IMG/VR virus record: IMGVR_UViG_3300032007_004013
Location: 1 to 64,000 of that record
Length of the DNA stretch: 64,000 nt
Source of the DNA: a virus
Taxonomy: Duplodnaviria; Caudoviricetes
Strand: one strand, 5' to 3'
Part shown: piece after piece, positions 1 to 64,000 of the stretch
Position numbering within the stretch: the stretch's first letter is position 1
How the letters are laid out: every line of letters begins with the position of its first letter
Position numbers and translations under genes: made by a program
The notes under the pieces: model-generated
The model's database searches: none
What the model was told of the DNA's origin: nothing
What the model saw: only the letters and a program-made list of their open reading frames with translations

Positions 1-312
1 TCAGGCTTCTTTGTTATAGTTGTCAATCATGTAGTCATCTATAGCGTCTTGCGTTGCAGTTTCCCAATCGCTGCCATAGTTGTCGATGTATTTTCTCTTG
101 AGGTATGCGATTTCATCAAGATGGGATTTGAGCCACTTTACAGGCAGAGGCTTGTAGCCGCTCTCAGTAAACTTTGAACGCCTTCTCCTGATCTCCGCTT
201 TTACGTCTTCGATGTCGCAAAAGTGTTCGTACTCACAATATGCTTGCCGCAGTTCTTCGATTGTGAGTTCGTACTCAACTTCCTCGTTTCCGTTCATTCT
301 TTTGATTATCAT
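1..312 (-). CDS. hypothetical protein
   Basis: 103-aa ORF in dense minus-strand gene array; no recognised motif. Confidence 0.7.
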   Translation of the reverse strand: MIIKRMNGNEEVEYELTIEELRQAYCEYEHFCDIEDVKAEIRRRRSKFTESGYKPLPVKWLKSHLDEIAYLKRKYIDNYGSDWETATQDAIDDYMIDNYNKEA

Positions 313-460
313 ACGATCTTCCTTTCGTCATCTCTTTTACTACAGTAATGGCGGTGAGTCTATCAACTCCTACCGCTTCAAGGCTTCGGAACGCTGTTTC
401 TCTTTCTTTTGCAGTCTTTGCTTTAATCAGATCAGCAAACATATCTGACAGCACGATCAC
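275..460 (-). CDS. hypothetical protein
   Basis: 61-aa ORF, GAGG RBS, 4-nt overlap with upstream gene. Confidence 0.6.
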   Translation of the reverse strand: MIVLSDMFADLIKAKTAKERETAFRSLEAVGVDRLTAITVVKEMTKGRSYDNQKNERKRGS

Positions 461-891
461 ACCTCCTCAAGCAGGAATTTATTGCGCTTGATTATTCTTT
501 CTACAGCAGCTCTTAATTCTTCCTCAGTGTCTGTTATCGTATCTTCTGTGTCGAACTCAAAGTCTTGACATTCATCGCTGTCTCCGTACCGTTCAAGCTT
601 CAATACGAAGTATCTGTTTCCGGCATACTGCTCTTTTTCACAAAACAGGTTCCAATGTTCTCCGAACCAGAAGTTTCCTGTAGCCGCTTCTTCTACGCTT
701 CCGTTTATTTCGTCAGTGGCTTGAGTTACAGTCTTTTCAATCACGATTGATGTGCATGGCTCGTAATCAGCGCATACATACCGAAAATCATCTTTCGCGA
801 TAAGCCCACCCAAATTCGTAAAAGCTCTTAGCGCCATTTGCCGTCTAAAACAGATAAAGGCATGAGAGCAATTCACACAGTCTTTTCCCAT
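457..891 (-). CDS. hypothetical protein, N-terminal CxxC
   Basis: 144-aa ORF with GGAG RBS; CVNC motif. Confidence 0.7.
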   Translation of the reverse strand: MGKDCVNCSHAFICFRRQMALRAFTNLGGLIAKDDFRYVCADYEPCTSIVIEKTVTQATDEINGSVEEAATGNFWFGEHWNLFCEKEQYAGNRYFVLKLERYGDSDECQDFEFDTEDTITDTEEELRAAVERIIKRNKFLLEEV

Positions 892-913
892 AGGTTTCTC
901 CTTCCTGCTACTG

Positions 914-1183
914 TCAAACGCTTTGAAATTCGTAATCGTGTTCCTCTCTGGCGAGGTTCAATACATAAACCAAAGCATTGTATTCGCCATCGACATAGCC
1001 ACAGTCGTACAAGTCATTGCTTCTTTCTTCTTCTCCGTAAAGGTACGGTTTGTTGTCTTCCAATGTTTCTTTGGCGTACTCGATGATATCGTCGAGCTTT
1101 CTGCCGTAGTCACGAACAAGAGCTCTGAGTCTCGTTATTTCTTTTCTGCATTCATCAAGTCTTTCCTCGTCGGTCATTTTCAT
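914..1183 (-). CDS. hypothetical protein
   Basis: 89-aa ORF with RBS; coiled-coil-like N-terminus. Confidence 0.7.
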   Translation of the reverse strand: MKMTDEERLDECRKEITRLRALVRDYGRKLDDIIEYAKETLEDNKPYLYGEEERSNDLYDCGYVDGEYNALVYVLNLAREEHDYEFQSV

Positions 1184-1193
1184 CGCTCCTTAT

Positions 1194-2177
1194 TTATGAG
1201 TTTATTACTTCGTATGACTTAGCAGGTGCGTGTATCTTCTTTACTGTATCTCGCCAAGAAGAGCAGCACATACAGTAAACACCACTTACAGAATAACCAT
1301 CTCCACCATCAGGTAAAGCCGATCTGATGAATCGTACCGGGACGCGTACATCTTTTTCAAGTTCAATCTCAAACATAGATCCGCCGCCATTCCAAGGATC
1401 ATACAGACCTGTTTCTGCCGTCTTGTCGATGACTATATATCCGCAATACGGTTTCTTTGTCGCGTCGTAGAAAACGCCATCTCTATCTTGCAGCCTGATA
1501 AGTTCATTGAGTTCGATTAGATCTCTCAATGTCATTTTTGCAAGAAACGTAAGCGTAGCCATTTGGGATGGAAGGTTTGCGATCTCGCATCGCATTGACT
1601 CCAAAAAGCACTTCGAGTTTCCGTAAGCGCCTTTGTCCATCGCCTTTCTGAATTGTATCTTGTTATATCCTTGCTGCTTCGCAAGCCACACAATGCTCGC
1701 ATTGTCATCGTGAGCTCGTCCCGGCTCACTCGCCCAATGCGGATAAACCGAATTGAGCGTGTAATCGAAGTTGCCGTCTCCTGTGTCGAGCATAATGTTT
1801 ACGCAGAACTCTTGATCGAGGAAGTGGTCTCTCGGTAAGTCAAAATCTATGCACTCTTTCACATACTCGTAAACTTCAAGATCATCAAGCTCCGAATACT
1901 CTTCTTCGGATAGGATGTCTCCCAACTTATCTATGACGCGATCAGACAATTCATTTTCGTACATCAATCTCTGCTCTGAGTAGCAGTCGAGGAGGAGTTC
2001 TTCAAATTCCATAGCCGGATCTTCTGATATCAGAATCTTAATCGCTGTGTTGTTATCCATTTCGTCGCGGTAATCTGCTTCCATTTCGTATACGAGAAAT
2101 CCGTCTTCGTGTCTGGACAACCATCCATATTCATCTTCGACGATTCGCTCGATCTCTCGTTTGATTGACTCTTTCAT
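1194..2177 (-). CDS. hypothetical acidic protein
   Basis: 327-aa ORF with GGAGG RBS. Confidence 0.8.
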   Translation of the reverse strand: MKESIKREIERIVEDEYGWLSRHEDGFLVYEMEADYRDEMDNNTAIKILISEDPAMEFEELLLDCYSEQRLMYENELSDRVIDKLGDILSEEEYSELDDLEVYEYVKECIDFDLPRDHFLDQEFCVNIMLDTGDGNFDYTLNSVYPHWASEPGRAHDDNASIVWLAKQQGYNKIQFRKAMDKGAYGNSKCFLESMRCEIANLPSQMATLTFLAKMTLRDLIELNELIRLQDRDGVFYDATKKPYCGYIVIDKTAETGLYDPWNGGGSMFEIELEKDVRVPVRFIRSALPDGGDGYSVSGVYCMCCSSWRDTVKKIHAPAKSYEVINS

Positions 2178-2193
2178 ACTTCACCTCCATAAT

Positions 2194-2394
2194 TTATATG
2201 GTCGCGTATACAAAAAGCGTTTTGCGCTCGCTTTCATTGATAAGTCCAGCGTCTCTTAAACCGTTTGTATAACCGTATATCTGTGCGCGAACTTCATATT
2301 TATTGAGCGCTTCGTTTTTGTAGTCTTTTCGTAAGTCATCTATCTTCCATCTTACGATTTTTGGCATCTTTTCAAGCACTTCTCTTGTAGTCAT
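2194..2394 (-). CDS. hypothetical protein
   Basis: 66-aa ORF with AGGAG RBS. Confidence 0.7.
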   Translation of the reverse strand: MTTREVLEKMPKIVRWKIDDLRKDYKNEALNKYEVRAQIYGYTNGLRDAGLINESERKTLFVYATI

Positions 2395-2466
2395 AGTCTG
2401 CTCCTTTCTTGTATACTATCGCCACCTGATGGTTGTCGTGCTGGCAGTGCGTTTTTGAAGCGTTGG

Positions 2467-2730
2467 CTATCTTCCGTCGATCACTGCAATCATCTTTTCT
2501 ATATCTTCGTTAGTTTCTTTCCAGAACTTCGCCATATGCGCTGCTTTATTGAACGCACACGTTCCGTCTTTATTGGTTTCGAGCGCAAGCTTTTCGTACG
2601 CTGTACGTTCCCCTTCTCTGAATGAGGTGGAAATGAGAAGGTAGGTAGTCAGCTTGCTCCACTGATCTCTTGTCATCGTTACTGTCTTTTCCTCTTTTTT
2701 CCAAGCTTCAATTTCTTCCATGCTTACCAT
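2467..2730 (-). CDS. hypothetical protein
   Basis: 87-aa ORF; RBS lies immediately 3' of a hammerhead ribozyme. Confidence 0.7.
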   Translation of the reverse strand: MVSMEEIEAWKKEEKTVTMTRDQWSKLTTYLLISTSFREGERTAYEKLALETNKDGTCAFNKAAHMAKFWKETNEDIEKMIAVIDGR

Positions 2731-2745
2731 AATATTTTCCTTTCT

Positions 2746-2807
2746 CGCCTGCCATCATCAGCACCGGGAGGCGGTCCCACGGTGGACGCCCTTTCGGGCG
2801 TTTCGAC
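2746..2807 (-). ncRNA. Type II hammerhead ribozyme (copy 1)
   Basis: Minus strand reads GUC-GAAAC-GCCC(GAAA)GGGC-GUC^-CACC-GU-GGGA(CCGCC)UCCC-GGUG-CUGAUGA-U-GGC-AGGCG. It has the full catalytic core, stems I-III, and a loop-I/3' tail pseudoknot (CGCC:GGCG). Predicted cleavage between 2785 and 2784. Confidence 0.9.
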
Positions 2808-3296
2808 TTATTCAGGAAATCCTACGTATTCGCCTGTTTTCATGTTGGTGTGCCATCTCACTTTAGTGTAATATCCTGAGTAAGCTCCTGCCAATCCGGA
2901 GCCGCATGGAATCCATTTTGTCCATACAGGTATTCTGCGTTTGTCTTCAGACCAGCCTGTTTTCTTGCACAACGCTTTGACTGAACTTGCGTAAATTCCG
3001 CGAGCAGTGATTCTGTTTCCGTACCTTGTCTGAACCCAGCGAGCGCCTACATCTTTGCCATCCTCGTCGATGATTACATCTCTTTCCTCGCAACCATCTC
3101 CGCTGAGTATTTCAAGTTGGAGCTTCGCTTCTTGAATGGACGTTCGTTCGATCTTGTCCGAGAGGAAGCAGTCATCCATGTCCGTCATTCCGAGAGCAAT
3201 TCTTTCTGCTCTGTTTCTGAGCAACTCTTCGTAATGCTCGATCTTCTTTTTGATGCTTTCGATAAGCTCTGTTCCGAATAACTTAGTCGTTTTCAT
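2808..3296 (-). CDS. hypothetical protein
   Basis: ORF track 2808..3341; start trimmed to MKTTKLF after a GGAGG RBS. Confidence 0.75.
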   Translation of the reverse strand: MKTTKLFGTELIESIKKKIEHYEELLRNRAERIALGMTDMDDCFLSDKIERTSIQEAKLQLEILSGDGCEERDVIIDEDGKDVGARWVQTRYGNRITARGIYASSVKALCKKTGWSEDKRRIPVWTKWIPCGSGLAGAYSGYYTKVRWHTNMKTGEYVGFPE

Positions 3297-3309
3297 TTCT
3301 TTGCCCTCC

Positions 3310-3480
3310 TTAGCTCGTTTTGATGAAATAGTAGTATTCACCTTCAGTGGAGAAATCCTTGTCGATCTCGTAGCATTGAGCTATCTTGCGAACGGCTTCT
3401 TTCTCTGAATTGAACTGTCCAATGAGATACTCTTTTCCGCTGTCAATGTGCCGGGAATATACACAAAACAACATATTCAT
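3310..3480 (-). CDS. small hypothetical protein (56 aa, not in ORF track)
   Basis: Read manually: MNMLFCVYSRHIDSGKEY...YYYFIKTS, GGAGG RBS, fills the gap between neighbours. Confidence 0.6.
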   Translation of the reverse strand: MNMLFCVYSRHIDSGKEYLIGQFNSEKEAVRKIAQCYEIDKDFSTEGEYYYFIKTS

Positions 3481-3488
3481 ACCTCCTA

Positions 3489-3791
3489 TCAGAATTTATA
3501 GTCAGCGATCGCTGCTGCTTTTTTGATTTCCAATGCGAGCCGCTTGCATTGTGTGATTTGCTTTGCGCTCAGCGTCCAACCTTTCTGGACGTAGTATGCA
3601 AACGAGTAGATATACGCGTAGCCTTTGAATGTATAAAGGGGAGCTGTCCTGCTTTTCGGAATGTAGATGGATTTCAATGCTTGAATCAGTTGGTCTTCGT
3701 TTTCAAAAACATCTGTCCATTTTACGCGTCCCTTGAAGAAGTAGTCGCTTTCGATTCTGTTACAGGTCATCTGAGCTTCGTGAAGTTTCAT
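3489..3791 (-). CDS. hypothetical protein
   Basis: 100-aa ORF, GGAGG RBS, first gene after repeated promoter cassette. Confidence 0.75.
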   Translation of the reverse strand: MKLHEAQMTCNRIESDYFFKGRVKWTDVFENEDQLIQALKSIYIPKSRTAPLYTFKGYAYIYSFAYYVQKGWTLSAKQITQCKRLALEIKKAAAIADYKF

Positions 3792-3867
3792 TTTCGTTTC
3801 CTCCTTGAAATCTGTGTTACTGATATGTTTGTTTATTATGGTTATATCTTACCACATAGTAACTTCT
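3786..3867. repeat. Direct repeat of promoter/5'UTR/RBS/start cassette (copy A; copy B at 9348..9429)
   Basis: 82 bp with one mismatch (3825 versus 9387), then about 40 bp of imperfect similarity. Confidence 0.92.
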
Positions 3868-3875
3868 GCCGTCAA
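3846..3875 (-). promoter_or_regulatory. sigma70-type early promoter
   Basis: TTGACG-N18-TAAGAT with TGTGG before the -10; same motif recurs at about 9.4, 17.1, 19.8 and 55.3 kb. Confidence 0.8.
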
Positions 3876-3946
3876 GCGTTTTTGGAAATTTCCAGAAAAT
3901 ATTTTCACAAATTAACCAATGTGCAAACATCAAGGAGGAACACGTT

Positions 3947-4138
3947 TTAATCTTCGTCGAGATCGAGGTAGTCAACGCAACAGTGTATGCATCCTCTCGC
4001 TTTGTAAGTTCCACCGAAGTGTACGTTGAGCTTATGATAAACAGGACAATCCAAACAGTCGAAAGAGCAAATGAGCCGTGCGATAAAAAGAGCTGCCTCT
4101 TCTTTCGACATGTCTTTTAACTTCTCAAACGTATTCAT
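3947..4138 (-). CDS. small Cys-rich hypothetical protein
   Basis: 63 aa with CxxC motifs; GGAGG RBS. Confidence 0.65.
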   Translation of the reverse strand: MNTFEKLKDMSKEEAALFIARLICSFDCLDCPVYHKLNVHFGGTYKARGCIHCCVDYLDLDED

Positions 4139-4149
4139 TTCACCACCTC

Positions 4150-4797
4150 CTACAATTTGTACGTTTTGTTCTTCTTTCTGCCGCTTCCTTTGGAATACTC
4201 CTCAATCCAAACAACCTTGCCGCTTTTGTAATGCCGGAAATGACCTCTTACAGTGAATGTTCCTTGAGGACTCTTATGTGAGCCTTGTTTTACGATGTGA
4301 GCTTCGTTTCCGCTGCGTTTAAGGATATATGTTATGCCTTTGGTTTTTCGCGTCTTAGAGGGCTTTTTGAACGATTCATTCTTCTTGCCGGACTTAGTTT
4401 GGCGAGATTCTTTTTCGGTATCTCCTCCAAACGATAACAACGCCATCAAGGATGCGTAAACTGTTACAACAGACTGCACATCATCCTTGCCGTATATGTT
4501 CGTGCTGCTTTTAACAAGCCTGTACATACCAAACGGTAGGATTTCAAATGTCATCTTGCCTTTGCTTTTGCCTTGCTGTGTTATGGAAACATCAAGCTGT
4601 CTTTCGTTCCTTATGCAGGTGAGCGTGATCCCGACGTCGGCAGCGATGATCTTTAGCTTTTTGAGCGGACAAGTCGAGGTTCTTACGAAGTCTTGGTTAT
4701 TATCTCGCCACTCAAACAGGAAGTTCATATCGTCGTTCTTCAGAACAACTTTATCCATTTTCTTTCCTCTTTTCTCTGTATTCGTACAAAGCGTCAA
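4150..4797 (-). CDS. conserved phage hypothetical protein (VRGHFR motif)
   Basis: C-terminal basic VRGHFRHYKSGKVVWI motif typical of phage hypotheticals; true start probably MDKVV at 4758. Confidence 0.7.
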   Translation of the reverse strand: MTLCTNTEKRGKKMDKVVLKNDDMNFLFEWRDNNQDFVRTSTCPLKKLKIIAADVGITLTCIRNERQLDVSITQQGKSKGKMTFEILPFGMYRLVKSSTNIYGKDDVQSVVTVYASLMALLSFGGDTEKESRQTKSGKKNESFKKPSKTRKTKGITYILKRSGNEAHIVKQGSHKSPQGTFTVRGHFRHYKSGKVVWIEEYSKGSGRKKNKTYKL

Positions 4798-5155
4798 TCA
4801 GCTTCCTTTTCTTTGCTTTTGGAATCGAATCTCTGTTAATCACACCTCTTCTAACATAGGTGTCGAGTACGCGTCTCTTGTTCTCAAACTCTACATAATA
4901 CTCAACATATTCATTCCAAGAGTTATCGAGTTTCGGCAAGATGTCTTTCATTTCTTTGATGATTTCATCTGCTCTTTTTTTCGATTTCGTGCCGCTCAAA
5001 GTGTCCATTCCTTTCTTTTGCGCTCTAAAAGCCTTTTTCTTTCCAATAGTCATCGAAACAGAACGCGCAGTCGTACATAGGTTTTCCGGTGATCTGGTCT
5101 CGAAAAATAGGGCAGTGCCATGTTCTTGCAAAGCCGTTCTCTTTGCACCACTCAT
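4751..5155 (-). CDS. hypothetical protein, paralogue of 5981..6418
   Basis: Shares the W(N)xY...ENK...RG.I....IPK....KL...L.EYRE pattern; true start is downstream of 5155 and uncertain. Confidence 0.6.
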   Translation of the reverse strand: MSGAKRTALQEHGTALFFETRSPENLCTTARSVSMTIGKKKAFRAQKKGMDTLSGTKSKKRADEIIKEMKDILPKLDNSWNEYVEYYVEFENKRRVLDTYVRRGVINRDSIPKAKKRKLIDALYEYREKRKENG

Positions 5156-5297
5156 TGATAACTTTGGTCGTCAGCGGTGTTACATACACATACAAGTCTG
5201 ATTCGTGACTATCCATTTCCTCTCTCGGATATCCAGCTTTGAGGAGTCTGCTCATAAGACTCGGATTCAAAATAGAATTTGTATCAGTCACTATCAT
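5025..5297 (-). CDS. hypothetical protein
   Basis: 90-aa ORF with HESDLY motif. Confidence 0.65.
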   Translation of the reverse strand: MIVTDTNSILNPSLMSRLLKAGYPREEMDSHESDLYVYVTPLTTKVINEWCKENGFARTWHCPIFRDQITGKPMYDCAFCFDDYWKEKGF

Positions 5298-5532
5298 CCA
5301 CCAACTTTCCGTCGCTGCAATAGCTTTCAGGATGTGTTACTCTTCCTCCGTGGAAAGCGCATGCAAATTCTCCGAGCAAAGTGGAGCAATATCTGCATTC
5401 TTTACATCTGACTATTTCAACGCTTTCAAACGTTGTGAGTTTTTCTACTATGCAGCAAAACTGTGCAAAGTCGTTCGGGTTATTGGTTGAGTAGTAGCTC
5501 GTGGCTTCTTCAAGATTTACGTATCGTGCCAT
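5284..5532 (-). CDS. Cys-rich phage hypothetical protein
   Basis: VRCKECRYC...C...YCSDG pattern common in Bacillota phages. Confidence 0.7.
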   Translation of the reverse strand: MARYVNLEEATSYYSTNNPNDFAQFCCIVEKLTTFESVEIVRCKECRYCSTLLGEFACAFHGGRVTHPESYCSDGKLVDDSD

Positions 5533-5770
5533 TCTTTTTCGCTCTCCTTTTCATTGTCTCGATTTCTTCTTTGCTTCTGCCGTATGTCTTGTCTGTTTTG
5601 CGCTTGTTTGCGACTATCTTGCGTGTGCTTTCTCTTTTGTCTTCTCGCTGCTTAATCAGCTTGTCGGTGAGTTTTTTCAACTCTTTTGCTTCGTGAGCAG
5701 TACATGCAAACAATTCGAGATGATTGCCGAGGTTCACGAGAAATTGCAGTTCACTGTTGTTGATGTTCAT
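5510..5770 (-). CDS. hypothetical basic protein
   Basis: 86-aa ORF with AGGAG RBS. Confidence 0.65.
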   Translation of the reverse strand: MNINNSELQFLVNLGNHLELFACTAHEAKELKKLTDKLIKQREDKRESTRKIVANKRKTDKTYGRSKEEIETMKRRAKKNGTIRKS

Positions 5771-5788
5771 TCGTTTTCTCCTTTCGTA

Positions 5789-5980
5789 TTACATCGCGTT
5801 AATTCGTTCTCTCTTCTTAACGAGTTTTGCCGGGTATTGAGGGCAGTTCTCTCTGTACTCTCTTAGCCTTTGCTTTGCTTCTGAATACGAGTATTCGCAC
5901 AGTTCGTATTCATATCCGTAGCCGCAGCAGTAGTCAACGTGAAGTTCCCACACGTCTCTTGTCTTTCTAACGTATGCCAT
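5789..5980 (-). CDS. hypothetical protein
   Basis: 63-aa ORF directly abutting upstream stop. Confidence 0.65.
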   Translation of the reverse strand: MAYVRKTRDVWELHVDYCCGYGYEYELCEYSYSEAKQRLREYRENCPQYPAKLVKKRERINAM

Positions 5981-6328
5981 TTACTTTTCTCCTTTCGTTT
6001 CTTCTCTGTATTCTCTTAGCTTATCAGCAAGCTTCGGTTTTACGATTTTCGGAATTTCATCATCAGTGATGATTCCTCTTTTCTTGTACTGCCGCAACAG
6101 CTGCATCTTGTTTTCGACAACTGCATACTGTCTTGCGTAGCCGTTCCACATAGCAAGCATAACTTCTTGGTCCTGCTTAACTTGTTCGATGTATTCAAGC
6201 GCCGTTCTGCGAGCTTTTGTGTCCGGATGGGAAAACTTAGACTTTCCGCATAGTGGGCAGAACTTAGGTTCTATGCTGCTACTAAAAACATGGCTGCATG
6301 AGCAGCACATATACTTTCTAAGAACCAT
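5981..6328 (-). CDS. zinc-ribbon hypothetical protein
   Basis: CxxC...CPLCG; start trimmed from 6418 to MVLRKY after AGGAG. Confidence 0.7.
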   Translation of the reverse strand: MVLRKYMCCSCSHVFSSSIEPKFCPLCGKSKFSHPDTKARRTALEYIEQVKQDQEVMLAMWNGYARQYAVVENKMQLLRQYKKRGIITDDEIPKIVKPKLADKLREYREETKGEK

Positions 6329-6578
6329 CGTCTGTCTCCTTTCTGGTTCTGAAGCAACGTGACGTTCCGTCATCGTGCTCTTGCCAATCACAACTACTGC
6401 AATTTTCGTTAAGCCCATCTTCTGCGTGAATACATTCGTCGCAGAGCATCATTTGCTCTCCACATACAGGGCAGAAGGCACGATATCCTAAATCGTTTAC
6501 GTCCCATATCATTGTGATTTCATGCTCACAATTAGGGCAAACTTCTGTTACTGAGTGATTTTCAAACATCAGGTACAC
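6318..6578 (-). CDS. Cys-rich hypothetical protein
   Basis: CPNC, CPVC, CDEC motifs. Confidence 0.7.
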   Translation of the reverse strand: MYLMFENHSVTEVCPNCEHEITMIWDVNDLGYRAFCPVCGEQMMLCDECIHAEDGLNENCSSCDWQEHDDGTSRCFRTRKETDDGS

Positions 6579-6858
6579 GCTCCTTGCTATATTGGATTGT
6601 CCCTTTTTCTACTGCGTCGTTGTACGCTTCTTTGATTTCTTCGTATTCGCAGTATTCGTCAAGATTCATCCATTGACCTTTTGCGATCACTGTTCCGCCG
6701 AGAACGTCTTTGATGAAATCTCCGTACATCTCTACGCGTATATCGAAATACTCATTGCCGAGGGGACGAACGCTCGTGAATGAGATCACGCTTCTTCTTT
6801 GCTGGATAAGAGCATCCTTGATAACCATTCTACGCAACCTCCTCGGTTTCTTCGTCAT
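6562..6858 (-). CDS. hypothetical protein
   Basis: ORF in array; likely start MVIKD at 6828. Confidence 0.6.
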   Translation of the reverse strand: MTKKPRRLRRMVIKDALIQQRRSVISFTSVRPLGNEYFDIRVEMYGDFIKDVLGGTVIAKGQWMNLDEYCEYEEIKEAYNDAVEKGTIQYSKERVPDV

Positions 6859-7378
6859 GCCATTTCAATCCGCGAGCCTTGTAGAGAGGAATCCAGTGGC
6901 TTTCATAGAAGTCGTAGCCTGCTCCGTCGATTCCGAAGAAGTAGCCAAACTCATAACTTTCGTAGATTCTGAACCCACAGTCAGCCATCGCTCTTAATCC
7001 ATCCATGTGTTCGAGCCAATAATCATCGCAGCTGTCGTCGAACTGCCACATTGTTCCCCACATAGGCAGAACAGAATCTCTTTCAACCTCGAAATCTCCA
7101 TCATCACACTCAATGATTCTTTCTTCGTCGTCATTGCTATTTCTGCCGCGGTCAAGCTCAACGGTATATGTTTCGTCATCGCCGTTGTAGCATACGATGG
7201 TGCCGTATTTGTCTTCAGAAAAAACATACACTCTGTCATATTTTGCAGGCGGTGTGATTTCAGACCAATCACAAGGGTCATCGTTATACAGCTTTTCAAT
7301 CATTCCATAAGGGAAAGCGTTGAATTCTCGTACCCACTCGTGAGCCGCTTCGTTGATAGTTGTCAGTTTCTTAGTCAT
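6830..7378 (-). CDS. conserved Trp/Gly-rich phage hypothetical protein
   Basis: 182 aa; PMWGTMW...FGIDGAGYDFY..HW.PLY pattern. Confidence 0.75.
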   Translation of the reverse strand: MTKKLTTINEAAHEWVREFNAFPYGMIEKLYNDDPCDWSEITPPAKYDRVYVFSEDKYGTIVCYNGDDETYTVELDRGRNSNDDEERIIECDDGDFEVERDSVLPMWGTMWQFDDSCDDYWLEHMDGLRAMADCGFRIYESYEFGYFFGIDGAGYDFYESHWIPLYKARGLKWHDEETEEVA

Positions 7379-7658
7379 TGATTACACTCCTTAAATATTC
7401 ACCATAGTTCGTGAGAAATCCAAGCGGAACTACAGGTCTTTTTTCTCCTCTCATTTCGATAACGGCGGCGGTTCCGTATGTCATGTGCGGATAGTAGATG
7501 CTGTCATTGCAGAGGATTCCGATGAACGTGCAGCCATCGCTGTCGTTATCGTAAGCTTTCTTACAGGTGTCATCAACGAGCACCCAAACGCCTTCTCCGT
7601 TTCCGTCCTTGTAATCGTTTTCTGTTTCAGGCAAATTCACCTTAATGTAGTAGAGCAT
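7371..7658 (-). CDS. hypothetical protein
   Basis: 95-aa ORF with GGAG RBS. Confidence 0.7.
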   Translation of the reverse strand: MLYYIKVNLPETENDYKDGNGEGVWVLVDDTCKKAYDNDSDGCTFIGILCNDSIYYPHMTYGTAAVIEMRGEKRPVVPLGFLTNYGEYLRSVIND

Positions 7659-7672
7659 ATTCTATTCTCCTT

Positions 7673-8098
7673 TCAAAATAACGCGTAGTTGTTGAGGAAG
7701 ACGAAGTCAGGGTGAACGTCGAGCATTATGTTCAGGTAGAGATACCACTCTCCGTCTCCGAGGTTTTCGATACTCCAACAATATCCGTTTTCGTCCATCT
7801 TATCGCTTTTGAGGAAGCCGGTTTCATCCCAAGAAACGATCTTGCTGAAAACGATTTTCTCAAATTCGGTGTAGCAGATTTCAAGTGCTTTAAGCTGCTG
7901 AAAGAATCTTTTTACAGCCGTTTTCGATGACACGCATTTCGTGTGCAAATCCGCACAAACAGCTTTTTCGCCAACTACGATAAGCACGGTGTCTTCCGGG
8001 TAGTATTCATCTATGCTTGCGTCGTTGCGAATCAATCTTTCAGAAAGCTCATTGAAGCGCTCAAAGCTAAGAACTCTTGTCTTTTTCATTGATTTCAC
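7673..8098 (-). CDS. hypothetical protein
   Basis: 141-aa ORF with GGAGG RBS. Confidence 0.7.
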   Translation of the reverse strand: MKSMKKTRVLSFERFNELSERLIRNDASIDEYYPEDTVLIVVGEKAVCADLHTKCVSSKTAVKRFFQQLKALEICYTEFEKIVFSKIVSWDETGFLKSDKMDENGYCWSIENLGDGEWYLYLNIMLDVHPDFVFLNNYALF

Positions 8099-8101
8099 CT
8101 C

Positions 8102-8281
8102 CTACAAGTTGACAACTTCAAATTCGTAGTCGTCGGTGTTTACTGTTGTGTAAAACTCAACAACTGTTCCTTCGCCGAATGTTGTGATAGCAGCTTTCTC
8201 AGCTTCTTCTTTTGATTCGCTGTGGTCGTCAAACCATACATCGCCGTCTGCTGTTGTTATCTTCCAAACCTGTAACTTCAT
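8102..8281 (-). CDS. small hypothetical protein (59 aa, not in ORF track)
   Basis: Read manually: MKLQVWKITTADGDVWFDD...EFEVVNL, GGAGG RBS. Confidence 0.6.
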   Translation of the reverse strand: MKLQVWKITTADGDVWFDDHSESKEEAEKAAITTFGEGTVVEFYTTVNTDDYEFEVVNL

Positions 8282-8293
8282 AACAGTTCCTCC

Positions 8294-8554
8294 TTAATCT
8301 GAATCGGTTGTGTGGTCGCACGAATCTCTGATGTCGTGCAAGAATATATCTCGCCAGCCTATTTCTGTAACCTTCCATCCATTTCGCTCAAGACCTTTCC
8401 GCACGAAGTCGATAGCTTGTTCTCCGGAATAAGCAGCTAAGTATCTCTCGGTTGTTTCGCGCTGGGTAACTGTCTTACCATCAAAACCTCTTACTGATTC
8501 TCTTTCAATATCAGCGATAACCTTATAAATATACATCGTAATGCCTCCTATCAA
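8294..8554 (-). CDS. hypothetical protein
   Basis: ORF directly 3' of hammerhead copy 2; likely start MYIYK at 8536 after GGAGG. Confidence 0.65.
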   Translation of the reverse strand: MIGGITMYIYKVIADIERESVRGFDGKTVTQRETTERYLAAYSGEQAIDFVRKGLERNGWKVTEIGWRDIFLHDIRDSCDHTTDSD

Positions 8555-8557
8555 TAT

Positions 8558-8618
8558 GCCCTGTCATCATCAGATCGGGTGGGGCGGTTCCCGATGACGG
8601 GCTTGCGCCCGTTTCGAC
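8558..8618 (-). ncRNA. Type II hammerhead ribozyme (copy 2)
   Basis: Minus strand reads GUC-GAAAC-GGGC(GCAA)GCCC-GUC^-AUCGGG(AACCGCCCCA)CCCGAU-CUGAUGA-U-GAC-AGGGC. All stems are compensatorily different from copy 1; pseudoknot GCCC:GGGC. Predicted cleavage between 8596 and 8595. Confidence 0.9.
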
Positions 8619-8794
8619 TATTTGATTCTGCTGACTTTGTGGTATTCGCCGTTGCTGAAATAACCGTTTATCTGATCGCTCTTGAATCTCAAGCAGTCAT
8701 CTATTGTCAATCCCTCATACATCGTTACGGTAACAAGGGCAACGAGTCCGAAGGTGAACGTGACTTCCAAAGATTTCTCTTCTGTCGCTTTCAC
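8618..8794 (-). CDS. small hypothetical protein (58 aa, GTG start, not in ORF track)
   Basis: Read manually: MKATEEKSLEVTFTFG...HKVSRIK; GAGGAG RBS. Confidence 0.55.
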   Translation of the reverse strand: MKATEEKSLEVTFTFGLVALVTVTMYEGLTIDDCLRFKSDQINGYFSNGEYHKVSRIK

Positions 8795-8796
8795 TT

Positions 8797-9132
8797 TTAC
8801 TCCTCCTCGCCGTTGATTTCAAACGTGGTTGTTACGGCTTCGTTTTCGAGCATATACATCACATTCGTGATGGTCTGTTCCATGCTGTGCTTGCAGATAT
8901 CCTCGGCGATAAAGTAGATGTTTTCTACGTTCGGGTAGAGCCTTCTAACCAAACTGAGCATGTGCTCGTATTCATCGTTGTCTCCGCATATGTAGAGGTT
9001 GTTCTTTATGCACATATCTCTGACTGAACTGATGCTCCAAAATCTGTTGACTGTTACCTCTGTTGAGTCGTTTATCTTGATCTTTCTGTTTGTCATTTTT
9101 GCTTCCTCCTTTGTAACTGAACGGTAAGTCAA
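8797..9132 (-). CDS. hypothetical protein
   Basis: ORF in array; likely start MTNRK at 9096 after GGAGG. Confidence 0.65.
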   Translation of the reverse strand: MTYRSVTKEEAKMTNRKIKINDSTEVTVNRFWSISSVRDMCIKNNLYICGDNDEYEHMLSLVRRLYPNVENIYFIAEDICKHSMEQTITNVMYMLENEAVTTTFEINGEEE

Positions 9133-9134
9133 GC

Positions 9135-9353
9135 TTATGCTTCAACTATTTTCTTTACTGTGATGGTTCTTTCTGTTCCGCCGAAGTAAACGATGCACTC
9201 GTCGTCGCCATATTCATCGTAAACAACAGCATATTCATTGTTGAGTTCCTCGACTTCAAGCTCGCGTTCTTCACACTCAAACTTGAAATCTTCAAGGCTG
9301 CTGAACCAGCCATTCTGTTCGATAATCTCCATTAAGATTGCGTAAACTTTCAT
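9135..9353 (-). CDS. hypothetical acidic protein
   Basis: 72 aa; first gene after promoter cassette copy B. Confidence 0.7.
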   Translation of the reverse strand: MKVYAILMEIIEQNGWFSSLEDFKFECEERELEVEELNNEYAVVYDEYGDDECIVYFGGTERTITVKKIVEA

Positions 9354-9429
9354 TTTCGTTTCCTCCTTGAAATCTGTGTTACTGATGTGTTTGTTTATTA
9401 TGGTTATATCTTACCACATAGTAACTTCT
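9348..9429. repeat. Direct repeat of promoter/5'UTR/RBS/start cassette (copy B)
   Basis: 81/82 identical to 3786..3867. Confidence 0.92.
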
Positions 9430-9437
9430 TGCGTCAA
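9408..9437 (-). promoter_or_regulatory. sigma70-type early promoter
   Basis: TTGACG-N18-TAAGAT with TGTGG. Confidence 0.8.
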
Positions 9438-9500
9438 GTGTTTTTTGAAAATTTCCAGAAATATTTTTCAACTGTTTTCGTATGTGTTAATGACGCAGAC

Positions 9501-9530
9501 AAAAAAATGAGCGAAGCTTGCGCTTCGCTC
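9501..9530 (-). terminator. Rho-independent terminator
   Basis: 9-bp stem GAGCGAAGC/GCTTCGCTC, GCAA loop, followed by a T-run on the minus strand, right after the HTH gene stop. Confidence 0.85.
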
Positions 9531-9533
9531 TGA

Positions 9534-9986
9534 TTACTGCTGTGTATATTCAGGAAACAACTTCTTAACGTCATCTTTGTCGATCGGCGAGATGGAACTT
9601 ATGCCACCATCCCAATTAACGTAATGAGCAACAAAGTACCTTCCTTCATCATCTCTGTACACTTCATCGAACGATGGCTTTTCTGCGTCGGTGTGGCAGA
9701 TAGCATCGGCTTTATACGTGTCATACTTAATGCCGTTCACCATCATTTTCAGCCGTGGTCCGATTCCTGTCTTTCTCAGCTTGATTTCTTCCTGCGTGTC
9801 TTTGCTTACGATTTGCATTTCGTAGCCGAGTATATCGAGTATCTTCATAAACTCGTCAGCAGACAACGAATTGCGACGAAACTTGTTACACAATCCCGCT
9901 TCTGTCCAGCCCATAGCTTGTGCGACAGTCTTCTGAAGCATATCGCTTCTCTCGATCAGTTTCTTGCATTGTTCTGAAGCAGTCAC
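9534..9986 (-). CDS. XRE/Cro-like HTH transcriptional regulator with C-terminal extension
   Basis: LQKTVAQAMGWTEAGLCNKFRRNSLSADEFMKILDILGY helix-turn-helix pattern; GTG start at 9986 after GGAGG. Confidence 0.7.
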   Translation of the reverse strand: MTASEQCKKLIERSDMLQKTVAQAMGWTEAGLCNKFRRNSLSADEFMKILDILGYEMQIVSKDTQEEIKLRKTGIGPRLKMMVNGIKYDTYKADAICHTDAEKPSFDEVYRDDEGRYFVAHYVNWDGGISSISPIDKDDVKKLFPEYTQQ

Positions 9987-10016
9987 GTCACCACCTCCTG
10001 TTAATACTTCAACAAA

Positions 10017-10045
10017 AGTATAACACGAGCGTGAACTGTTGTCAA
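10017..10045 (-). promoter_or_regulatory. sigma70 promoter of the HTH gene
   Basis: TTGACA-N17-TATACT with extended TG. Confidence 0.8.
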
Positions 10046-10063
10046 TATTTTCAGGACTTAACA

Positions 10064-10429
10064 TTACGGTTTATGACCTCCCTTCTGCTTTTTCTTTTCA
10101 AGCTCAGATTCAGAGTACGGCTGGCCTTTTACTGTGTAGTCTCTTTCAAATGGGATATCGAGGTAGTCAACAACAAGCTTGTCTACATGCTCCCAGAACA
10201 CTTCGTCATTATGCGAATTTTCGAGCATTTCGGTCATCACTCTGACTACCTTTGCTATTCTTTTTTTGCCGAAGCCAAACTCTTCGTAGAGCGCGCAAGC
10301 CATTACTTTGAAGATGCGCCTTGTGACGTTCTTTCGCTCCTCGTTTGCAACTTTTGCGTATTCCATTTGTAACTTCTTGTGGGCTGCGTCCATTTGCTTT
10401 TTGCTGAATACAGGAAGCATAGCTTTCAT
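10064..10429 (-). CDS. hypothetical protein
   Basis: 121 aa; ALYEEFGFGKKRI motif common in phage hypotheticals. Confidence 0.7.
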   Translation of the reverse strand: MKAMLPVFSKKQMDAAHKKLQMEYAKVANEERKNVTRRIFKVMACALYEEFGFGKKRIAKVVRVMTEMLENSHNDEVFWEHVDKLVVDYLDIPFERDYTVKGQPYSESELEKKKQKGGHKP

Positions 10430-10441
10430 GGTAATACCTCC

Positions 10442-10855
10442 TTATACATCATCTGCTTTGCGGTGGTTAGCGTCGTATGCGTTGAAGCCATTCGGGTAGC
10501 GCTTCAGGTGTTTGTCAATGTTCATCTGCATGATTTCATCGAGATCGTAGCCGAAGCTGTGGCACATACACGCTACATACCACATGATATCGCCGATCTC
10601 TTTCTTCAGATGTGTTTCGTCAAGCTTGCTTTCGTGGAAAATCCACTTCTTAACCATATCGACCGTTTCTCCGACTTCTCCGGATAAACCGAGGCAAGCG
10701 TTAAGGATTCCGCCGAGATCTTTGATCGCCTTTTTATCCCAACCGGGAATATCGGGATTGAAACCGTGGTATGACATGAGTTTGTCAGCAAGCCTCTCTG
10801 CGCTTTTTCCGTCGTTTGTCCTCATAGCGAGCTTTGTATATTCTTTTCCTGTCAT
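10442..10855 (-). CDS. MazG-like NTP pyrophosphohydrolase
   Basis: LGLSGEVGETVDMVKK...EIGDIMWY...NIDK...RYPNGF (ExxE..ExxD all-alpha NTP-PPase motif). Confidence 0.88.
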   Translation of the reverse strand: MTGKEYTKLAMRTNDGKSAERLADKLMSYHGFNPDIPGWDKKAIKDLGGILNACLGLSGEVGETVDMVKKWIFHESKLDETHLKKEIGDIMWYVACMCHSFGYDLDEIMQMNIDKHLKRYPNGFNAYDANHRKADDV

Positions 10856-10902
10856 TTCTTTTTCTCCTTTTTACTCTGCTTAGTTTGTGTGAACGGCTTA
10901 AC

Positions 10903-11181
10903 TCAGTTGAGATAGCCGCCGAACTGTCTGAACTCAGTGATCGCTTCCTCTGTGCCAACAACAGCCTTATTGATTTTGTCTGCTCTTTCGCGCATTTCCC
11001 ATTTGAAAGCGCCTACGCAGCAGCGGAGGAACTTCTTAACCTTGTCACGCTTTCTCGGCGCGATCTGTCCTCTGTGGAACATGCCGTTGGCGATAACCCA
11101 CATATCCATATCGCCGTTTCCGTACATCTTGATGAATCCGTTTTTGCGGATGATTCTGATTTCCTGATTCTTGCTTTTCAT
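10903..11181 (-). CDS. hypothetical protein
   Basis: 92-aa ORF with GGAGG RBS. Confidence 0.6.
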   Translation of the reverse strand: MKSKNQEIRIIRKNGFIKMYGNGDMDMWVIANGMFHRGQIAPRKRDKVKKFLRCCVGAFKWEMRERADKINKAVVGTEEAITEFRQFGGYLN

Positions 11182-11182
11182 T

Positions 11183-11482
11183 TCATTTTACCTCCATGTA
11201 TTGTTTTCTTGCTATGTCGCATAAATCTCTTAACTCACAAAAAATGCAAATCGAACCTTTCGTGAGAATTAAACACCTGTTGCAAAGCGGCTTGATGGAA
11301 TCCAGCGCATCCATAGCCATACGCGTAGCGGTGGCAAGCTTTTCATCACCTTGAAACTTATCTGCATATTCTGCGTTGGCGAGCTGTTCAACAGCTTCTT
11401 TTGTTGTCATCTTAATAGCGTATCTTTGCGGTTTATGATGTCTGTATTTATTCTGATTCAATTTACCATTCCCTTTCTGCAA
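11183..11482 (-). CDS. hypothetical protein
   Basis: ORF with C-terminal CxxC pairs; likely start MTTKEA. Confidence 0.6.
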   Translation of the reverse strand: MQKGNGKLNQNKYRHHKPQRYAIKMTTKEAVEQLANAEYADKFQGDEKLATATRMAMDALDSIKPLCNRCLILTKGSICIFCELRDLCDIARKQYMEVK

Positions 11483-11846
11483 GCAATGCTATGATGTATG
11501 CCATTTCAGCAGCGTGTTCCCAATCACCGCTTTCGCAATCCATTTCCCAAGCTGCATACACCCCATCAGAGAAATTGTTCTCCTTAGAATAATCGCTTGT
11601 ATAGATGCACATATACTCATGTGCTGTGCTTTCAAATTCAATAGGGCAACACGCACACTCCGAATGATCTCCCGGAAAGTCCATCGAGAATTGGCAGCAA
11701 AAGCAATCGTTCAGTATGTCAAATGACTGCCTTCCGCAGCTTATTTGGTACTCTGCTTTGCTAACGCACCTTTTCTGCTTTTGAGTTTCTTCTGCTATCC
11801 ATTTCCACATTTTTCTGTGGTTTTCGATAGCTTCTTGTTTTGTCAT
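11463..11846 (-). CDS. Cys-rich phage hypothetical protein
   Basis: EAIENHRKMWKWIA...CFCC...CACCPI pattern. Confidence 0.7.
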   Translation of the reverse strand: MTKQEAIENHRKMWKWIAEETQKQKRCVSKAEYQISCGRQSFDILNDCFCCQFSMDFPGDHSECACCPIEFESTAHEYMCIYTSDYSKENNFSDGVYAAWEMDCESGDWEHAAEMAYIIALLAEREW

Positions 11847-11954
11847 AAATGTCTCCTTTTACTCACAAGAGCCGCCGCACTCGGCTCAATGCAAGTCATA
11901 TATTAAATTTTCAAGAAGGAATATATAAAGGTGTGCGGTCCCTTTATATCGCTG

Positions 11955-12437
11955 TTAGCGAGCCGTTACATGCTCAAGAAGCGAATTGTAGAGCATTTTG
12001 TATGTTTCAAGTGCGCTTTCAAGCTGTGTGATTTTATGATTCGCCTCGCCGAGTTCTTTGTCTCGCTCTGCAAATACATCGTTCTCGATTGCCATAGACA
12101 GCGTATTCAGTTGCAGGCTTTCCGTGATCGCTATATCAATCATCGACAACTCTTGTGACGAGCAAACGCCAAACAGATCTCCGATTCTATCTACAGAAAC
12201 GGTAGTTACCTGTTCGCAGAGAGCAGTCGATACTTTTCCTGTTGTGCGGATGACAACGTGCGTAGGCATATCGCGCTTAGGCTGAGTAGTCAGATAGACA
12301 ACCTCTACCGTTGATGATGTTCTGTTGAGCACGTCGTTTGAAACAATAACCGCCGGGCGACCTGCTTCCTGCTCGCTTCCGGTGAATCCGTAGCCGCCTT
12401 TGGCGATATAGTAGATTTCTCCTCTTTTTACATCCAA
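11955..12437 (-). CDS. PemK/MazF-like endoribonuclease with C-terminal coiled coil
   Basis: RGEIYY...GSEQ..GRPAVIVSND..N...V.V..LTT...EQVTTVS..RI; catalytic Arg and Thr positions retained. Confidence 0.88.
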   Translation of the reverse strand: MDVKRGEIYYIAKGGYGFTGSEQEAGRPAVIVSNDVLNRTSSTVEVVYLTTQPKRDMPTHVVIRTTGKVSTALCEQVTTVSVDRIGDLFGVCSSQELSMIDIAITESLQLNTLSMAIENDVFAERDKELGEANHKITQLESALETYKMLYNSLLEHVTAR

Positions 12438-12449
12438 GATTCTTACCTC

Positions 12450-12965
12450 CTAAAATACTTTTATCTTTCTTACTACAATTTCGTAGTGATATTCCCAATT
12501 GTCTTGATGTCCGATGAACACTATAATGCTTGTTCTTCCGAACTCTTCGATTTCGCCAGAGAACCGGTTTCTCACCATGTCTTGCCTGCTTTTATAAAAA
12601 CGGTAATCTTCGTTTTCTTCATCCAGAACAGAGGTTTGTTCCTCGTCTGCTGTTTTGATTCTTTCGATAAACCAACCGAGCGCTTCGTCAACAGTCTTCT
12701 TTATTTCCAAATCGCTTACAGCTCCTGCTTCTGTTCCGCAGCCGTTGTAGTTTTCTTCACAGCAAAGATACAAATAACCGCCGTTAGCTTTGATGCTGAG
12801 GAACTCTCTAAGGCTCGAAAAATCCATCTGGAAATGTTCAAGAACGGATTCCGTGATGATTTCATCATCCTTCTTCAAGATCTGCTGTGTTACTCCGGAT
12901 AGGATATCGTCTTCCCACGTGTAATCAACCTTCGATTCGAGGTTGTAGCCGATATTGTCACTCAT
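12450..12965 (-). CDS. hypothetical acidic protein
   Basis: 171-aa ORF, overlaps upstream gene by 4 nt. Confidence 0.7.
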   Translation of the reverse strand: MSDNIGYNLESKVDYTWEDDILSGVTQQILKKDDEIITESVLEHFQMDFSSLREFLSIKANGGYLYLCCEENYNGCGTEAGAVSDLEIKKTVDEALGWFIERIKTADEEQTSVLDEENEDYRFYKSRQDMVRNRFSGEIEEFGRTSIIVFIGHQDNWEYHYEIVVRKIKVF

Positions 12966-13372
12966 TCTTGCTCCTCCTCTGTGATGAGATGCTTTCGTTT
13001 CGCCGTCTCGTAGATTGCATACGTTTCGTCGAAACAGTAGTTATCAAGGAAATTCTGCAAATCTACACCTTTTTGTTCATTGAGATAATCAATCTCTTCA
13101 AGCGTTGCAAGCAGCCAATCTATTGGAACAACGAACCGTTTGCAGTGGTATTCATCGTCATCTGGAAATGTGCAAAGATCAATGTACCCTCCTGCCAGCC
13201 AGCGAATGCAGTCTTCGCAAGTGTCAAAACCTTCTGTCCAAGCGTCTCCGCTTTTGTTGTCGATTCCAACATATTGTCCATTCTCTATCGTGTAGAACAA
13301 TCCAATCGGCTTTCTCGTTCTCACTATTTCAAGCGCTTCTTTTGCTGTAACGGATTTCACTTCGCATTTCAT
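12962..13372 (-). CDS. hypothetical protein
   Basis: 136-aa ORF; GIDN..GDAWTE.F motif. Confidence 0.7.
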   Translation of the reverse strand: MKCEVKSVTAKEALEIVRTRKPIGLFYTIENGQYVGIDNKSGDAWTEGFDTCEDCIRWLAGGYIDLCTFPDDDEYHCKRFVVPIDWLLATLEEIDYLNEQKGVDLQNFLDNYCFDETYAIYETAKRKHLITEEEQE

Positions 13373-13782
13373 CCGTAAACCACCTCGCCGAAGATCGCAA
13401 ACTGAACGATCACGTCTGCTGCAATAGCATCAATCTGTCCAGCGTCGATCGCGCCGTTTGCAATCCAATCTTCTCCGTAGCCATCTTCGAGAGCAAGAGC
13501 CACGCCTTTGATGAAGCCGTCAAGCGTGAGGATATAGCTTTCTCCTTCTTCAAAATCATGGATTCTGAGGCTTCCTCCTCTTGAAATCTGCTCGTGAGCA
13601 TATTCGCCGTAATACTCGTTCTCTACGACATCTACTTTGTTGCACCAATACGTGATGCCGCCTTCAAGCGCCGAACACATAATATCGTCGATGTCTGTTT
13701 TGCTCAACAAGGCAGTTTCTGTCTTTTCTACTCTGTAATCTCCTGATAACAATTTCGTTATCTTAACATCAATGTGCGCCAT
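13369..13782 (-). CDS. conserved hypothetical protein
   Basis: ALEGGI.YW...ID...AD.IVQFAIFGEVVYG pattern; AGGAG RBS. Confidence 0.75.
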   Translation of the reverse strand: MAHIDVKITKLLSGDYRVEKTETALLSKTDIDDIMCSALEGGITYWCNKVDVVENEYYGEYAHEQISRGGSLRIHDFEEGESYILTLDGFIKGVALALEDGYGEDWIANGAIDAGQIDAIAADVIVQFAIFGEVVYG

Positions 13783-13806
13783 AATTATTCTCCTTTATGT
13801 ATTCCT

Positions 13807-13829
13807 TCCGCCTGCACACGGCAGGCGGA
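13807..13829 (-). promoter_or_regulatory. DGR target-recognition hairpin downstream of VR2
   Basis: Perfect 9-bp stem TCCGCCTGC/GCAGGCGGA, loop CGTGT on the coding strand, 28 nt 3' of the TR-homologous end. Confidence 0.8.
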
Positions 13830-13843
13830 TAACAGATCATAGA

Positions 13844-14554
13844 TTAAGCAAACAAGAAGCCGAACGACACGCCAATCGAGTTGCTCGCGAAGTTGTTGTA
13901 CTCGCTGCCGTTGTTGTAGACAAGCGCAAAGTTAGTGGTGTTGGACGACCACGGGGAGCGCAGGGAATACCACGCTGTTTCTCCGTCGATTTGCTTCACT
14001 CTGCTTTTCTCGTCGTTGAACAGATCAAAGTGAACATCTCCGACATCAACCGAATTGTTGCCGCCGAATACTTCCGTTCTCGAAAGCAGCCAGATATCGT
14101 CTTCAGATCTCAGCTCTTCGCCGCGATGGTTCTGCACGATAATCCTTGTTCTGATATGCTCCTTGAGGTCGTCGGGGAGGAGGGGATAAATCTTATCTTT
14201 CAGGTAAGTTCTCATATCGCTGTCGCGCCAGCCGCCTTTGTTTGTGCATTCCTCGTTCATAACGTGTCTGTCAGGAAGACAATCCTTCAAGACGAGCACC
14301 GCTTCGTTTTCTCCGTAAGGGTTGATGTGTGCGACAACAAAAGTAACTTTCGTGCCGTCCTTGAGAGCGCACGAGATTTCATCACCGACAAGGATTTCTC
14401 CAGAACATGATTTGATTTCTTCTGCGATCTCTACCCACGTCGAAAAGCTCTCGACTTTCTGCGTGAGTGTTACTGTATCAGGTTTCTTCTTCACCTCCTC
14501 AATAGTCACCTTCATGTTTTTGCCGCAGTCAGGGCATTTGATAATCATTTCCAT
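13844..14554 (-). CDS. Second (remote) DGR target: CxxC zinc ribbon plus DUF6273/C-type-lectin-like domain
   Basis: GGW..S.MR..L...LRSP...GVSFGF pattern, paralogous to the C-terminal domain of 26112..32777; 3' end matches TR. Confidence 0.9.
   Translation of the reverse strand: MEMIIKCPDCGKNMKVTIEEVKKKPDTVTLTQKVESFSTWVEIAEEIKSCSGEILVGDEISCALKDGTKVTFVVAHINPYGENEAVLVLKDCLPDRHVMNEECTNKGGWRDSDMRTYLKDKIYPLLPDDLKEHIRTRIIVQNHRGEELRSEDDIWLLSRTEVFGGNNSVDVGDVHFDLFNDEKSRVKQIDGETAWYSLRSPWSSNTTNFALVYNNGSEYNNFASNSIGVSFGFLFA
13858..13963 (-). repeat. DGR variable repeat VR2
   Basis: 106-bp match to TR 25442..25547 with 8 mismatches, all at TR adenines. Confidence 0.95.
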
Positions 14555-14558
14555 TGTG

Positions 14559-15074
14559 TTAAGCTCCTTTCTTTAATACGCCGTGTGTCCACGCGCCGTT
14601 GTATGTTCCTACCTCTCCGTGCATATCAAGCAGAATATCTCGGATAGCGTCGAGGTATCTACGGTAATGTCCAATCTGAAGACCGACAAGTTCATTGCCA
14701 CCCCATTTGTCTTCCTTCTGAATCAACTCGATTGCCAAGCTCCACTCATTGTCTTCGCAGACGATGTAAAACAAGCTGTTTTCGAGGAGCGCTCTTCTAT
14801 CGCGCGAAATCCATTTGTTCACGCGCTCAAGGCTTTTGAATCTTTCGAGCATCTTTTCTGTGAATTCATACTCGAAATCGTGCCGCCGGAAGTAGCTTTC
14901 GCATTCATCCCATTCGCACATGTCGAAGTCGAAACCGTCGTCTCTCGGAGTAATGAACATGTCTTCGGGTTCGTCGCTTTCGCAATCTTTTCTTTTATAC
15001 ACGTCCAAGAAGTCGTTATCAACGTAATACAATCCTTCGGCTTCATTGAATGTGCAGCAGTTTCCTCTACCCAT
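14559..15074 (-). CDS. hypothetical protein
   Basis: 171-aa ORF; MGRGN start, abuts neighbours. Confidence 0.75.
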   Translation of the reverse strand: MGRGNCCTFNEAEGLYYVDNDFLDVYKRKDCESDEPEDMFITPRDDGFDFDMCEWDECESYFRRHDFEYEFTEKMLERFKSLERVNKWISRDRRALLENSLFYIVCEDNEWSLAIELIQKEDKWGGNELVGLQIGHYRRYLDAIRDILLDMHGEVGTYNGAWTHGVLKKGA

Positions 15075-15247
15075 TACTTAACCTCCTCTACTTTGAATTC
15101 TGCTCCTGCGAAGTGGTCTGCGTCGAGAATATACTCTCCTGAATACCAAGCATCTTCTACCGCTTGTTTAGCTTCACAGGCGCTTTCTGATTCAACCGTT
15201 ACGGTCATTTCAAGCCTTTCGATTATTTTGACTTGATATTCTTTCAT
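15074..15247 (-). CDS. DpnD/PcfM-like small protein (57 aa, not in ORF track)
   Basis: Read manually: MKEYQVKIIERLEMTVTVESESACEAKQAVEDAWYSGEYILDADHFAGAEF; matches the family pattern from memory; GGAGG RBS. Confidence 0.65.
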   Translation of the reverse strand: MKEYQVKIIERLEMTVTVESESACEAKQAVEDAWYSGEYILDADHFAGAEFKVEEVK

Positions 15248-15256
15248 TTTGACCTC

Positions 15257-15595
15257 CTAATATCTTACAAGGAACATACCGTTGTGTTCTGCTTCGATGT
15301 AGCTTATTCCGTAGATCTCGCAGCTGCAATCGCCGCACCCGTTTTCGTCATAGAACGCTTTAATTTCATCGTAGTGTTCTTCGCCATCGCGGATAACATC
15401 GCACCAATTAACATAATCGTTGTCAGCTATTGCCATGACGTTGAACTCTGAGCCTTCAAAGCATCCTCCGTAAACGTAGTTCTCATACATCTTTTCGTAG
15501 AGAGCGATCACATCTTCGTCGTTTGTCCATACTGCGATTCTATTGACAAGAGAATCTATCATTTCTTCTGCATCGATTTCAACAGATACCATCAT
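15257..15595 (-). CDS. hypothetical acidic protein
   Basis: 112-aa ORF with GGAGG RBS. Confidence 0.7.
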   Translation of the reverse strand: MMVSVEIDAEEMIDSLVNRIAVWTNDEDVIALYEKMYENYVYGGCFEGSEFNVMAIADNDYVNWCDVIRDGEEHYDEIKAFYDENGCGDCSCEIYGISYIEAEHNGMFLVRY

Positions 15596-15601
15596 AAAAT
15601 A

Positions 15602-15916
15602 TCACCTCCTGTGAAGAGCATAGATCACTTCGTTCCTTACTGCATTTGTCCTTTTGTAGAACTCTTCATCATCGAGAGCAAGCATATAAAATCTTACTTC
15701 CGTAAGGACTGATCTTTTGTTACCGTCTTCGTCTGTCCGATCGGAATAAACTTTCGCTCCGTAGATAACGTGTTCTGCTCCTGTTTCTTCCAGAGCCTGC
15801 TTTGCTTGCTTCTCGAATCGTTGAAGCTGACCTTCTACCTCAGACTTTAGGATGTAGCCGCTTGCAAATGCTCCGATTTCGTTCCATTGTGTCCATCTTA
15901 CAAACGCGTCAGCCAT
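15602..15916 (-). CDS. hypothetical protein
   Basis: 104-aa ORF with AGGAG RBS. Confidence 0.7.
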   Translation of the reverse strand: MADAFVRWTQWNEIGAFASGYILKSEVEGQLQRFEKQAKQALEETGAEHVIYGAKVYSDRTDEDGNKRSVLTEVRFYMLALDDEEFYKRTNAVRNEVIYALHRR

Positions 15917-15927
15917 TTTATCACTCC

Positions 15928-16254
15928 TTAAATCTGGTATTCGTGCTTGATAAATCTCAGTTCGTAGTGAGATATTTCTTCATCTGTAAGCCTATGGTTG
16001 TAAACAATGATGTCGTAGAACTCTCCCGTTTCGTCATCAAGACGTTCGATCAATCCTCCTTTCGGTTGGCATCCGATGGAGAAACCTCTTTCTGACATTC
16101 CGTACCAAAATCGGATAAGAGCGTACTGCTCTTCAAACCTCAACAGGTTCGTGGGGTCATCTCCGTCGTATTTATCTCGCCATTGCTTTTTGGCTGCCGC
16201 TTCAGTAAGCAGTTCTTGCGTATCTCTATTGAGGTACTCTCTTTCATAACTCAT
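15928..16254 (-). CDS. DarA C-terminal-like domain protein
   Basis: YGMSERGFSIGCQPKGG...YDIIVY...LTDEEI..YEL resembles the defence-against-restriction A C-terminal (DarA_C) consensus. Confidence 0.6.
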   Translation of the reverse strand: MSYEREYLNRDTQELLTEAAAKKQWRDKYDGDDPTNLLRFEEQYALIRFWYGMSERGFSIGCQPKGGLIERLDDETGEFYDIIVYNHRLTDEEISHYELRFIKHEYQI

Positions 16255-16775
16255 TTTTCAACCTCCTGCATTTCTATGAGAGCTTCCATGATGTCCTGCA
16301 TTTTCATCTCTCGCCTGATGGCAAGCTTGCGAGCTTTAACAGCTTCTCTGAACTCAAGGGTATCAGGTGTTTCAGCCAAATCGAGGATCTTGTTCGCTTC
16401 TGCTGTTTGCTGTGAAGCAGCTTTCTTATTCTCATTGAGAACGAGGACCTTCAGATGCTCGATATACTCATGGCTGAGAACTTTTCCTCTAACCAAAGCA
16501 ACCTCTTTCATTGCATCATCGAGCTTTGCAGTGAGGTCGTCTACACTTTCCATGAGCGACTTTACTCGTTCTGCCATCTTTTCGTTCGCTTTTCTCGCAG
16601 ACTCAAGATCGGACTTGAATGAACAGCCGAAATCGTTGTTGATGTTATCCTCTGCTCTCTCAAAGCAGCCTTCAAATGCCATCCCGATGTAGCTTCCTTC
16701 TCCGAGATCATCTACGATCTTCTTGATCTTTTCGAGAGCTTTTCGCTCCTGTTCTTTTGTTGCAATCATTAACAA
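16251..16775 (-). CDS. hypothetical coiled-coil protein
   Basis: 174 aa; ATKEQERKALEKIKKIV..LGE.SY N-terminus. Confidence 0.75.
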   Translation of the reverse strand: MLMIATKEQERKALEKIKKIVDDLGEGSYIGMAFEGCFERAEDNINNDFGCSFKSDLESARKANEKMAERVKSLMESVDDLTAKLDDAMKEVALVRGKVLSHEYIEHLKVLVLNENKKAASQQTAEANKILDLAETPDTLEFREAVKARKLAIRREMKMQDIMEALIEMQEVEK

Positions 16776-16819
16776 TCACTCCTTAAAAGTTACTGAACAG
16801 TAATCGCAAGATAAAAGAT

Positions 16820-17098
16820 TCAAACGTAAACGATGTCGTCGTCATCAAACAATCTGTAATCTTCATCTATTGAGTTCATTCCGCCATCCCACTCAAAATA
16901 ACCATCAACAATATCTCCTGTTGCGATGTACTCTTCGTCGTTTCCACTAATGCCGTTTATCGCACACCATAATTGGCAAGCGCCTATCGTGTTGCCTACA
17001 GCAAGTTCGTTTCCGTATTTGTCAAATACAATGGCAATGTCTTCAAGGTTTCTGTATTCTTCTTTGTTAGTCGCGTAAATCTTTTTCATGTCATCCAC
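16820..17098 (-). CDS. hypothetical protein
   Basis: First ORF after the promoter at 17145..17174. Confidence 0.7.
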   Translation of the reverse strand: MDDMKKIYATNKEEYRNLEDIAIVFDKYGNELAVGNTIGACQLWCAINGISGNDEEYIATGDIVDGYFEWDGGMNSIDEDYRLFDDDDIVYV

Positions 17099-17144
17099 CT
17101 TGTCCTTTACTGTTTGGTTTGTTTTGGTGTTTTATTGTAACTAT

Positions 17145-17174
17145 ATCTTACCACATAGTAACTCATTGCGTCAA
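17145..17174 (-). promoter_or_regulatory. sigma70-type early promoter
   Basis: TTGACG-N18-TAAGAT with TGTGG. Confidence 0.8.
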
Positions 17175-17223
17175 GCGTTTTTGAAAAGTTTTTGAAAAAT
17201 ATTTCAGAAGTTTACAGAATGGT

Positions 17224-17706
17224 TTACAGATAGAATCTCTTGTACCTTAGATGTGCTATCTCGATGAACTCTGACATATCGGAGTCGGGGCATGTCATAC
17301 AAGGGTAGCTGTGTCTGCTTGCGTTTCCTGTATCGACAATACACACCCCATATCTTTGTCTCGCTTTGCTGTCAAATACAGCTACTGCGATTTGCGAGTT
17401 TGGCTTCACAATGGGAGATGAAGCTGCATTGACGCTGTTTACAAAGTCGAAGTATTCGTAGTCTGACGTGATTCCATACGTTTCCGGCATGAAATAGATC
17501 TCCTTTGTACTTATTGACGCTCTCAGCGTAGATGCTTGCAGAATCCTATCTCCTTTGGGGGAAACGCCGATATCAATACGGCATTGACTTCCAATGAGAC
17601 CGCATCCGTCGCACTTCGACAGGTCGATTTTAAGTACAGGATATTTGCCGAAATTAAGCGCTTTGGCTATATCTTTTTGGCTCGACAAGAACTTCAAACA
17701 AATCAC
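17224..17706 (-). CDS. hypothetical protein
   Basis: 160-aa ORF with AGGAG RBS. Confidence 0.7.
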   Translation of the reverse strand: MICLKFLSSQKDIAKALNFGKYPVLKIDLSKCDGCGLIGSQCRIDIGVSPKGDRILQASTLRASISTKEIYFMPETYGITSDYEYFDFVNSVNAASSPIVKPNSQIAVAVFDSKARQRYGVCIVDTGNASRHSYPCMTCPDSDMSEFIEIAHLRYKRFYL

Positions 17707-17709
17707 TCC

Positions 17710-18339
17710 TTAAAAAATAAACTTAATACCAGCGTCCTCAAATGTCTTGAAGATGCTTTCTTCTACAGATTTCACTGTACAGTAATCGATGCTGTCTTCG
17801 TCATCTGTGATGATAGACAATCCGAGAATTTCAGCATACTCCTTCATCACATCAAACAGACGGTATTCAACATCATCAAACGCTGTGATGTCAAGCGCTG
17901 CAAGATTGATCGGGCGAGAGGGGATAATCAAATCGCAATCATTTCCGTACCTCGCGACTTTGTTCATCTCTTCATATTTCGGTGTATCTATCAGAATATA
18001 AACGCCGTATGGCGTTGCCATAGACACATCTTTTTCAGAGATGAACTTTGGCGGCTTGCCGTTATCATAATGTGCGTAATTCTTTTTACACTCTTCTTCA
18101 GTGCAGTCATCAATATACTGCGTGATCTCCTCTTGAAACTCTCCTTCGTAGCACGAGATACCGTACTTTAAAGCTTTCTCTAAATCAACTATGAAACCGG
18201 TGTACTCGCAGAATCTAAACGGAGTTTCCGACGAATCATAAGCGTACCAGCTATACGCATAGTAGTGAATAACCTTTCTGCCATCTTGCTTTTCAATGCT
18301 GATGATTGTTCTATCTATGACATCGCTTATATCAAACAT
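17710..18339 (-). CDS. hypothetical acidic protein
   Basis: 209-aa ORF with GGAGG RBS. Confidence 0.75.
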   Translation of the reverse strand: MFDISDVIDRTIISIEKQDGRKVIHYYAYSWYAYDSSETPFRFCEYTGFIVDLEKALKYGISCYEGEFQEEITQYIDDCTEEECKKNYAHYDNGKPPKFISEKDVSMATPYGVYILIDTPKYEEMNKVARYGNDCDLIIPSRPINLAALDITAFDDVEYRLFDVMKEYAEILGLSIITDDEDSIDYCTVKSVEESIFKTFEDAGIKFIF

Positions 18340-18949
18340 AAGCTGCCTCCTTTCTAAAAGCAGTTCCTTTTATCATCATGCTCCTGTATTGAATAGGCAT
18401 CGACGAGATCGCATAACTTCTGAGTCTTTGCTTTCTGTCTTTGCCTGACGAAACTCTGTTCTCCCATCCTATAACTTCAACGTAGCCGAGAGGGAGAAAC
18501 AATCTTTCTCCATCAACATCAATACCGACTCTATCCTCGTATTTCTTGCTGTAGATATTGTAGCGCTCGCCAATCCAGAAAACGTTTCCTACGGTTCCTT
18601 GTGGAATCTTTCTTCCTCTTACTACCTTAACAGTGTCTCCTTTGAGAACCTTTTTCGCTTGTGCGAACTTCCAATCGCTGTCAAACTTCTTTCGACCGCT
18701 GTTGTAGTAGTAGCGGTACACTTTCCTGAGCACTTCCAGCGTTGCGTCGATGTCAGCTCTGCCGTAACCCCAAAATCTTGTAGTGTCATAACATACTCTA
18801 ACTACCTTCTGTTCCTCTTCGTCCCAACAGATAGCGTAAAAATCACTGTCTTCATATCCGTTGTGTTCGTATGTGTCAAGTACACAGCCAACATATCTTT
18901 CGCAGGCAACTTCGTTTTCGTTGAACGTGTTATAAGTGATAACTGACAT
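18332..18949 (-). CDS. hypothetical protein
   Basis: 205 aa; VKVVRGRKIPQGTVG.VFWIG motif. Confidence 0.75.
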   Translation of the reverse strand: MSVITYNTFNENEVACERYVGCVLDTYEHNGYEDSDFYAICWDEEEQKVVRVCYDTTRFWGYGRADIDATLEVLRKVYRYYYNSGRKKFDSDWKFAQAKKVLKGDTVKVVRGRKIPQGTVGNVFWIGERYNIYSKKYEDRVGIDVDGERLFLPLGYVEVIGWENRVSSGKDRKQRLRSYAISSMPIQYRSMMIKGTAFRKEAAYV

Positions 18950-19028
18950 ACAAATTCTCCTTTCGGTACAGGTGTGGCAGGAGGCTTTCCTGAACTATTG
19001 CTCAAGCTACCTCCTGCCGCCGTTGTGA

Positions 19029-19391
19029 TTAGAACAGTTCTTCAGGTGCGAGGAACAATATTTCTGTTTCTTCGTCGTCTACGATGGACCAAAGATAATC
19101 TTCAACCTTATCAGAGAAGCGACCTTGCGGTCTGCAAACATAGACCTTTTCTTCTCCGACTACATCTCCGAGCCATTCGAGGTAATCTTTTACGCTCTCT
19201 GCGGATTCTTTCGTGCAGGTAACGAAGACGTGTCTTCCGGAGTTGTTTTCGATCTTCAGGAAGCTCTCACGGTACTCTCTCGCGTTGTTCGTGAGCTTCA
19301 GCCAATTCATCGCATACGGAATATTGTTTTCCGGGAACCTTACTGTGTACTGTACCGCTTCTTCGAGCTTTGCTTCAAATAACAATTTCAT
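19029..19391 (-). CDS. hypothetical protein
   Basis: 120-aa ORF with GGAGG RBS. Confidence 0.7.
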   Translation of the reverse strand: MKLLFEAKLEEAVQYTVRFPENNIPYAMNWLKLTNNAREYRESFLKIENNSGRHVFVTCTKESAESVKDYLEWLGDVVGEEKVYVCRPQGRFSDKVEDYLWSIVDDEETEILFLAPEELF

Positions 19392-19452
19392 GGTTTCGTC
19401 CTCCTAAGACTTGTGAGGTTGTATATGAAGTCAAAAACGCGGCAGGCAAAAC

Positions 19453-19481
19453 TTGATTTTGGACTACCGGTATGCTATAAT
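19453..19481 (+). promoter_or_regulatory. Antisense sigma70 promoter
   Basis: TTGATT-N17-TATAAT with extended TG; the -10 sits inside the palindrome ATGCTA-TAA-TAGCAT; points into the 54-aa ORF. Confidence 0.7.
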
Positions 19482-19497
19482 AGCATTTGAGAAGTTT

Positions 19498-19662
19498 TTA
19501 CTGCTTCTCGTTCCCGGTGAGACCAAATGCTTTGTTGACTACGGCTGCTACCATGTCAAGCATTTCGGTCTCATTTTTTGTTTCGCTGAATTTGACGATC
19601 ATTTCGTCCTTTTCAGTTACTTCGATAGTAGTTTCGATTGTGATTTTGTTTTTGACTTTCAT
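19498..19662 (-). CDS. small hypothetical protein (54 aa, not in ORF track)
   Basis: Read manually: MKVKNKITIETTIEVTEKDEMIVKFSETKNETEMLDMVAAVVNKAFGLTGNEKQ; GAGGAG RBS. Confidence 0.65.
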   Translation of the reverse strand: MKVKNKITIETTIEVTEKDEMIVKFSETKNETEMLDMVAAVVNKAFGLTGNEKQ

Positions 19663-19774
19663 ATAGGCTCCTCTGAATGTTCATTGTAAATACGATTGTG
19701 TAATTTCGGATGATAAACATTTAGGATTGCCTGCCGCCAATAAACTTACGAATGAGTAAGTTTATTATGGTTAT

Positions 19775-19804
19775 ATCTTACCACAGGGTATGTCGTTCCG
19801 TCAA
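19775..19804 (-). promoter_or_regulatory. sigma70-type early promoter heading the accessory region
   Basis: TTGACG-N18-TAAGAT with TGTGG; followed by an 11-bp hairpin at 19739..19766. Confidence 0.8.
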
Positions 19805-19993
19805 GCTGATTTGAAAAGTTTTTTTGAGATTTTCAAAAATTTTCATTTTTGCAAAGTCTATCATATATAAAATAATAAATAAAATATATAATATAATATA
19901 AACTAAACTAATATAATAGAGTCCAACGGAATGTCCTTCTGTTTGTCACAACTACTGTCACATGTTTTGTCCACGGACATTCCACGGACTAAT

Positions 19994-20038
19994 AAAAAAA
20001 TCCCCTACCAACAGCTGTATAAGCCGTCGATAGGGGAT
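19994..20038 (-). terminator. Rho-independent terminator of the lysis operon
   Basis: TCCCCTA...TAGGGGA stem with G-U pairs followed by a T7 run on the minus strand. Confidence 0.8.
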
Positions 20039-20146
20039 AATTCCTTATTCTGTTGTCTGATTCAGCAAATTGCAGGCAAGTAAACTTTTCGCATAAGCAA
20101 GCCGTTTTGTGACAGACATTTATGCAGTTGGCAACTTAACGGCAAG

Positions 20147-22399
20147 TTACGATGCCAAAGAACCGAACGTAGCAGGTCCTGCGATGCCATCGACAACAAG
20201 ACCATTCTCGCCTTGGTAGTCCTCTACTGCTTTCTCTGTAGCATTACCGAAGATTCCATCAAGACCTCCTGTATCATATCCATTACACATCAGGAAGCCT
20301 TGCAGCACCTTAACATAGTTTCCTGATACTCCGTTGAATACGTTTCTGATCTCAGAGTTTGTCATTGGTCCGTAGATGCCGTCAACATCAAGTCCAGAGT
20401 CAAACTCTATGTTGAGTTCTGTCTGAAGTGCCATAACGAGAGCTGCTTTAGTCTGAGAGCCGTACACGCCGTCAATGTAGATATCAAATCCGTAATGAGC
20501 GTTCAGCCAAGTCTGAACGTCATTAACATTCCTGTCACCTATAGCCGCTTCTGTGACAGTAGCAGGAATGTCTTCGGATTCTCCATCTGCATACTTCGGA
20601 CGGCAGCATGCTGAGATGTCGGAACGATCTCGTGTCTTGATCTGGAAGTCGTCACACTCATAACCTCCGTTGTTAGCGCCAACGCTCAAGATGGTGTCAT
20701 CAAACACCTTCAAGCAAAGTTCTACGTGCTCAAAGCACTTATAACCGAGGCTGTCAAGAGGTTTCACGGAGGTATCGTCTCCGCTCCAAGAGAAGATAAC
20801 CAAGTCGCCGGGTTTTACTTCGTTCGCTTTATGAAGCTGTCCTGCATTATAGAAGTTCAGCGCAAGAGAGCCGCAATCAGCAGCCTTTCCACCGGGAATG
20901 AGGTCGAGGGCGTTAAGCACCTTTCCAAACAGATACATCATACCTGCACAGCAACAAGCGATGTTATTGATACGGGTGCTGAACGTACCATACCAAGCCA
21001 TGATGTCGCACTCTTCAGGGTTTTCGTCTTTTCCGACGAGGTTTCTCGCAGCACTCATAGCCTGAGCTGCTGTAACGCCATTTGGTGCAGGAGCAGGAGG
21101 AGCAGTTCCTTTGCTTTTATCGAAACCGTTGTAGCCGCCTTTTGTGATAATGCTGACATAATCACGGTAGCACATATCCTTGTCGATCACGCCGACGCCG
21201 GGTATGCTGTTGCTTTCAAGGATATTGGTCTCTCCTCCATACTGCCACATTGCGAGGTTATCGTAAGTGTAGCCGCATTTGCTCGCCCAATGAGCGAACC
21301 ACATGTCGTTACCTTTCCACACTTCTTCAGAGATAAGGTTTTCTATCTCCTCGAAGCCTGTGTACAAAAGCGGATAATATCCTGCTTCTGCGATACCTTT
21401 CAAGAAAATGCGGCAAACTTTGTCGATAGTCGAGAAGTTCCATCCGCCATGTCTTGCGTGATATCCGTCAGCGTCTTCCATGTCGAGAGCAACAGGAAGG
21501 GTAGGACGCTTGCCTTTGAGCAACCGCAGAACGTGTTCAAGCTCACTTCTTGCAGATGCTTCAGAACATGCGTAGGAGTAGAAGTAAGCGCCCCACGGCA
21601 TACCAGCCGCTTCAGCTTTCCTTACGTTTTCCTCCCAATACGTATCGTCCTGTTCTGCGATGTTCTCTCCAAATCCGCACCGTATCATCACGAAGTCATA
21701 TCCGGCAGCTTTGATTTTGGCGAAATCTACCTTTCCGTTGCACGAGGAGATGTCAACGCCTTTTTTACCTTTCAGGTTGATCGACGGGACGGTTGCATTG
21801 GTATCGGTTGTCTGCGTTTCATCTTTCGCAGGTTCCTGATTTTCGATTACAGCAGGCTTGTCTTTGCCGTTGGGATATATTTCGTGTTCGGTCGTCCCTG
21901 TGTATGAATAATAATCAGCAACAATAGCGTAGTTTCCGTGATCATCTACTGTACCTTCATCTCCATGCCAGAAACTGTTTTCCCAAACTCCATATCCACG
22001 CATATCGAAGTGCGTACCGTTCGGATTTCCGCCGCAGTTCAAGCCGATTCCCTTTATACCTATGTCCTGCAAATAGCAAGCTACGAGGCGAGAGGGGATA
22101 GGCTCTCCGTTACGGTAGTAGTACACATCAACTGCTATGCCGAGCGTATGCGGTCCGCTGCCGGAGCCTCTGACTTCGAGATCGAGAGCAGGCGTTCTGT
22201 AGCCGGAGCAGATGATTCCAAGTGTACACCCGAAGTGGGTGTACACCTTTTCCAGAATCTCCGTCAATTTGTCGTGGATAGGGAAGTCTGAGGGGTAATC
22301 TCCGTAGTAATCTGTTTGAGCTACAAATTCCTTTACCTGAAAGTGCTCGGAAAGAAACTTGTCTTTATCTCTTGCATAGTTATATGTCGTAATCGACAT
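20147..22399 (-). CDS. Multi-domain endolysin (peptidase M15-like + GH25 lysozyme + CHAP/NlpC-like + peptidoglycan-binding repeats)
   Basis: LSEHF.VKEF..SGYR..H..G.AVD (M15A); GVDIS..NG..GAYFYSYA..ALDMED (GH25); CCAGMM..PGDLVIF..HVEL (CHAP-like); repeated DG.YG..T / DG.AG..T (PGBD); follows the holin. Confidence 0.9.
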   Translation of the reverse strand: MSITTYNYARDKDKFLSEHFQVKEFVAQTDYYGDYPSDFPIHDKLTEILEKVYTHFGCTLGIICSGYRTPALDLEVRGSGSGPHTLGIAVDVYYYRNGEPIPSRLVACYLQDIGIKGIGLNCGGNPNGTHFDMRGYGVWENSFWHGDEGTVDDHGNYAIVADYYSYTGTTEHEIYPNGKDKPAVIENQEPAKDETQTTDTNATVPSINLKGKKGVDISSCNGKVDFAKIKAAGYDFVMIRCGFGENIAEQDDTYWEENVRKAEAAGMPWGAYFYSYACSEASARSELEHVLRLLKGKRPTLPVALDMEDADGYHARHGGWNFSTIDKVCRIFLKGIAEAGYYPLLYTGFEEIENLISEEVWKGNDMWFAHWASKCGYTYDNLAMWQYGGETNILESNSIPGVGVIDKDMCYRDYVSIITKGGYNGFDKSKGTAPPAPAPNGVTAAQAMSAARNLVGKDENPEECDIMAWYGTFSTRINNIACCCAGMMYLFGKVLNALDLIPGGKAADCGSLALNFYNAGQLHKANEVKPGDLVIFSWSGDDTSVKPLDSLGYKCFEHVELCLKVFDDTILSVGANNGGYECDDFQIKTRDRSDISACCRPKYADGESEDIPATVTEAAIGDRNVNDVQTWLNAHYGFDIYIDGVYGSQTKAALVMALQTELNIEFDSGLDVDGIYGPMTNSEIRNVFNGVSGNYVKVLQGFLMCNGYDTGGLDGIFGNATEKAVEDYQGENGLVVDGIAGPATFGSLAS

Positions 22400-22410
22400 C
22401 GAGGGTTCAC

Positions 22411-22707
22411 CTACTCTCTGTAATGCTTGCCATTTATCAATTCATTGCTGTCATCATTAGGTTTATCGTAGGTGAGCGCTCTCTCGCTGTCGCTGAATCC
22501 TTTTGTCGTGTGGTCTGTCACAATGCCGATTGCGGCGAGGATAGCGAAAACAACATCGACAATGCCGATAATCTTGTTTCCTGTCTCACCGAGATCAACA
22601 GTGAATCCGAACAAACCAGCAACAAGCTGAATCAGCAAAACGATCAAGGGAATAATCGTCACCCAAAACGTCTTGCTCATAAGACGTACTTTCCAATTCA
22701 CATTCAT
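22411..22707 (-). CDS. Holin (phi LC3-like family)
   Basis: NWKVRL.SK.FW...two TM helices...GIV.D.TTKG.SDS..AL.Y..P. Confidence 0.9.
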   Translation of the reverse strand: MNVNWKVRLMSKTFWVTIIPLIVLLIQLVAGLFGFTVDLGETGNKIIGIVDVVFAILAAIGIVTDHTTKGFSDSERALTYDKPNDDSNELINGKHYRE

Positions 22708-22727
22708 AACGCTTCATCCTTTCTTTT

Positions 22728-23033
22728 CTACATCGTGTTGATTTTGTCCTCCAAGCCATCAATACGGTGGTGTGCTGACTTAGCTGACTCTTCTACAGTC
22801 GTAAGGCGCGAGATAACCTCTATGTGATGTTCCTCCTGCCTTTCCTGCTTTCGCTTGATATCATCGACGCCGGATTTGATGTAACCAATTTCGGTCATCA
22901 TCATTCCATTTTCCTTGCCCTTCGATTCATTGTCGGTCTTGTTGTTCCTCTTATAGGCAATCACAGCGAATATGATACCGCTAACAGTTCCTACAATACC
23001 GATGATGTATGCGAGGACTTCTTGTGTAACCAT
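22728..23033 (-). CDS. Lysis-cassette membrane protein (XhlA-like)
   Basis: N-terminal TM helix then coiled coil ending RLT.VEESAKSAHHRID.LE. Confidence 0.7.
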   Translation of the reverse strand: MVTQEVLAYIIGIVGTVSGIIFAVIAYKRNNKTDNESKGKENGMMMTEIGYIKSGVDDIKRKQERQEEHHIEVISRLTTVEESAKSAHHRIDGLEDKINTM

Positions 23034-23201
23034 TTCTAATCACTCCTAACAAATTACTGATTGGTAATAGGCTTTATTGCCCTCTGTTATTCTCAGAAAT
23101 TGCGTGTGTGGTGTTTTTTACGACGTAAGTGAGAATTTATATTATGAGGGCAATAAAACCGTTGTGAGCCGTTTTAAGGCTCTTTACCGTCAATGCCTTG
23201 T

Positions 23202-23402
23202 TTAGTTGTCTTCGGAAAACGAGTAGCCTTCGCATTCAAGGATGTCAATTTCAGCTTTAGCAGTTTTTCTCATGCTTTCGAGTTCTTTTGTCACCTCGTC
23301 AGATACCTTCACCTGTTCGATGATTTCTGCTTGTTTCCGGACAATTTCGGATAAGCTTCCCACAACCTGACAAAGACGGTCTGTGACTTCTAACAAAGTC
23401 AT
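23202..23402 (-). CDS. hypothetical coiled-coil protein
   Basis: ORF track 23202..23498; start trimmed to MTLLEV. Confidence 0.6.
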   Translation of the reverse strand: MTLLEVTDRLCQVVGSLSEIVRKQAEIIEQVKVSDEVTKELESMRKTAKAEIDILECEGYSFSEDN

Positions 23403-23415
23403 GACTGCACCGCCT

Positions 23416-23607
23416 TTATTCGGTAATGAGTTCGTCAAGTCCACTCTCAATGAGAATCTCCTTGACCTGTTCCTTGAGCTTCGCAGGAACGTCGGCAAAG
23501 GTCTTTTTGCCGAGGATGATTTTTTGCGCCCAAAGCATAGCCATCATATCTACACCCCCTTTCCCAAATAGCAGTAATAAAATCAGCTTAGTCATCAGCA
23601 TAGACAA
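23416..23607 (-). CDS. small CD1375/XkdX-like protein
   Basis: I..GKKTFADVPAKLKEQVKEIL motif, found after tail fibre genes in Bacillota phages. Confidence 0.65.
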   Translation of the reverse strand: MSMLMTKLILLLLFGKGGVDMMAMLWAQKIILGKKTFADVPAKLKEQVKEILIESGLDELITE

Positions 23608-24079
23608 CCTCGCTCATTTCCAGCAAGCAATCCTCAAGAAACTCGATACGTTCGTCCTTTACGGCGCTTGACATCTCAAGCTCTGTAATGCGTTCATCTT
23701 TGGCTGTGCTCGATGCTTCAAGCTCAGTGATTCTGAAACGCATTTGCTCGATAGTCATTACCTGTGTTCCGCTATCTTCTTGCGGTTCATCTTGAGGTTC
23801 AGGCTCAGGCTCGTCAAGTTGGAGAACGAGCATTTCATAATCTGCTTCGGCGATCACCTTTGCGGTAACGCCTGTTTTTGTCGCTCCTTCCGGCATCTGG
23901 TTTCTTCCGTCAAGCTGATAAATATGCTCTCCGTTTTTCGACACAATTCCTTGCGCTCTGAGCCTTGAGCAACTCTCAACAAGACGGTTCTTTTCCTGCC
24001 ACCTGACAAAATCAGGAGTTTCGAGAGCTTCAACCGCTACGACAGTATCGCTGCCGTCAACTAACTTGATATAAACCAT
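23588..24079 (-). CDS. hypothetical tail-region protein
   Basis: 163 aa; C-terminal LEDCLLEMSEVVYA pattern typical of genes preceding XkdX-like genes. Confidence 0.7.
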   Translation of the reverse strand: MVYIKLVDGSDTVVAVEALETPDFVRWQEKNRLVESCSRLRAQGIVSKNGEHIYQLDGRNQMPEGATKTGVTAKVIAEADYEMLVLQLDEPEPEPQDEPQEDSGTQVMTIEQMRFRITELEASSTAKDERITELEMSSAVKDERIEFLEDCLLEMSEVVYADD

Positions 24080-25211
24080 ACGATTCCTCTCTTTCCGCCT
24101 GACGTAGCAGGCTGTTGTAAAGTGCTGTCATATTATTGCGTGTATGCCACGCATTGAAGCGAAGCGAATAGCCGTACCAGCTTTGATAGGATTGGTAGAT
24201 AGCGTGAAACGGAACAAGACGGTTTCTCCACCGCTTAAAAAGCTTTTTCAACCTCTTCCGGCAGCGTTTAATACTCGCCTTGCATATTTTTCTGACAACC
24301 TTTCCGTTCTTCGTCAGAAAGAACCTAACTTTCAGCCAAGTAAATCCGTGACTAAGCTTCACAATCTGCGTTTTCTTCTTGTTGAGCTTTATGTCAAGGA
24401 TTCTGCAAATCTCTGCTATAGCTTTCTGAACTTTTATCAAACGCTGTTTAGATATGTCGGTCATTACACCGTCATCCATATATCTCTCGAACAGCTTGAT
24501 AATCAACTTTTCTTTGATTTCGTGGTCGAGATCATTTGCCGAAGCAAGAGCGAGGATTTGACTGATCTGACTACCTAAGCCAAGACCAACCTCTCCGAAC
24601 GCGTCGATAAAATGCGAAGTTAGCTTAAAGAGCCGTTCATCGGACAGTTCGTTCCGAATAATTCTCTTAACAAGCTTGTGCGATACGTTGTCGAAGAACT
24701 TCGAGAAGTCAAACAACAAAGCATATCCGCTGTTTCCGTACTTTCTGTAATGCCTTCTGAGTTGTTCTGTAACGCGCTTTATCGCAAAATCATAGCCTTT
24801 GTCTTTCATTGAAGCGCCGTTATCGTAGATAAACGTCCTACCGAGAGCAGGAACAAGGCAAAAGTCGCACAGACAACGCTGCACAACTCTCTCGTCAATA
24901 ACAGTCGATCGAATATGCCTTTTCTTTCCTCTCTCGAATAGGTCAAATTCAAAGAATCCGGGACTTTTGTACTTTCCATTCCTGAGCTTCTTGAGCGTAG
25001 TGTACACGTTCAGCGAAGCGAACAGACAATACTTCTGAACGCTCGATTTCCACGTTACGTTTCTTCTGCATCTTTTGTAGGAAACGTAAAGGTGCTTGAA
25101 CGTAAACACTTTGTCGAAATCATCAACATTTTCAAGTGCTTTCTGCTTCTTTGCTATCCTTCTCTCTTTTCGGCGCTGGTATCGATTTTCTTTCCTATCT
25201 TCGCTTGTCAT
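24057..25211 (-). CDS. DGR reverse transcriptase
   Basis: GLGLGSQISQ and RYMDD motifs, ERGKKRHI..IDERVVQ; start at MTSED after AGGAG (384 aa). Confidence 0.96.
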   Translation of the reverse strand: MTSEDRKENRYQRRKERRIAKKQKALENVDDFDKVFTFKHLYVSYKRCRRNVTWKSSVQKYCLFASLNVYTTLKKLRNGKYKSPGFFEFDLFERGKKRHIRSTVIDERVVQRCLCDFCLVPALGRTFIYDNGASMKDKGYDFAIKRVTEQLRRHYRKYGNSGYALLFDFSKFFDNVSHKLVKRIIRNELSDERLFKLTSHFIDAFGEVGLGLGSQISQILALASANDLDHEIKEKLIIKLFERYMDDGVMTDISKQRLIKVQKAIAEICRILDIKLNKKKTQIVKLSHGFTWLKVRFFLTKNGKVVRKICKASIKRCRKRLKKLFKRWRNRLVPFHAIYQSYQSWYGYSLRFNAWHTRNNMTALYNSLLRQAEREESYGLYQVS

Positions 25212-25441
25212 ATAATCTCCTTTGCGAGCGTGTATGTCTGAGTTGAGGGTTGGTGTAGACACATAGCGATGCAGGGCATTAAACGCGGAATAACCCACAA
25301 TCCGCGCAATGCAAGCAGCGTCCGCCCTGACGCATCACGTCGCTTATTCACCTTGCAGGCTTGCGCCTGCTCGGAAGGTCATGTTCTCCTTCTCTCCACT
25401 TGGTCTGATTTCCCTATTGGTACTCTGTCTGCCTTGAGAGG

Positions 25442-25569
25442 AGCCGAACGACACGCCATTCGAGTTGCTCGCGTTGTTGTTGTTCTCGTTGCCGTTGTTG
25501 TTGACATTCGCAAAGTTAGTGGTGTTGGACGACCACGGGGAGCGCAGCCACCAATTGTTGGCGGAACCG
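25442..25569 (-). repeat. DGR template repeat (TR)
   Basis: 128 bp, 34 adenines (15 AAY codons), between avd and RT. Confidence 0.96.
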
Positions 25570-25623
25570 CAATGAGTCAACACGCAACTTAATAATCGTA
25601 CAGAACATAACCTGTAATTTGCT

Positions 25624-26052
25624 TTATTTCTTATTTCCGAACAGTTTCTTGTATCTTGCCGAATCGCTTTTAAGTACACCTTTTATCAAGTCAAGCTCTT
25701 TTCTAACTACAGGCATCAGCTTCTCAATTTCGTCAAGGTTGATGTTGTCTTTCAGCGCAATGAGAACTTCAAGCTGCGCGACAAGAAAATACGCCTTTCC
25801 TCGTGCCGTGAGGAAATAATCTCTGCGTCTTTGCGCTTCGTGCTGATTCGTGGGGTAAATCGAATTGCCCATTATCACATTCTCGAAAACATCTGTCGCG
25901 AGTTGCGATATTCTCTGACCTTTGTAGAACGTGAGTTTCTTTGGGATATTCTCGTCCTTCTTGCAAAACCGAGTGACTTTCACATCAAGCTCAAGTGCTG
26001 TTCTGAGGAACTCTGTATCTGCTACTCCTCGTAGGTATAATGGAACTGACAT
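25624..26052 (-). CDS. avd: DGR accessory variability determinant (Avd-like four-helix bundle)
   Basis: 142-aa basic helical protein, MSV...R...EF...IPK...Y pattern, between target gene and TR. Confidence 0.85.
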   Translation of the reverse strand: MSVPLYLRGVADTEFLRTALELDVKVTRFCKKDENIPKKLTFYKGQRISQLATDVFENVIMGNSIYPTNQHEAQRRRDYFLTARGKAYFLVAQLEVLIALKDNINLDEIEKLMPVVRKELDLIKGVLKSDSARYKKLFGNKK

Positions 26053-26070
26053 ATATTCTCCTTAAAAGCA

Positions 26071-26099
26071 ATATCTCGCTACACACGGTAGCGAGATAT
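26071..26099 (-). promoter_or_regulatory. DGR target-recognition hairpin downstream of VR1
   Basis: Perfect 12-bp stem ATATCTCGCTAC/GTAGCGAGATAT, loop CGTGT, 26 nt 3' of the TR-homologous end. Confidence 0.82.
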
Positions 26100-26111
26100 G
26101 AGATGGTAAGA

Positions 26112-29100
26112 TTAGGCAAGTGAGAAGCCGAACGACACGCCATACGAGTCGCTCGCGACGTTGCTGTACTCGTAGCCGTTGCTGGTGACAATCGCAAAGT
26201 TAGTGGTGTTGGACGACCACGGGGAGCGCAGCCACCAATTGTCGGCGGAACCGGTGCCGTTGTAATACTTCTTGATTCTCGAATTATTGTCCGTGAATAA
26301 GGAACACTTCAAGTCCTCTGCTTCTGAATCAACCTCGTACATATACGGATTCTCAGCTGTTCTGAAGCCGACCTCTGCCATAGAACGGAGGTACAGCCAA
26401 TCCTCTGAACTGATGATGTTAGCGGAAGTGTTACCTTGCGATGACAAGACAATAACCTTCGCGATCATCGTTTTCCAGTGTCTCGGCAATTCAGGGAAAG
26501 CGGTGTTGTTCAGCCAATTTCTCATAGCACAATCGCGCCAGCCGCCAACATTTGTGTTTCCGCTGTTCATCTGTCTTGTGGCGTTCATAATGCCGAGCAT
26601 ACCGAACGAAACAGGAGCGAAGTTTCCGCTGTTGTCAGCCAACTTGTAGTGGCTAAAGTGCTCTACGCGAAGTATGATTTCCGTGTCAGCAAACTTATTG
26701 GTCGAAACAAGAATTTTCACCTTGTCACCTTTGCTGAAGAAGTCTTTGCACCTGTTCGCTTTGATGATTCCGTAGAACTCAGCAAGCGTATATGCGCTGT
26801 TGTCGTTCGGGTTGTCACTGAACAGGTAATCGTAGGACACAGGTACGGAGCTGGGAAGGGTAGGAGTGATATACTGAGCATGAATATCCATGTCACTTAC
26901 GACGTTTACAGCTGCATTGTCGAATCCCATCCAGATTGTGCCTGCCGGACCTGAGAGATCATTTCCTTCGTAATCGCAGCTTCCGTGTGTTTCAACGTTG
27001 TGCGTTTCGAGGAGTGTCGAGCCGTCGTAATACCTGACTACAAATATTCTCGTGCTGCGGTTATAAGTAGCGGTCAACGTTGTGTTCGCGTTGATGTTTT
27101 CAAGCGAGCCGTTCCAACCTGTAAACGTGTACTGATAATCTACAGTAGGCGTTTTGGTCGGCGTTTGGATTGCGCCGGAAGCTACAGGATTGACAGCATT
27201 GTTTCCTGCTCTTACAGTTTCTGTGTAAAGAGTTGTGCCGTCATCATTAACGAACGTGACTGTATAAGTTTCGACTATCTGATCGTAGTCGAAGGTGAGG
27301 TAGGGGAAAGCTGCGATAAGCGTCCTGATTTCGTCCTCGGTAATCTTGTTGATATGAGCGTAACCGCTGAGGAAGAATGAGCCTGCTTCTTCAATCGGAT
27401 TTCCTTCTGCGTCGATACCTTTCAAGGTTGCAAGACGAGTAAGCACGTCAGCGTCAGCAAACGACCAATTCACATTTGTGATTCGTCCTCTAATGAGGTT
27501 GGGCGCGTTAGCTACAAGCGTATCAGAAGGAACGCCGGGGCTGTCTTCTACCAAAATCGTTGTCAAGCTGTTTCCTGCACACGAGAAATTCGCTGACGTA
27601 AGGTTAGGAAGATTTCTTGCGTGAAGCGTTCTGACATTCGTTCCGAGAATCGCTTTCCTCAAGATCTTGCTTTGCGGCAGATAAACGTCTGTAGTGCCTG
27701 TTCCTGCAATCATCACTTCTTCAAGAAGGTTGCAGCGTGTCAGATTGAGCGCGCCTGAGATGCCACTTTGTCCTCTAAGGTCAATGACTCTCAAAAGAGG
27801 AACATTAGGCTTATCTGCCGGGTTTAGTGCAAGGCTTTTGAGGTTGCTTGAACTGTAGGTTTCTCCGCCGAGCAGAAGATCGCGCAGCTTTTCGCCGTTA
27901 GTGATATTGACCTGACCGGGATAGAGGTTGGCTGCTCCTCCAACGTGCATAAGATTTCTGCCGTTGAACAGCTGAACATTGACCTCACCTGCTGACAAGA
28001 CAAACGGATCTCCGTTACCGTCAAGGCACTGGACAATAGCGGTTTCGCCCTTTGTCATTCTTCTGCTTCCTGCCGGAGTGTTATCTCTGAGGAATCCGAC
28101 GTACATATCGCTGTATGGCGTAAGTTCGAGTGCTGACGAGAAGTTTGCTCCGGGCATCGCCTGATATGTAATCAGATCGCTTTTCGCTTTGGCACTGACA
28201 TATTTGGAGGATATGAACAGCTCTCTGTATGTGATAAACTGTTCACGCTGAGGTCTTTTCTCACCGTGCTCCATGTTCTCCATCCAGCTTGTGTTTCCTG
28301 CGTTTTCGATCGGCGCGTCGTACTTGCCTGCGTAGTCTTCGATAACGAGAGCTTCAGGGCGCTGGCGCTGATATTCGTCGAAGAACTCAATCAAAGTTTC
28401 TGCATCAAACAGTTTGCGGTTTTCGTAAACGCTGTACGCAACTGCAAGCTCGTTCTGGAAGCAATCTCTTACGTTGCAGAACAGTACACTTTCCGCCGCG
28501 TTGAAGTACGGGTGCGTGTTGCCGTCTTCTTCGTCAGTGTAGCCGTCTGTATCTTCGATGCTGTAGGCTTCACCCCATCTGAACTGTCCTTTGTTGTCAA
28601 TACCGAGAATTGTATCTCCGTCGTAATACTTGCTCAGGTTCCAACGCCATACATCGTTTTCGTCAGGCTCGTAGGAAAGGAACATGTTTTTCGCTCTCTG
28701 ATCTACGCCGAGGAAGAACTCAGTGAACAGGTAGTAGTACAGCAGATTATCGAGATTGAAGTAGTCGCCCACCTCTCTCTTGAACTTCGCTCTGCGGTAT
28801 GCAGCTGTATCTCTGACGTGGATATCAAATCTGTCGCTGACATCGAGCGTTTCGTTTGTTGCCTGTTCGGGGTCAGTTGAGTTCACCCAATGGTGCATTT
28901 CAATGAAGCGGTCCTTCATGGCCTGAGTGCCTTCGCCATCAGGGTATCTGAACTCAAAATGAGAGGGAAGATCGGTTCCATCTTCCTTCCAACCTTCGTT
29001 CTCGAAATCGCTCGTCTTAAACGTGCAGCGCGTGTAGGTGTTCTCGCGGAACTCTATGCAGCACTGCTGATGGTTTTCGTCGTCCCACTGACTTGTCTGA

Positions 29101-32100
29101 CCGAATACTTCCGTATTCTTCTTGCTGTTGTTCATGTCTCCTGCAAAGTACAGGATAGTTTCGTCGGGCGCAAGCGTTCTTGCGCCGTTTACGCCGAGAA
29201 GCAGAGGTCTGTTGCTTGTGTTCTTGATGAACACAGCACACGGATGTCCTTCAACAGAATCTCTGCACTTGCTGTTCACGCTTTTCGCCTTTGAGACAAG
29301 CGGATTGAAAGCATTAAACAGCTCTGCCGAACACACGTTGTTGCAATGCTCTGATGAAGCTACATTCGCCTTCAGATTGAAATACTTCACAGGGATAGAG
29401 TTCGCAGACATCGCGTAGCCGTTAAGGATTGCGTCGGTGCTTGAAACCTTCATCGTGGTCTTCTTCATGTTGATATCGAGGTTTCCTGCACATTGACGGT
29501 AGTTCATAGAGCTTGTACCCTGCAAGGTGTAGAAAGCGTTATCAGCGTACCACTGATCTTCCGCAACGCCGTTGCCGATTTGGTGGATAATCTTACAGCT
29601 TGTGTTGCCGCCGCTTCCTTTATCTCCGGGGAATCCGCCTGTTTCGATCGTGATGATGTGGAGGGCAGGCGCTGCTACCATCAGCTTTTCAATGCTGATC
29701 GTGCCGTCGCTGTTGTAGATGTCGTTTCTCTCGTATCTTGCAAGCATTTCATCTACGTTTGGAGCGTCAGCGATGAAGTTCTGCATGATTTCTTTATCGA
29801 GAAGCGAAACTCTGTACATCTTGAAGCGATACACCCAAATATCACAGTCAGAGCTTCCGATTACAAAAGCATCGGGATTGCCCTGTACAAACTGCGTTTT
29901 TGTGCTTCCGGTGAGGAACGTGGTTCCTTTTGCAGGAGTTCCTTCAAGCCAAAACTTCATCGAAGATTTTGTCGGGTCGATGTTCAGACACATCTCAACC
30001 TGTCTGTTTTCGCAGTATTGGCATGTGATGTTGTTTCCTGCTCCGAACAATGCGTTGTGAGCGTACAGCTCAATTCCCATTCCGCTGTCATAGGAGTGGG
30101 CGATCTTTGTATCGTAGTTCGTGACGTTGGTTGTCTTGAAAATCATCGACAGGTGTTTACCCGTTCCTGTAACGCCTGTTTCGCCGTTGGTGTTATCACT
30201 TGCAAGGAACAGTGAACGGTCAAACGTGACACTTGTTCCTCTCTTGACTACGAAGGCGACTGCTCCGTTTTCGTCGCGCTGGAATCCGCCGTTATCCCAA
30301 TCAAAGTTCGCGGAATAGGTGAGTGGATGATTCGTTCCGCTGCTGTCTGAGTAACCGAAGTTTGATCTGTTTTCTTCTGAGTTGCTATGACCGGAGGGGT
30401 TCAGGTCCATGATGATTCCATCGGTGATCGGAGAAACATCTATGCCGATGGACTGAACGGTTACATCTATCTTCTTTGACACTGAACCTCTTACGGTAGT
30501 AATGCGAAGCTCTTTGTCGCCGAGAGTGGTCGGGCGGTATGTCCATATCTGAACATCTCTTCCGACGCTCAGACTTGACACAACGGTATTGTCTACTTTC
30601 TGAGTAACTGCGGAAACAGCATTTTCAGGGTCGTAGGCAATCCACTTAATCTCAACATTTTCGTACTGACGTGCAGCAAGTTCGTCCTTGAAGATGGCTA
30701 CAATAGGCGTGTTGTTTCCATCCTCAATCCATACGCCTGTGTGCTCAAGAGTCGGGACTTCGATAAGCTCTCCGTCAATCGTCATACTCATGCTGGCTTC
30801 GATAACGTGAGCGCCGTGAGTCTGAGCAGGTACTTGAATCGTAATAGGTCTGTTGTTGAGCGTAACGCCTTGCTGTGAGTAAACAGATGTGCCGTCTACA
30901 GTTACGGTAATATCTTTGCTACCTGCGCCTGACGGTGTAACTCTCAGTGTAAGCGGCTCACTTCCGTGGAAAGCAATGTCTGCTATATTCCAACTCAACG
31001 CAACATTCGACAAGGTGATCGTCCAAGTGAACGATTTTGTCGTTCCGTAGGCATCCTCTACAGTGAGCTTGACGGTGTTTGTCTCACCTGCAAGGTGAGG
31101 TCTGATATCGAAGCTATGCTGCGCTTGCGTGAGGTTTGTTTCGGTAGCTACGCGGTAATTGTTTACATACCAATACGCAGTACCATTACCTTGCGTAGGC
31201 TGGTTTGTATCAGCGTCAAGGCTCACCCACGACCAAAGCAAATTAAACTGCTCTGTTGTGGTGAGAACAGTCAACCTCGCTGACTGCATACCGTTGGTGA
31301 TTCTAACCTTTGAATCGGCAGCAGTACCGCTCCCGCTTCCGGCAGGAATGTCGAACGGTGTAAATCCTTCGATATCCTGATCGTTCAGCGTGAGGTGGAG
31401 CTTTCCGTCCTCGACGTAGCCTGAATCAAAGGCAAGTCCGCCTGTTCCGCTGCCGCTTCCAAGAGGAATCGGGTCGCCTACAGCATGACCGTTGCTGTAC
31501 AGAATCAGGTCGTTGTATTCTTCGTCGATATCAAAGCCGTCGATCAATGTTCTGTTCGACAAGCTGTTAAGGGCTGTAGATATCGCTGATACTGTATTAC
31601 TGAGAGCCGTTACGCTTGCTGTATCTGCTTTTGTCGTCAACTGAGTGTAAATATATGCGATGGCTTTAATCGCCAAATCAGCAGTGTTTCCGGCAGTTCC
31701 GTAATGGGCTGTTACGCCTTGCGGAATGGCTCCGCTATCAATCCTGAAGCTGCCTTCTTCTCTCGCAAAATATACATCAGTGAGATTGGGGCATCCGGCG
31801 AATGAGCCGCCGTCAACGCTCGTTACGTCCTTGTGAACATATATCGTTTTTGCTGTTCCTGAGAAATTGCCTGCCGACAAGGAATTGCCGTTGACAATCT
31901 TTACAGGTACGTTGTTTGCATCGAATCCGACACTCAAACAGTACCCATAGAGTGAAGCTGCATCGCTTGGAGAAATGACTTGCGTTTTGTTAGCTTTTTG
32001 GGCTATGGAAGTTTCAAGCGTGTCAACGATATCGTCAACGTCTTCGGCTGTGTAGTACGCTCTTAAAACAGCATAAACAAAAACCCTAACTGCGTTCGAG

Positions 32101-32777
32101 TTAGGGAAAAGGACATTATCCGCCGTTGTTGTTTGCTTGCTTACTGCGATCTCGCCGGATTTGTGCTCGACTTTCTCATAGGAAGCTGATTCAGCTCGAA
32201 TATCTGCAACCGCCGCGTTCGCTGTGTTCGCTGCCGTGTTTGCTGCGTCTTTTGCGTCTTCTGCATCCTGCACAACAGACGCAAGATCTTCTACAAGGTC
32301 GTTGATTTCATCCTCAGCTTCCGCAATAGCTTGTCTGCTGCTGTCTATCTCAAGAAACGCTCTTGTCAAGGTCGAAAGCTCGTTACTTGACTGTACAGAT
32401 GTACTCAACGCTCTCTCTTCAATCCTGAGTTTGCAGTTTGCAGATGACAGCAATGTTCCGTCAGCTTCGCTCGATATGACGAAATCAAGCGTACCTAAGC
32501 CCGGCGCTGCAAGAGCCTGTTCTGACAGCTTCGCTACAGCATATGATCTATCCTGAGCGATCTCGCAGGCATCATCATCCATAACGCTGTAACCATCTGG
32601 CTTTAACACCCTGATCGTCACCTTATGTCCTTCCGGGATAGTAACAGGCGCTTTGTTGTCCGTAAAGCGAACCTTGACATATCTGCTCACATCACACTGC
32701 TTCGCGTACACGATCGCGGTGTTGCTTTTCGCATTAAGGTCAAGCGTCACTTCGGAGATGTATTTCATCTCTGCCAT
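26112..32777 (-). CDS. Large tail adhesin / DGR target (BppU-like N-terminus, Ig/LamG-like, CotH-kinase-like, LRR, InlB-B/Flg_new repeats, C-terminal DUF6273/C-type-lectin-like domain)
   Basis: 2221 aa; AKQCDVSR..V..KPDG (BppU); YTVTFVN.DG..L....V...FTGW repeats; VR1 at the 3' end. Confidence 0.85.
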   Translation of the reverse strand: MAEMKYISEVTLDLNAKSNTAIVYAKQCDVSRYVKVRFTDNKAPVTIPEGHKVTIRVLKPDGYSVMDDDACEIAQDRSYAVAKLSEQALAAPGLGTLDFVISSEADGTLLSSANCKLRIEERALSTSVQSSNELSTLTRAFLEIDSSRQAIAEAEDEINDLVEDLASVVQDAEDAKDAANTAANTANAAVADIRAESASYEKVEHKSGEIAVSKQTTTADNVLFPNSNAVRVFVYAVLRAYYTAEDVDDIVDTLETSIAQKANKTQVISPSDAASLYGYCLSVGFDANNVPVKIVNGNSLSAGNFSGTAKTIYVHKDVTSVDGGSFAGCPNLTDVYFAREEGSFRIDSGAIPQGVTAHYGTAGNTADLAIKAIAYIYTQLTTKADTASVTALSNTVSAISTALNSLSNRTLIDGFDIDEEYNDLILYSNGHAVGDPIPLGSGSGTGGLAFDSGYVEDGKLHLTLNDQDIEGFTPFDIPAGSGSGTAADSKVRITNGMQSARLTVLTTTEQFNLLWSWVSLDADTNQPTQGNGTAYWYVNNYRVATETNLTQAQHSFDIRPHLAGETNTVKLTVEDAYGTTKSFTWTITLSNVALSWNIADIAFHGSEPLTLRVTPSGAGSKDITVTVDGTSVYSQQGVTLNNRPITIQVPAQTHGAHVIEASMSMTIDGELIEVPTLEHTGVWIEDGNNTPIVAIFKDELAARQYENVEIKWIAYDPENAVSAVTQKVDNTVVSSLSVGRDVQIWTYRPTTLGDKELRITTVRGSVSKKIDVTVQSIGIDVSPITDGIIMDLNPSGHSNSEENRSNFGYSDSSGTNHPLTYSANFDWDNGGFQRDENGAVAFVVKRGTSVTFDRSLFLASDNTNGETGVTGTGKHLSMIFKTTNVTNYDTKIAHSYDSGMGIELYAHNALFGAGNNITCQYCENRQVEMCLNIDPTKSSMKFWLEGTPAKGTTFLTGSTKTQFVQGNPDAFVIGSSDCDIWVYRFKMYRVSLLDKEIMQNFIADAPNVDEMLARYERNDIYNSDGTISIEKLMVAAPALHIITIETGGFPGDKGSGGNTSCKIIHQIGNGVAEDQWYADNAFYTLQGTSSMNYRQCAGNLDINMKKTTMKVSSTDAILNGYAMSANSIPVKYFNLKANVASSEHCNNVCSAELFNAFNPLVSKAKSVNSKCRDSVEGHPCAVFIKNTSNRPLLLGVNGARTLAPDETILYFAGDMNNSKKNTEVFGQTSQWDDENHQQCCIEFRENTYTRCTFKTSDFENEGWKEDGTDLPSHFEFRYPDGEGTQAMKDRFIEMHHWVNSTDPEQATNETLDVSDRFDIHVRDTAAYRRAKFKREVGDYFNLDNLLYYYLFTEFFLGVDQRAKNMFLSYEPDENDVWRWNLSKYYDGDTILGIDNKGQFRWGEAYSIEDTDGYTDEEDGNTHPYFNAAESVLFCNVRDCFQNELAVAYSVYENRKLFDAETLIEFFDEYQRQRPEALVIEDYAGKYDAPIENAGNTSWMENMEHGEKRPQREQFITYRELFISSKYVSAKAKSDLITYQAMPGANFSSALELTPYSDMYVGFLRDNTPAGSRRMTKGETAIVQCLDGNGDPFVLSAGEVNVQLFNGRNLMHVGGAANLYPGQVNITNGEKLRDLLLGGETYSSSNLKSLALNPADKPNVPLLRVIDLRGQSGISGALNLTRCNLLEEVMIAGTGTTDVYLPQSKILRKAILGTNVRTLHARNLPNLTSANFSCAGNSLTTILVEDSPGVPSDTLVANAPNLIRGRITNVNWSFADADVLTRLATLKGIDAEGNPIEEAGSFFLSGYAHINKITEDEIRTLIAAFPYLTFDYDQIVETYTVTFVNDDGTTLYTETVRAGNNAVNPVASGAIQTPTKTPTVDYQYTFTGWNGSLENINANTTLTATYNRSTRIFVVRYYDGSTLLETHNVETHGSCDYEGNDLSGPAGTIWMGFDNAAVNVVSDMDIHAQYITPTLPSSVPVSYDYLFSDNPNDNSAYTLAEFYGIIKANRCKDFFSKGDKVKILVSTNKFADTEIILRVEHFSHYKLADNSGNFAPVSFGMLGIMNATRQMNSGNTNVGGWRDCAMRNWLNNTAFPELPRHWKTMIAKVIVLSSQGNTSANIISSEDWLYLRSMAEVGFRTAENPYMYEVDSEAEDLKCSLFTDNNSRIKKYYNGTGSADNWWLRSPWSSNTTNFAIVTSNGYEYSNVASDSYGVSFGFSLA
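26126..26253 (-). repeat. DGR variable repeat VR1
   Basis: 128-bp match to TR with 11 mismatches, all at TR adenines. Confidence 0.96.
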
Positions 32778-32969
32778 TTACTTCTCCTCCTGTGATTTTT
32801 TTTCTGTTATCAGGTCGATAACTTCTTGCTTTCTGATTTCAGCAAGCAGGTCGGTTACGACACATTCAAACAAGAACGGAGGGAGCTTCGTCTCCTTAAC
32901 TATCTGGTTAAACGCTTCGTAAACCTTGAGCTTCGCTTCCTCGATCGCAACCATAAGGGATTTTTCCAT
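32778..32969 (-). CDS. small hypothetical tail-region protein
   Basis: 63 aa, abuts both neighbours. Confidence 0.7.
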   Translation of the reverse strand: MEKSLMVAIEEAKLKVYEAFNQIVKETKLPPFLFECVVTDLLAEIRKQEVIDLITEKKSQEEK

Positions 32970-35900
32970 TATTCTTCTTCCTCCTCTGAATTATCGTTGT
33001 CGTTTTCCGAATCTTCGGCAGGCAGACTTATGGGCTGAGAAACAACCTCGCTATCTCCGCTTGCTCCGACAGGATCGCCTGCATAGTGGTGCGCCCATTG
33101 CGCTTCTTTGGTTAAATCAAGAGCTGCTTTCGTGTACGTCGTACCTGTGTAAGTTCCGGCTTGGAGCTGTTCAACTTGCGATGAAAGCTCCTGAATTGCC
33201 TTGATCGCGTAGTAAATCAGGTTCGACGTTTTGATGCTTTTGATTCCTGCTACATTATCTGCTTCTACAAGCTCAGGGGCTTCAACTTCAAGCTGTTGGG
33301 CGATAATTCCTATAGGAACATACTCTTCCGAACCGCACCATTCAAACTCCTTCATATCAATAGAATTTAGCACCTCAAGACCGTTGATCTGTGTAGGCGC
33401 GATGTTCTGCTTGATGCGAATGTCTGATTGGCTGTTTATACTTTTACCGTTCATGTTGATGTTGGAGTGGAAATTGACAGACGTGTTAGCCCAAACGGTA
33501 AAGCTACTTCCGTTAAAGGTTACTTTATTTGTGTAATCGTAACCTCCGTTATTGTTAAGCGCCCTTGTCCCAAAGGAAAACGAGCCTGCATATCCTACTC
33601 CTCCGCTGTTGTATTTTGCGATATTGTAGTAATTGTCAAGATAGAGATTACCGTTTGCGTAAGTGTCACACTCGAAGTATAGTCCTTTGTACCTGCCACT
33701 TCTTGATTTGTGATAATACGCTAACTTAACGCCGTAATTGGAATCACTGCTTGAATCCTTCGCAGCCCAGCACATATAACTCGAATTAGCTTCAAGGTCA
33801 AATACAAGACCTTTGTAGCTTTCTTCGCCGCTCCAATTATTTGTTCCTATCTTTCCGACTTCTTTTGTGTCGTCCTTGTGGAAGAAATGAGAGCCGTTAT
33901 AATCAAAGGTTGATTTCAACTTTTTACTTGAGCCTGTGCCGTCGTAAATCTTGAGTTTTCCGCCTTCAAACGCGACGTATTGGCTGATATTGTTCCATGC
34001 AATTTGCAAAGAATTATAGTCCTGCCATACTTTAGTGCCGATTTGGTCGTTGTAAACCACCTCAGAACTTATCTCCCCGACTTTCTGAGTTATTCTACTG
34101 AAGGTTTCTTTTACATTGCTTCGCGCGATCAGCGATATCTTCGTGATATAGAAGTCAATTCCTTCGTTATCGTCAAACCTCAAGCCAACACCAACAGGAT
34201 TTGACGGTAAGTTCATCTTGATGATTACCGTTTTGCTTTCACCTGCAACGAGCTCTATCTTGTTTTCTGCGTTCAATCCTACGGATTCTACGATATTAGC
34301 GCTCGGTATAGCTCTGCAAGAGTTTCTGCTACTAACAATTCTACAATCAGCAGGAGATATAACGCAGTCGTTGGTTGCATACAAGGTTACTGAGAAATAA
34401 TACGGCTGGCTGAATTTCAGCTTTATCTCGTCAGATATTTCGATTTTCATAATAGCGTAGTAACTACCGCTGCCTGTCATCGAAACCTTGACGTTTCCGT
34501 TATCATCAATCGTGTTATCTCCGCTACCGCCACTGAAAATCCAATTCGTGTAAACATCGAAGTTCTCTGTTTCGAGTGTCATGCTTTCGGATTCAATGGT
34601 ATTGAAACCTTGAATCATCGAGGTGAGATTTCCGTTCTGAATAGTAAGTTCTTGCTGAACGTCGTCATACAGATCAGAGAACTGCTGTGCAAGGGCTGTT
34701 CTGTACTGCAACGAAAGAGCGGTAGCTTCGATCGTTCCTGCTTTTATTCGTTCGCCATCTAATTCTCCTACCGTGATGAAGTCTGCAACAATTTCACCTG
34801 CTGCTGTTATAGCGAGCGTGTAAGGTCCTGCATATCCGCTTGAACTGTGTGCGAGACCTACTTTATTCCATCTCCATACGTTTTCAGCCGTCGAAATATC
34901 AGGCTGGTCCATTACGAGGATTTCGTCAGGATAACCGTCGTTGTTGCTGTCATACAGCACGACATAACCTCCGACATTTCCGGTGATCGCGGCTGTCGCT
35001 CTCAGGATGGCTGCTTCGAGAGCAGTGATACTTTTGCTGAGGTTGTTCTCTGTGTCCTGCGCGAGCTTTGCCATCGAGGTTGTGATGTTGGTAGGCACTT
35101 TAGAAAGCGTTATCTTGTCTTTGTTGTGGTTTTCGGGGTATTCAACATATTCGACTACTCTGTGGTCTACGTTGATACCTCTGAGGTTGTCGATTAGAGT
35201 AAGGACTAAGTGCATCCTCATATCGAGAAAAGCGTAATCTGGATTCTGCTTTGCGAGATTGATTACATCGCACTCATACGTTCTGTTCGGATATCCTGAA
35301 TCAAACACTTTTGCCAAAGCGTCTGCAAGAAGGTTCTCCTTAACGGTGTATCGCTCGTCGCTCCAAACCGTTGCCATCCTTTTCTCGGTGTACTCAAAAC
35401 ACTCTACATAGTTGAGCAGGTACTTGTGATTACTGTCGTAATGAACTCCTTCGACAAGTCCGTATTTATCTATCAGGTCATTCGCAACCGACGCTCCAAC
35501 GATGGTTGTTCCGTCTTTACCTTTCGGATAAATAACAGTAATCAGATCTGTTGTATCTCCGTGAAACTTTACCTTCTTGAGGTTCAGCTCGTTTGTGAGA
35601 TACTTTCCTGATGGCTCCTCGTTTTCCTTTTTGTGGACTATAACCGTCTTTCTGAGTGTCTTCCACTGAAAGTAACAGCTGTACGTTGACATAAACTGAT
35701 TCAACAGATCGTAGTCTGTACAGTCCTCCATATCTACCGTTCTTCTGTAGGTGATTGAGCCGCCAAAAAACTGAATAGTCCATTCGTTTCCGAGAATGGC
35801 TCTCAGCTGCTGTGTGAGCGTCTTTGAGCCTGTAGAATAACTGCCAAAGTGCATTGTGGATTTCAAGAAATCCAGATTAAGCTTTGCATCAAACTTATCG

Positions 35901-36109
35901 TCCTGTATCTTCTTGATAACGTAATCGTTATCCTCGTACTCTACAACTGTTTCTTCTGAAAGATTGCGGTATTCCGGGAACTCTGTATCGACGTAGAAGG
36001 TCAGCTCGTCTTCGCCGTTCTGCTTGTGCTTGATATACCAATCCGAGCTACTCAAGGAGCCTGTGAGTGGGACGTTTCCGTTTTCGGAAACATAACTTAA
36101 TATCGCCAT
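32969..36109 (-). CDS. Tail spike/baseplate hub (Tal-like) with C-terminal intramolecular chaperone (S74-like)
   Basis: Follows Dit; TDLITVIYPKGKDG, PNRTYECDVINL prophage-tail pattern; SDIRIKQNI...GIIAQQL...YAIKAIQEL. Confidence 0.85.
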   Translation of the reverse strand: MAILSYVSENGNVPLTGSLSSSDWYIKHKQNGEDELTFYVDTEFPEYRNLSEETVVEYEDNDYVIKKIQDDKFDAKLNLDFLKSTMHFGSYSTGSKTLTQQLRAILGNEWTIQFFGGSITYRRTVDMEDCTDYDLLNQFMSTYSCYFQWKTLRKTVIVHKKENEEPSGKYLTNELNLKKVKFHGDTTDLITVIYPKGKDGTTIVGASVANDLIDKYGLVEGVHYDSNHKYLLNYVECFEYTEKRMATVWSDERYTVKENLLADALAKVFDSGYPNRTYECDVINLAKQNPDYAFLDMRMHLVLTLIDNLRGINVDHRVVEYVEYPENHNKDKITLSKVPTNITTSMAKLAQDTENNLSKSITALEAAILRATAAITGNVGGYVVLYDSNNDGYPDEILVMDQPDISTAENVWRWNKVGLAHSSSGYAGPYTLAITAAGEIVADFITVGELDGERIKAGTIEATALSLQYRTALAQQFSDLYDDVQQELTIQNGNLTSMIQGFNTIESESMTLETENFDVYTNWIFSGGSGDNTIDDNGNVKVSMTGSGSYYAIMKIEISDEIKLKFSQPYYFSVTLYATNDCVISPADCRIVSSRNSCRAIPSANIVESVGLNAENKIELVAGESKTVIIKMNLPSNPVGVGLRFDDNEGIDFYITKISLIARSNVKETFSRITQKVGEISSEVVYNDQIGTKVWQDYNSLQIAWNNISQYVAFEGGKLKIYDGTGSSKKLKSTFDYNGSHFFHKDDTKEVGKIGTNNWSGEESYKGLVFDLEANSSYMCWAAKDSSSDSNYGVKLAYYHKSRSGRYKGLYFECDTYANGNLYLDNYYNIAKYNSGGVGYAGSFSFGTRALNNNGGYDYTNKVTFNGSSFTVWANTSVNFHSNINMNGKSINSQSDIRIKQNIAPTQINGLEVLNSIDMKEFEWCGSEEYVPIGIIAQQLEVEAPELVEADNVAGIKSIKTSNLIYYAIKAIQELSSQVEQLQAGTYTGTTYTKAALDLTKEAQWAHHYAGDPVGASGDSEVVSQPISLPAEDSENDNDNSEEEEE

Positions 36110-36119
36110 GCACTACCTC

Positions 36120-36869
36120 CTATGCAAATGTCGGATAATACTCAACGGCAAGTGTCATACTGCCTTGATTCTCGTCGAGCACAAACGTGAATGTGTTCGT
36201 TCCTGCTTTCAGCGCAGGGAACTTGCCGAATGTAGCCTTGTCCTTAAATACGTTCAATCCGTTTCTTGTGACGGTCTTTTTTATGCCGTCAATGACAATC
36301 GGCACATTGGAGCACTCAAGCGTGTACGATTCAGTAACCTGATTTCCGTACCTGTCTATGTAGATGTGGTTGAGGATGTTCGTGCCGTTTCCTGTTACAG
36401 TAAATACAGCATCAGCAAAATCGTTACCTTCAACTTCTATTTCATCGCCGGAAGAAATAGATTCAATCTCAACTTTGTCCTTGTGCCTGAATCCTACGAA
36501 CTTGTATTTAGACGTGTAGATGAAGTCTGCTTCACGCTTAATATTACCAACACCTGCGAGAGTAGAGGTATAGGTGAAACCGTCGGGGAGTTCAAGCTCA
36601 ATCTTGTTATTCAACAAATACTGTGTGAAGTCGGATTGCTTCTCAGCTACTTCGTATTCGTCTTTCCCAAAAAACTCAACTTCAATCGCTATGGTTCTGC
36701 AACTCTTTTTCTCGTTGAGTTTTACAGGGCGAACGCTGTTTTCTAAGCTGAGATAGAGATTGGAAAGCTTGTGAGAACTAACAGATAGATCTATCGGCTC
36801 CGCTCCAAATACGGCGAGGTCGATGCCGTTCAGCTTGATGGATTCAGTTTTCATCACTTCGCCTCCCAA
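36120..36869 (-). CDS. Distal tail protein (Dit)
   Basis: Position after TMP; IVIDGIKKTV...FP.LKAG.N pattern; likely start at 36854. Confidence 0.8.
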   Translation of the reverse strand: MGGEVMKTESIKLNGIDLAVFGAEPIDLSVSSHKLSNLYLSLENSVRPVKLNEKKSCRTIAIEVEFFGKDEYEVAEKQSDFTQYLLNNKIELELPDGFTYTSTLAGVGNIKREADFIYTSKYKFVGFRHKDKVEIESISSGDEIEVEGNDFADAVFTVTGNGTNILNHIYIDRYGNQVTESYTLECSNVPIVIDGIKKTVTRNGLNVFKDKATFGKFPALKAGTNTFTFVLDENQGSMTLAVEYYPTFA

Positions 36870-39800
36870 TCAATCTCTTGTGCAACAACAGGAGCGAGAA
36901 CTCTTCCTACTTTAACATCGTCAAAGTAGACATCTCCCTTTATGACTCTCGGTGCATCATCGTCATAATCACCGTCGTCACCGGGGTATGAGTCATCGCT
37001 TCCTCCTGACGGTTCCGGATTTCCGCTTATCGCATTTGTGTACTTACGTTCTTCTACTACAACATTGTCGAAATCAGATAAGATATCATCGAAATCAATA
37101 TCAGCTGTCTTAAATTCAACTCCTGCTATGCCTTCAGCTACATCTTCCATGGCATTGAGAGCAGCATAACCTTCCTCAGCGATACCTTCTGCAAGACCTA
37201 AAACAAGGTTTTTACCGATCATATCCCTGAATAAGGTAGAGGGAGAGTGAATACCAAAGAAGCCGCAGATGTTATCCCAAAGACCGCCAAAGAATCCGCT
37301 AACTTGGTCCCAAAGCCAGCCGCCGAGGTTTTGGATGCCTTCCCACAATCCTTCAAGCATCCTTCCACCAAGCTCAACCATTCTTCCTACGATCTGACCG
37401 AAGGATTCCATGATCGAGTCGATTATTCTCGGTATGGCTTCTATAATCGCGGCGATTATCTCAGGTGTGTGCTTAACGAGTTCTACGTTAAGCATTATCA
37501 AGCCTTCAATAAGCTGTGGTAACGCTTCAATAAGCCCTGTTATAACTGCATCTATAATATCCGGCAGAGCTTCGATAAGTCCTGTAATGATTTCAGGCAG
37601 ATGTTCTACGATTCCGAGAACAAGCTGAATCAAGCCGAGGATAAGCTGCGGTAAAGCTTCTATAAGCCCTGTTATCACAGCTTCAATGATTTGTGGCAAA
37701 GCTTCAATCAGCGCTACGATAATCTTCGGTATTGCTTCTACAATGCCAAGAACAAGCTGAATAAGCCCTTCTATAAGCACGGGGAGCAAAGATATGATTC
37801 CCGTTATTATAGACGAGATGATGGTCGGCAGGGCTTCTATGATAGACGTGATGATTTGCGGCAACGCCTCTACAATGCCGTTGATAAGCTGAATTACACC
37901 TTCAATTAGTACAGGTATAGCGGCTACTATCGCGTCAACGATGCTTTTTATGATGTCGGGCAGAGCTTCTACTATAGCTGTAATGATTTCAGGTAACGCT
38001 TCTACGAGACCTTCTATCAGTTGAATTACTCCATCTATCAGAACAGGGAGCAATTCAATAATAGCTTCTACGATCGCGCCTATTATCTCAGGCAGTAACT
38101 CTATTAAGGCTTCTAACAGAGCAGGAAGTTCCTCGACAATAGCTTCGATTATTTGAGCAATCGCGTCTATGATTTGCGGCAAGCAGTCTACGATCGCAGT
38201 GACGATGCCTTTTACCAAATCAGGTATAGCGCCGACTATGGCTTTGATTATGTCAGGCAGCGCGTCGAGTATGCCGGAAATCAAGCTAACTACCGCTTGA
38301 ACTATTTTCGGCAAATTGTCGGTTATAGCCTGAACGATCTTTTTGATGATTTCAGGCAGTATATCTACGATCGCATTGACAATATCAGGAAGAACTTCTA
38401 CGATCGCGTTGATAATGGTGGTGATACACTCTATGATGGTTGGTATCATTCCCAATACGCCATCAAGAATCTTGTAAACAAGTTCAGGTAACTTATCTAC
38501 AATAGATTTCACCAAATCAGGTAGAGCGTTTGCAATGGTTATTACGATGACCTCAACAGCCGTTATAAGCTGATCTGCCATCGAGGTAATACCATCAACA
38601 ACAGCACTTATTATTCCCGGAAGAGCTTCTATCAAAGTCGGCAAGGCATCAACAAGCCCTTTTACCAAGCTTTCGATAAGCATGATTCCGTGATTAACAG
38701 CAAGTGGTAAATACTCTGTTACTGCGTTTGCGAGGTTAATCAATCCATTGAACAGGGTGGTGAAAATCTGCTGTGAGTTTTTCGCCAATCCATCGCATAA
38801 AGCGATTATCAGTTTACCGCCAAGTTCTACGAGGTTAGCGGTTATCGACAATATGCCGTCAATGAAGATGGGAATGAGGTTAGATACTGACTCTGCAATG
38901 CTTCCTGCTGATTCAGCAAGTCCTTGAACAAGCGAAGATACAACCTTTACGCCCATTTCGACGAATTTCGGGACGTACTGCACTATCTTGTTGATAGCTT
39001 TTGCGAGAGCACCTCCGAGAGCGTCAGCAAGACCTTCAAATCCTCCGCTCTTTACCGCTTCTCTTAATTCGTCAACGATACTTGTAGCTTCCTGAACGAA
39101 GTCGCGCAACATGCCTACGCCGTCTCCGGCAGCGTTAGCTCCGTTGAGTACGTCATACAGTGCTATTCCGAAACCTTCTGTTGCGGATTTCAGAATCGTG
39201 ATGTCACCCTGAAGGTTGTCCATCATGGTAGCTGCCATATCCTCGGCAGCACCATCGCAGTTTTCGATGGCTCCTCGCAGCTTGTTTATATCTTCAGTGG
39301 AAGCGTTCATCAATGCGTTCCAGCCTGCGAGACCTTGCTGACCTGCAATCGTCTTTGCGTAGTTAGCCTGCTCTTCGTCGCTGAGTTTAGACCATGCGAC
39401 TCTCGCTTCAGAAAGAACGTCGTTAAGGTTTCTAACGCTTCCGTCTGCATTGTAGAATTGAACGCCAAGCTTTTCTGTTAGAACGCCGAGAGCGCCAAGC
39501 TTCGATGATGATGCTCCTGCGTCTGTTGCGAGCCTTGACAAAATCTGACGTAACGTAGTACCAGCCATAGATGACTTGATACCAGCGTTTGCCATCAATC
39601 CTATAGCTTCTGCTGTTTCTTCGATTCCAATGCCCATACTTCCTGCTACAGGCGCAACGTATTTGAAGGTTTCGCCCATCATCGATACGTTGGTGTTCGC
39701 GTTACTTGAAGCTATGGCGAGGACATCGGCAAAATGCGAACAATCTTCGGCTTTTAAGCCAAACGCGGTAATAGCATCAGTTACGATATCAGAGGTCGTA

Positions 39801-40204
39801 GCCAAGTCTTCGCCGGAAGCCGCTGCAAGAGATAGTACGCTATCAATACCTGCAAGCATTTGGGTTGCGTCCCAGCCAGCCATAGCCATGTATTTGAACG
39901 CTTCTGCTGACTCACTTGCTGTAAATTTGGTGGAGGCACCGAGATCTTTTGCTTTTTCTGTAAGTGCATCAAGTTCTTTACCTGTTGCTCCTGAAATAGC
40001 TTCTACCTGAGACATCGCAGCTTCAAAGTCTGAGCCGACCTTTATTGCGTATGTTCCAAGACCAACAAGCGCAGTTCCTGCCGTTGTGACAGCTGTGGAG
40101 ATTCCTTTTATCAGGCTTGTACCTAATTTCGCTAATCCTGTTTTTAGCCCACTTTGGTCTAATTCGGTATCAATAACAACAGAGCCGTCAGCCATATAAA
40201 TCAC
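36854..40204 (-). CDS. Tape measure protein
   Basis: MADGSVVIDT start; TP901-type core (FEAAMSQVEAISGA..ANTNVSMMGETFKYVAP); long 11/22-aa amphipathic repeats. Confidence 0.95.
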   Translation of the reverse strand: MIYMADGSVVIDTELDQSGLKTGLAKLGTSLIKGISTAVTTAGTALVGLGTYAIKVGSDFEAAMSQVEAISGATGKELDALTEKAKDLGASTKFTASESAEAFKYMAMAGWDATQMLAGIDSVLSLAAASGEDLATTSDIVTDAITAFGLKAEDCSHFADVLAIASSNANTNVSMMGETFKYVAPVAGSMGIGIEETAEAIGLMANAGIKSSMAGTTLRQILSRLATDAGASSSKLGALGVLTEKLGVQFYNADGSVRNLNDVLSEARVAWSKLSDEEQANYAKTIAGQQGLAGWNALMNASTEDINKLRGAIENCDGAAEDMAATMMDNLQGDITILKSATEGFGIALYDVLNGANAAGDGVGMLRDFVQEATSIVDELREAVKSGGFEGLADALGGALAKAINKIVQYVPKFVEMGVKVVSSLVQGLAESAGSIAESVSNLIPIFIDGILSITANLVELGGKLIIALCDGLAKNSQQIFTTLFNGLINLANAVTEYLPLAVNHGIMLIESLVKGLVDALPTLIEALPGIISAVVDGITSMADQLITAVEVIVITIANALPDLVKSIVDKLPELVYKILDGVLGMIPTIIECITTIINAIVEVLPDIVNAIVDILPEIIKKIVQAITDNLPKIVQAVVSLISGILDALPDIIKAIVGAIPDLVKGIVTAIVDCLPQIIDAIAQIIEAIVEELPALLEALIELLPEIIGAIVEAIIELLPVLIDGVIQLIEGLVEALPEIITAIVEALPDIIKSIVDAIVAAIPVLIEGVIQLINGIVEALPQIITSIIEALPTIISSIITGIISLLPVLIEGLIQLVLGIVEAIPKIIVALIEALPQIIEAVITGLIEALPQLILGLIQLVLGIVEHLPEIITGLIEALPDIIDAVITGLIEALPQLIEGLIMLNVELVKHTPEIIAAIIEAIPRIIDSIMESFGQIVGRMVELGGRMLEGLWEGIQNLGGWLWDQVSGFFGGLWDNICGFFGIHSPSTLFRDMIGKNLVLGLAEGIAEEGYAALNAMEDVAEGIAGVEFKTADIDFDDILSDFDNVVVEERKYTNAISGNPEPSGGSDDSYPGDDGDYDDDAPRVIKGDVYFDDVKVGRVLAPVVAQEIDWEAK

Positions 40205-40338
40205 TTCCTTTCATGTGTGATTTACACGGCTCAACGGCTCACAGTGTAAAGTTCATAGGCATGTGTTACAAAATTGTCACTTGCCAATTATTCTCGTGAA
40301 TGAGAGAATATAACTATTAAATTTTGGAGGTAGCTACC

Positions 40339-41022
40339 ATGAAAAAAATCTATTCGTCAATCGCATTATTTCTTTCGCTGTGCATTTTCGTGTTCTCGTT
40401 CTGTGCGTGTTCGTCGAAATCAACTTCGGAGAAAGAAAAAACAACAAATATCACGAATCTGAGTTTCTCAACTCTGAAATCGCCTTTAGAACTTGGCGCA
40501 GGTGACACGAGGAAAGGCTGGTTTGGCGTAACAACAACAGGCGACTATGACATTAGCGAGATAGACTTTTATTCGTCGAATCCTGATGTTGCGAAATTTG
40601 AATACGACAAAACTGTTCTCGACAAGAGCGTTTACTATGTCATTACAGGTGTTTCGAGCGGAGAAGCTGTGATTTACGCGCAAACAAAAGATGGAAGTGT
40701 TAAGACAGAGGAAATCAAAGTCACTGTAAAGCAAGAAATCTCTAACCTCAAATTTGCTACACTGACATCTCCATTGGATTTGAAAGTCGGCAAAACGAGA
40801 ACAGGCTACTTTAGCGTAGATGCAGTCGGAAGCTTCTCGATCGACGGCATTGAGTTCTATACATCAGATGCTAACGTAGCGACTTTCGAGTATGACAAGA
40901 CGACGCTTGAAACTTGTATCTACTATACGATAACAGGTGTTTCTGCCGGAGAGTGCGTGATTTACGCAAAGGCTAAATCAGGCGAAGCAAAAACAGATGA
41001 AATCAAAGTTGTCGTTTCGTAA
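40339..41022 (+). CDS. Putative lipoprotein with two Ig-like (Big_2-like) repeats (moron)
   Basis: Only clear plus-strand gene; MKK + hydrophobic stretch + FCAC lipobox; two ~90-aa repeats sharing FY.S....VA.FEYDKT.L...YY.ITGVS.GE.VIYA. Confidence 0.8.
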   Translation: MKKIYSSIALFLSLCIFVFSFCACSSKSTSEKEKTTNITNLSFSTLKSPLELGAGDTRKGWFGVTTTGDYDISEIDFYSSNPDVAKFEYDKTVLDKSVYYVITGVSSGEAVIYAQTKDGSVKTEEIKVTVKQEISNLKFATLTSPLDLKVGKTRTGYFSVDAVGSFSIDGIEFYTSDANVATFEYDKTTLETCIYYTITGVSAGECVIYAKAKSGEAKTDEIKVVVS

Positions 41023-41043
41023 CAACAGCATATCTCAAAATGA

Positions 41044-41070
41044 AGCCATCGTTTGAGGGCTTTTTCTTTA
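41044..41070 (+). terminator. Probable terminator of the lipoprotein gene
   Basis: AAGCC(A)TC-GTTT-GA(G)GGCTT hairpin followed by a T-rich tract. Confidence 0.55.
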
Positions 41071-41204
41071 TCAACGGATAAAGATGAATACTTGAGCGTA
41101 GAATCGCTCTGGTTTTGCTGTATTTTCCGTGTGATGCACGATTAACGATTGATAGTGGAATTTGTTGTTTGAGGTAAAAACAGCCATAAAGCTGAAAATA
41201 AGCG

Positions 41205-41250
41205 AAAAAATAACCGCACCGTGTTTTCCACGATGCGGTCATCCTTTTTT
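41205..41250. terminator. Bidirectional terminator-like hairpin
   Basis: ACCGCA..CGTG/CACG..TGCGGT stem flanked by A6 and T7 tracts, between convergent genes. Confidence 0.65.
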
Positions 41251-41298
41251 TGCTTCAGCAATAACTTATGAACCGCCTTACACATTATTGTTGATGGC

Positions 41299-41481
41299 TT
41301 ATTCAGAGAGTTTTCTTGTCACTTGTTCTCCGTCTTTAATCACAAGTTCAAAGATTCTCTTGCATCCTCTTGTGCATTTGAGATAAACACCATCGCAATT
41401 AGCAGCATTGTCGTAAATGGAGTGCTTTGCACCACAATAAGGGCAGTGAAACCATTTCTGCTCAGTTCCTATTCTTTCCAT
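41299..41481 (-). CDS. small zinc-finger protein (Com-like)
   Basis: 60 aa; CPYCG...LKC.RGCK. Confidence 0.6.
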   Translation of the reverse strand: MERIGTEQKWFHCPYCGAKHSIYDNAANCDGVYLKCTRGCKRIFELVIKDGEQVTRKLSE

Positions 41482-42068
41482 TAAATACCTCCAAACGCAG
41501 CACCTGCAAGTGCTACCTTATCCTCAAAGGTGAGGTTTTGCGGTAAGGCATAGATTTCTTTCATCTTAGCTATTCTGTCGCGCTCTCTCTTGTTTTTGAT
41601 TTCATTGAGATTTGCAGCTCGATATCCCATTATTTCGACGATTTTGCTCCTTTTCTCAAGCCCTACAAACATAGCGTGGAATTTCCACCAATGCAAAAAA
41701 TCGATGTCATTCAGATCTACCCTGTATTGGGCAAGAAAAGCTGCGTAGATATACGGAGCGTCGTAATCATAGTCGTAAATCAGCTTGTTTTTCAGCGCTA
41801 CATTGCCGTTCTTTTTCGTTTTTTTGTCTGGCTTATCGTTATCACCGCAACGATAAACACGCAGTATAGCATCTGTTGCAGCTATGATATCGCTCGGCTT
41901 TTCGTCAGGGAAGAAAAGGTCAATCGATTCAAGCACTTTTCTCCTGCTGCTGCAATTACTTTTCAAGATTTTCTCAAGAATTATGCAGGTCCTGAAATTG
42001 CAATCCATAAAATACTCCCTTCCGCCGATGACCTCGGTTTCAGGGAGTATATCAAGCAATAGATTCAT
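41481..42068 (-). CDS. Gp15-family tail assembly protein (A118 gp15-like)
   Basis: NFRTCI..DYDYDAPYIYAAF..QY.VDL..LHWWKF.AMF.GL. Confidence 0.85.
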   Translation of the reverse strand: MNLLLDILPETEVIGGREYFMDCNFRTCIILEKILKSNCSSRRKVLESIDLFFPDEKPSDIIAATDAILRVYRCGDNDKPDKKTKKNGNVALKNKLIYDYDYDAPYIYAAFLAQYRVDLNDIDFLHWWKFHAMFVGLEKRSKIVEIMGYRAANLNEIKNKRERDRIAKMKEIYALPQNLTFEDKVALAGAAFGGI

Positions 42069-42460
42069 TTCTTTTTGTGCTTCTTGCTTCCGGGATGTTT
42101 GGTCTGCTGCCTGTTGGAATAGCGAGAGAACGTGTTCTTGATTTCGTAGATGCTTGACTTCTGCGATCTCGCAACTTCAAGCAGCGCGTAATACGCAGCG
42201 TAGCATATGGAAATATTGTTCTTTTCCGTGCAGACAGCAACGCCTGCTCCTTTGCCGAAAAGATCGTCAAAGAAATCTTTGAACATCTTGCACTGTGCTC
42301 TGATGATTACAGAGCCTTTGCCTTCCTTCGGAAGGCTGTTTTCAGCTACTCTGAGCTTGTCGATAGCATCCTCGAAGGCTTCCTGCATATCGGCATCTCT
42401 GATGTCGAAGTCATACGTTGCTCCGTTGTGCTCGAACACGGTTTTTACTTCTTGGCTCAT
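42065..42460 (-). CDS. Tail assembly chaperone
   Basis: Position between tail tube and Gp15; FDIRDAD..E.F...QC..FKDFFD.LFG.G. Confidence 0.75.
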   Translation of the reverse strand: MSQEVKTVFEHNGATYDFDIRDADMQEAFEDAIDKLRVAENSLPKEGKGSVIIRAQCKMFKDFFDDLFGKGAGVAVCTEKNNISICYAAYYALLEVARSQKSSIYEIKNTFSRYSNRQQTKHPGSKKHKKK

Positions 42461-42484
42461 TTGCTCATATTCCTTTCGTGGTTA

Positions 42485-43045
42485 TCAGTTTCCGCCGTTT
42501 CCGGGGCTGTTGCTGCTATTACTGTTTGCGTTGCCGCTATCACTGTTTGCGTTGCCGCTCGCGGCAGTATCAGGAACAAACTGCTTTGTGGCGCGGTTGA
42601 AAGTGCCGGGAACGAAATCAGAGCACGCTTTCATAGTGCCTGTATAAATAAGCGCATCGGTGCCATCACCTTTGTTCGAGGGGATAACAGCAAAGGTGCG
42701 CTTTCTTGCTCTGTAGGTGTTTTCGCCTTCTGCGGTCTCCCAAAGGTTTACCGATACGATTTCTCTGCGAGCGTCTGAGCCAACGAGTTCATCGTCGTGG
42801 ATTTTGACGACTTCATTGACAACAGGATCGCCGCTGATTTTGTCGCAGCTGTACGCAATGCTGGGAGAATATCCGATTACGTCGGTTCTCTCAGTTTTGT
42901 CGTGAACGTACTTTCTCGTGTATTCCTTCGAGTTCTTTGATTCAGAGAGCGAAGTAAAACCCTCGCCAATCAGAGCATACTCAGGGGTGCTTTCGGGAAT
43001 CTTCATGTATGACTCCCACTGATAGCGAAAAACAAGGTCTTCCAT
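42485..43045 (-). CDS. Major tail (tube) protein
   Basis: LIGEGFTSLSE..N.KEY.RKYV.D; C-terminal low-complexity SGNANS repeat. Confidence 0.8.
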   Translation of the reverse strand: MEDLVFRYQWESYMKIPESTPEYALIGEGFTSLSESKNSKEYTRKYVHDKTERTDVIGYSPSIAYSCDKISGDPVVNEVVKIHDDELVGSDARREIVSVNLWETAEGENTYRARKRTFAVIPSNKGDGTDALIYTGTMKACSDFVPGTFNRATKQFVPDTAASGNANSDSGNANSNSSNSPGNGGN

Positions 43046-43503
43046 TATACTTTCCTCCTTACTTTGTACTCAAGCGATAAAATCACTTGGTAATCTTCGA
43101 TTCCGTCATCATATCTCATTACGCATGAGGGCGTTGACGTAACCTGTATGCTTGTCGGCTGCTTATAGTCGTCGAGAGCAGGAAGGTGAGCAAAACAACC
43201 TTCTCCATTAAGCTCAGTGAGCCAGTCGGCGAGTTCGTTCAGGCAAGCAACTGCGTCAAGACGCGAAGCTGTATCTGTTCCTGCAACTCTGATATAAACA
43301 GCAAAGTTCCAAACTCCTATATAGGAGCCGTTGACGTATGTTTTTTTCTTTTCAGCTGCCGAAAGCTGCTGAAGCATCATGCTCGGAACATCTTTACCTA
43401 GATCCTCAAGCATGATCTGAACAGGGAGCTTCTCCCATGAGTTAAGATGGTCTCTTACTGCCTTAGCTATCACAACACCATCGTTAGTGAAACTTCTTGA
43501 CAT
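43045..43503 (-). CDS. Tail terminator / minor capsid-3-like protein
   Basis: Position in neck module; YQV.LSLEY C-terminus. Confidence 0.65.
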   Translation of the reverse strand: MSRSFTNDGVVIAKAVRDHLNSWEKLPVQIMLEDLGKDVPSMMLQQLSAAEKKKTYVNGSYIGVWNFAVYIRVAGTDTASRLDAVACLNELADWLTELNGEGCFAHLPALDDYKQPTSIQVTSTPSCVMRYDDGIEDYQVILSLEYKVRRKV

Positions 43504-43505
43504 CG

Positions 43506-43874
43506 TTACCTACCTTTGATGATTCTTCTGACACCTTTGAGCCATTCTTCTTTCTTGGTGGCTTTTGCAGCTTCAAACCATTGGTAACGGGCTTTCGGGT
43601 GCTTTTCTTTTGAGAAGTGGAGATGGAAGCCGTAATACATAGCTCTTGCGTATGGCGCATTGTAAACTACCTTTCCGCTTCCTATCTTGGTGCCAACATT
43701 ACCACTTCTCATAAGGTTTCCTGTTCGCATAGGTACATAGGGTGCGCTATCTCTCAATACCTCGCTATCGAGGAATTTTTGAGCATCGGAGTATTTCTTT
43801 GAGAAACGTCCGATACACGCTTGGGTGTTGATGTGGAAGTGATACTTCATCGTCCAATCACCTCGAAATGCCAC
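43506..43874 (-). CDS. Minor capsid-2-like neck protein
   Basis: YVPMRTG.L..SG...YNAPYARAMYYG...WFE.AK; likely start MKYHF at 43850. Confidence 0.8.
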   Translation of the reverse strand: MAFRGDWTMKYHFHINTQACIGRFSKKYSDAQKFLDSEVLRDSAPYVPMRTGNLMRSGNVGTKIGSGKVVYNAPYARAMYYGFHLHFSKEKHPKARYQWFEAAKATKKEEWLKGVRRIIKGR

Positions 43875-44251
43875 ATGCGTTTTCTACCTGTTTTCTTCCT
43901 GCTGAAGCTGGCGATCTTATACCTGTTGTCGTTTCCAACGATACTGAAGTAGTCTTCTCCTTTATCGGATAAAGTCCACTTTTTGGATTTATCCACTGCA
44001 TATTTCCATTCTTCGTATGGAACGTACTGCAAAGGCGTACCATATTCAGAAACAACTACAGATTTGCTGTCGAAGATGTAGAACTTAACGCTGTCTGATG
44101 GTGCTTTTCCACGGGCAGTGCTGTTTGCGCCTTTGTTAGTAACGCAATAACAGTTATTGATGATAACTTTCTGAAACTGCGCTTCATCGTCAAACTCTCC
44201 GATGTAGAGATATAGCTCTACAGTATCTTTGAGCATAGATAACATTCTCAA
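43847..44251 (-). CDS. Head closure/stopper protein (putative)
   Basis: Position after adaptor; HFEVIG C-terminus. Confidence 0.6.
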   Translation of the reverse strand: MRMLSMLKDTVELYLYIGEFDDEAQFQKVIINNCYCVTNKGANSTARGKAPSDSVKFYIFDSKSVVVSEYGTPLQYVPYEEWKYAVDKSKKWTLSDKGEDYFSIVGNDNRYKIASFSRKKTGRKRMWHFEVIGR

Positions 44252-44661
44252 GTGTCACACCACCTTGAGTAAACCCATCTACGCATAAGACCGAGCCTTT
44301 TGAGCAGCATGATGGTTACAGATGATACAGGCACACCTTCAAAGGTCTGGACTTTGGCTGTGCTTCCTGAGCCGCTTCCTTCTGAAACAGAGTAATCTCC
44401 GAGACTCTCACTTCCGCCAGCCATAGATGCTTCCGAAAAGCCTGTTACAGCGTCTATACCACCTTGCTGATAAAGCATTTCGACCTGATAGGCTACCGCT
44501 TTCTTGAAAGTTTCGTCTATCAGGTCATCTCCTTCAGGTTTGATGATACATACGCCGTAAACTATTTCGGAGGCTATATCGGCAAGCCGATTAAAGAGAG
44601 CATCTTCGATTGCTTCACCTTTGAAAGTGGTGTCGTAGTAGTTCTTGTCGATATAAGCCAT
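44248..44661 (-). CDS. Head-tail adaptor/connector
   Basis: MAYID..YY..F..L...AS...KKAVAYQVE...SESLGDYSVS...L...GL. Confidence 0.8.
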   Translation of the reverse strand: MAYIDKNYYDTTFKGEAIEDALFNRLADIASEIVYGVCIIKPEGDDLIDETFKKAVAYQVEMLYQQGGIDAVTGFSEASMAGGSESLGDYSVSEGSGSGSTAKVQTFEGVPVSSVTIMLLKRLGLMRRWVYSRWCDT

Positions 44662-44671
44662 AGCGTCCTCC

Positions 44672-45076
44672 TTAGTCTTCGGGATGTTCTTTCTCGATGT
44701 GCTTCAGGAGGTATGCTTTCTTGGTGTACTGCTTGCCGCAGATTGGGCAGCTCATGGACTTCTTTTCGGAAGGAGATTCTGCGGTCTGTGCAGTATCGAC
44801 AGGCTTTGCTTCTGCGTCCTCCGTGAGTTTCGCAACAGGTTCGGATTCAGCTTCAGCTACGACAGGTTCTGTGATTTCGGCTTCTTCCTTTACGGTGGGC
44901 GTTTCAGCAGCACTGTTGAGCTGTTGCTCTTCTTTAGGCTTCTCTTCCACGACCACCGGAGCAGAGGTTTCAGCTTTCTTTTTAGGGAATATAACTTCAT
45001 ATCCCCTGCTAAGATAATTAGGAATAAAAATATCCGCCACATACTTTGTGTCGTTTCCTTTCTTCATCAGAACCAT
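44672..45076 (-). CDS. hypothetical protein with C-terminal C2H2 zinc finger
   Basis: E/A/P-rich linker then CPICGKQYTKKAYLLKHIEKEH. Confidence 0.7.
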   Translation of the reverse strand: MVLMKKGNDTKYVADIFIPNYLSRGYEVIFPKKKAETSAPVVVEEKPKEEQQLNSAAETPTVKEEAEITEPVVAEAESEPVAKLTEDAEAKPVDTAQTAESPSEKKSMSCPICGKQYTKKAYLLKHIEKEHPED

Positions 45077-45090
45077 AGTAACACCTCCTC

Positions 45091-46452
45091 TTAGCCGAGG
45101 GAGATGATACGAGCAATCGGAATCATCTTATGAGCAAGGTACTTCTTACCTTCGGAGCCGTGGGTGCTTACGATCTCCCAATTCGCGCCGTTCTCAAGCT
45201 CGGCATCGGTGGGCGAAAGTCTCGCCATAGAAGCCATAGTGAAGCTGATACCGTAGGGAGCGAAGCACTTACGCTGACGCATAATCAGCGTGTCCTGACC
45301 GCCGTTCTTGGTGGCGTTACGCTCAGTCTCGTAAGGTACGGTTACACCGCAGTCGGTGTACTCGATCGCGCCCTCGCCGAGAATGTAGGTGACATAAGCA
45401 GTCGCAGATGTCGCAGCAGTCTTGGTAGTAGCAGCAACAGTACCTGCGGTAGAGGTCTTCGACACGGCAGGAGCGCCTTCGCCGTAGTAACCGGCTTTCT
45501 CGGTGAGAACCAGCTTGCCAGCCTCAGCACCTGTGCCTGCAACTGCGGTGTACTTCGCGTTGGTAGCGAGCGCGGCTTCGAGCTGCTCAACGATAGCTGC
45601 GGCAGTAACGGTGCTGCCAACAGTGACCTCTACACCTGCGACGACGATCTTATCGCCCTCGGCGAAGGTGCCGCCGGGAGTAACGTAGTACACACCTGCG
45701 GTGAGATACTGAGTGAAGGTGGGCATACCGTCATCAACGAGAACAGTCTTGCCGTTGAGGGTAGCAAGAGCGAGATCTCTCTCGATACCCTGAGCGTCCG
45801 TGTACTTCATGTAAGACAGAAGCTTCAGGTTCTCAAGGTTGGTCGCAGGCGTGGAGTGCATGATAGTGAGGCTGAACTTGCCCTTGTTATCACCGCAAGC
45901 CTTCTGGATTGCGCTGTTTAAAGTTGCTCCGCCGATGCAGCCTGCCTTCACTTCACCGGTTGCAGGGTTTGCAGTAACGTCCGTAGTGTGAGCCATTACG
46001 AACTTCGCGCCCTCGGCGTCGCTCATGCTGAAGACACCGTTCAGGATATGGATGATGGTCGCCTGATCGAGTTCCTCCTTGAAGTCGCTGATCTGCTCGG
46101 CGATGTTCTCGATGAAGTCCTTACCGCTGACATCACGGGTAAAGTCTCTTTCGGTCCATGCGCCGCCACGACCCACAACAACTCTGCTGTGCTTGTAGGT
46201 ATCGGTGCTGTTGCTCTCGATGTCCGTCTGACCGTCGTAGTTCACAACGGTGGAGCCGCTGAGAAGACCGTTCATGGCAGAGGTCATGTAGTTTCCGCCG
46301 TCATGATCGCCGAGTGTAGCCGCCAACTCAGGACGGGGGCGGATGGCTCTGGACTTAATCAGCTCATTTCTCTTGGGGTTGGGGATTCTTTCGACGTAGC
46401 CCTGAAAGACTTCGCCATTAAAGATTTTCTTATCAAATACAGAGAGTGACAT
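45091..46452 (-). CDS. Major capsid protein
   Basis: 453 aa after the scaffold gene; FNGEVF..YV, WTERDF, LNGKTVLVDD, NGGQDTL..RQR..APYGISF; strong codon bias. Confidence 0.92.
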   Translation of the reverse strand: MSLSVFDKKIFNGEVFQGYVERIPNPKRNELIKSRAIRPRPELAATLGDHDGGNYMTSAMNGLLSGSTVVNYDGQTDIESNSTDTYKHSRVVVGRGGAWTERDFTRDVSGKDFIENIAEQISDFKEELDQATIIHILNGVFSMSDAEGAKFVMAHTTDVTANPATGEVKAGCIGGATLNSAIQKACGDNKGKFSLTIMHSTPATNLENLKLLSYMKYTDAQGIERDLALATLNGKTVLVDDGMPTFTQYLTAGVYYVTPGGTFAEGDKIVVAGVEVTVGSTVTAAAIVEQLEAALATNAKYTAVAGTGAEAGKLVLTEKAGYYGEGAPAVSKTSTAGTVAATTKTAATSATAYVTYILGEGAIEYTDCGVTVPYETERNATKNGGQDTLIMRQRKCFAPYGISFTMASMARLSPTDAELENGANWEIVSTHGSEGKKYLAHKMIPIARIISLG

Positions 46453-46474
46453 TCTTTCTTCTTCCTTTCGTTAT

Positions 46475-47149
46475 TTAATCGAAGTCAATTGCCGCCTCCG
46501 GGTTTTCATTTTTGAGCTTCATCAGCTCAAGCAGGCTCTTCTTCTTCGGAGGGGGCGGTGTCTGCTTGTTTGACGCAAACTTGGGCGGAGGGGGAGTGTC
46601 TTCCTGCTTCGGCTCCTGCTGAGGTTCAGGCGGAGCTTCTACAACAAAGGCGTTCTTGTAGCCTTCATCGTTCATAAGACCTTCCATAAACTCAGTAGCG
46701 CCGAGGAACTTGCCATCCTCAAACGGGAAGTTCTTCTTAGCAAAAGCGGCTTTAACACCCTCTTTCGCAGGAACAGAAGAAAACTTGTAACCGGTGAGGA
46801 ACAGGTCCTGAGCAAACGCCCTTGCGTTGTCTTCAAGCTGCTTCTGAAGAGCTGCCGTGTCGTCCTGATACTTCTTTTCCCAATCAGCCGCAGACTTCTT
46901 GATGCCGTCTATGTCCATGTCCTTGTAGGACTGAATCGTAGCGTTTGCTTCGTCAAGCTGTGTCTTAATGCCGTTCAGTTCGGTTTCTTTCGCATCGAGC
47001 TTGGCTTTCGAGACGTAACCGCCGCTTGCGAGGTTAGCAAGCTTAATATCTTTGTTTGCGCCGAGCTTTTCGACAAGCTGATCGTATGTGAGGGATTCAG
47101 GATTGCCGTCTTCGGTAGTACCGAATAAGGCTTTGAGGTATTCGTACAT
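46475..47149 (-). CDS. Capsid scaffolding protein (GP20-like)
   Basis: GGYVSK.K...coiled coil...PPPKF...L.ELMK.KNENP; start MYEYL after AAGG. Confidence 0.85.
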   Translation of the reverse strand: MYEYLKALFGTTEDGNPESLTYDQLVEKLGANKDIKLANLASGGYVSKAKLDAKETELNGIKTQLDEANATIQSYKDMDIDGIKKSAADWEKKYQDDTAALQKQLEDNARAFAQDLFLTGYKFSSVPAKEGVKAAFAKKNFPFEDGKFLGATEFMEGLMNDEGYKNAFVVEAPPEPQQEPKQEDTPPPPKFASNKQTPPPPKKKSLLELMKLKNENPEAAIDFD

Positions 47150-47276
47150 GGTGTACCTTTCTTCGCTGATTTGGCTTAAACGTCGGTTCACTCCGACAAC
47201 TGCTATCTGCCTATATATCCCTGACAGAAAGGGAAATTAGCTGTTTCTTATAAACGCCCTACAGCTTTCGGGCATA

Positions 47277-47302
47277 AAAAAACGAGCAGCGTTAGCTACT
47301 CG
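47277..47302 (-). terminator. Rho-independent terminator-like hairpin
   Basis: CGAGTAGC-TAAC-GCTGCTCG followed by T6 on the minus strand. Confidence 0.6.
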
Positions 47303-47459
47303 ATTCTTTCAGTTCTTTAAGGAGCATGTTCTTGGCTTGCTCATTCGTGTACCTGTCTCCGTAATACCGAATGGTTCTTTTTCCATTCACCAAGAAAAGA
47401 AATCTATCTACGTCTGCGCTCTGAGGCAGACGGCTAAGTAAAGCCACTTTGAAACTCAT
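47292..47459 (-). CDS. small hypothetical protein (55 aa, not in ORF track)
   Basis: Read manually: MSFKVALLSRLPQSADVDRFLFLVNG... Confidence 0.45.
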   Translation of the reverse strand: MSFKVALLSRLPQSADVDRFLFLVNGKRTIRYYGDRYTNEQAKNMLLKELKESSS

Positions 47460-47478
47460 TCATTCTGCACTTCCTTGA

Positions 47479-47832
47479 TTACTTCTCGTAGGTTCCGAGG
47501 ACGTTTCTTGCTGCTCTGTCCTCTACACGTTTATTCATCCACAACAGAGCTTCCTCGATGTGGGTGAGGGCGATGGCGTTTTCTCTGGTTGCGAAATCAC
47601 CGGTTTGAAAGCCTTTGAGCCTGTCGCGGACGATTTCGAGAAGGTCGGTGTCGAGAACACCATTGACAGCGTTTTCATCATTTCTCGCGCCGTTCTGGAA
47701 TGTGATCTTGACCTCCACATCCACAGGAACTTTAATGAGGTATTCGTGATTTGCTCCGCCGTTGCCGGGTTCGTCTACCGCAAAAACAGTGTTAAGCTTG
47801 TTTCTCTTCTGGATTGTTATAAGTTCTCTCAT
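47479..47832 (-). CDS. tad1: Tad1 (Thoeris anti-defence 1 / Acb2-Tad1 family) signalling-nucleotide sponge
   Basis: MREL.TIQKR.KLN.V...G.GGA.HEY...FQ.GAR...[43 protein letters not shown] matches clostridial Tad1 as remembered. Confidence 0.88.
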
Positions 47833-47834
47833 TA

Positions 47835-49028
47835 TTAGCTTCCTTTCGTTGCTTTTCTATTCGCCCAAACAGCCTTGCTGCTAACGCTTCTGTTCCATCC
47901 GGCAACCCATTCGCGGTCGTTCTGCCTGATTCTCGCGTTTTCTGCAAGGAAGTCTTTAAGCCTTTGCTCTCTGTTTTTCAACAGCACTGAAGCCCTTTGA
48001 AAATCTGCGTACAATTCTTTTTCAAGCGCTTCACTGTCTGTTGATTCTATGGCTGAGTTCAGAAGTTGGCACTCTTTTTTTGACTGCCTAATTCTTCTTT
48101 CGTATGTTCGTTGCTTTTGCTGAAGTGCGTAGTCTTCGTCGTTATCTCTTCCTTCGTCAGCAGATGGATCCGGCGAGAACGCTCTTGTAGATAGACCTTC
48201 AAAGTACGGGTAAAAGCTATGGTAGCAGTTCCAACCGCATAAACCATCACCTTCTCCATACCCTGTTTCTTCAGCGAGATTTCCGTATTCTCTCGTTGTT
48301 CCGTTGACACAGTAAACCTGACCTTGCCAAACTGCGTGTGAAGGTCTTGCACCTGAGTGACTTGTTACTTCTACAAGGTCGCATCCCATTTCAGTAGCTC
48401 TTTCGAGCTGTAGCTTGGAAGAAGCTTGATTAACTCCTGTAATAACAGCTCTTCTAACAGCAACTTCTAAGCTTGATTCATGGCCTGTTGGATAAGCGAT
48501 CTTGTTTATCCCTTGCGATGCGATCTTCTTAATTGCCGTTTTAATCGCTGTTATAGGATCGAATGTTCCGGTAAGGATTTTTAGGAAAGCTTCATCTAAA
48601 ATGTTATTGAAGCCGATATTTGCCATATTAGCGGTAGTTTTGGTGAAGTTTGATAGAAGCTGTAGTGTATCTGATGTCCCTTGCAATAGCATTGCCATCA
48701 AGACAGGCGATTGTGTGAGCTTGATAGGAGAAAGCCCAACAGCTTTATAAATAGTGTCATCGAAAGCTAATGCTTTAGCTCCTGACTCTACCATAATGCG
48801 TTTGATTTCTTTTTCAGACAACCTTGTAGCATTGGATAGAATCTTGGTTACATCTCCGCTGAAATATCCAAATTCTCTTGCCCTTGCTAACTGCCATGAA
48901 GCGGTTTGAGTGAACTTTCCTGTTTTAGATATCCTTCTGACTATATCATCAAGTATCTCAACTTCGACTTGGCTGTAAACTTCAACTACAGGGTCGGCTA
49001 CGGTCATAAGATATTCAGGCTGTAACAT
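47835..49028 (-). CDS. Minor capsid protein (Phage_min_cap2, A118 gp4-like)
   Basis: AVRRAV.TG...VTSH.GARPSH..WQG.VY...GL.GWNC.HSFYP. Confidence 0.9.
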
Positions 49029-49036
49029 ACATCCTC

Positions 49037-49234
49037 CTATCTAAACTCTCTTCCGCTGCGCTTATCTCTTACCTCAATTCTGGTTATCAGCTCGAATCCG
49101 CTCAAAGCGATGATGCCTTTTAGAACTTTGATAAGAGTGTTCACCCTGTATTCGAGATTGTTCTCCTTCTCTATACAAGCGTAAGCTGTCGGGTCAGGAT
49201 AGCCCTCGCTGTTGAGGAAATGGTTTTCTTTCAT
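49037..49234 (-). CDS. conserved small phage protein
   Basis: NSEGYPDPTAY motif. Confidence 0.7.
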   Translation of the reverse strand: MKENHFLNSEGYPDPTAYACIEKENNLEYRVNTLIKVLKGIIALSGFELITRIEVRDKRSGREFR

Positions 49235-49240
49235 TTTCCG

Positions 49241-49414
49241 TCATCCTTTGTAGTGGCATCTTCCGTTTCTGTAAGCGCCACAGTTTTCTTGCAGGCAATC
49301 CGCAAAGATGGCTCTGTTATCGAATTGCTGTATGACGGTAGAAAGACCGTTTCCGCCGCTTATACTACGACTGATAAGGTCTTCTTGCCGATGAACAGCG
49401 TAAGGGCATTTCAT
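49241..49414 (-). CDS. small Cys-containing protein
   Basis: MKCPY...F.DC.QENCGAY..GRC; start trimmed from 49588. Confidence 0.55.
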   Translation of the reverse strand: MKCPYAVHRQEDLISRSISGGNGLSTVIQQFDNRAIFADCLQENCGAYRNGRCHYKG

Positions 49415-49415
49415 C

Positions 49416-50924
49416 TTACTTTGATTCTTTTCCTGCTGATTTTGTTTCCTTTGCGTTGACATCTTCCTTCTGCTTCTCCTTGTCTTCGTCTTCATCTCCG
49501 TTTGCGATCTTTGCGAAACCGAGGATTTCATTGTCTGAAACCCCATCCATTTCATCGCATATTTTCCTTGCTGTGATTTCGTCTTCACCGTACCACTTCA
49601 TTCTGTATTGGTACTTAGGCATAAGCTTTTGAGCGACTTCGTTTTGATCTCTCATTCGCTCAACTTCAGCGTCGATAACGATGCTGTCATCCCATACATA
49701 CGTTGTGTTGTACTTGCCGTTCGGAGCGAGATTGTAGAGGGTAGCGAGGGCATACATGGCGTAAACGAGATCGTCGAGAGCATACTCAAGCGACTTCTGA
49801 ATATCGGTAACAGTGGAATATGATCGCTGCTTGACTATCTTGATTTCCGTAGCGCTTCTTGCTACAGTGTCAACATCTGAGAGTGTTCCTCTCGACAAAC
49901 AGCAAGCGTCCTCTATCTGTAGGAGGATTCTGTTCAGACCTGACATGTAGTTGGCATCACGAAGGGACGGAGCCCATTCTTTCATTAAGCTGTCGGTGCT
50001 CGCGGTAGCAGAGTCGAGATTGTTGGTTCTGTACAATCGCTCTTTTCCTTTGGGGAGAACAGGCATTCCGTTTACTCTCCTGAAAGCGTCCTCAGCTGCG
50101 TCGATGGCGAGTTCACCGCCTTCGTACTCCCAAAGCAACCTACTGTACTGTTCGTCAGCGTCTTTGATAAGGTTGACTGCTCTTGCGTAAACAGAAACAC
50201 CGAGAGGCGAGTTTTTATCTACCGTATTGCCTATCGGAATTTTGAAGTAGGCGAAAAGCGGTGACTCTATATCGTTGATCGTTACTTCCGGTTCAATATC
50301 AGCCCAATCATCGACTTCTGAAAGCTGACACGGTGTACCAATCGCTTCTTCTACGGACGAAACATACGCTTTGTTCGTTATAGTGTAATCTGTTCCGTTG
50401 AGTTCATGGCGTTCAAGTCTGCTGTAGACTTTCCTACCCTTCCAACTGCGGTATAGGAAGTACGCGGCAGTAATCTTGCCGGAATTGTTGTACGCAAGAG
50501 GGCAGAAGTAATCAGCCTGAACAACCTCCGTGATTATTCTTCCGTCAGAAACATAGGGCTTGAAGACGATTCCGCCACCTGCACAGGCGTATTCCGTGTT
50601 GACCCTTATATTCTTTCTGACCGATTGGAGCTGATCGCTGATAAAATCAGCCATCTCGGAACCTGAGACGTTTACTTCCATTTCAAGTGTGACAGATCTC
50701 GCTATATCAGAAGCGATGATCGCAGGCAGACCAAGCGTGATGGGATTATTCTTTAACCATTTCGCTTCATTGGAGAACATCGCCAGCCAATTCGTTATAG
50801 CATCCATCATGTCTGTTGAAGCTATCGTCTGTTCTTTTGTGACTTCAGCGATGCTCCGCATTACATTTCCACCTTTGAACATCGTTCTTATCCTCCCGAA
50901 AAACTCTTTGATTCTTTCAAACAT
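49416..50924 (-). CDS. Portal protein (A118/SPP1-like)
   Basis: 502 aa after TerL; PLFAYFK.P..N..D..SPLGVSVY...IE..CCLS.GT...SATEI...WDDSI..D. Confidence 0.92.
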   Translation of the reverse strand: MFERIKEFFGRIRTMFKGGNVMRSIAEVTKEQTIASTDMMDAITNWLAMFSNEAKWLKNNPITLGLPAIIASDIARSVTLEMEVNVSGSEMADFISDQLQSVRKNIRVNTEYACAGGGIVFKPYVSDGRIITEVVQADYFCPLAYNNSGKITAAYFLYRSWKGRKVYSRLERHELNGTDYTITNKAYVSSVEEAIGTPCQLSEVDDWADIEPEVTINDIESPLFAYFKIPIGNTVDKNSPLGVSVYARAVNLIKDADEQYSRLLWEYEGGELAIDAAEDAFRRVNGMPVLPKGKERLYRTNNLDSATASTDSLMKEWAPSLRDANYMSGLNRILLQIEDACCLSRGTLSDVDTVARSATEIKIVKQRSYSTVTDIQKSLEYALDDLVYAMYALATLYNLAPNGKYNTTYVWDDSIVIDAEVERMRDQNEVAQKLMPKYQYRMKWYGEDEITARKICDEMDGVSDNEILGFAKIANGDEDEDKEKQKEDVNAKETKSAGKESK

Positions 50925-50937
50925 TGTCCGTCACCTT

Positions 50938-52890
50938 TTATATAAATCTCGCTGCTTCTCTCTCTATCGTGTACTCAAAGGCGTTGAGTGTACCCGTTTC
51001 AGAGTTTGCACTTCTACTGTCATCTGTGCTCTTTTCAGACCAAGTGGCAGTAGTAAAGGCTCTTGCAAGTGTTTCGCAATCTTCCGTAAGGAATAAGCGA
51101 TTCTGAGCAAAGAGCCTTGTTGTCAATCTTATTCTGTTGTTTACATCATCATCTGCCGCAGTTCGCACTGTGATCGGAATGTTGTACTTGTCAGCAGAGT
51201 CCCTGATACACTTGAACAGGAATCTTTCTTTTGAATCACAATAAGCGTAATCAAGCTTGTTGTGGCGCTTTTGGATCTCACGACAAAAATCATTAAATTC
51301 TTTGCCAAGAGCATTTGTTTCAACTTCTCCGGTAAATGTCTTTGAAGCCAAAACAACAACTCTCTTGTGATTTTCTATGATGGCTGTGGCAACGATGGAG
51401 GTTCCTGAAACGGAGCTTCCTATGCTTATGCCGATGTTCACCTGCATAATGTGCATAGCGTGTACAGCACTGATAGGAATAATGACGGTTTCTGCGTTGT
51501 CGATAAATCCGTTGTAAACCTTATTCTGAGTGAAGCAAGAAAGACCAACAGCGTCTCCTCTATCAGGTGACTTAATTCCTCTTGCTTTCATTTCTTTCTT
51601 GCTTTCAAGCTGTAGTCTGCCATTGCTTGATATATGGTATTTCCTAACAGACAGTTGAGCAACAAGTTCTTCGTCGTTAGGAATAGAGATAGCTCTGCTT
51701 TCCATCTTGTCTTTAACTGTTGCCCACATATATGTAGCAATGTCTCCGTAGTGTTCTTCAGAACCGTCTTGTGGAGGGTTCTTTCCGAAGTTGACAGGTA
51801 CTATTTCGAGCCGCCTTAACCGCTCCTCCACCTTAACTTCTTCAAGCCTATCTGTAACACCGCCGCCAAGACCTGTATCATCTATGTTGCAGGTGATAAC
51901 TCCTTTGTACTGCGGATAGTCTTTTACCAACTTCCTGTACTGTATTACAATGTCACCGACAGTAGCCATAAGGTTTTGTCCGTGCCTGATTACAGGGAGC
52001 TTTATCATTCCTCCAACATTGGTAGCGATAATGGTTTCATCATCTCCGTATCGAGCTACGTCAACACCAATGGAGATCCTGTCGATCTTCTCTATTTCGA
52101 TTTCGTTGATGATCGTTTGCTCGACGAGGGGGAGAGGAATAAATACATCGTCTTCTTGCGTAGGGAAATCTCCGAGAACACGGACCTTCACTACGTTGCT
52201 TTCTTCGCCATACTTTCGTATGAGAGTTTCTATGCTTTGTTTGTTTGTTCTTTTGCTGTAAAGAGAATTGACCTTGTGGCACTTGTAAAGCGCCCTATCT
52301 CTGTTGTGACTGTCATAAAACGCTCCTGTTGTTCTTGTAGGGTTTCCGCACATAAGGAGCTTGTTGTTTGCGCCTGTGAGCGTACCAAATACAGGCTCAA
52401 GGACTTCATCTGAAACACCGGATGCTTCATCAATGATGAACAACATGTTGTCTTCGTGGAAGCCTTGCATGTTCTCAGGCTTTGATGCTGTCTTTGCGAC
52501 AGCAAACCATCTGCTTTCGCAGCCGCGCATAGCAACGTGCGTTTTTGTCCATACAAGTAATGCGCTTGCGAGTTCGCTTCTATCTATCCACTTTCTGACC
52601 TCAGACCAGAGAACATCGCTTAACTGTTGAGCTGTAGGAGCTGTAGCGACCACTCTCGCGTTTTCAAAACACGATAAAAACCATATAATCAGATTTGCTT
52701 CAAGGCAGGTCTTTCCAACGCCTTGTCCTGATCGTACAGATACTCTCGGACTTGAAGCTATATCCAAAGAAACGTTCTTTTGCCATTCATCAGGATCGAA
52801 ATGCGTTACTTCGTCGAAGAACACTGTCGGTTTTTTCTGATAAATAGTCATTCTTTCGTTCAGAAAGGATTTTCTTTGATTCGACTTCAT
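50938..52890 (-). CDS. terL: Terminase large subunit with extra C-terminal degenerate nuclease domain
   Basis: Walker A SGQGVGKT, Walker B IIDEAS, coupling CGNP, nuclease GVDVARYGDD and SPDRGDA. Confidence 0.95.
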   Translation of the reverse strand: MKSNQRKSFLNERMTIYQKKPTVFFDEVTHFDPDEWQKNVSLDIASSPRVSVRSGQGVGKTCLEANLIIWFLSCFENARVVATAPTAQQLSDVLWSEVRKWIDRSELASALLVWTKTHVAMRGCESRWFAVAKTASKPENMQGFHEDNMLFIIDEASGVSDEVLEPVFGTLTGANNKLLMCGNPTRTTGAFYDSHNRDRALYKCHKVNSLYSKRTNKQSIETLIRKYGEESNVVKVRVLGDFPTQEDDVFIPLPLVEQTIINEIEIEKIDRISIGVDVARYGDDETIIATNVGGMIKLPVIRHGQNLMATVGDIVIQYRKLVKDYPQYKGVITCNIDDTGLGGGVTDRLEEVKVEERLRRLEIVPVNFGKNPPQDGSEEHYGDIATYMWATVKDKMESRAISIPNDEELVAQLSVRKYHISSNGRLQLESKKEMKARGIKSPDRGDAVGLSCFTQNKVYNGFIDNAETVIIPISAVHAMHIMQVNIGISIGSSVSGTSIVATAIIENHKRVVVLASKTFTGEVETNALGKEFNDFCREIQKRHNKLDYAYCDSKERFLFKCIRDSADKYNIPITVRTAADDDVNNRIRLTTRLFAQNRLFLTEDCETLARAFTTATWSEKSTDDSRSANSETGTLNAFEYTIEREAARFI

Positions 52891-53330
52891 CGATCAGAGT
52901 CCTTTTCATTGTTAGTTTTGCTTGCGTTCTTTACAGCGCTTATCCAATCATCAACAGCATTGTTGCTTTTGTCTTCTTTGAGCACGGTCCTCTTGTGCCT
53001 TTCCACTTCGAGCTTGAACTTCGGAGAAATGCCAGCCATTTCAACCAGAAAGTTCATCGCGTTTACATCTCCACCCATAGCTTTCAAGAAAGCTCGCGCC
53101 ATCATAGCTACAATATTGGTGTAATCTTCTTCATTATCAAGACCTAATGCTTCGAGATTTCGTGTTACAGTCTCCGTTGTCGGAAGTTCGAGAATTAGCT
53201 TTGCGGCGGATTTGGCATCTCGCTTCTTTCGTCTTGCGACTCCGCTTGCCTTTCCGCCTTTGGAGCGAATTTCTCTCTGTTCTTCCTCTGTTCGTTCGTC
53301 AAAGGGGATAAGGTTATCATCACGAGCCAA
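52887..53330 (-). CDS. terS: Terminase small subunit (putative)
   Basis: NLIPF.ERT.EEQREI..KGGKASG.ARR pattern, directly upstream of TerL; TTG start after GGAGG. Confidence 0.75.
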   Translation of the reverse strand: MARDDNLIPFDERTEEEQREIRSKGGKASGVARRKKRDAKSAAKLILELPTTETVTRNLEALGLDNEEDYTNIVAMMARAFLKAMGGDVNAMNFLVEMAGISPKFKLEVERHKRTVLKEDKSNNAVDDWISAVKNASKTNNEKDSDR

Positions 53331-53371
53331 ATCTATCACCTCCAAGCCGGAAACGCAGCAAAAAGCGGTAG

Positions 53372-54493
53372 TTATCTGACAACTTTGAGTTCGAGAGGCT
53401 CGTTGATAAAGTGGTTTTCAAGAGCTATCGTATAAGCTCCGCAGTTGGCAAATGTAAGCGTATCTCCAACAGATAATTCTCCCGTGAAACCTCTATAGAC
53501 TATATCGCTCTCCATACAGGAATAGCCGAGCAGATCGACTCCTTGAAGGGATATTTTCTTGTTCGATGTGTGAGAAACGTCCATCGGAGGGTTTGCTTTA
53601 CGGTTGGTAAATCCGAGGTCAAACATTGAGCAATCAAGCGTTACAAACTTTTGACCTCTTATCGTTTTGATGTTTGTAACGTGCGCTCTGAGTTTTATCG
53701 CGTTGGCGATCAACGGTGTTCCGAGCTCAAGGATAATCTTCGGTGCATTTCCATCAGGAAACTCTCTTGCCAATGCTTCTGCGGTTACTCTTGCATAATC
53801 GTCGAATGTAGGGATATTTCCGCCAAACCACTCTACGAGCCTTTCGTCCATAAACCCGTACATTCCGCTTCCTAAGTCGATGTAGCGAACGCCGAGCATC
53901 TTTCCGATGGAAGCCATCATATCTACACGCGGCTTGTAATATACAAGGTCTCTCGTACCGTATGCGTGGTTATGGATGCCTTTCAGTACGAGGTTGGTGC
54001 TCAATCCAAGAAAATCAATGCACTTGTAATAATCTTCGCTTTTGTACTCAATGCCGAATCGAGAGTTTATTCCGTTGCCAACGTCAATGTTGAGCCGGAG
54101 ACCGATGGGGAAGACGCTGTTTCTCCTGATAACCAACTGATTCTTCATCTTTCCTATGTAGTCGTCGATTTCGACAAGCTCGTCATAGTTGTCTACATTG
54201 ACAATTCCTCCGTTTACCAGAAGTAAGCACTTGCCGTGTGTGTCCGGTATAACGCCGTTGTAGATGATTTCTGAGCTTTTATACCCGATAGACAAAGCCT
54301 TGCAATATTCGTTCTTTGACACAACCTCTGCGTAAACTTCGTTTCTTCTTATCTCCTGAAGCACTTCATAGTGAGAGTTTGTCTTAAAGCTGTACGACAA
54401 AGCAAGATCAACGCCTGCTTCTTCGTATGCTCGCTTAACTTCTTTTACGTTTCTTTCGAGCACACGCTTACTAAAAAGATAGTACGCATTCAT
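53372..54493 (-). CDS. PLP-dependent decarboxylase (fold III, Orn/Lys/DAP family)
   Basis: YSFKTN (PLP lysine), EVVS..E, YNG..., H.H..G, IDLGSG, ELG, G.SC.E.D, GD.L.F.NCGAYT; start MNAYY. Confidence 0.88.
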   Translation of the reverse strand: MNAYYLFSKRVLERNVKEVKRAYEEAGVDLALSYSFKTNSHYEVLQEIRRNEVYAEVVSKNEYCKALSIGYKSSEIIYNGVIPDTHGKCLLLVNGGIVNVDNYDELVEIDDYIGKMKNQLVIRRNSVFPIGLRLNIDVGNGINSRFGIEYKSEDYYKCIDFLGLSTNLVLKGIHNHAYGTRDLVYYKPRVDMMASIGKMLGVRYIDLGSGMYGFMDERLVEWFGGNIPTFDDYARVTAEALAREFPDGNAPKIILELGTPLIANAIKLRAHVTNIKTIRGQKFVTLDCSMFDLGFTNRKANPPMDVSHTSNKKISLQGVDLLGYSCMESDIVYRGFTGELSVGDTLTFANCGAYTIALENHFINEPLELKVVR

Positions 54494-54504
54494 ATTAACC
54501 TCAT

Positions 54505-54541
54505 AAAAAAAGCAGCCGCACTTTCGTGAGACTGCTCTTTG
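54505..54541 (-). terminator. Rho-independent terminator-like hairpin
   Basis: AGCAGTC..CAC-GAAA-GTG..GGCTGCT followed by a T-run, between the RarA-C-like and decarboxylase genes. Confidence 0.6.
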
Positions 54542-54552
54542 CTGTTTTTTCG

Positions 54553-55248
54553 TTACCAAATTGGATCTTTTATTTCCATATCCTCACCGAAGTGAGTCGG
54601 ATCGAGTTCTCTTTGACGTTCAAAGTCCCTTACTCTCGGAATCGTTGCTCTGTCAATCCTTCCTTCGTCGATGTCTCTCTGGTTGGATATCTCCCAACTT
54701 CCGTTATCGAAAAGAGAGAGTTGCAACGGCTTCAATGCAGCTTGTTCATCAACGATCATGTCGAACTCTGTCTTGCCTTTTCTTCTTCCTTCGTAGGTGT
54801 GAACGTCAAAAACCCAATCGGGTACTCCTTCAACGCCAAGTTCAGCTTCATCTATGTTGCTGATGTATTCGTTCGGGATCTCTTCCGGTCTCAGCGTTCT
54901 TACCATACTCATAAAGTTGCAGGCTACGTAACAGGCATCCCTGTTCTTTCGAGCCATACATAAAAGCGTTACCGCTTTGCTGAGGAAGATCGAATCTCTG
55001 TCGTAGCCTTTTCTGCCTTTGTTTACGGTGTCGTCGGCTATCTTCAAAGCAACGATCTCCTTTGTCATCACTCCGTAGCAATCTTCAGCAGAGATTACAT
55101 AGAGGCGTTTCCAGAGATAATCAGGGAACTTACCTCTCAGTTCTTTGGCAGCAAAGGCTGCTCTGTTGATGTCTGCCCGTCTGATTGCTTTCTGAAGCAT
55201 ACTTGACATTGTGTACATACTGTAACCGCCGTCTGTCATTAACTTCAT
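54553..55248 (-). CDS. Stand-alone RarA/MgsA C-terminal-like protein
   Basis: SMLQKAIRR...A...LWKRL.VISAEDC resembles the RarA collar region; no Walker A/B motifs. Confidence 0.6.
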   Translation of the reverse strand: MKLMTDGGYSMYTMSSMLQKAIRRADINRAAFAAKELRGKFPDYLWKRLYVISAEDCYGVMTKEIVALKIADDTVNKGRKGYDRDSIFLSKAVTLLCMARKNRDACYVACNFMSMVRTLRPEEIPNEYISNIDEAELGVEGVPDWVFDVHTYEGRRKGKTEFDMIVDEQAALKPLQLSLFDNGSWEISNQRDIDEGRIDRATIPRVRDFERQRELDPTHFGEDMEIKDPIW

Positions 55249-55285
55249 TACATTACCTCGTTTCTTTGTATTATTTGGTACTTTT

Positions 55286-55314
55286 ATTCTACCACAAATT
55301 AACTCTTGCGTCAA
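55286..55314 (-). promoter_or_regulatory. sigma70-type promoter
   Basis: TTGACG-N17-TAGAAT with TGTGG, same family as the early promoters. Confidence 0.7.
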
Positions 55315-55342
55315 TAATGTAATAAGATTTTTTAATCTTAAC

Positions 55343-56074
55343 TCAACGGTTTACTAATATTTTGGGAACGTTCTTGTTCGCGTTGTAATCAAAATACTTT
55401 CCCCACTTAGCTTTCATCATCTCAACTGACGCTGCGATGTCTTCTCGGTTGTAGCTTGATCCCGTGGTGTTCGTGATGTCATCTTCTTGCGGATTGTCAA
55501 CGAGGTACTTTGCGTTCAGGCACACTCTGTTAAGCAGAAGCTCCGTGAGAACATAGTCAATATCGGTGTTGCGAGGAAGTTCTGTGTCCATTCTCGCTTT
55601 GATACATTTTCTGTTCACTACCTTGAACGCTCCGGGGATCCCGTACCAGCCAAACTCGCTTGTATACACATAAGGAGTAGGTGTAGCGGAGCCAAAAGCA
55701 ACTCCAATATCGAGATCGTAGATAAGTTGGGCAAGACGTTCAAATTCAGCTTGGCACGTCTCTACATCATCAATAGAGTAGTTCCTCTCTAACCTGTAGA
55801 TGAAATTCTTTACATCATCATCTACTATCGCTACTACATCTTCTTCTGCGTTATCGACAATCCAATTATAGACTTTGGAATACTGATTGATTTCTTCGTC
55901 TTCAACTCCGATAACGTTAGGAAAACCTGCGTTAATGTAGAGCTGTTCCTGCGACTTTCTTACGATATGCTTTGGGTTTTCAAACCACTTTCCGGTGATG
56001 ACTCCTCTTTCGTACCTTCCTACTGACGGAATGTACACGCCAAAGGTGAAGTTACCATCTGCCACGAGGGACAC
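55343..56074 (-). CDS. TAGT/GREB1-like GT-A glycosyltransferase
   Basis: YIPS.GR N-terminal motif, VDDD metal-binding motif, DIDY.L..L, terminal ...KWG.Y. Confidence 0.75.
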   Translation of the reverse strand: MSLVADGNFTFGVYIPSVGRYERGVITGKWFENPKHIVRKSQEQLYINAGFPNVIGVEDEEINQYSKVYNWIVDNAEEDVVAIVDDDVKNFIYRLERNYSIDDVETCQAEFERLAQLIYDLDIGVAFGSATPTPYVYTSEFGWYGIPGAFKVVNRKCIKARMDTELPRNTDIDYVLTELLLNRVCLNAKYLVDNPQEDDITNTTGSSYNREDIAASVEMMKAKWGKYFDYNANKNVPKILVNR

Positions 56075-57131
56075 CGTCCTTTTCGTACAACGTGCCGTAG
56101 TTCCGCATTAACCTCATGCCGTATTCAGGCGTAATGTTTTCGTCGATTTTAATGCCAAGGGCGTGTTTGATACCAAGCTCGACAAGATTGAGACCGGCTT
56201 TGGCCGTGAGAGAAACGGTAGCGCTTATCCTCGGATTGATTTCGAGGAGGAAGAGCTTTCCATCATCTCTTCTGATGAAATCATATCCGATATTGCCGTC
56301 AAGCTCGAACAGCTCGTTGAGCTTCGTGACGATTTCGTTCGCTTCCTTGCTTTCGATCAACTCACAGTAGGTAGAAGTGGCAAATTCCATCTTCATATTT
56401 CTGTGAGTTACAGCGTACACGGTTCTTCCGTGATCTACGAGGCAAATGGTGCTTCCTTCTGTTCCGGAAACGTGTTCCTGAAGCATAAAATCTTCGCCGA
56501 TGTCGTCGATAGCAAGTTCAACCTGTGCTTTCGACGTGTACTTGTTAGCTCTGAGGTCTCTCGTTCTGGCGAAGACGCTTTTCTTTGCCATCTCGTCGTC
56601 GATGACTCTGAAGCCTGAAGCGCCGCAACCATCAACTCTCTTGATGCAGACAGGCTTGTCGGGATAACCGAGTGCGTAAAGCGCCTCCTCCCAATTATCC
56701 TTGTTGACCTTGATCGCTTTTGGCATATAGAAGAGGGAACGGCTTTCGAGGAATTGCATGAGCATGTATTTGTTGTTGGCGATGTCAAGCTTATCTTTGT
56801 TGCCGGAAAGAGAAACTTTAATGCCGTTCTTTTCAAAATCATCTCTGTGAAGACTGATGATGTCGATTTCGTCGCTGATAAGCGGTATCACAAGCTCAAC
56901 GCCTGTTGCTTTGCATATGCGAAGAAGCTCCGGAATGTATTCTTTGTCGTCGTATCTCGGAACTTTGCAGAGTACATCGACGTAATTAGCTGCGGCAGGA
57001 TTCGGGCTGCAATCCACGCCGATGATTTTGAAATCCAAATCTCTGCTTTTTCTCAACGTGTCTATGGTTCCGCAGGTGGGCCATCCGCAGCAAGCGGTGA
57101 ACAAAACGGTTACTTTTCTTTTGTCGATCAT
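56052..57131 (-). CDS. ATP-grasp ligase
   Basis: VLFTAC.G..IIGVD..P..D..Y...L...VIP....E; K, P..IK...G.GASG, QEHV.G.E, D....G...LLEINPR.SAT. Confidence 0.88.
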   Translation of the reverse strand: MIDKRKVTVLFTACCGWPTCGTIDTLRKSRDLDFKIIGVDCSPNPAAANYVDVLCKVPRYDDKEYIPELLRICKATGVELVIPLISDEIDIISLHRDDFEKNGIKVSLSGNKDKLDIANNKYMLMQFLESRSLFYMPKAIKVNKDNWEEALYALGYPDKPVCIKRVDGCGASGFRVIDDEMAKKSVFARTRDLRANKYTSKAQVELAIDDIGEDFMLQEHVSGTEGSTICLVDHGRTVYAVTHRNMKMEFATSTYCELIESKEANEIVTKLNELFELDGNIGYDFIRRDDGKLFLLEINPRISATVSLTAKAGLNLVELGIKHALGIKIDENITPEYGMRLMRNYGTLYEKDGVPRGRW

Positions 57132-57736
57132 TGTGTAGCTTCTCCTTTATTCTCTTCTTTGCCGAACAGTTTCTCTCTGATTTTGTGATACCAAACAGCT
57201 CTTCCTTGAATCTTTCTTTTGTTCGTAACGTATACAACAGCGCCTTGTATTCCGAGTTTGGAAACAAGTTCGTCGTAGTCAAAGGAGTCTTTGCAGGCTA
57301 TGAGAATGTAGTCGTATTTCTCGTAGTGAAGAAGCTCCATCTCGTTGATTTTTCTGTCGCCTACCTTTTTGTTGGATTCGGTGATTCCGAGATCTACGCT
57401 AAGATCAGCCGTCCAGTCAGCGAGCACATCGTAGTCCCATTCACCTGCGTGGGTGTTGGCTTTGATGTTGATTGCTCTCTTTTCGGCAGTTGAATAGCCG
57501 ACAATTCTTTTGCACAAAACAGTTGTGTCGGGGCTTTTCTCCAACAGAACACTGCACCGCTGATTTCCTGCGATGATGTTGTTGTCCTCGTCTATGACGA
57601 TAAGCCCAAAATCTCCAAAAGTGTCGAGCGAACGTTCAAGTTCATCTCGTTTGCCTTTGGAGATCTTTCTCGGATTGCCAAATCCGGTTTTGAGGTCGCC
57701 TACTTTTAATTCGACGACTTCAATGCTTTTTTTCAT
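57128..57736 (-). CDS. ParB/Srx N-terminal domain protein
   Basis: DLK....NPRKI...L.RSL..FG....IVID..N.IIAGNQR. Confidence 0.82.
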   Translation of the reverse strand: MKKSIEVVELKVGDLKTGFGNPRKISKGKRDELERSLDTFGDFGLIVIDEDNNIIAGNQRCSVLLEKSPDTTVLCKRIVGYSTAEKRAINIKANTHAGEWDYDVLADWTADLSVDLGITESNKKVGDRKINEMELLHYEKYDYILIACKDSFDYDELVSKLGIQGAVVYVTNKRKIQGRAVWYHKIREKLFGKEENKGEATQ

Positions 57737-57747
57737 TTGTATTCCTC

Positions 57748-58848
57748 CTATATCTGCTTTTCAGCAAGCTCAATGGCGTTTAATATAGTGTCGTCCATGT
57801 CGTAGTATCTGTAGTCTCCCGTCCTTCCTGCGAATATGATATTATCTTTTCCTTTTGATAAACGCTTGTATTCAGCGTATATGGCGTTGTTTACGTAATT
57901 GTTGATAGGATAGTAGGGTTCGTTGAGATCATCGTGTATGGCTGGATATTCGCGTGTAATCACCGTTTTACCGTTGTTGATGGGATTGGTGGAGAAGTGT
58001 TTGTGTTCAACTATCCTTGTGAACGGAATGTTTCTTTCGGTGTAGTTCACAACTGCGTTGCCTTGATAGTTGTCAACTCCTGAAATGGTTTCCTCTTCAA
58101 ATCTGAGCGATCTGTATTCCAGCCTACCGAACTTATAGTCAAAGTATTCGTCGATCTTGCCTGTATAGATAATCTTCTTTGCTATAAGTTCATATTCTTC
58201 CTTGAATGGCGTGTTGAGGATAACGTCTGCATTACTCAACAACTTGCTGAAGATTTCTGTGTAACCGTTTTTCGGGATTCCCTGATATCTGTCGTTGAAA
58301 TAATCATTCCTGTATGTAAACCTCAAAGGCAATCTGCTGATAATGTCAGGCGGCAGATCTGAACATTTTTTGCCCCATTGCTTTTCTGTATAGCCTTTTA
58401 CGAGCATGTTGTAAATCGTATCGCCTACAAGGGAGATCGCTTTCTCTTCGAGGTTCGATGGTGTTCCGGTGAAGCTGATGTCAGCTTTTATTCTTTCAAT
58501 CGCTTCTGCGGGAGATGTTACGCCAAATATCTTGGCAAACGTATTCATGTTGAATGGTAGGTTGTAACTTTGCCCTTCATAGATCGCTATAGGAGCGTTT
58601 ATGAACGGCGTAAACTTGGAGAAGGAGTTTATGTATTGCCAGACCTTTTCGCTATCTGTATGGAAGATGTGAGGACCGTATTTGTGTACATGTATTCCTT
58701 CGATCTCTTCCGTATAGCAATTACCGCCGATATGGTTCCTCTTGTCGATAACAAGACATCGTTTTCCGTGCGCTGATGCTATCTGGCAAAATACAGAACC
58801 AAACAACCCAGCTCCAACTATCAGAAAGTCGTAGCTCAAATGTACCAT
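57748..58848 (-). CDS. glf: UDP-galactopyranose mutase
   Basis: IVGAGLFG (FAD), RNHIGGNCY, HKYGPHIFHT, KQWG, RLPLRF, YQGIP, YRSL.F, YYP, GR.G.Y.YYDMD. Confidence 0.95.
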   Translation of the reverse strand: MVHLSYDFLIVGAGLFGSVFCQIASAHGKRCLVIDKRNHIGGNCYTEEIEGIHVHKYGPHIFHTDSEKVWQYINSFSKFTPFINAPIAIYEGQSYNLPFNMNTFAKIFGVTSPAEAIERIKADISFTGTPSNLEEKAISLVGDTIYNMLVKGYTEKQWGKKCSDLPPDIISRLPLRFTYRNDYFNDRYQGIPKNGYTEIFSKLLSNADVILNTPFKEEYELIAKKIIYTGKIDEYFDYKFGRLEYRSLRFEEETISGVDNYQGNAVVNYTERNIPFTRIVEHKHFSTNPINNGKTVITREYPAIHDDLNEPYYPINNYVNNAIYAEYKRLSKGKDNIIFAGRTGDYRYYDMDDTILNAIELAEKQI

Positions 58849-59080
58849 CTCCAAAAGCAAAAGCCGTCTGAGATAATTCCCAAACGGCTGATTTTCGACG
58901 ATACCATTGTAGCACCTGTAGTTGTGTCATTCAATTTCATTTGCTGACATTTACTATAAATCGCTATCATCTTCTTTTCTTTTTGTCACTTACTATCATT
59001 CACTATTATTCGTTATCATTTGCTCGCATAAAACTTTGCGCTTTAGTGAAGAATCACATAATTCTGGTGGGAAGTTTTCG

Positions 59081-59551
59081 TTATGCGTAGCCGCAAGTGA
59101 CGCCGATTTGTTCAAACTTCGGTCCGTGGTTTCCGTATTCAAGGACAATTCCTTTCTGAGGGTTACTCGCTATAACAAAGAAGTGGAGCATCGCCTCGTC
59201 AATCTTTTCGGGTATCATCATCTTGATGGCTGCTTGCAGACAATCTTCGAGAGTGTAGATGAAATCTCGTCTGTTTCCGTATTCAGTGTTGAATACTGTG
59301 ACCGATTTTCCTTCTCCAACAATCCTGATAATATCGTATTGGGCGAGGATAAAGTCATCGATAGCAAGGGTTCTGAGCATAGGAGCATTCCAGAGCTTTT
59401 TAAGCTTTTTCAGGAATCCAAGCGTGGCTTCATCATCTTTGCGTTTTGATCTGGAAAAGTAGCGCTTGCTGTGCAGCTTGTGTTCAAGTTTATCTATGCA
59501 AGCTGATAAGTCATCTGGTTCACGAAAAGCTCTTATCATTCGTTCCGGCAT
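59081..59551 (-). CDS. hypothetical protein
   Basis: 156-aa ORF in array. Confidence 0.65.
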   Translation of the reverse strand: MPERMIRAFREPDDLSACIDKLEHKLHSKRYFSRSKRKDDEATLGFLKKLKKLWNAPMLRTLAIDDFILAQYDIIRIVGEGKSVTVFNTEYGNRRDFIYTLEDCLQAAIKMMIPEKIDEAMLHFFVIASNPQKGIVLEYGNHGPKFEQIGVTCGYA

Positions 59552-59555
59552 AACA

Positions 59556-59804
59556 TCAACTCCAATCTATAGCTTGTCCGCACTTGGGACAGTATTCATC
59601 TCTGATTCTCCTTGAGATGCTGCTACCGGGACGTAGTTTCGTTCCGCACGAGCAGCACTTGTATGTAGAATTGGCTATGCTCGGCTTTTTCTGCTTTGCT
59701 TTCTCGATTACTTTGTCAAGGGTGATGATGAAATTAAGGGGCATTTCCCACTCAATATAGCCTTTGATAGCTTCAAGATCTGAGACGAGTTCTTCTTTCT
59801 TCAT
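59556..59804 (-). CDS. zinc-finger hypothetical protein
   Basis: CCSCG...CPKCGQAIDWS; GGAGG RBS. Confidence 0.75.
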   Translation of the reverse strand: MKKEELVSDLEAIKGYIEWEMPLNFIITLDKVIEKAKQKKPSIANSTYKCCSCGTKLRPGSSISRRIRDEYCPKCGQAIDWS

Positions 59805-59840
59805 GTTCTTCCTCCGTTATCGGTTTGGCGATTTCTCGCG

Positions 59841-60164
59841 TCAGCCGTTCATCAATAGTTCATTTTCAATGAGATACTTGCTGTACGCTTCTTCTGCATC
59901 TTTACGGTTGAAGAAGACCGTCTTGCCTATCTCAGTATGAGAGATCTCGACGAGCAAACCGACATCAACTTTCGCCTGCCAAATGTAGTTGCGGTAGCGC
60001 CTTACAACTTTGGCTTTTACAACTCTCATCTTAACATCAGAGTAGTATCGTATCGGCTTTAGCAAATATACTATTTGCCCAACACTAAACTTTGGTTCCA
60101 TTAACATCACTCCAATCAAGTCGTTGACCGCAATGGCAACAATGCGGCAAGCCAACCAATTCAT
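59841..60164 (-). CDS. hypothetical protein
   Basis: VGQIVY...IGKTVFFNRKDAE pattern; true start about 60104. Confidence 0.65.
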   Translation of the reverse strand: MNWLACRIVAIAVNDLIGVMLMEPKFSVGQIVYLLKPIRYYSDVKMRVVKAKVVRRYRNYIWQAKVDVGLLVEISHTEIGKTVFFNRKDAEEAYSKYLIENELLMNG

Positions 60165-60420
60165 TCAGTATAATCAAATTGCACGTTGGGCATTTGTAAC
60201 TGTGGGCATATACTTTCTTAGGCTTTTCAGCAACCATTCTTTCGAGAGCGTTTCTTGCTGCTCCTATGAATCTGATCTGCAAAGTCTTTCCGATGCTTCT
60301 ACCGATGCTGTGATGTATCGTTTCGATATAATGCAGAGCTTCTTCAGGTGGCATCGGCATTATGAGTTTCATGCGTTTCCTCCTCTCCAAAACTGATTGT
60401 CTTGTCGTCAAGAAACTCAA
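60085..60420 (-). CDS. zinc-finger hypothetical protein
   Basis: CPTC...CCHCGQRLDWS; true start about 60372. Confidence 0.7.
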   Translation of the reverse strand: MSFLTTRQSVLERRKRMKLIMPMPPEEALHYIETIHHSIGRSIGKTLQIRFIGAARNALERMVAEKPKKVYAHSYKCPTCNLIILNELVGLPHCCHCGQRLDWSDVNGTKV

Positions 60421-60694
60421 TCAGCCGTCGCTTTATCATTTCTGCAAACTCTTCCAAAGGAACTTCCTTCTCTTCGATTATAGCTATCCTCTTGTAGATT
60501 TCAGCCATCTGAATGAGGACAAGCATCGTCATCTGTGCAGGTGTTCCTATGCCGGTGTGGAGATAGTGACCGCCGGGGAATACAATCCTGAAATCAAACG
60601 AATACCCTTCGCCTGAGAGCTGATGCTTCGCTATATCAAGCTCGTGAAAAATTCTCATTACATCATTTCTTCTCATTTCCTTTATCACCGTCAT
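60344..60694 (-). CDS. hypothetical protein
   Basis: 116-aa ORF with GGAG RBS. Confidence 0.6.
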   Translation of the reverse strand: MTVIKEMRRNDVMRIFHELDIAKHQLSGEGYSFDFRIVFPGGHYLHTGIGTPAQMTMLVLIQMAEIYKRIAIIEEKEVPLEEFAEMIKRRLIEFLDDKTISFGEEETHETHNADAT

Positions 60695-60700
60695 GTTCTC

Positions 60701-61219
60701 CTATTTGTTCATTTTGTTCCATAATCGAATTACAACATTCTTTATTTGCGACTCTCTTGTTCCTGCGCCGCAATGATAACAATACGCAGCATAGATCGTA
60801 GTCTCTAAAAATGGATTAACAGATTTGCTTATGCGTATATCTGTGCTTCCGCACTCTTTGCACGGATTGAGCTTTGCAATATCTTTATCAATATACTCTC
60901 CTCCTGTCTCAATAAGGGACTCAATTTCGTGGAATGTGTATCTTCCAGCAAGCCTTTTCAGCCCGTCTCTGAGTTCGATCATCATTTTCTTGTTTTGATC
61001 GTCAACTATAACTGAGGTGGCTCGCATTTTGCAGTTGTCGCCTTTGTATCTAACAGGAATGAGTTCGCCTAATTCGCATGGAAGGGTTATCGTTCTTTCT
61101 TTATCACGGAAGTGGCAGCATGGTTTAGGGTATTCCGATTCAGTGAAAACTTCATATACGCCTGACGCGAATCCGCACACTTCTTTGTGAATGCAATCTT
61201 CACACGTTTTGTTATCCAT
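60701..61219 (-). CDS. hypothetical protein with C-terminal Lar-like zinc ribbon
   Basis: MDNKTCEDC..VC...LNPCKECG...CYHCGA...WN; start trimmed from 61390. Confidence 0.7.
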   Translation of the reverse strand: MDNKTCEDCIHKEVCGFASGVYEVFTESEYPKPCCHFRDKERTITLPCELGELIPVRYKGDNCKMRATSVIVDDQNKKMMIELRDGLKRLAGRYTFHEIESLIETGGEYIDKDIAKLNPCKECGSTDIRISKSVNPFLETTIYAAYCYHCGAGTRESQIKNVVIRLWNKMNK

Positions 61220-61487
61220 TCTTTTCTTCCTCAAGCTTTTTGGTAAGAGCGTAACCTTCAAGCTCCCACAGCTTGTTGGTGATTCGTTCCATACAAATAT
61301 CCTTGCCGATCTCCTCGTCGTAGTTGGCAGGATCAACGGCTGCGCTTGATTCTGTGATAACAAATCCGTTCGGAAGCTTGCAGCATACAACCGTAGCTTT
61401 GCCGTAAACGGTCCTTACGTCGATTTCTGAGTTCGCAATCAAATCCTTGATCTGCTGCTCTGTTACTGTGTTTTTCATAACTTTCAC
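61212..61487 (-). CDS. Gp49/Gp66-family phage protein
   Basis: TVVCCKLPNGFVI.ESSA.VDP.NYD.EIG..IC..RI.NKLWELEGY. Confidence 0.85.
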   Translation of the reverse strand: MKVMKNTVTEQQIKDLIANSEIDVRTVYGKATVVCCKLPNGFVITESSAAVDPANYDEEIGKDICMERITNKLWELEGYALTKKLEEEKNG

Positions 61488-61489
61488 CT

Positions 61490-62074
61490 TTAACCTTTCT
61501 TGTTGATATATTCTGAGAAGACAGGCATATCAAAGCAATCTTCATACGCCGCGAGCCTGCTCCTTAATTCCGCTGCCTGAACTGCTACAGTGTAGCAAAC
61601 GCCGTAGATACAATCTCCTGCATTGCACTCTATGCAAGCACCATCTTCTATTGATTCTGCGCTTACTCCGCAGTGTTCTTTTGCTTCTTGCGCTATGTAT
61701 TCGCACAAGTCCATGTCGTCTTTTCCGTTCGCGTGTCGTAACACAACGCGTCCGTCTTTTGCATAAGCGTAATTCATCATTGCGCTTGTGTAGTTATCAG
61801 GTTCTTCTTGCGTGAGCCTGTAGGGGAAGTTGGGGAGAGCAGACAAGTCTTCAACCCTGTTATTCCACATCTCGATAGCTTCTTCTCTGTCTTTCGCTGA
61901 CATACAACAAGTGCAGTTACACTCAACGAAACATTCACCTTCGCAATCTGGCAAGCCGGGCAGCATGTGCGTATGAGGCTGTATTTCGTTTAGATATGGC
62001 GTTCTTCCGCAAAACGGACACGGCTTTAATTCATTTTCCATTGTCAACCTCCCTTTACTTGTGAAATATAACAC
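61490..62074 (-). CDS. Lar-like restriction-alleviation zinc-ribbon fusion protein
   Basis: ELKPCPFCG...C...EAIEMWN.R; likely start MENELK at 62041. Confidence 0.7.
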   Translation of the reverse strand: MLYFTSKGRLTMENELKPCPFCGRTPYLNEIQPHTHMLPGLPDCEGECFVECNCTCCMSAKDREEAIEMWNNRVEDLSALPNFPYRLTQEEPDNYTSAMMNYAYAKDGRVVLRHANGKDDMDLCEYIAQEAKEHCGVSAESIEDGACIECNAGDCIYGVCYTVAVQAAELRSRLAAYEDCFDMPVFSEYINKKG

Positions 62075-62333
62075 CTATTTGAGTTTGTTTAGCGTTGTCT
62101 TCGCCTTTTTGCTTTTGTTTGATTCTCAAAAGCTTGTGACTTTTTGTACGGCGGTTCCATACGGAAATCGCACGTTCTTTGTCTGTAGTTATAAGCGTAC
62201 CAATGTTGCAAACATTACACTGAACTTGCCAGAAACTATTGTAAGCTTGATGCAGTTTAGCTTTTCCTCCGCAGAACGGACAAGGTTTTAGCTTGTTACT
62301 ATTCTCGGCTTTCATTGTCATCATCATCGTCAT
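62055..62333 (-). CDS. Lar-like restriction-alleviation protein
   Basis: KLKPCPFCGG.A...VQC.VC...A...WNRR. Confidence 0.75.
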   Translation of the reverse strand: MTMMMTMKAENSNKLKPCPFCGGKAKLHQAYNSFWQVQCNVCNIGTLITTDKERAISVWNRRTKSHKLLRIKQKQKGEDNAKQTQIGVIFHK

Positions 62334-62565
62334 CTCCTCCGATTGTTTTGGTCGTGATTTGGAGCCAATCTTCGTTTTGCTTTCTGCAAAAATCGGCGTA
62401 TTTTGTGTTCATCTCTTTGAACATGTTGTCAAACTCAGTGAGTATGACCTTTAACTGCTTGTACCACGAATTACTGATACGCAGACAGATAACAAGCCAA
62501 ATGACGTTTGAGATCATAGCGAATATCCATCCTGCTATTTGAAACAGTTCGTTTGCGATCTTCAT
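62299..62565 (-). CDS. hypothetical membrane protein
   Basis: N-terminal hydrophobic helix; GGAGG RBS. Confidence 0.65.
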   Translation of the reverse strand: MKIANELFQIAGWIFAMISNVIWLVICLRISNSWYKQLKVILTEFDNMFKEMNTKYADFCRKQNEDWLQITTKTIGGDDDDDDNESRE

Positions 62566-62577
62566 AAAATATCCTCC

Positions 62578-62718
62578 TTAAAAAGTTACAGCCGCGTTGA
62601 GGACGGCTGCTGCAAGCCAATATACAGCCATTTTGTACTCTCGATTGATGATGTTGGTGATTGCCGCACCAATGTCAAGAGCGATCATAATAACAGGGAA
62701 GATGCAGGTAGGTTTCAT
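62578..62718 (-). CDS. small membrane protein (46 aa, not in ORF track)
   Basis: Read manually: MKPTCIFPVIMIALDIGAAITNIINREYKMAVYWLAAAVLNAAVTF; GGAGG RBS. Confidence 0.65.
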   Translation of the reverse strand: MKPTCIFPVIMIALDIGAAITNIINREYKMAVYWLAAAVLNAAVTF

Positions 62719-63533
62719 GTTCTATACCTCCACCAATCAAGCTGTTGACCGCAGTGATCGCAATGGCTCTGATACTTATGCGGAATACTGCACCAACATT
62801 CGGGGCAGGTGTAAACATCAACTCCATTATCGTCGACGAACAGTGGTTCTTTTTCGATGTACTGAAGCCGAATAGCGGAAATCGCCGTCAGAACAGCTTT
62901 GTGCTGTTCTGAAGAATTACACTTGATTCTTTTAAGGCGCTCTATAGCCGATTCAGGAGGAGTCAACCGTCTGATCTTTGATTTCTTTCTGATTGTAGGA
63001 TTCGCAACAGCAGCCCACTCATAAGCATCTACTATATCGAAGATCTTTGAGTAGCAAAGCTTTCCGTCGTACATTTCTCCTTTTTTGTGTCCACAGATGT
63101 GGATGTCTTTACCACAAATGCTGCACATTCTATTTTCAACAGAACAGCCTATGCTGATTTCCGAAACCCTTCCGTTTTTGATGTCTGAAACTGTATCAAC
63201 TGTATTCTCGTTTACAGGAATAAAGGCTCGTGCGACAAGCTTGTAGTAATCATCACCTGCTTTAGTCTTTTTACCGGGAACACTTTCTACTCCGCATACA
63301 AATATTCTCGCTGTACTGTTTTTACTTGATGGGGATTTTTCCAATATTCCGGTTTTTCCTACAAACAGTCTTTCGAGTTCGCGGAGAGCTTCTACAGAGA
63401 ACGCTTCATTATCTCCGTCTACATCGTTGTCGCAGAGGTTTACTGTGAACACATAAACTTCATCAGCTTTGTACTTCCGATTTGCAAAGCGGTTTATGTA
63501 CTCAAGCTCTTTTTCAGCGTAACCTTCTAACAT
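62715..63533 (-). CDS. Prohead-protease-like domain fused to a zinc finger
   Basis: LCDNDVD.D.E.FS..AL..L..LFVGK.GI...TARI...EISIGC.V...CSICG...CGH.KG..YDGK.C..DAYEW; C-terminal CPEC..CDHCGQQLDW. Confidence 0.65.
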   Translation of the reverse strand: MLEGYAEKELEYINRFANRKYKADEVYVFTVNLCDNDVDGDNEAFSVEALRELERLFVGKTGILEKSPSSKNSTARIFVCGVESVPGKKTKAGDDYYKLVARAFIPVNENTVDTVSDIKNGRVSEISIGCSVENRMCSICGKDIHICGHKKGEMYDGKLCYSKIFDIVDAYEWAAVANPTIRKKSKIRRLTPPESAIERLKRIKCNSSEQHKAVLTAISAIRLQYIEKEPLFVDDNGVDVYTCPECWCSIPHKYQSHCDHCGQQLDWWRYRT

Positions 63534-63729
63534 AATACGTCCTCCTGTTCCAAGCTTCTATAGCTTTGTTCTGAGCGATCAACGGTGAGTGATGCCAAAA
63601 GGCGACAGGGAACGATGGTCCGTTTGCACCGCAGTTTTGGCAAACAACTCTGTATCTATTTGTTTTGAATTGCCTGATTCTGCCTTTGTTTTTACCGCAA
63701 AAGGGGCAATGCTCTGTTATCTTGTCCAT
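63514..63729 (-). CDS. Lar-like restriction-alleviation protein
   Basis: CPFCG...VVCQNCGA.GP...AIEAWNRR; start trimmed to MDKITEH. Confidence 0.75.
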   Translation of the reverse strand: MDKITEHCPFCGKNKGRIRQFKTNRYRVVCQNCGANGPSFPVAFWHHSPLIAQNKAIEAWNRRTYYVRRLR

Positions 63730-63730
63730 A

Positions 63731-64000
63731 TCACGTTTTGCCCTCCAATAAGTCAGAAACATCAATTCTTATACCTCTTCCTTTATCTTTGTTGATGTGT
63801 TTTTTGATATACGGAACAGATGTAGACAGGATAACCTCGATTGTAAGTCTTGTATCTCTTCCACAACAATCGTTCCATAACATGTACAGTTCGCATCCTC
63901 TGATGTCGTTCTTTTGCATCTTCGAGAACGCAGATTCAGCTGCCGTCTCGTTCATTTTATACGCTTCAGCAACAAACGTCATAGCTCCGGGATTCCAATT
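63731..64000 (-). CDS. hypothetical protein (probably truncated by the window edge)
   Basis: Frame appears open to the window end; IRG.ELYMLWNDCC.RD motif. Confidence 0.6.
   Translation of the reverse strand, partial: NWNPGAMTFVAEAYKMNETAAESAFSKMQKNDIRGCELYMLWNDCCGRDTRLTIEVILSTSVPYIKKHINKDKGRGIRIDVSDLLEGKT

Follow-up and report, generated by a model that had tools for sequence, protein, structure and literature searches.

The prophage analysed here carries a single DGR with one template repeat (TR) and two targets that were diversified independently of each other: the gene for a 2221-aa tail adhesin, which has the variable repeat VR1 at its 3' end, and a small stand-alone gene 11.5 kb off, at whose 3' end lies VR2. 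The best explanation overall, and on balance a probable one, is that VR2 is a working second target of this element and that its product is, as the likeliest of several roles, a soluble hypervariable binder. The mechanism of diversification is that of an ordinary DGR with two homing sites; the timing of expression, the cellular location and the ligand of the 236-aa product we infer rather than observe. The window, that is, the whole stretch of 64,000 nt analysed (positions 1 to 64,000 of the 84,019-bp IMG/VR virus record IMGVR_UViG_3300032007_004013), contains the features collected in Table 1.

Table 1. Features of the two-target DGR and of its surroundings
Feature	Position	Strand	Basis or description
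Hairpin after VR2	13807..13829	-	Just past the VR2 stop codon; perfect 9-bp stem, CGTGT loop
Small DGR target gene, 236 aa	13844..14554	-	ORF call; Pfam; structure model
VR2	13858..13963	-	TR homology over 106 nt, 8 mismatches, all at TR A
Sigma-70-type promoter	17142..17174	-	Nearest one upstream of the VR2 gene
Further promoter copies	19772-19804, 9405-9437, 3843-3875	-	Same motif
Strong intrinsic terminator	20000..20038	-	17-bp stem and T-run, after the endolysin; closes the late operon
DGR reverse transcriptase (RT)	24057..25298	-	RVT_1; LGSQISQ and YMDD motifs
RT-2 RNA motif (RF03077)	25204..25437	-	106.8 bits against a gathering score of 40
TR	25442..25569	-	Repeat comparison
Avd-like ORF, 142 aa	25624..26052	-	Position between target 1 and TR; predicted all-helical
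Hairpin after VR1	26071..26099	-	Perfect 12-bp stem, CGTGT loop
VR1	26126..26253	-	3' end of the 2221-aa tail adhesin gene (26112..32777)

One template and two variable repeats

VR2 aligns without gaps to positions 25442-25547 of the TR, and each of its 8 mismatches falls on one of the 30 adenines present in the 106 nt facing it, an outcome with a chance of about 0.283^8 = 4e-5. VR1, compared in the same ungapped manner over 128 nt, differs from the TR at 11 positions, again exclusively adenines (11/11). Only four mutated positions are common to the two, which argues that VR2 was not copied from VR1 and was diversified independently. Read in frame, the TR presents 13 AAY (Asn) codons within the stretch that matches VR2, of which 6 are changed in VR2 and 10 in VR1. 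Exactly three copies of the repeat (TR, VR1 and VR2) occur in the entire record. The repeat comparison thus upholds what the initial annotation had read from this region: a 106-bp match with 8 mismatches confined to TR adenines, a pattern in VR2 unlike that in VR1, and one template with two independently diversified targets, the second at a distance of 11.5 kb. Convergence of VR1 and VR2 on one receptor was considered and rejected, as the two agree at 5 of the 13 variable codons (four unmutated Asn and one Tyr), which is no more than expected by chance.

Both variable repeats end in an IMH-like sequence that differs from the IMH* of the TR: the GC-rich GGCGTGTCGTTCGGCT is followed by TCT in VR1 and VR2 (GGCT-TCT) and by CCT in the TR (GGCT-CCT). 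Each is also followed by a hairpin, and the role of these elements in homing is putative. VR2 shares in addition 39 nt of perfect 5' homology with the TR. The stems of the two hairpins are unrelated in sequence, their CGTGT loops are identical, and the one after VR2 has no T-run and is not a terminator. Hairpins with unrelated stems and a common loop, here GAAA, also follow VR1 and VR2 of Dulem virus 34 (PP511788.1); since that pair parallels the CGTGT pair of the present prophage, the loop seems to be matched to each phage's own DGR.

The remainder of the cassette lies beside VR1, and its RT, TR and RT-2 RNA are all intact. The RT matches RVT_1 at 3.3e-12, with protein models that are not specific to the DGR clade. 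The RT-2 RNA is located directly 3' of the TR, between TR and RT, and overlaps the annotated start of the RT, which suggests that translation probably begins at the ATG at 25211. The Avd-like ORF has no family match in Pfam or NCBIfam, and its single-sequence structure model is all-helical, at low confidence (pLDDT 54.8). In the scheme that we propose, TR RNA together with the adjacent RT-2 RNA structure would be copied by the RT with errors at adenines, and the mutagenised cDNA would replace VR1 or VR2 by homing, presumably directed by the common GC-rich 3' end, the nearby hairpin with its common loop and the 39 nt of perfect 5' homology. Up to 13 Asn codons might thereby be randomised on the predicted ligand-binding face of a C-type-lectin-fold (DUF6273) domain.

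The 236-aa protein and its genomic setting

The product of the small target gene is a leaderless, acidic (pI 4.9), single-domain protein of 27 kDa, in which a CPDC beta-hairpin (residues 2-17) and a variable linker (about 18-40) precede a DUF6273/C-type-lectin-fold domain (42-236). Pfam assigns DUF6273 (PF19789) at 63.5 bits against a cut-off of 23.5, and an AlphaFold2 model built with 28 homologues reaches pLDDT 90.3 and pTM 0.82. Fold comparison of residues 42-236 returned 9qa6 as the best match (Z 16.8, rmsd 2.1 over 169 residues), followed by TvpA (2y3c, Z 7.7), a B. ovatus pilin (4eps, Z 7.4) and many C-type lectin domains at Z 5-6.5. On this high-confidence model the protein is predicted to be a C-type-lectin-fold DGR scaffold with the variable repeat at its C-terminal end. 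Over its C-terminal 154 residues it shares 42% identity with the tip of the 2221-aa adhesin (E 3e-27), the C-terminus of which also matches Pfam DUF6273. No hydrophobic segment (maximum KD19 0.76), signal peptide or anchor was found in it, nor could an oligomerisation or virion-attachment domain be detected.

In most of these respects the initial annotation described the protein well: the ORF and its 236 residues, the paralogy to the adhesin C-terminus and the absence of both a signal peptide and a tail-anchoring domain all stand. The N-terminal zinc ribbon that it proposed does not, since such a ribbon needs two knuckles and the protein has only C7/C10, its remaining cysteines (50, 62, 92 and 103) lying outside any knuckle; Pfam zinc-finger models remain below threshold (CPxCG_zf at 18.4 and Zn_ribbon_5 at 17.5 bits). 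A single zinc site formed by C7, C10, C92 and H97 was likewise unsupported: C92 accompanies the knuckle in 56 of 58 cases but is also kept where the knuckle is missing. Of 72 close family members, 59 carry the CPDC knuckle, and the linker that follows it is replaced by unrelated sequence in a relative that is otherwise 95% identical (joint at 14389/14496).

In transcription order the record opens with a serine integrase and a repressor on the plus strand (80.7-82.9 kb), followed on the minus strand by a regulator, exonucleases, RecT, a replisome organiser and a DnaC-like loader (75-80 kb), and then by packaging, head and tail genes that include the tape measure, Tal and the 2221-aa adhesin. 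After the adhesin come the Avd-like ORF, the TR and the RT, and then a holin and a 750-aa endolysin (20147-22399, minus strand). The endolysin matches several different endolysin PHROG families along its length, which suggests that it may combine multiple catalytic and binding domains; in the adhesin, residues ~1322-1428 give a borderline match to CotH kinase (23.0 against a cut-off of 23.8 bits, E 6.7e-5). Beyond the terminator that follows the endolysin lies an array of small ORFs, some 19 kb long, that holds the VR2 gene. The array has its own promoter motif, TTGACG-N13-TGTGGTAAGATATA, of sigma-70 type with an extended -10, in four near-identical copies that are all on the minus strand and all inside the array; a search of the entire record found no copy outside it. 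The VR2 gene is the seventh after the promoter ending at 17174. Its transcription unit also contains, three genes upstream, a gene with a DarA_C domain (defence against restriction; 15928..16254, minus strand, 108 aa) and a PemK/MazF-like gene (11955..12437), and a MazG-like gene (10442..10855) occurs in the array downstream of this unit.

The 236-aa protein would accordingly be made from an accessory operon that the terminator sets off from the late operon and that a host-type promoter drives. This agrees with the initial annotation in placing the gene outside the structural operon and under repeated promoters. The further description of its neighbours as early genes is not borne out to the same extent: at the other end of the prophage, at 75-81 kb of the record, lies the canonical early module with its repressor, RecT, exonucleases, replisome organiser and DnaC-like loader, so that early expression could only be presumed. 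In a metatranscriptome run a contig of 152 nt covers 13941-14092, and further contigs fall within the endolysin gene and 23115-23319, too little to speak for transcription or its timing. The layout of the promoter array resembles the host-takeover modules of virulent phages, yet it is found within a prophage that carries an integrase and a repressor. The array also contains a match to the type II hammerhead ribozyme between small genes (2743-2808, minus strand; 45.4 bits against an Rfam gathering score of 37), and a second one just below the gathering score (8555-8619, minus strand; 32.8 bits, E 8e-5 in a 600-nt search).

Conservation of the layout and variation between samples

Searches with tblastn identified small stand-alone homologues in Dulem virus 34, Roseburia phage Shimadzu (orf43) and Acutalibacter phage Fontainebleau, each of which has an RT and the three-copy layout. 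The mismatches of VR2 fall on TR adenines in 14 of 14 cases in Shimadzu, in 14 of 14 in Dulem virus 34 and mostly in Fontainebleau. A tail target, a TR and a remote small DUF6273 target also occur together in a further prophage (L024) and in a complete IMG/VR phage of 46.8 kb (G002). In the former an adhesin-Avd-RT-amidase series is followed 6 kb on by the small target, two genes from the host flank, and in the latter the small target is about 16 kb from the RT. Retention of the remote target in related phages, which the initial annotation had named as a point to check, is seen in these phages. CotJ spore-coat genes adjoin L024, indicating, for that prophage only, a spore-forming Clostridia-type host. 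A megablast search of 9000-24000 against GenBank phages gave no match, and scanning GTDB genome contigs with the family alignment produced 70 pattern matches and no true relative.

The small target stands in a non-structural context in every phage examined, beside Erf, SSB or methyltransferases, between PolI and helicase, or in post-lysis arrays. Its neighbours are a methyltransferase and Erf in Shimadzu; it follows a methyltransferase in Dulem virus 34, lies between PolI and a helicase in Fontainebleau, and precedes Erf/SSB/primase in a further sequence (L023). An ENA scaffold (L025, 2048-2404) retains both DUF6273 targets, with variable repeats 83% identical to each other, together with a mere fragment of an RT and no detectable TR; judged from its sequence, the DGR has decayed here while its targets survive, a situation also reported for some Toutatisviruses. 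There too a DarA_C gene is found near the small target, along with a dUTPase and Lar. The family of small targets comprises at least 72 clusters at 90% identity, and the Atlas clusters with 61-234 members are mostly viral. The present protein conforms to the type of Shimadzu orf43, namely a single-domain protein of ~190-260 aa with a 3' variable repeat, encoded remotely from both the cassette and the structural genes. Overall, the conservation of this layout argues for a selected function of the small protein.

Variation at VR2, another of the points raised initially, was assessed with assembled contigs from other samples and is therefore a comparison between samples. Within the 51 bp of 13882-13932, contigs of two further bovine-gut studies show 17 and 8 differences from the window, against flanks that are about 95-96% identical to it (a divergence of about 3.5%). 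Differences are mostly at TR-adenine positions (14 of the 17), and the three that are not are common to both studies, which would fit a template that differs slightly in those phages. A gap in contig cover at 13885-13928, seen in one run with both flanks covered, was also considered as a break at a heterogeneous variable repeat and set aside, a gap in cover not being evidence.

Possible roles of the small target and comparison with known systems

What the second target does is less evident than how it is diversified. That VR2 might be a relic, a formerly targeted or duplicated domain in which rewriting has ended, could be argued from the small share of its adenines that differ from the TR (8 of 30) and from the decayed scaffold, where both targets outlast all but a remnant of the RT. 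We regard this as highly improbable: the RT and both RNA elements are intact, the 3' homing end, the hairpin and the 5' homology are perfect, and the mismatches are all at adenines, with different variants at these sites in related phages from other samples. A working target leaves room for several roles. We tentatively read the 236-aa protein as a non-virion, soluble hypervariable binder that may act inside the cell, during infection or lysogeny, or once lysis has set it free. A more specific version is plausible, if unlikely as it stands, namely that small leaderless DUF6273 targets are cytoplasmic antibody-like binders, diversified so that they detect or neutralise variable proteins of the host, for instance defence systems. 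The non-structural context throughout, the DarA_C, Lar, methyltransferase and MazG neighbours and the lack of an export signal are compatible with it. A non-structural DGR target among defence-related genes has already been proposed (Benler et al. 2021, PMC8008677). If correct, this would mean that DGRs serve intracellular counter-defence besides adsorption; an intracellular function would widen the known use of DGRs in phages, a matter that this locus alone does not decide.

The protein could instead be a virion-associated accessory adhesin or receptor-binding subunit that docks on tail or capsid through its N-terminal hairpin and linker, so that the particle gains a second, independently evolving binding specificity. 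All phage DGR targets of demonstrated function are, to our knowledge, virion proteins that bind receptors, and the domain considered here is paralogous to the tip of the tail adhesin and fed by the same template. Virion proteins, moreover, are likewise without signal peptides, and their genes may lie outside structural modules; for the former reason a missing signal peptide cannot tell a cytoplasmic from a virion protein. DarA_C is a family known from a virion (capsid)-packaged protein of phage P1, and its occurrence in the same operon raises the possibility that the array encodes packaged proteins; a weak PHROG match of the 236-aa protein to Hoc-like head decoration (E 3.7e-4) points in the same direction. 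Receptor binding is also what published authors mostly guess for small DUF6273 targets (PMC10743442; bioRxiv 10.1101/2024.10.15.618418), including a conjectured Mtd-like role for the small DUF6273 tgt2 proteins in the tentaclin paper (PMC10743442). On the other hand, the gene is outside the structural module in every phage examined, and here it stands behind a terminator and under a host-type promoter; no domain for oligomerisation or attachment is detectable; and the N-terminal segment on which docking would depend is not conserved across the family, the CPDC knuckle being missing from the Shimadzu, Dulem and Fontainebleau homologues. We therefore consider an accessory adhesin possible but rather unlikely.

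An improbable third role is that of a moron-type factor that acts outside the cell, having been expressed from the prophage or set free at lysis. There it might cover receptors on debris or on cells nearby, or attach to glycans of the gut or rumen, and so benefit phage or host. Lysogenic-conversion genes of Firmicutes prophages classically lie between the lysis genes and the prophage end, which is where the gene is found here, and in L024 it is only two genes from the host flank. The host sigma-70-type promoter would suit such a factor, and phage DUF6273 "tentaclin" proteins are reported from the secretome of Faecalibacterium lysogens (preprint 10.64898/2026.05.08.723808). However, the protein has neither signal peptide nor anchor, lysogens are unlikely to express constitutively a 19-kb array that includes a PemK/MazF-like toxin, and the homologue of Shimadzu-type phages belongs to a replication operon.

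The 236-aa protein can be compared with several known systems. Mtd of Bordetella phage BPP-1 is a protein of 381 aa whose beta-prism and beta-sandwich domains trimerise and dock on the tail fibres, and its gene is the sole target, within the DGR cassette. The 236-aa protein resembles it as a C-type-lectin-fold variable protein with a C-terminal variable repeat, an IMH and a downstream hairpin (needed for homing in BPP-1), but in the structure model residues 1-41 contain no Mtd-like beta-prism or beta-sandwich, and only a 17-residue hairpin and a linker precede the lectin fold. The best structural match, and the only solved DUF6273 structure found, is the N-terminal DUF6273 of the Thomasclavelia ramosa IgA peptidase (PDB 9qa6; PMC12402451); unlike the present protein, this domain forms part of a bacterial protease that is secreted and anchored to the cell wall, and it is no DGR target. 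The second target of the Quimbyviridae (PMC8008677), compared for layout only, is likewise distal, outside the structural module and beside methyltransferases and defence-related genes, but these are Bacteroides phages and their target is expressed from the opposite strand.

Closer parallels are provided by the Faecalibacterium phages Lelie and CP11, with their "large and small" DUF6273 targets (PMC11792537), and by Toutatisvirus, with a remote core-gene target 17.5 kb from the TR (bioRxiv 10.1101/2024.10.15.618418). In these, too, one TR serves a large and a small DUF6273 target, the variable repeat is at the DUF6273 C-terminus, the second target lies as far as 17.5 kb from the TR, and some relatives keep both targets after loss of the DGR, as L025 does. 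They differ in their human-gut Faecalibacterium hosts, as against a bovine-gut Clostridia-type host here, and Toutatisvirus has a Hoc-like/tentaclin protein as its near target where the present prophage has the 2221-aa tail adhesin. The nearest counterpart is Shimadzu orf43 (LR596903.1), which encodes a small stand-alone homologue with DUF6273 (28.8% identity over 92%, E 4e-11). The variable repeat is at its 3' end, at a distance of about 14 kb from the TR, which serves a tail gene as well; mismatches fall at adenines only, the neighbours are non-structural and a hairpin follows the variable repeat. Its VR2 is rewritten in culture, where 2% of reads have 10-15 mismatches, and in mice (Cornuault et al., bioRxiv 10.1101/575076 / ISME J 2020), so that diversification is experimental there and deduced here from the comparison between samples. 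Shimadzu is, however, a 45-kb myovirus with orf43 in its replication operon and without the N-terminal CPDC knuckle, whereas the present gene belongs to a post-lysis accessory array of an 84-kb siphovirus-type prophage. The layout has thus already been published for other gut phages, and the prophage described here adds a clean and complete example from the rumen. A tail adhesin and a small free-standing lectin-fold target served by one template, with the small protein among non-structural genes, is a recurring pattern that now covers both myoviruses and siphoviruses, with hosts among Lachnospiraceae, Oscillospiraceae and rumen Clostridia-type bacteria.

Follow-up and report, generated by a model that had tools for sequence, protein, structure and literature searches.

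A conserved trio of ParB-like, TAGT-clade glycosyltransferase and RarA-C-like genes upstream of phage terminase genes as a candidate late DNA glycosylation module

On double-stranded DNA, the 5mYOX enzymes with which phages modify DNA are activated by ParB homologues that have no DNA-binding domain (O'Toole et al., PNAS 2026, PMC13229309), and the genes co-occurring with 5mYOX pathways include glycosyltransferases (31%), ParB (27%) and terminases (19%) (PMC13229309). Phage glycosyltransferase (GT) biosynthetic clusters glycosylate 5hmC; about 65% of the GT contigs lacked a partner for base modification, and these were put to one side because a connection with DNA was not obvious (Pyle et al., bioRxiv 10.1101/2023.12.21.572611; Burke et al., PMC8256090). 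A phage-encoded UDP-galactopyranose mutase has been proposed as the source of UDP-Galf for DNA glycosylation (NAR 2026, PMC13326640), and PLP-dependent decarboxylases act once an amino acid has been attached to DNA, and leave an amine (Lee et al., NAR 2021, PMC8989533). With PMC13229309, bioRxiv 10.1101/2023.12.21.572611 and PMC13326640 published, the field is less empty than was assumed in the first-pass annotation of the present locus, which knew of no described phage pathway with such a combination of genes.

The locus lies in the window, a stretch of 64,000 nucleotides from the 84-kb virus record IMGVR_UViG_3300032007_004013 (Caudoviricetes). Six co-directional genes form a unit that is followed by terS and terL. 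The features are, in the order of transcription:

58862..58934, minus strand: promoter-like site and terminator-like hairpin directly upstream of glf (consensus matches only)
57748..58848, minus strand: glf, UDP-galactopyranose mutase (366 aa; PF03275 1e-73, NAD_binding_8 9e-22)
57128..57736, minus strand: ParB_N-like protein (202 aa; phrog_620 2e-22, phrog_498 8e-20)
56052..57131, minus strand: ATP-grasp ligase, PylC-like/Ter-operon type (359 aa; ATPgrasp_Ter 7e-18, PylC-like_N 3e-17)
55343..56074, minus strand: GT-A glycosyltransferase, TAGT clade by predicted structure (243 aa; TAGT match 6e-4)
54553..55248, minus strand: RarA/MgsA-C-terminal-domain-like (RarA-C-like) protein (231 aa from M23, ORF open to 55314; phrog_16866 1e-35)
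53372..54559, minus strand: fold-type III PLP decarboxylase, Orn/DAP/Arg family (395 aa; Orn_Arg_deC_N, Orn_DAP_Arg_deC)
52887..53345, minus strand: small-terminase-like gene (152 aa; phrog_2412 2e-24, weak DUF5681 match)
50938..52890, minus strand: terL, large terminase subunit (650 aa; phrog_5902 2e-72, phrog_2 (terminase large subunit) 7e-39)
49416..50924, minus strand: portal protein (502 aa; phrog_533 7e-120)

The four ORFs originally reported (glf, ParB-like, ATP-grasp and GT) all exist at these positions on the minus strand. The unit had been drawn two genes short, since the RarA-C-like and PLP decarboxylase genes, located between the GT gene and terS, belong to it too. The tight operon structure was confirmed, with overlaps of 4 nt (ParB-like/ATP-grasp), 23 nt (ATP-grasp/GT) and 7 nt (RarA-C-like/decarboxylase) and a gap of 11 nt between glf and the ParB-like gene. 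The closeness to the packaging genes was also correct: the terS-like gene, which overlaps the start of terL by 4 nt, terL and the portal gene come after the six genes on the same strand. The six genes open the late, packaging-linked series of genes in the prophage and lie far from its integrase/repressor end. Transmembrane segments were found in none of the six proteins, and no DNA polymerase or nucleotide-metabolism genes able to handle modified precursors were seen in this temperate phage. Upstream of glf, a promoter-like site (58934-58906, TTGAAT-17-TACAAT with TG) is followed by a terminator-like hairpin with a 12-bp stem (58889-58862). Judged from the sequence, these elements could be the promoter of a late operon and a leader of the antitermination type; such sites were in no excess over shuffled sequence, and they are a lead rather than a finding.

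The product of glf matched the NCBIfam equivalog TIGR00031 over its full length (401.6 bits, cut-off 303.75) and contains the FAD-binding Rossmann motif GAGLFG. It is a true UDP-galactopyranose mutase, in agreement with its earlier description as a UDP-galactofuranose-making enzyme; translation may in fact begin at a TTG some 9 nt further downstream that follows a GGAG. The ATP-grasp assignment likewise stood, as ATPgrasp_Ter (65.1 bits, cut-off 29.1) and PylC-like_N (62.8 bits, cut-off 27) both exceeded their cut-offs, while the protein stayed under every NCBIfam equivalog cut-off. The PLP decarboxylase scored above the cut-offs of Orn_Arg_deC_N (56 vs 23.4 bits) and Orn_DAP_Arg_deC (28.4 vs 23) but reached no NCBIfam equivalog, the nearest being lysA (101.9 vs 297.9) and FslC (N-citrylornithine decarboxylase; 73 vs 500).

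The ParB-like protein was not detected with Pfam ParB_N or by PDB profile searches. Its putative ParB identity, proposed in the first-pass annotation, comes from remote-homology libraries. In addition to phrog_620, it matched phrog_498, a family that represents the ParB-like N-terminal part of DNA methyltransferases of phages, and the N-terminus of PADLOC MTase_II (8e-6), and the nearest Atlas clusters carry ParB_N and N6_N4 methyltransferase fusions. Roughly residues 1-134 appear to form a ParB/Srx-like domain with the motifs GNPR and AGNQR, and the conserved C-terminal domain that follows, of some 55 aa, would leave no space for an HTH.

The RarA-C-like protein has an all-alpha N-domain and a conserved C-terminal motif, PDWV[FY]DxHTxxGKxxGKT. 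Matches of the MgsA_C type cover residues 1 to about 115, and an AAA+ module was not matched anywhere in its 231 aa. The PDB profile 2r9g was hit with 1e-4, Foldseek gave a TMt of 0.74-0.86 to MgsA_C, and comparison with C-terminal fragments of MgsA (VIA) gave Z-scores of 10.2-11.4 with an rmsd of 1.5-2.3 A over 84-96 residues. The protein carries the C-terminal helical (MgsA_C) domain of the replication-associated RarA/MgsA. Tandem-duplicated long forms also exist, in which the motifs are kept asymmetrically. Conservation of the motifs extends across the family, an observation that bears on a precursor-free mechanism considered below.

Against Pfam TAGT (PF20691) the GT scored 20.2 bits (E 6e-4), which is below the gathering cut-off of 27.5. 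TAGT was the sole Pfam GT family matched within the family of this enzyme; 17 of 22 members matched it with E<=0.01, the lowest E being 1.3e-6. A precomputed PF20691 match is also on record for several relatives in the databases. The motif DDD (D85-D86-D87) is invariant, and homologues suggest a start 3 codons further in. The AF2 model showed a confident GT-A fold (pLDDT 86) and matched viral structures in BFVD (TM 0.69-0.80, lowest E 5e-14), the top matches being TAGT-domain proteins and a beta-glucosyl-HMC-alpha-glucosyltransferase. The TAGT-likeness claimed previously was therefore borne out by the fold, with the sequence score remaining sub-cut-off. By its modelled structure the enzyme belongs to the TAGT / beta-glucosyl-HMC-alpha-glucosyltransferase clade and not to the cell-wall GT families. 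It shares the GT-A fold, the DxD motif and the structural similarity to TAGT-domain phage proteins with the TAGT/base-J GT/T-even clade (PF20691, phrog_842), but differs from it in its Pfam score and in that it was never found with TET/JBP or a hydroxymethylase. The acceptor can therefore not be assumed to be 5hmC or 5hmU. To our knowledge, the characterised TAGT-clade enzymes all require a hydroxyl acceptor made by a partner enzyme.

Comparison of the GT model with the PDB yielded generic GT-A chains (TM 0.45-0.57), with AvpGT, a nucleoside (Ara-A) glycosyltransferase, as the best match (E 1.6e-6, TM 0.54, 15% identity). The substrate could accordingly be a small molecule such as a free nucleotide or nucleoside, modified either as a pre-replicative precursor or in order to disarm a host immune signal or a nucleoside toxin; that no acceptor-making DNA enzyme was found (TET/JBP was searched without a positive control) would agree with this. 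However, the AvpGT match is weak and generic for GT-A enzymes, and the TAGT-clade matches are much better. A temperate phage without polymerase or nucleotide-metabolism genes for modified precursors is a poor setting for such a substrate, and the ParB_N-like and RarA-C-like partners suit polymer DNA better. We consider a small-molecule substrate quite improbable.

The distribution of the genes was determined in 89 related loci, non-redundant and with sufficient flanking sequence. The core consisted of the ParB-like gene (89/89 loci), the GT gene and the RarA-C-like gene (88/89); the ParB-like linkage was also found in 37/37 cellular genomes. This three-gene core occurs in hundreds of phages and is almost always located directly upstream of the terminase, with terS/terL belonging to several unrelated families. 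The remaining genes varied. Glf occurred in 8/89 loci, the ATP-grasp gene in 26/89 and the PLP decarboxylase gene in 22/89, the latter two being paired accessory genes (22 of the 26 ATP-grasp loci hold the decarboxylase). PIG-L and WbqC were present in about 60 of the 89 loci, with or without bacillosamine-type genes, and six loci had no cassette at all. Glf, ATP-grasp/decarboxylase, PIG-L/WbqC and PglF/DegT/PglD-like genes are swappable sugar cassettes beside a constant core and often build amine-bearing sugars. The expected co-occurrence in related phages was thus found, although Glf and the ATP-grasp ligase proved optional, and what defines the module is the set of ParB-like protein, GT and RarA-C-like protein rather than Glf, ParB, ATP-grasp and GT. 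The first-pass annotation had held that a GT of cell-wall or protein type, or genes not occurring together in related phages, would speak against its proposal. No computational result did so, because the GT is TAGT-like by fold, the genes co-occur and Glf is an equivalog.

The same core in the same order is present in the Microbacterium cluster EC phages (Quhwahvirus). In Jayden, gp83-gp86 encode a ParB-like protein, a GT, a sugar-nucleotide enzyme and then the RarA-C-like protein, which is annotated as 'AAA-ATPase'. Identity to the window proteins was 40% for the RarA-C-like protein and 29% for ParB (E 9e-16), and the GTs were aligned by hhalign with E 7.8e-5. The accessory gene of cluster EC is annotated as UDP-glucose dehydrogenase, whereas the window holds Glf, ATP-grasp and decarboxylase genes, and the cluster EC phages are strictly lytic on an aerobic actinobacterium, in contrast to the temperate window phage. 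Glycan-modifying morons are frequent in temperate phages, and Glf, WbqC, PglF/E/D-like and PIG-L enzymes are usual members of pathways for surface polysaccharides. Lysogenic conversion, in which galactofuranose on a host envelope glycan (teichoic acid, O-antigen or capsule) would block superinfection, is nevertheless very improbable: the core is shared with strictly lytic phages, the six proteins are soluble and without a flippase or Gtr-like partner, the genes are located among the late packaging genes, far from the integrase/repressor end, and the GT is of the TAGT clade.

The reading that we favour, at somewhat better than even confidence, is a late, packaging-linked, post-replicative DNA glycosylation module. 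The six genes would carry out a glycosylation-type hypermodification of phage DNA after replication and just before packaging, with a decorated galactofuranose attached to the DNA as the likely product and evasion of restriction or CRISPR nucleases as a conceivable role. The conserved engine would comprise the TAGT-clade GT-A enzyme, the ParB_N-like protein, which by analogy with the ParB partners of phage T-dioxygenases may bring the enzyme onto double-stranded DNA or activate it there, and the RarA-C-like helical protein as a putative oligomeric scaffold or DNA/acceptor-presenting subunit. Glf would convert host UDP-galactopyranose to UDP-galactofuranose, the presumed donor. The ATP-grasp ligase would couple an amino acid to the sugar, and its decarboxylation by the PLP enzyme would then leave an amine, in a possible parallel to phages M6 and ViI, where PLP decarboxylases sculpt the amino-acid conjugates carried by the DNA.

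DNA glycosylation is favoured because TAGT is the only Pfam GT family matched in the family of the GT (17/22 members) and the GT model resembles TAGT-domain structures best, because linkage to the ParB_N-like protein, whose N-domain is of the type fused to phage DNA methyltransferases, is obligate, and because the third core protein has the C-terminal domain of replication-associated RarA/MgsA. It is further favoured by the position directly upstream of terS/terL across unrelated terminase families, by a constant core with varying donor and tailoring cassettes, by the lack of transmembrane segments, and by the published precedents for decarboxylases acting on DNA-bound amino acids (PMC8989533) and for phage Glf (PMC13326640).

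A point against DNA glycosylation is that a phage-encoded 5-hydroxymethyl- or 5-hydroxy-pyrimidine route was not found. The lack of TET/JBP and hydroxymethylase previously noted in the window holds for the whole 84-kb record, which contains no TET/JBP, C5-methyltransferase or thymidylate-synthase homologue. TET/JBP (PF12851) was found in 0/46 and 0/42 related viral records (0/88) and in neither this genome nor Jayden (90 module-carrying phage records altogether), in a search run without a positive control. Thymidylate-synthase homologues (PF00303) were present in 0/28 near-complete relatives and a C5-methyltransferase in 1/28. The hydroxyl acceptor required by the characterised TAGT-clade enzymes, the sub-cut-off TAGT score of the GT and the dependence of the ParB assignment on remote-homology libraries count against DNA glycosylation as well.

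Virion-protein glycosylation has been proposed or shown for some actinobacteriophages, and the late position adjoining structural genes would fit it equally well. The GT would then decorate capsid, tail, portal or terminase, with the ParB-like and RarA-C-like proteins as unrelated packaging accessories. Such a role is consistent with the neighbouring packaging and head genes and with the missing acceptor-making DNA enzyme (TET/JBP having been searched without a positive control), and diversified glycans could mask the virion surface. Cluster O mycobacteriophages hold GT genes among their structural genes, for which capsid modification was proposed (PMC4351075); the Corndog GTs, however, lie between portal and protease and not beside its ParB-like gene (PMC4351075). 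The window GT matches the DNA-GT (TAGT) clade instead of the GT2-type protein/polysaccharide families, and its linkage to the ParB_N-like (89/89) and RarA-C-like (88/89) proteins, both with DNA-associated homologues, is obligate across differing capsid and terminase types. Virion glycosylation thus appears unlikely.

As a DNA glycosylation system, the module would resemble the ParB-dependent 5mYOX (T-dioxygenase) clusters in that a putative ParB homologue, seemingly with no domain for binding DNA, stands beside a DNA-modifying enzyme, and also in its post-replicative logic and its frequent GT and terminase neighbours. It differs in that no cognate 5mYOX/TET-JBP gene was found in this genome and 88 related records (searched without a positive control), the invariant third partner being the RarA-C-like protein instead. 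With the metavirome clusters of Pyle and Burke it shares GT-A enzymes, ParB-like proteins, terminases and sugar-tailoring enzymes, but their validated pathways depend on a methyltransferase and a 5mYOX. The module falls into the unexplained GT-contig fraction of about 65%, albeit with a conserved three-gene signature. A phage Glf and, if the favoured reading is right, furanose sugars on DNA are points in common with the glycosylated 5-hydroxycytosine (5hoC) pathways of RB69, DLP3 and Rhizobium phage RL38J1, the last with a Glf homologue (PMC13326640). Those phages are lytic, make 5hoC pre-replicatively by a thymidylate-synthase homologue and use GT-B-type transferases, whereas the window phage is temperate, has no ThyA homologue and encodes a TAGT-clade GT-A enzyme. 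Thymidine hypermodification (PMC8989533) offers a proposed analogue of the ATP-grasp/decarboxylase pair. There, the amino acid is placed on 5-hmdU by a kinase and an amino-acid:DNA transferase, neither of which is encoded in the window; an ATP-grasp ligase stands in their place, and the attachment point would be the sugar. 

More tentatively, and with considerable doubt, the trio could glycosylate DNA on its own, without recourse to a 5-hydroxymethyl- or 5-hydroxy-pyrimidine precursor. The GT would then act directly on a canonical DNA position, or the RarA-C-like protein would be a new acceptor-generating or base-presenting factor in the place of 5mYOX. If this were true, the module would represent a new class of DNA modification chemistry, in which the cassettes would give rise to galactofuranosyl, aminoacyl-amino-sugar and bacillosamine-type adducts.

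All four open reading frames of the first-pass annotation (glf, ParB-like, ATP-grasp and glycosyltransferase [GT] genes) were found where it had placed them. The unit it drew from them was nevertheless too short, as two genes between the GT gene and terS had been missed:

54553-55248, minus strand: 231-aa protein resembling the C-terminal domain of RarA/MgsA (RarA-C-like protein), phrog_16866
53372-54559, minus strand: PLP decarboxylase of the Orn/DAP/Arg type

The six genes are joined by overlaps of 4, 23 and 7 nt and by gaps of 11 to 94 nt, and the series continues directly into terS, terL and the portal gene. Glf was identified unambiguously (PF03275, 1e-73; TIGR00031 equivalog, 401.6 bits against a cut-off of 303.75), and the ATP-grasp protein matched ATPgrasp_Ter and PylC-like_N, both above cut-off. 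The ParB-like protein matched ParB-like PHROGs at 2e-22. It also matched the ParB-like N-terminal part of DNA methyltransferases from phages, both in phrog_498 (8e-20) and in PADLOC MTase_II, as well as Atlas clusters bearing ParB_N; no match was obtained in Pfam, ParB_N included, or in PDB profile searches. Apart from this methyltransferase-type N-domain, PADLOC gave no defence-system match. Just before glf, at 58862-58934 (minus strand), lie a promoter-like site and, immediately behind it, a strong terminator-like hairpin with a 12-bp stem. As a lead only, this arrangement looks like a late promoter whose leader is under antitermination control. The 156-aa ORF upstream of it (59081-59551) had no family match.

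The distribution of the genes was examined in IMG/VR, where relatives were confirmed in 112 viral contigs when the scan was anchored on the GT and in 218 when it was anchored on the RarA-C-like protein. A scan of prokaryotes with one genome per species gave 37 loci. The module is common, with occurrences in at least 218 IMG/VR contigs, more than 460 protein clusters (RarA-C-like) and 37 species genomes. In the de-duplicated set of 89 loci with enough flank to judge, the ParB-like gene was present in all 89 and the RarA-C-like gene in 88; the GT was present in 70 of the 76 loci from the scan anchored on the RarA-C-like protein. The position of the module is immediately upstream of terS/terL, next to terminases that belong to several unrelated families.

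The remaining genes at these loci are interchangeable cassettes. A PIG-L deacetylase with a WbqC-like protein occurred in about 60 of the 89 loci, often joined by a PglF-like dehydratase, a DegT aminotransferase or a PglD-like acetyltransferase. ATP-grasp (26 loci) and PLP decarboxylase (22 loci) were nearly always paired, and each of the eight loci with Glf also carried ATP-grasp. Six loci had no cassette, the bare three-gene form being represented by loci L152-L157. In many related phages a PglF-like 4,6-dehydratase, DegT and a PglD-like protein adjoin the core (e.g., related loci L013:4439-6625 and L035:5998-6636); this set amounts to a nucleotide-sugar pathway of the bacillosamine type within the late operon of a phage.

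The hosts were gut and rumen Bacillota, Bacteroidota and Spirochaetota, together with those of cultured actinobacteriophages. Cellular genomes carrying this GT subfamily came from gut or rumen anaerobes in 37 of 37 cases (Lachnospiraceae, Oscillospiraceae, Ruminococcus, Treponema and Bacteroides/Parabacteroides). The module was also present in a prophage of Selenomonas ruminantium TAM6421, and the complete six-gene set was found again in Bacteroides, Parabacteroides, Treponema and Ruminococcus. A role as a substitute for the O2-dependent TET/JBP-type T-dioxygenases (5mYOX) in anaerobes was rejected, because phages of the aerobic Microbacterium carry the same core. A sample of 400 Clostridia genomes, with TET/JBP in 0 of 400 and this GT in the centre genome only, was uninformative on the oxygen idea.

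TAGT was the sole Pfam match of the GT, at 6e-4 and below threshold, and phrog_842 ("beta-glucosyl-HMC-alpha-glucosyltransferase") was matched at 4e-8. The relatives make up one compact family and share the DDD motif without exception; 17 of 22 members matched TAGT, and Pfam detected no other GT family among them. The AF2 model was confident (pLDDT 86). Against the PDB it found only generic GT-A chains, the best being the nucleoside GT AvpGT (TM 0.54). Among predicted viral structures the top matches (TM 0.69-0.80, E down to 5e-14) were TAGT-domain proteins, one of them from Ralstonia phage phiRSL1, and also included a Klebsiella phage beta-glucosyl-HMC-alpha-glucosyltransferase. Because TAGT was matched both in Pfam and among viral structures, the enzyme resembles TAGT, as had been proposed, rather than cell-wall or protein glycosyltransferases. 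Glycosylation of virion proteins is an unlikely function of the module, and action on a small molecule or nucleotide appears somewhat less likely still. Read most economically, the module would serve late, packaging-linked, post-replicative glycosylation of DNA, which we regard as probable to a modest degree; some of the probability is assigned to none of the readings considered.

The first approximately 110 residues of the RarA-C-like protein correspond to the C-terminal helical domain of RarA/MgsA (profile match to PDB 2r9g, 1e-4; Foldseek TMt 0.74-0.86; VIA Z 10.2-11.4 with an rmsd of 1.5-2.3 A), the collar domains of clamp loaders following at a Z of about 6. No AAA+ module was present in the protein. 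Behind the helical domain, the C-terminal part carries the conserved motif PDWV[FY]DxHTxxGKxxGKT. Long forms of 315-407 aa, found in most loci of the PIG-L/WbqC type, are internal tandem duplications, for example:

L014:8826-10049, duplicated RarA-C-like form
L050:8783-9895, duplicated RarA-C-like form
L004:10774-11931, duplicated RarA-C-like form

The two halves retain the motifs asymmetrically, those of the N-domain in the N-half and the C-terminal HTxxGK motif in the C-half, which suggests that the short forms dimerise to make up a composite site. The protein was also considered as a small terminase. This was rejected, since many loci have a separate terS downstream, other genes can separate the RarA-C-like gene from the terminase, and in loci L080 and L086 it stands upstream of the ParB-like gene. 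An Fe-S cluster at the four conserved Cys was considered and rejected as unsupported, C106 being replaced by Asp in about one quarter of the sequences; several motifs flanking these residues are presumably common to RarA.

Neither megablast of the cluster nor tblastn of the GT gave a match among 50,697 records of cultured phages, and the RarA-C-like protein was the only one of the cluster whose search reached cultured relatives. In Microbacterium cluster EC phages the trio lies at the right end of the circularly permuted genome, as in phage Jayden:

gp83: ParB-like protein
gp84: GT
gp85: annotated as "UDP-glucose dehydrogenase"
gp86: annotated as "AAA-ATPase"

Jayden gp86 was 40% identical to the RarA-C-like protein of the window, and gp83 was 29% identical to the ParB-like protein over the full length (E 9e-16). 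The two GTs aligned in hhalign at 7.8e-5 with the DDD motif in register. Arthrobacter phage KellEzio, whose distant MgsA_C-like gene stands without GT or ParB neighbours, was uninformative. SEA-PHAGES cluster EC and Microbacterium foliorum offer cultured, non-pathogenic phage-host pairs in which the module is directly testable. Conversion of surface glycans is very improbable, because all six proteins are predicted to be soluble, their genes stand among the late genes and the core is also found in lytic phages.

The provirus record comprises 84,019 bp and is an estimated 91% complete, the window being bases 1-64000; almost all genes are on the minus strand. The phage is temperate, with a large serine recombinase, a CI-like HTH protein, RecT and a DnaC-like loader. 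Features of the genome were:

81174-82925: large serine recombinase
82994-84019: host queA, flanking the provirus
68271-68993 (L002:4252-4974, in the stretch beyond the window), minus strand, early region: radical SAM protein, 240 aa, PA0069/Rv2578c or "mobile pair" type
24057-25298, minus strand: reverse transcriptase of a diversity-generating retroelement (RVT_1, 3e-12)
25438-25569, minus strand: template repeat of 132 nt, paired with the variable repeat 26122-26253

The radical SAM gene was rejected as a QueE or 7-deazaguanine marker, as its product is of the PA0069/Rv2578c kind and there are no Que genes in the vicinity. The retroelement occupies 24057-26253 and 26112-32777 (minus strand), and its variable repeat lies at the 3' end of a tail-fibre-like ORF of 2221 aa. 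The repeats are 91% identical, with 11 of 12 mismatches at adenines of the template copy. A multidomain endolysin of 750 aa (20147-22399, minus strand) combines Peptidase_M15_3, a GH25 muramidase and two PG_binding_1 domains. Upstream of the six-gene unit, two adjacent ORFs (60701-61390 and 61490-62074, minus strand) contain Lar-like restriction-alleviation zinc-ribbon domains (PF14354, 3.4e-7 and 1.4e-3), and the pair may provide a second anti-restriction function.

Genes for a DNA polymerase or for nucleotide metabolism were not seen in this phage. TET/JBP, of which the first-pass annotation had seen no sign in the window, was not found with PF12851 in the whole genome, in 88 related viral records (of which 28 have a completeness of 90% or more) or in Jayden, in a search run without a positive control. 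A search that does recover its controls gave no thymidylate-synthase homologue in any of the 28 near-complete relatives, and one of the 28 had a C5-methyltransferase, so that the three known ways of making a glycosyl acceptor are all lacking. To our knowledge, the characterised glycosylation routes all begin at 5hmC, 5hmU or 5hoC.

No paper on the trio of ParB-like protein, GT and RarA-C-like protein was found in the literature. The module resembles the ParB/5mYOX/GT pathways overall, in which GTs, ParBs and terminases co-occur and the phage T-dioxygenases act on dsDNA once activated by ParB homologues that have no DNA-binding domain (O'Toole et al., PMC13229309). It differs from them in that no dioxygenase was found and in that the RarA-C-like protein is its invariant partner. 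In Rhizobium phage RL38J1, a phage Glf has been proposed as the source of UDP-Galf for glycosylating 5-hydroxycytosine (PMC13326640), and PLP decarboxylases act on DNA-attached amino acids (PMC8989533). In the present phage, UDP-galactofuranose would be supplied to the module and an amino-acid-derived amine decoration would be added. Pyle et al. validated phage GTs directed at 5hmC and reported about 65% of GT contigs without a base-modifying neighbour (10.1101/2023.12.21.572611).

If the module modifies DNA, it would mark a new starting point for DNA glycosylation, with a combinatorial set of sugar decorations. Hypermodification of their DNA is a main way for phages to evade restriction and CRISPR nucleases, and it is also a source of biotechnological enzymes. 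The proposed function, if true, would help to account for the many phage GT clusters without a base-modifying partner that published surveys have set aside.
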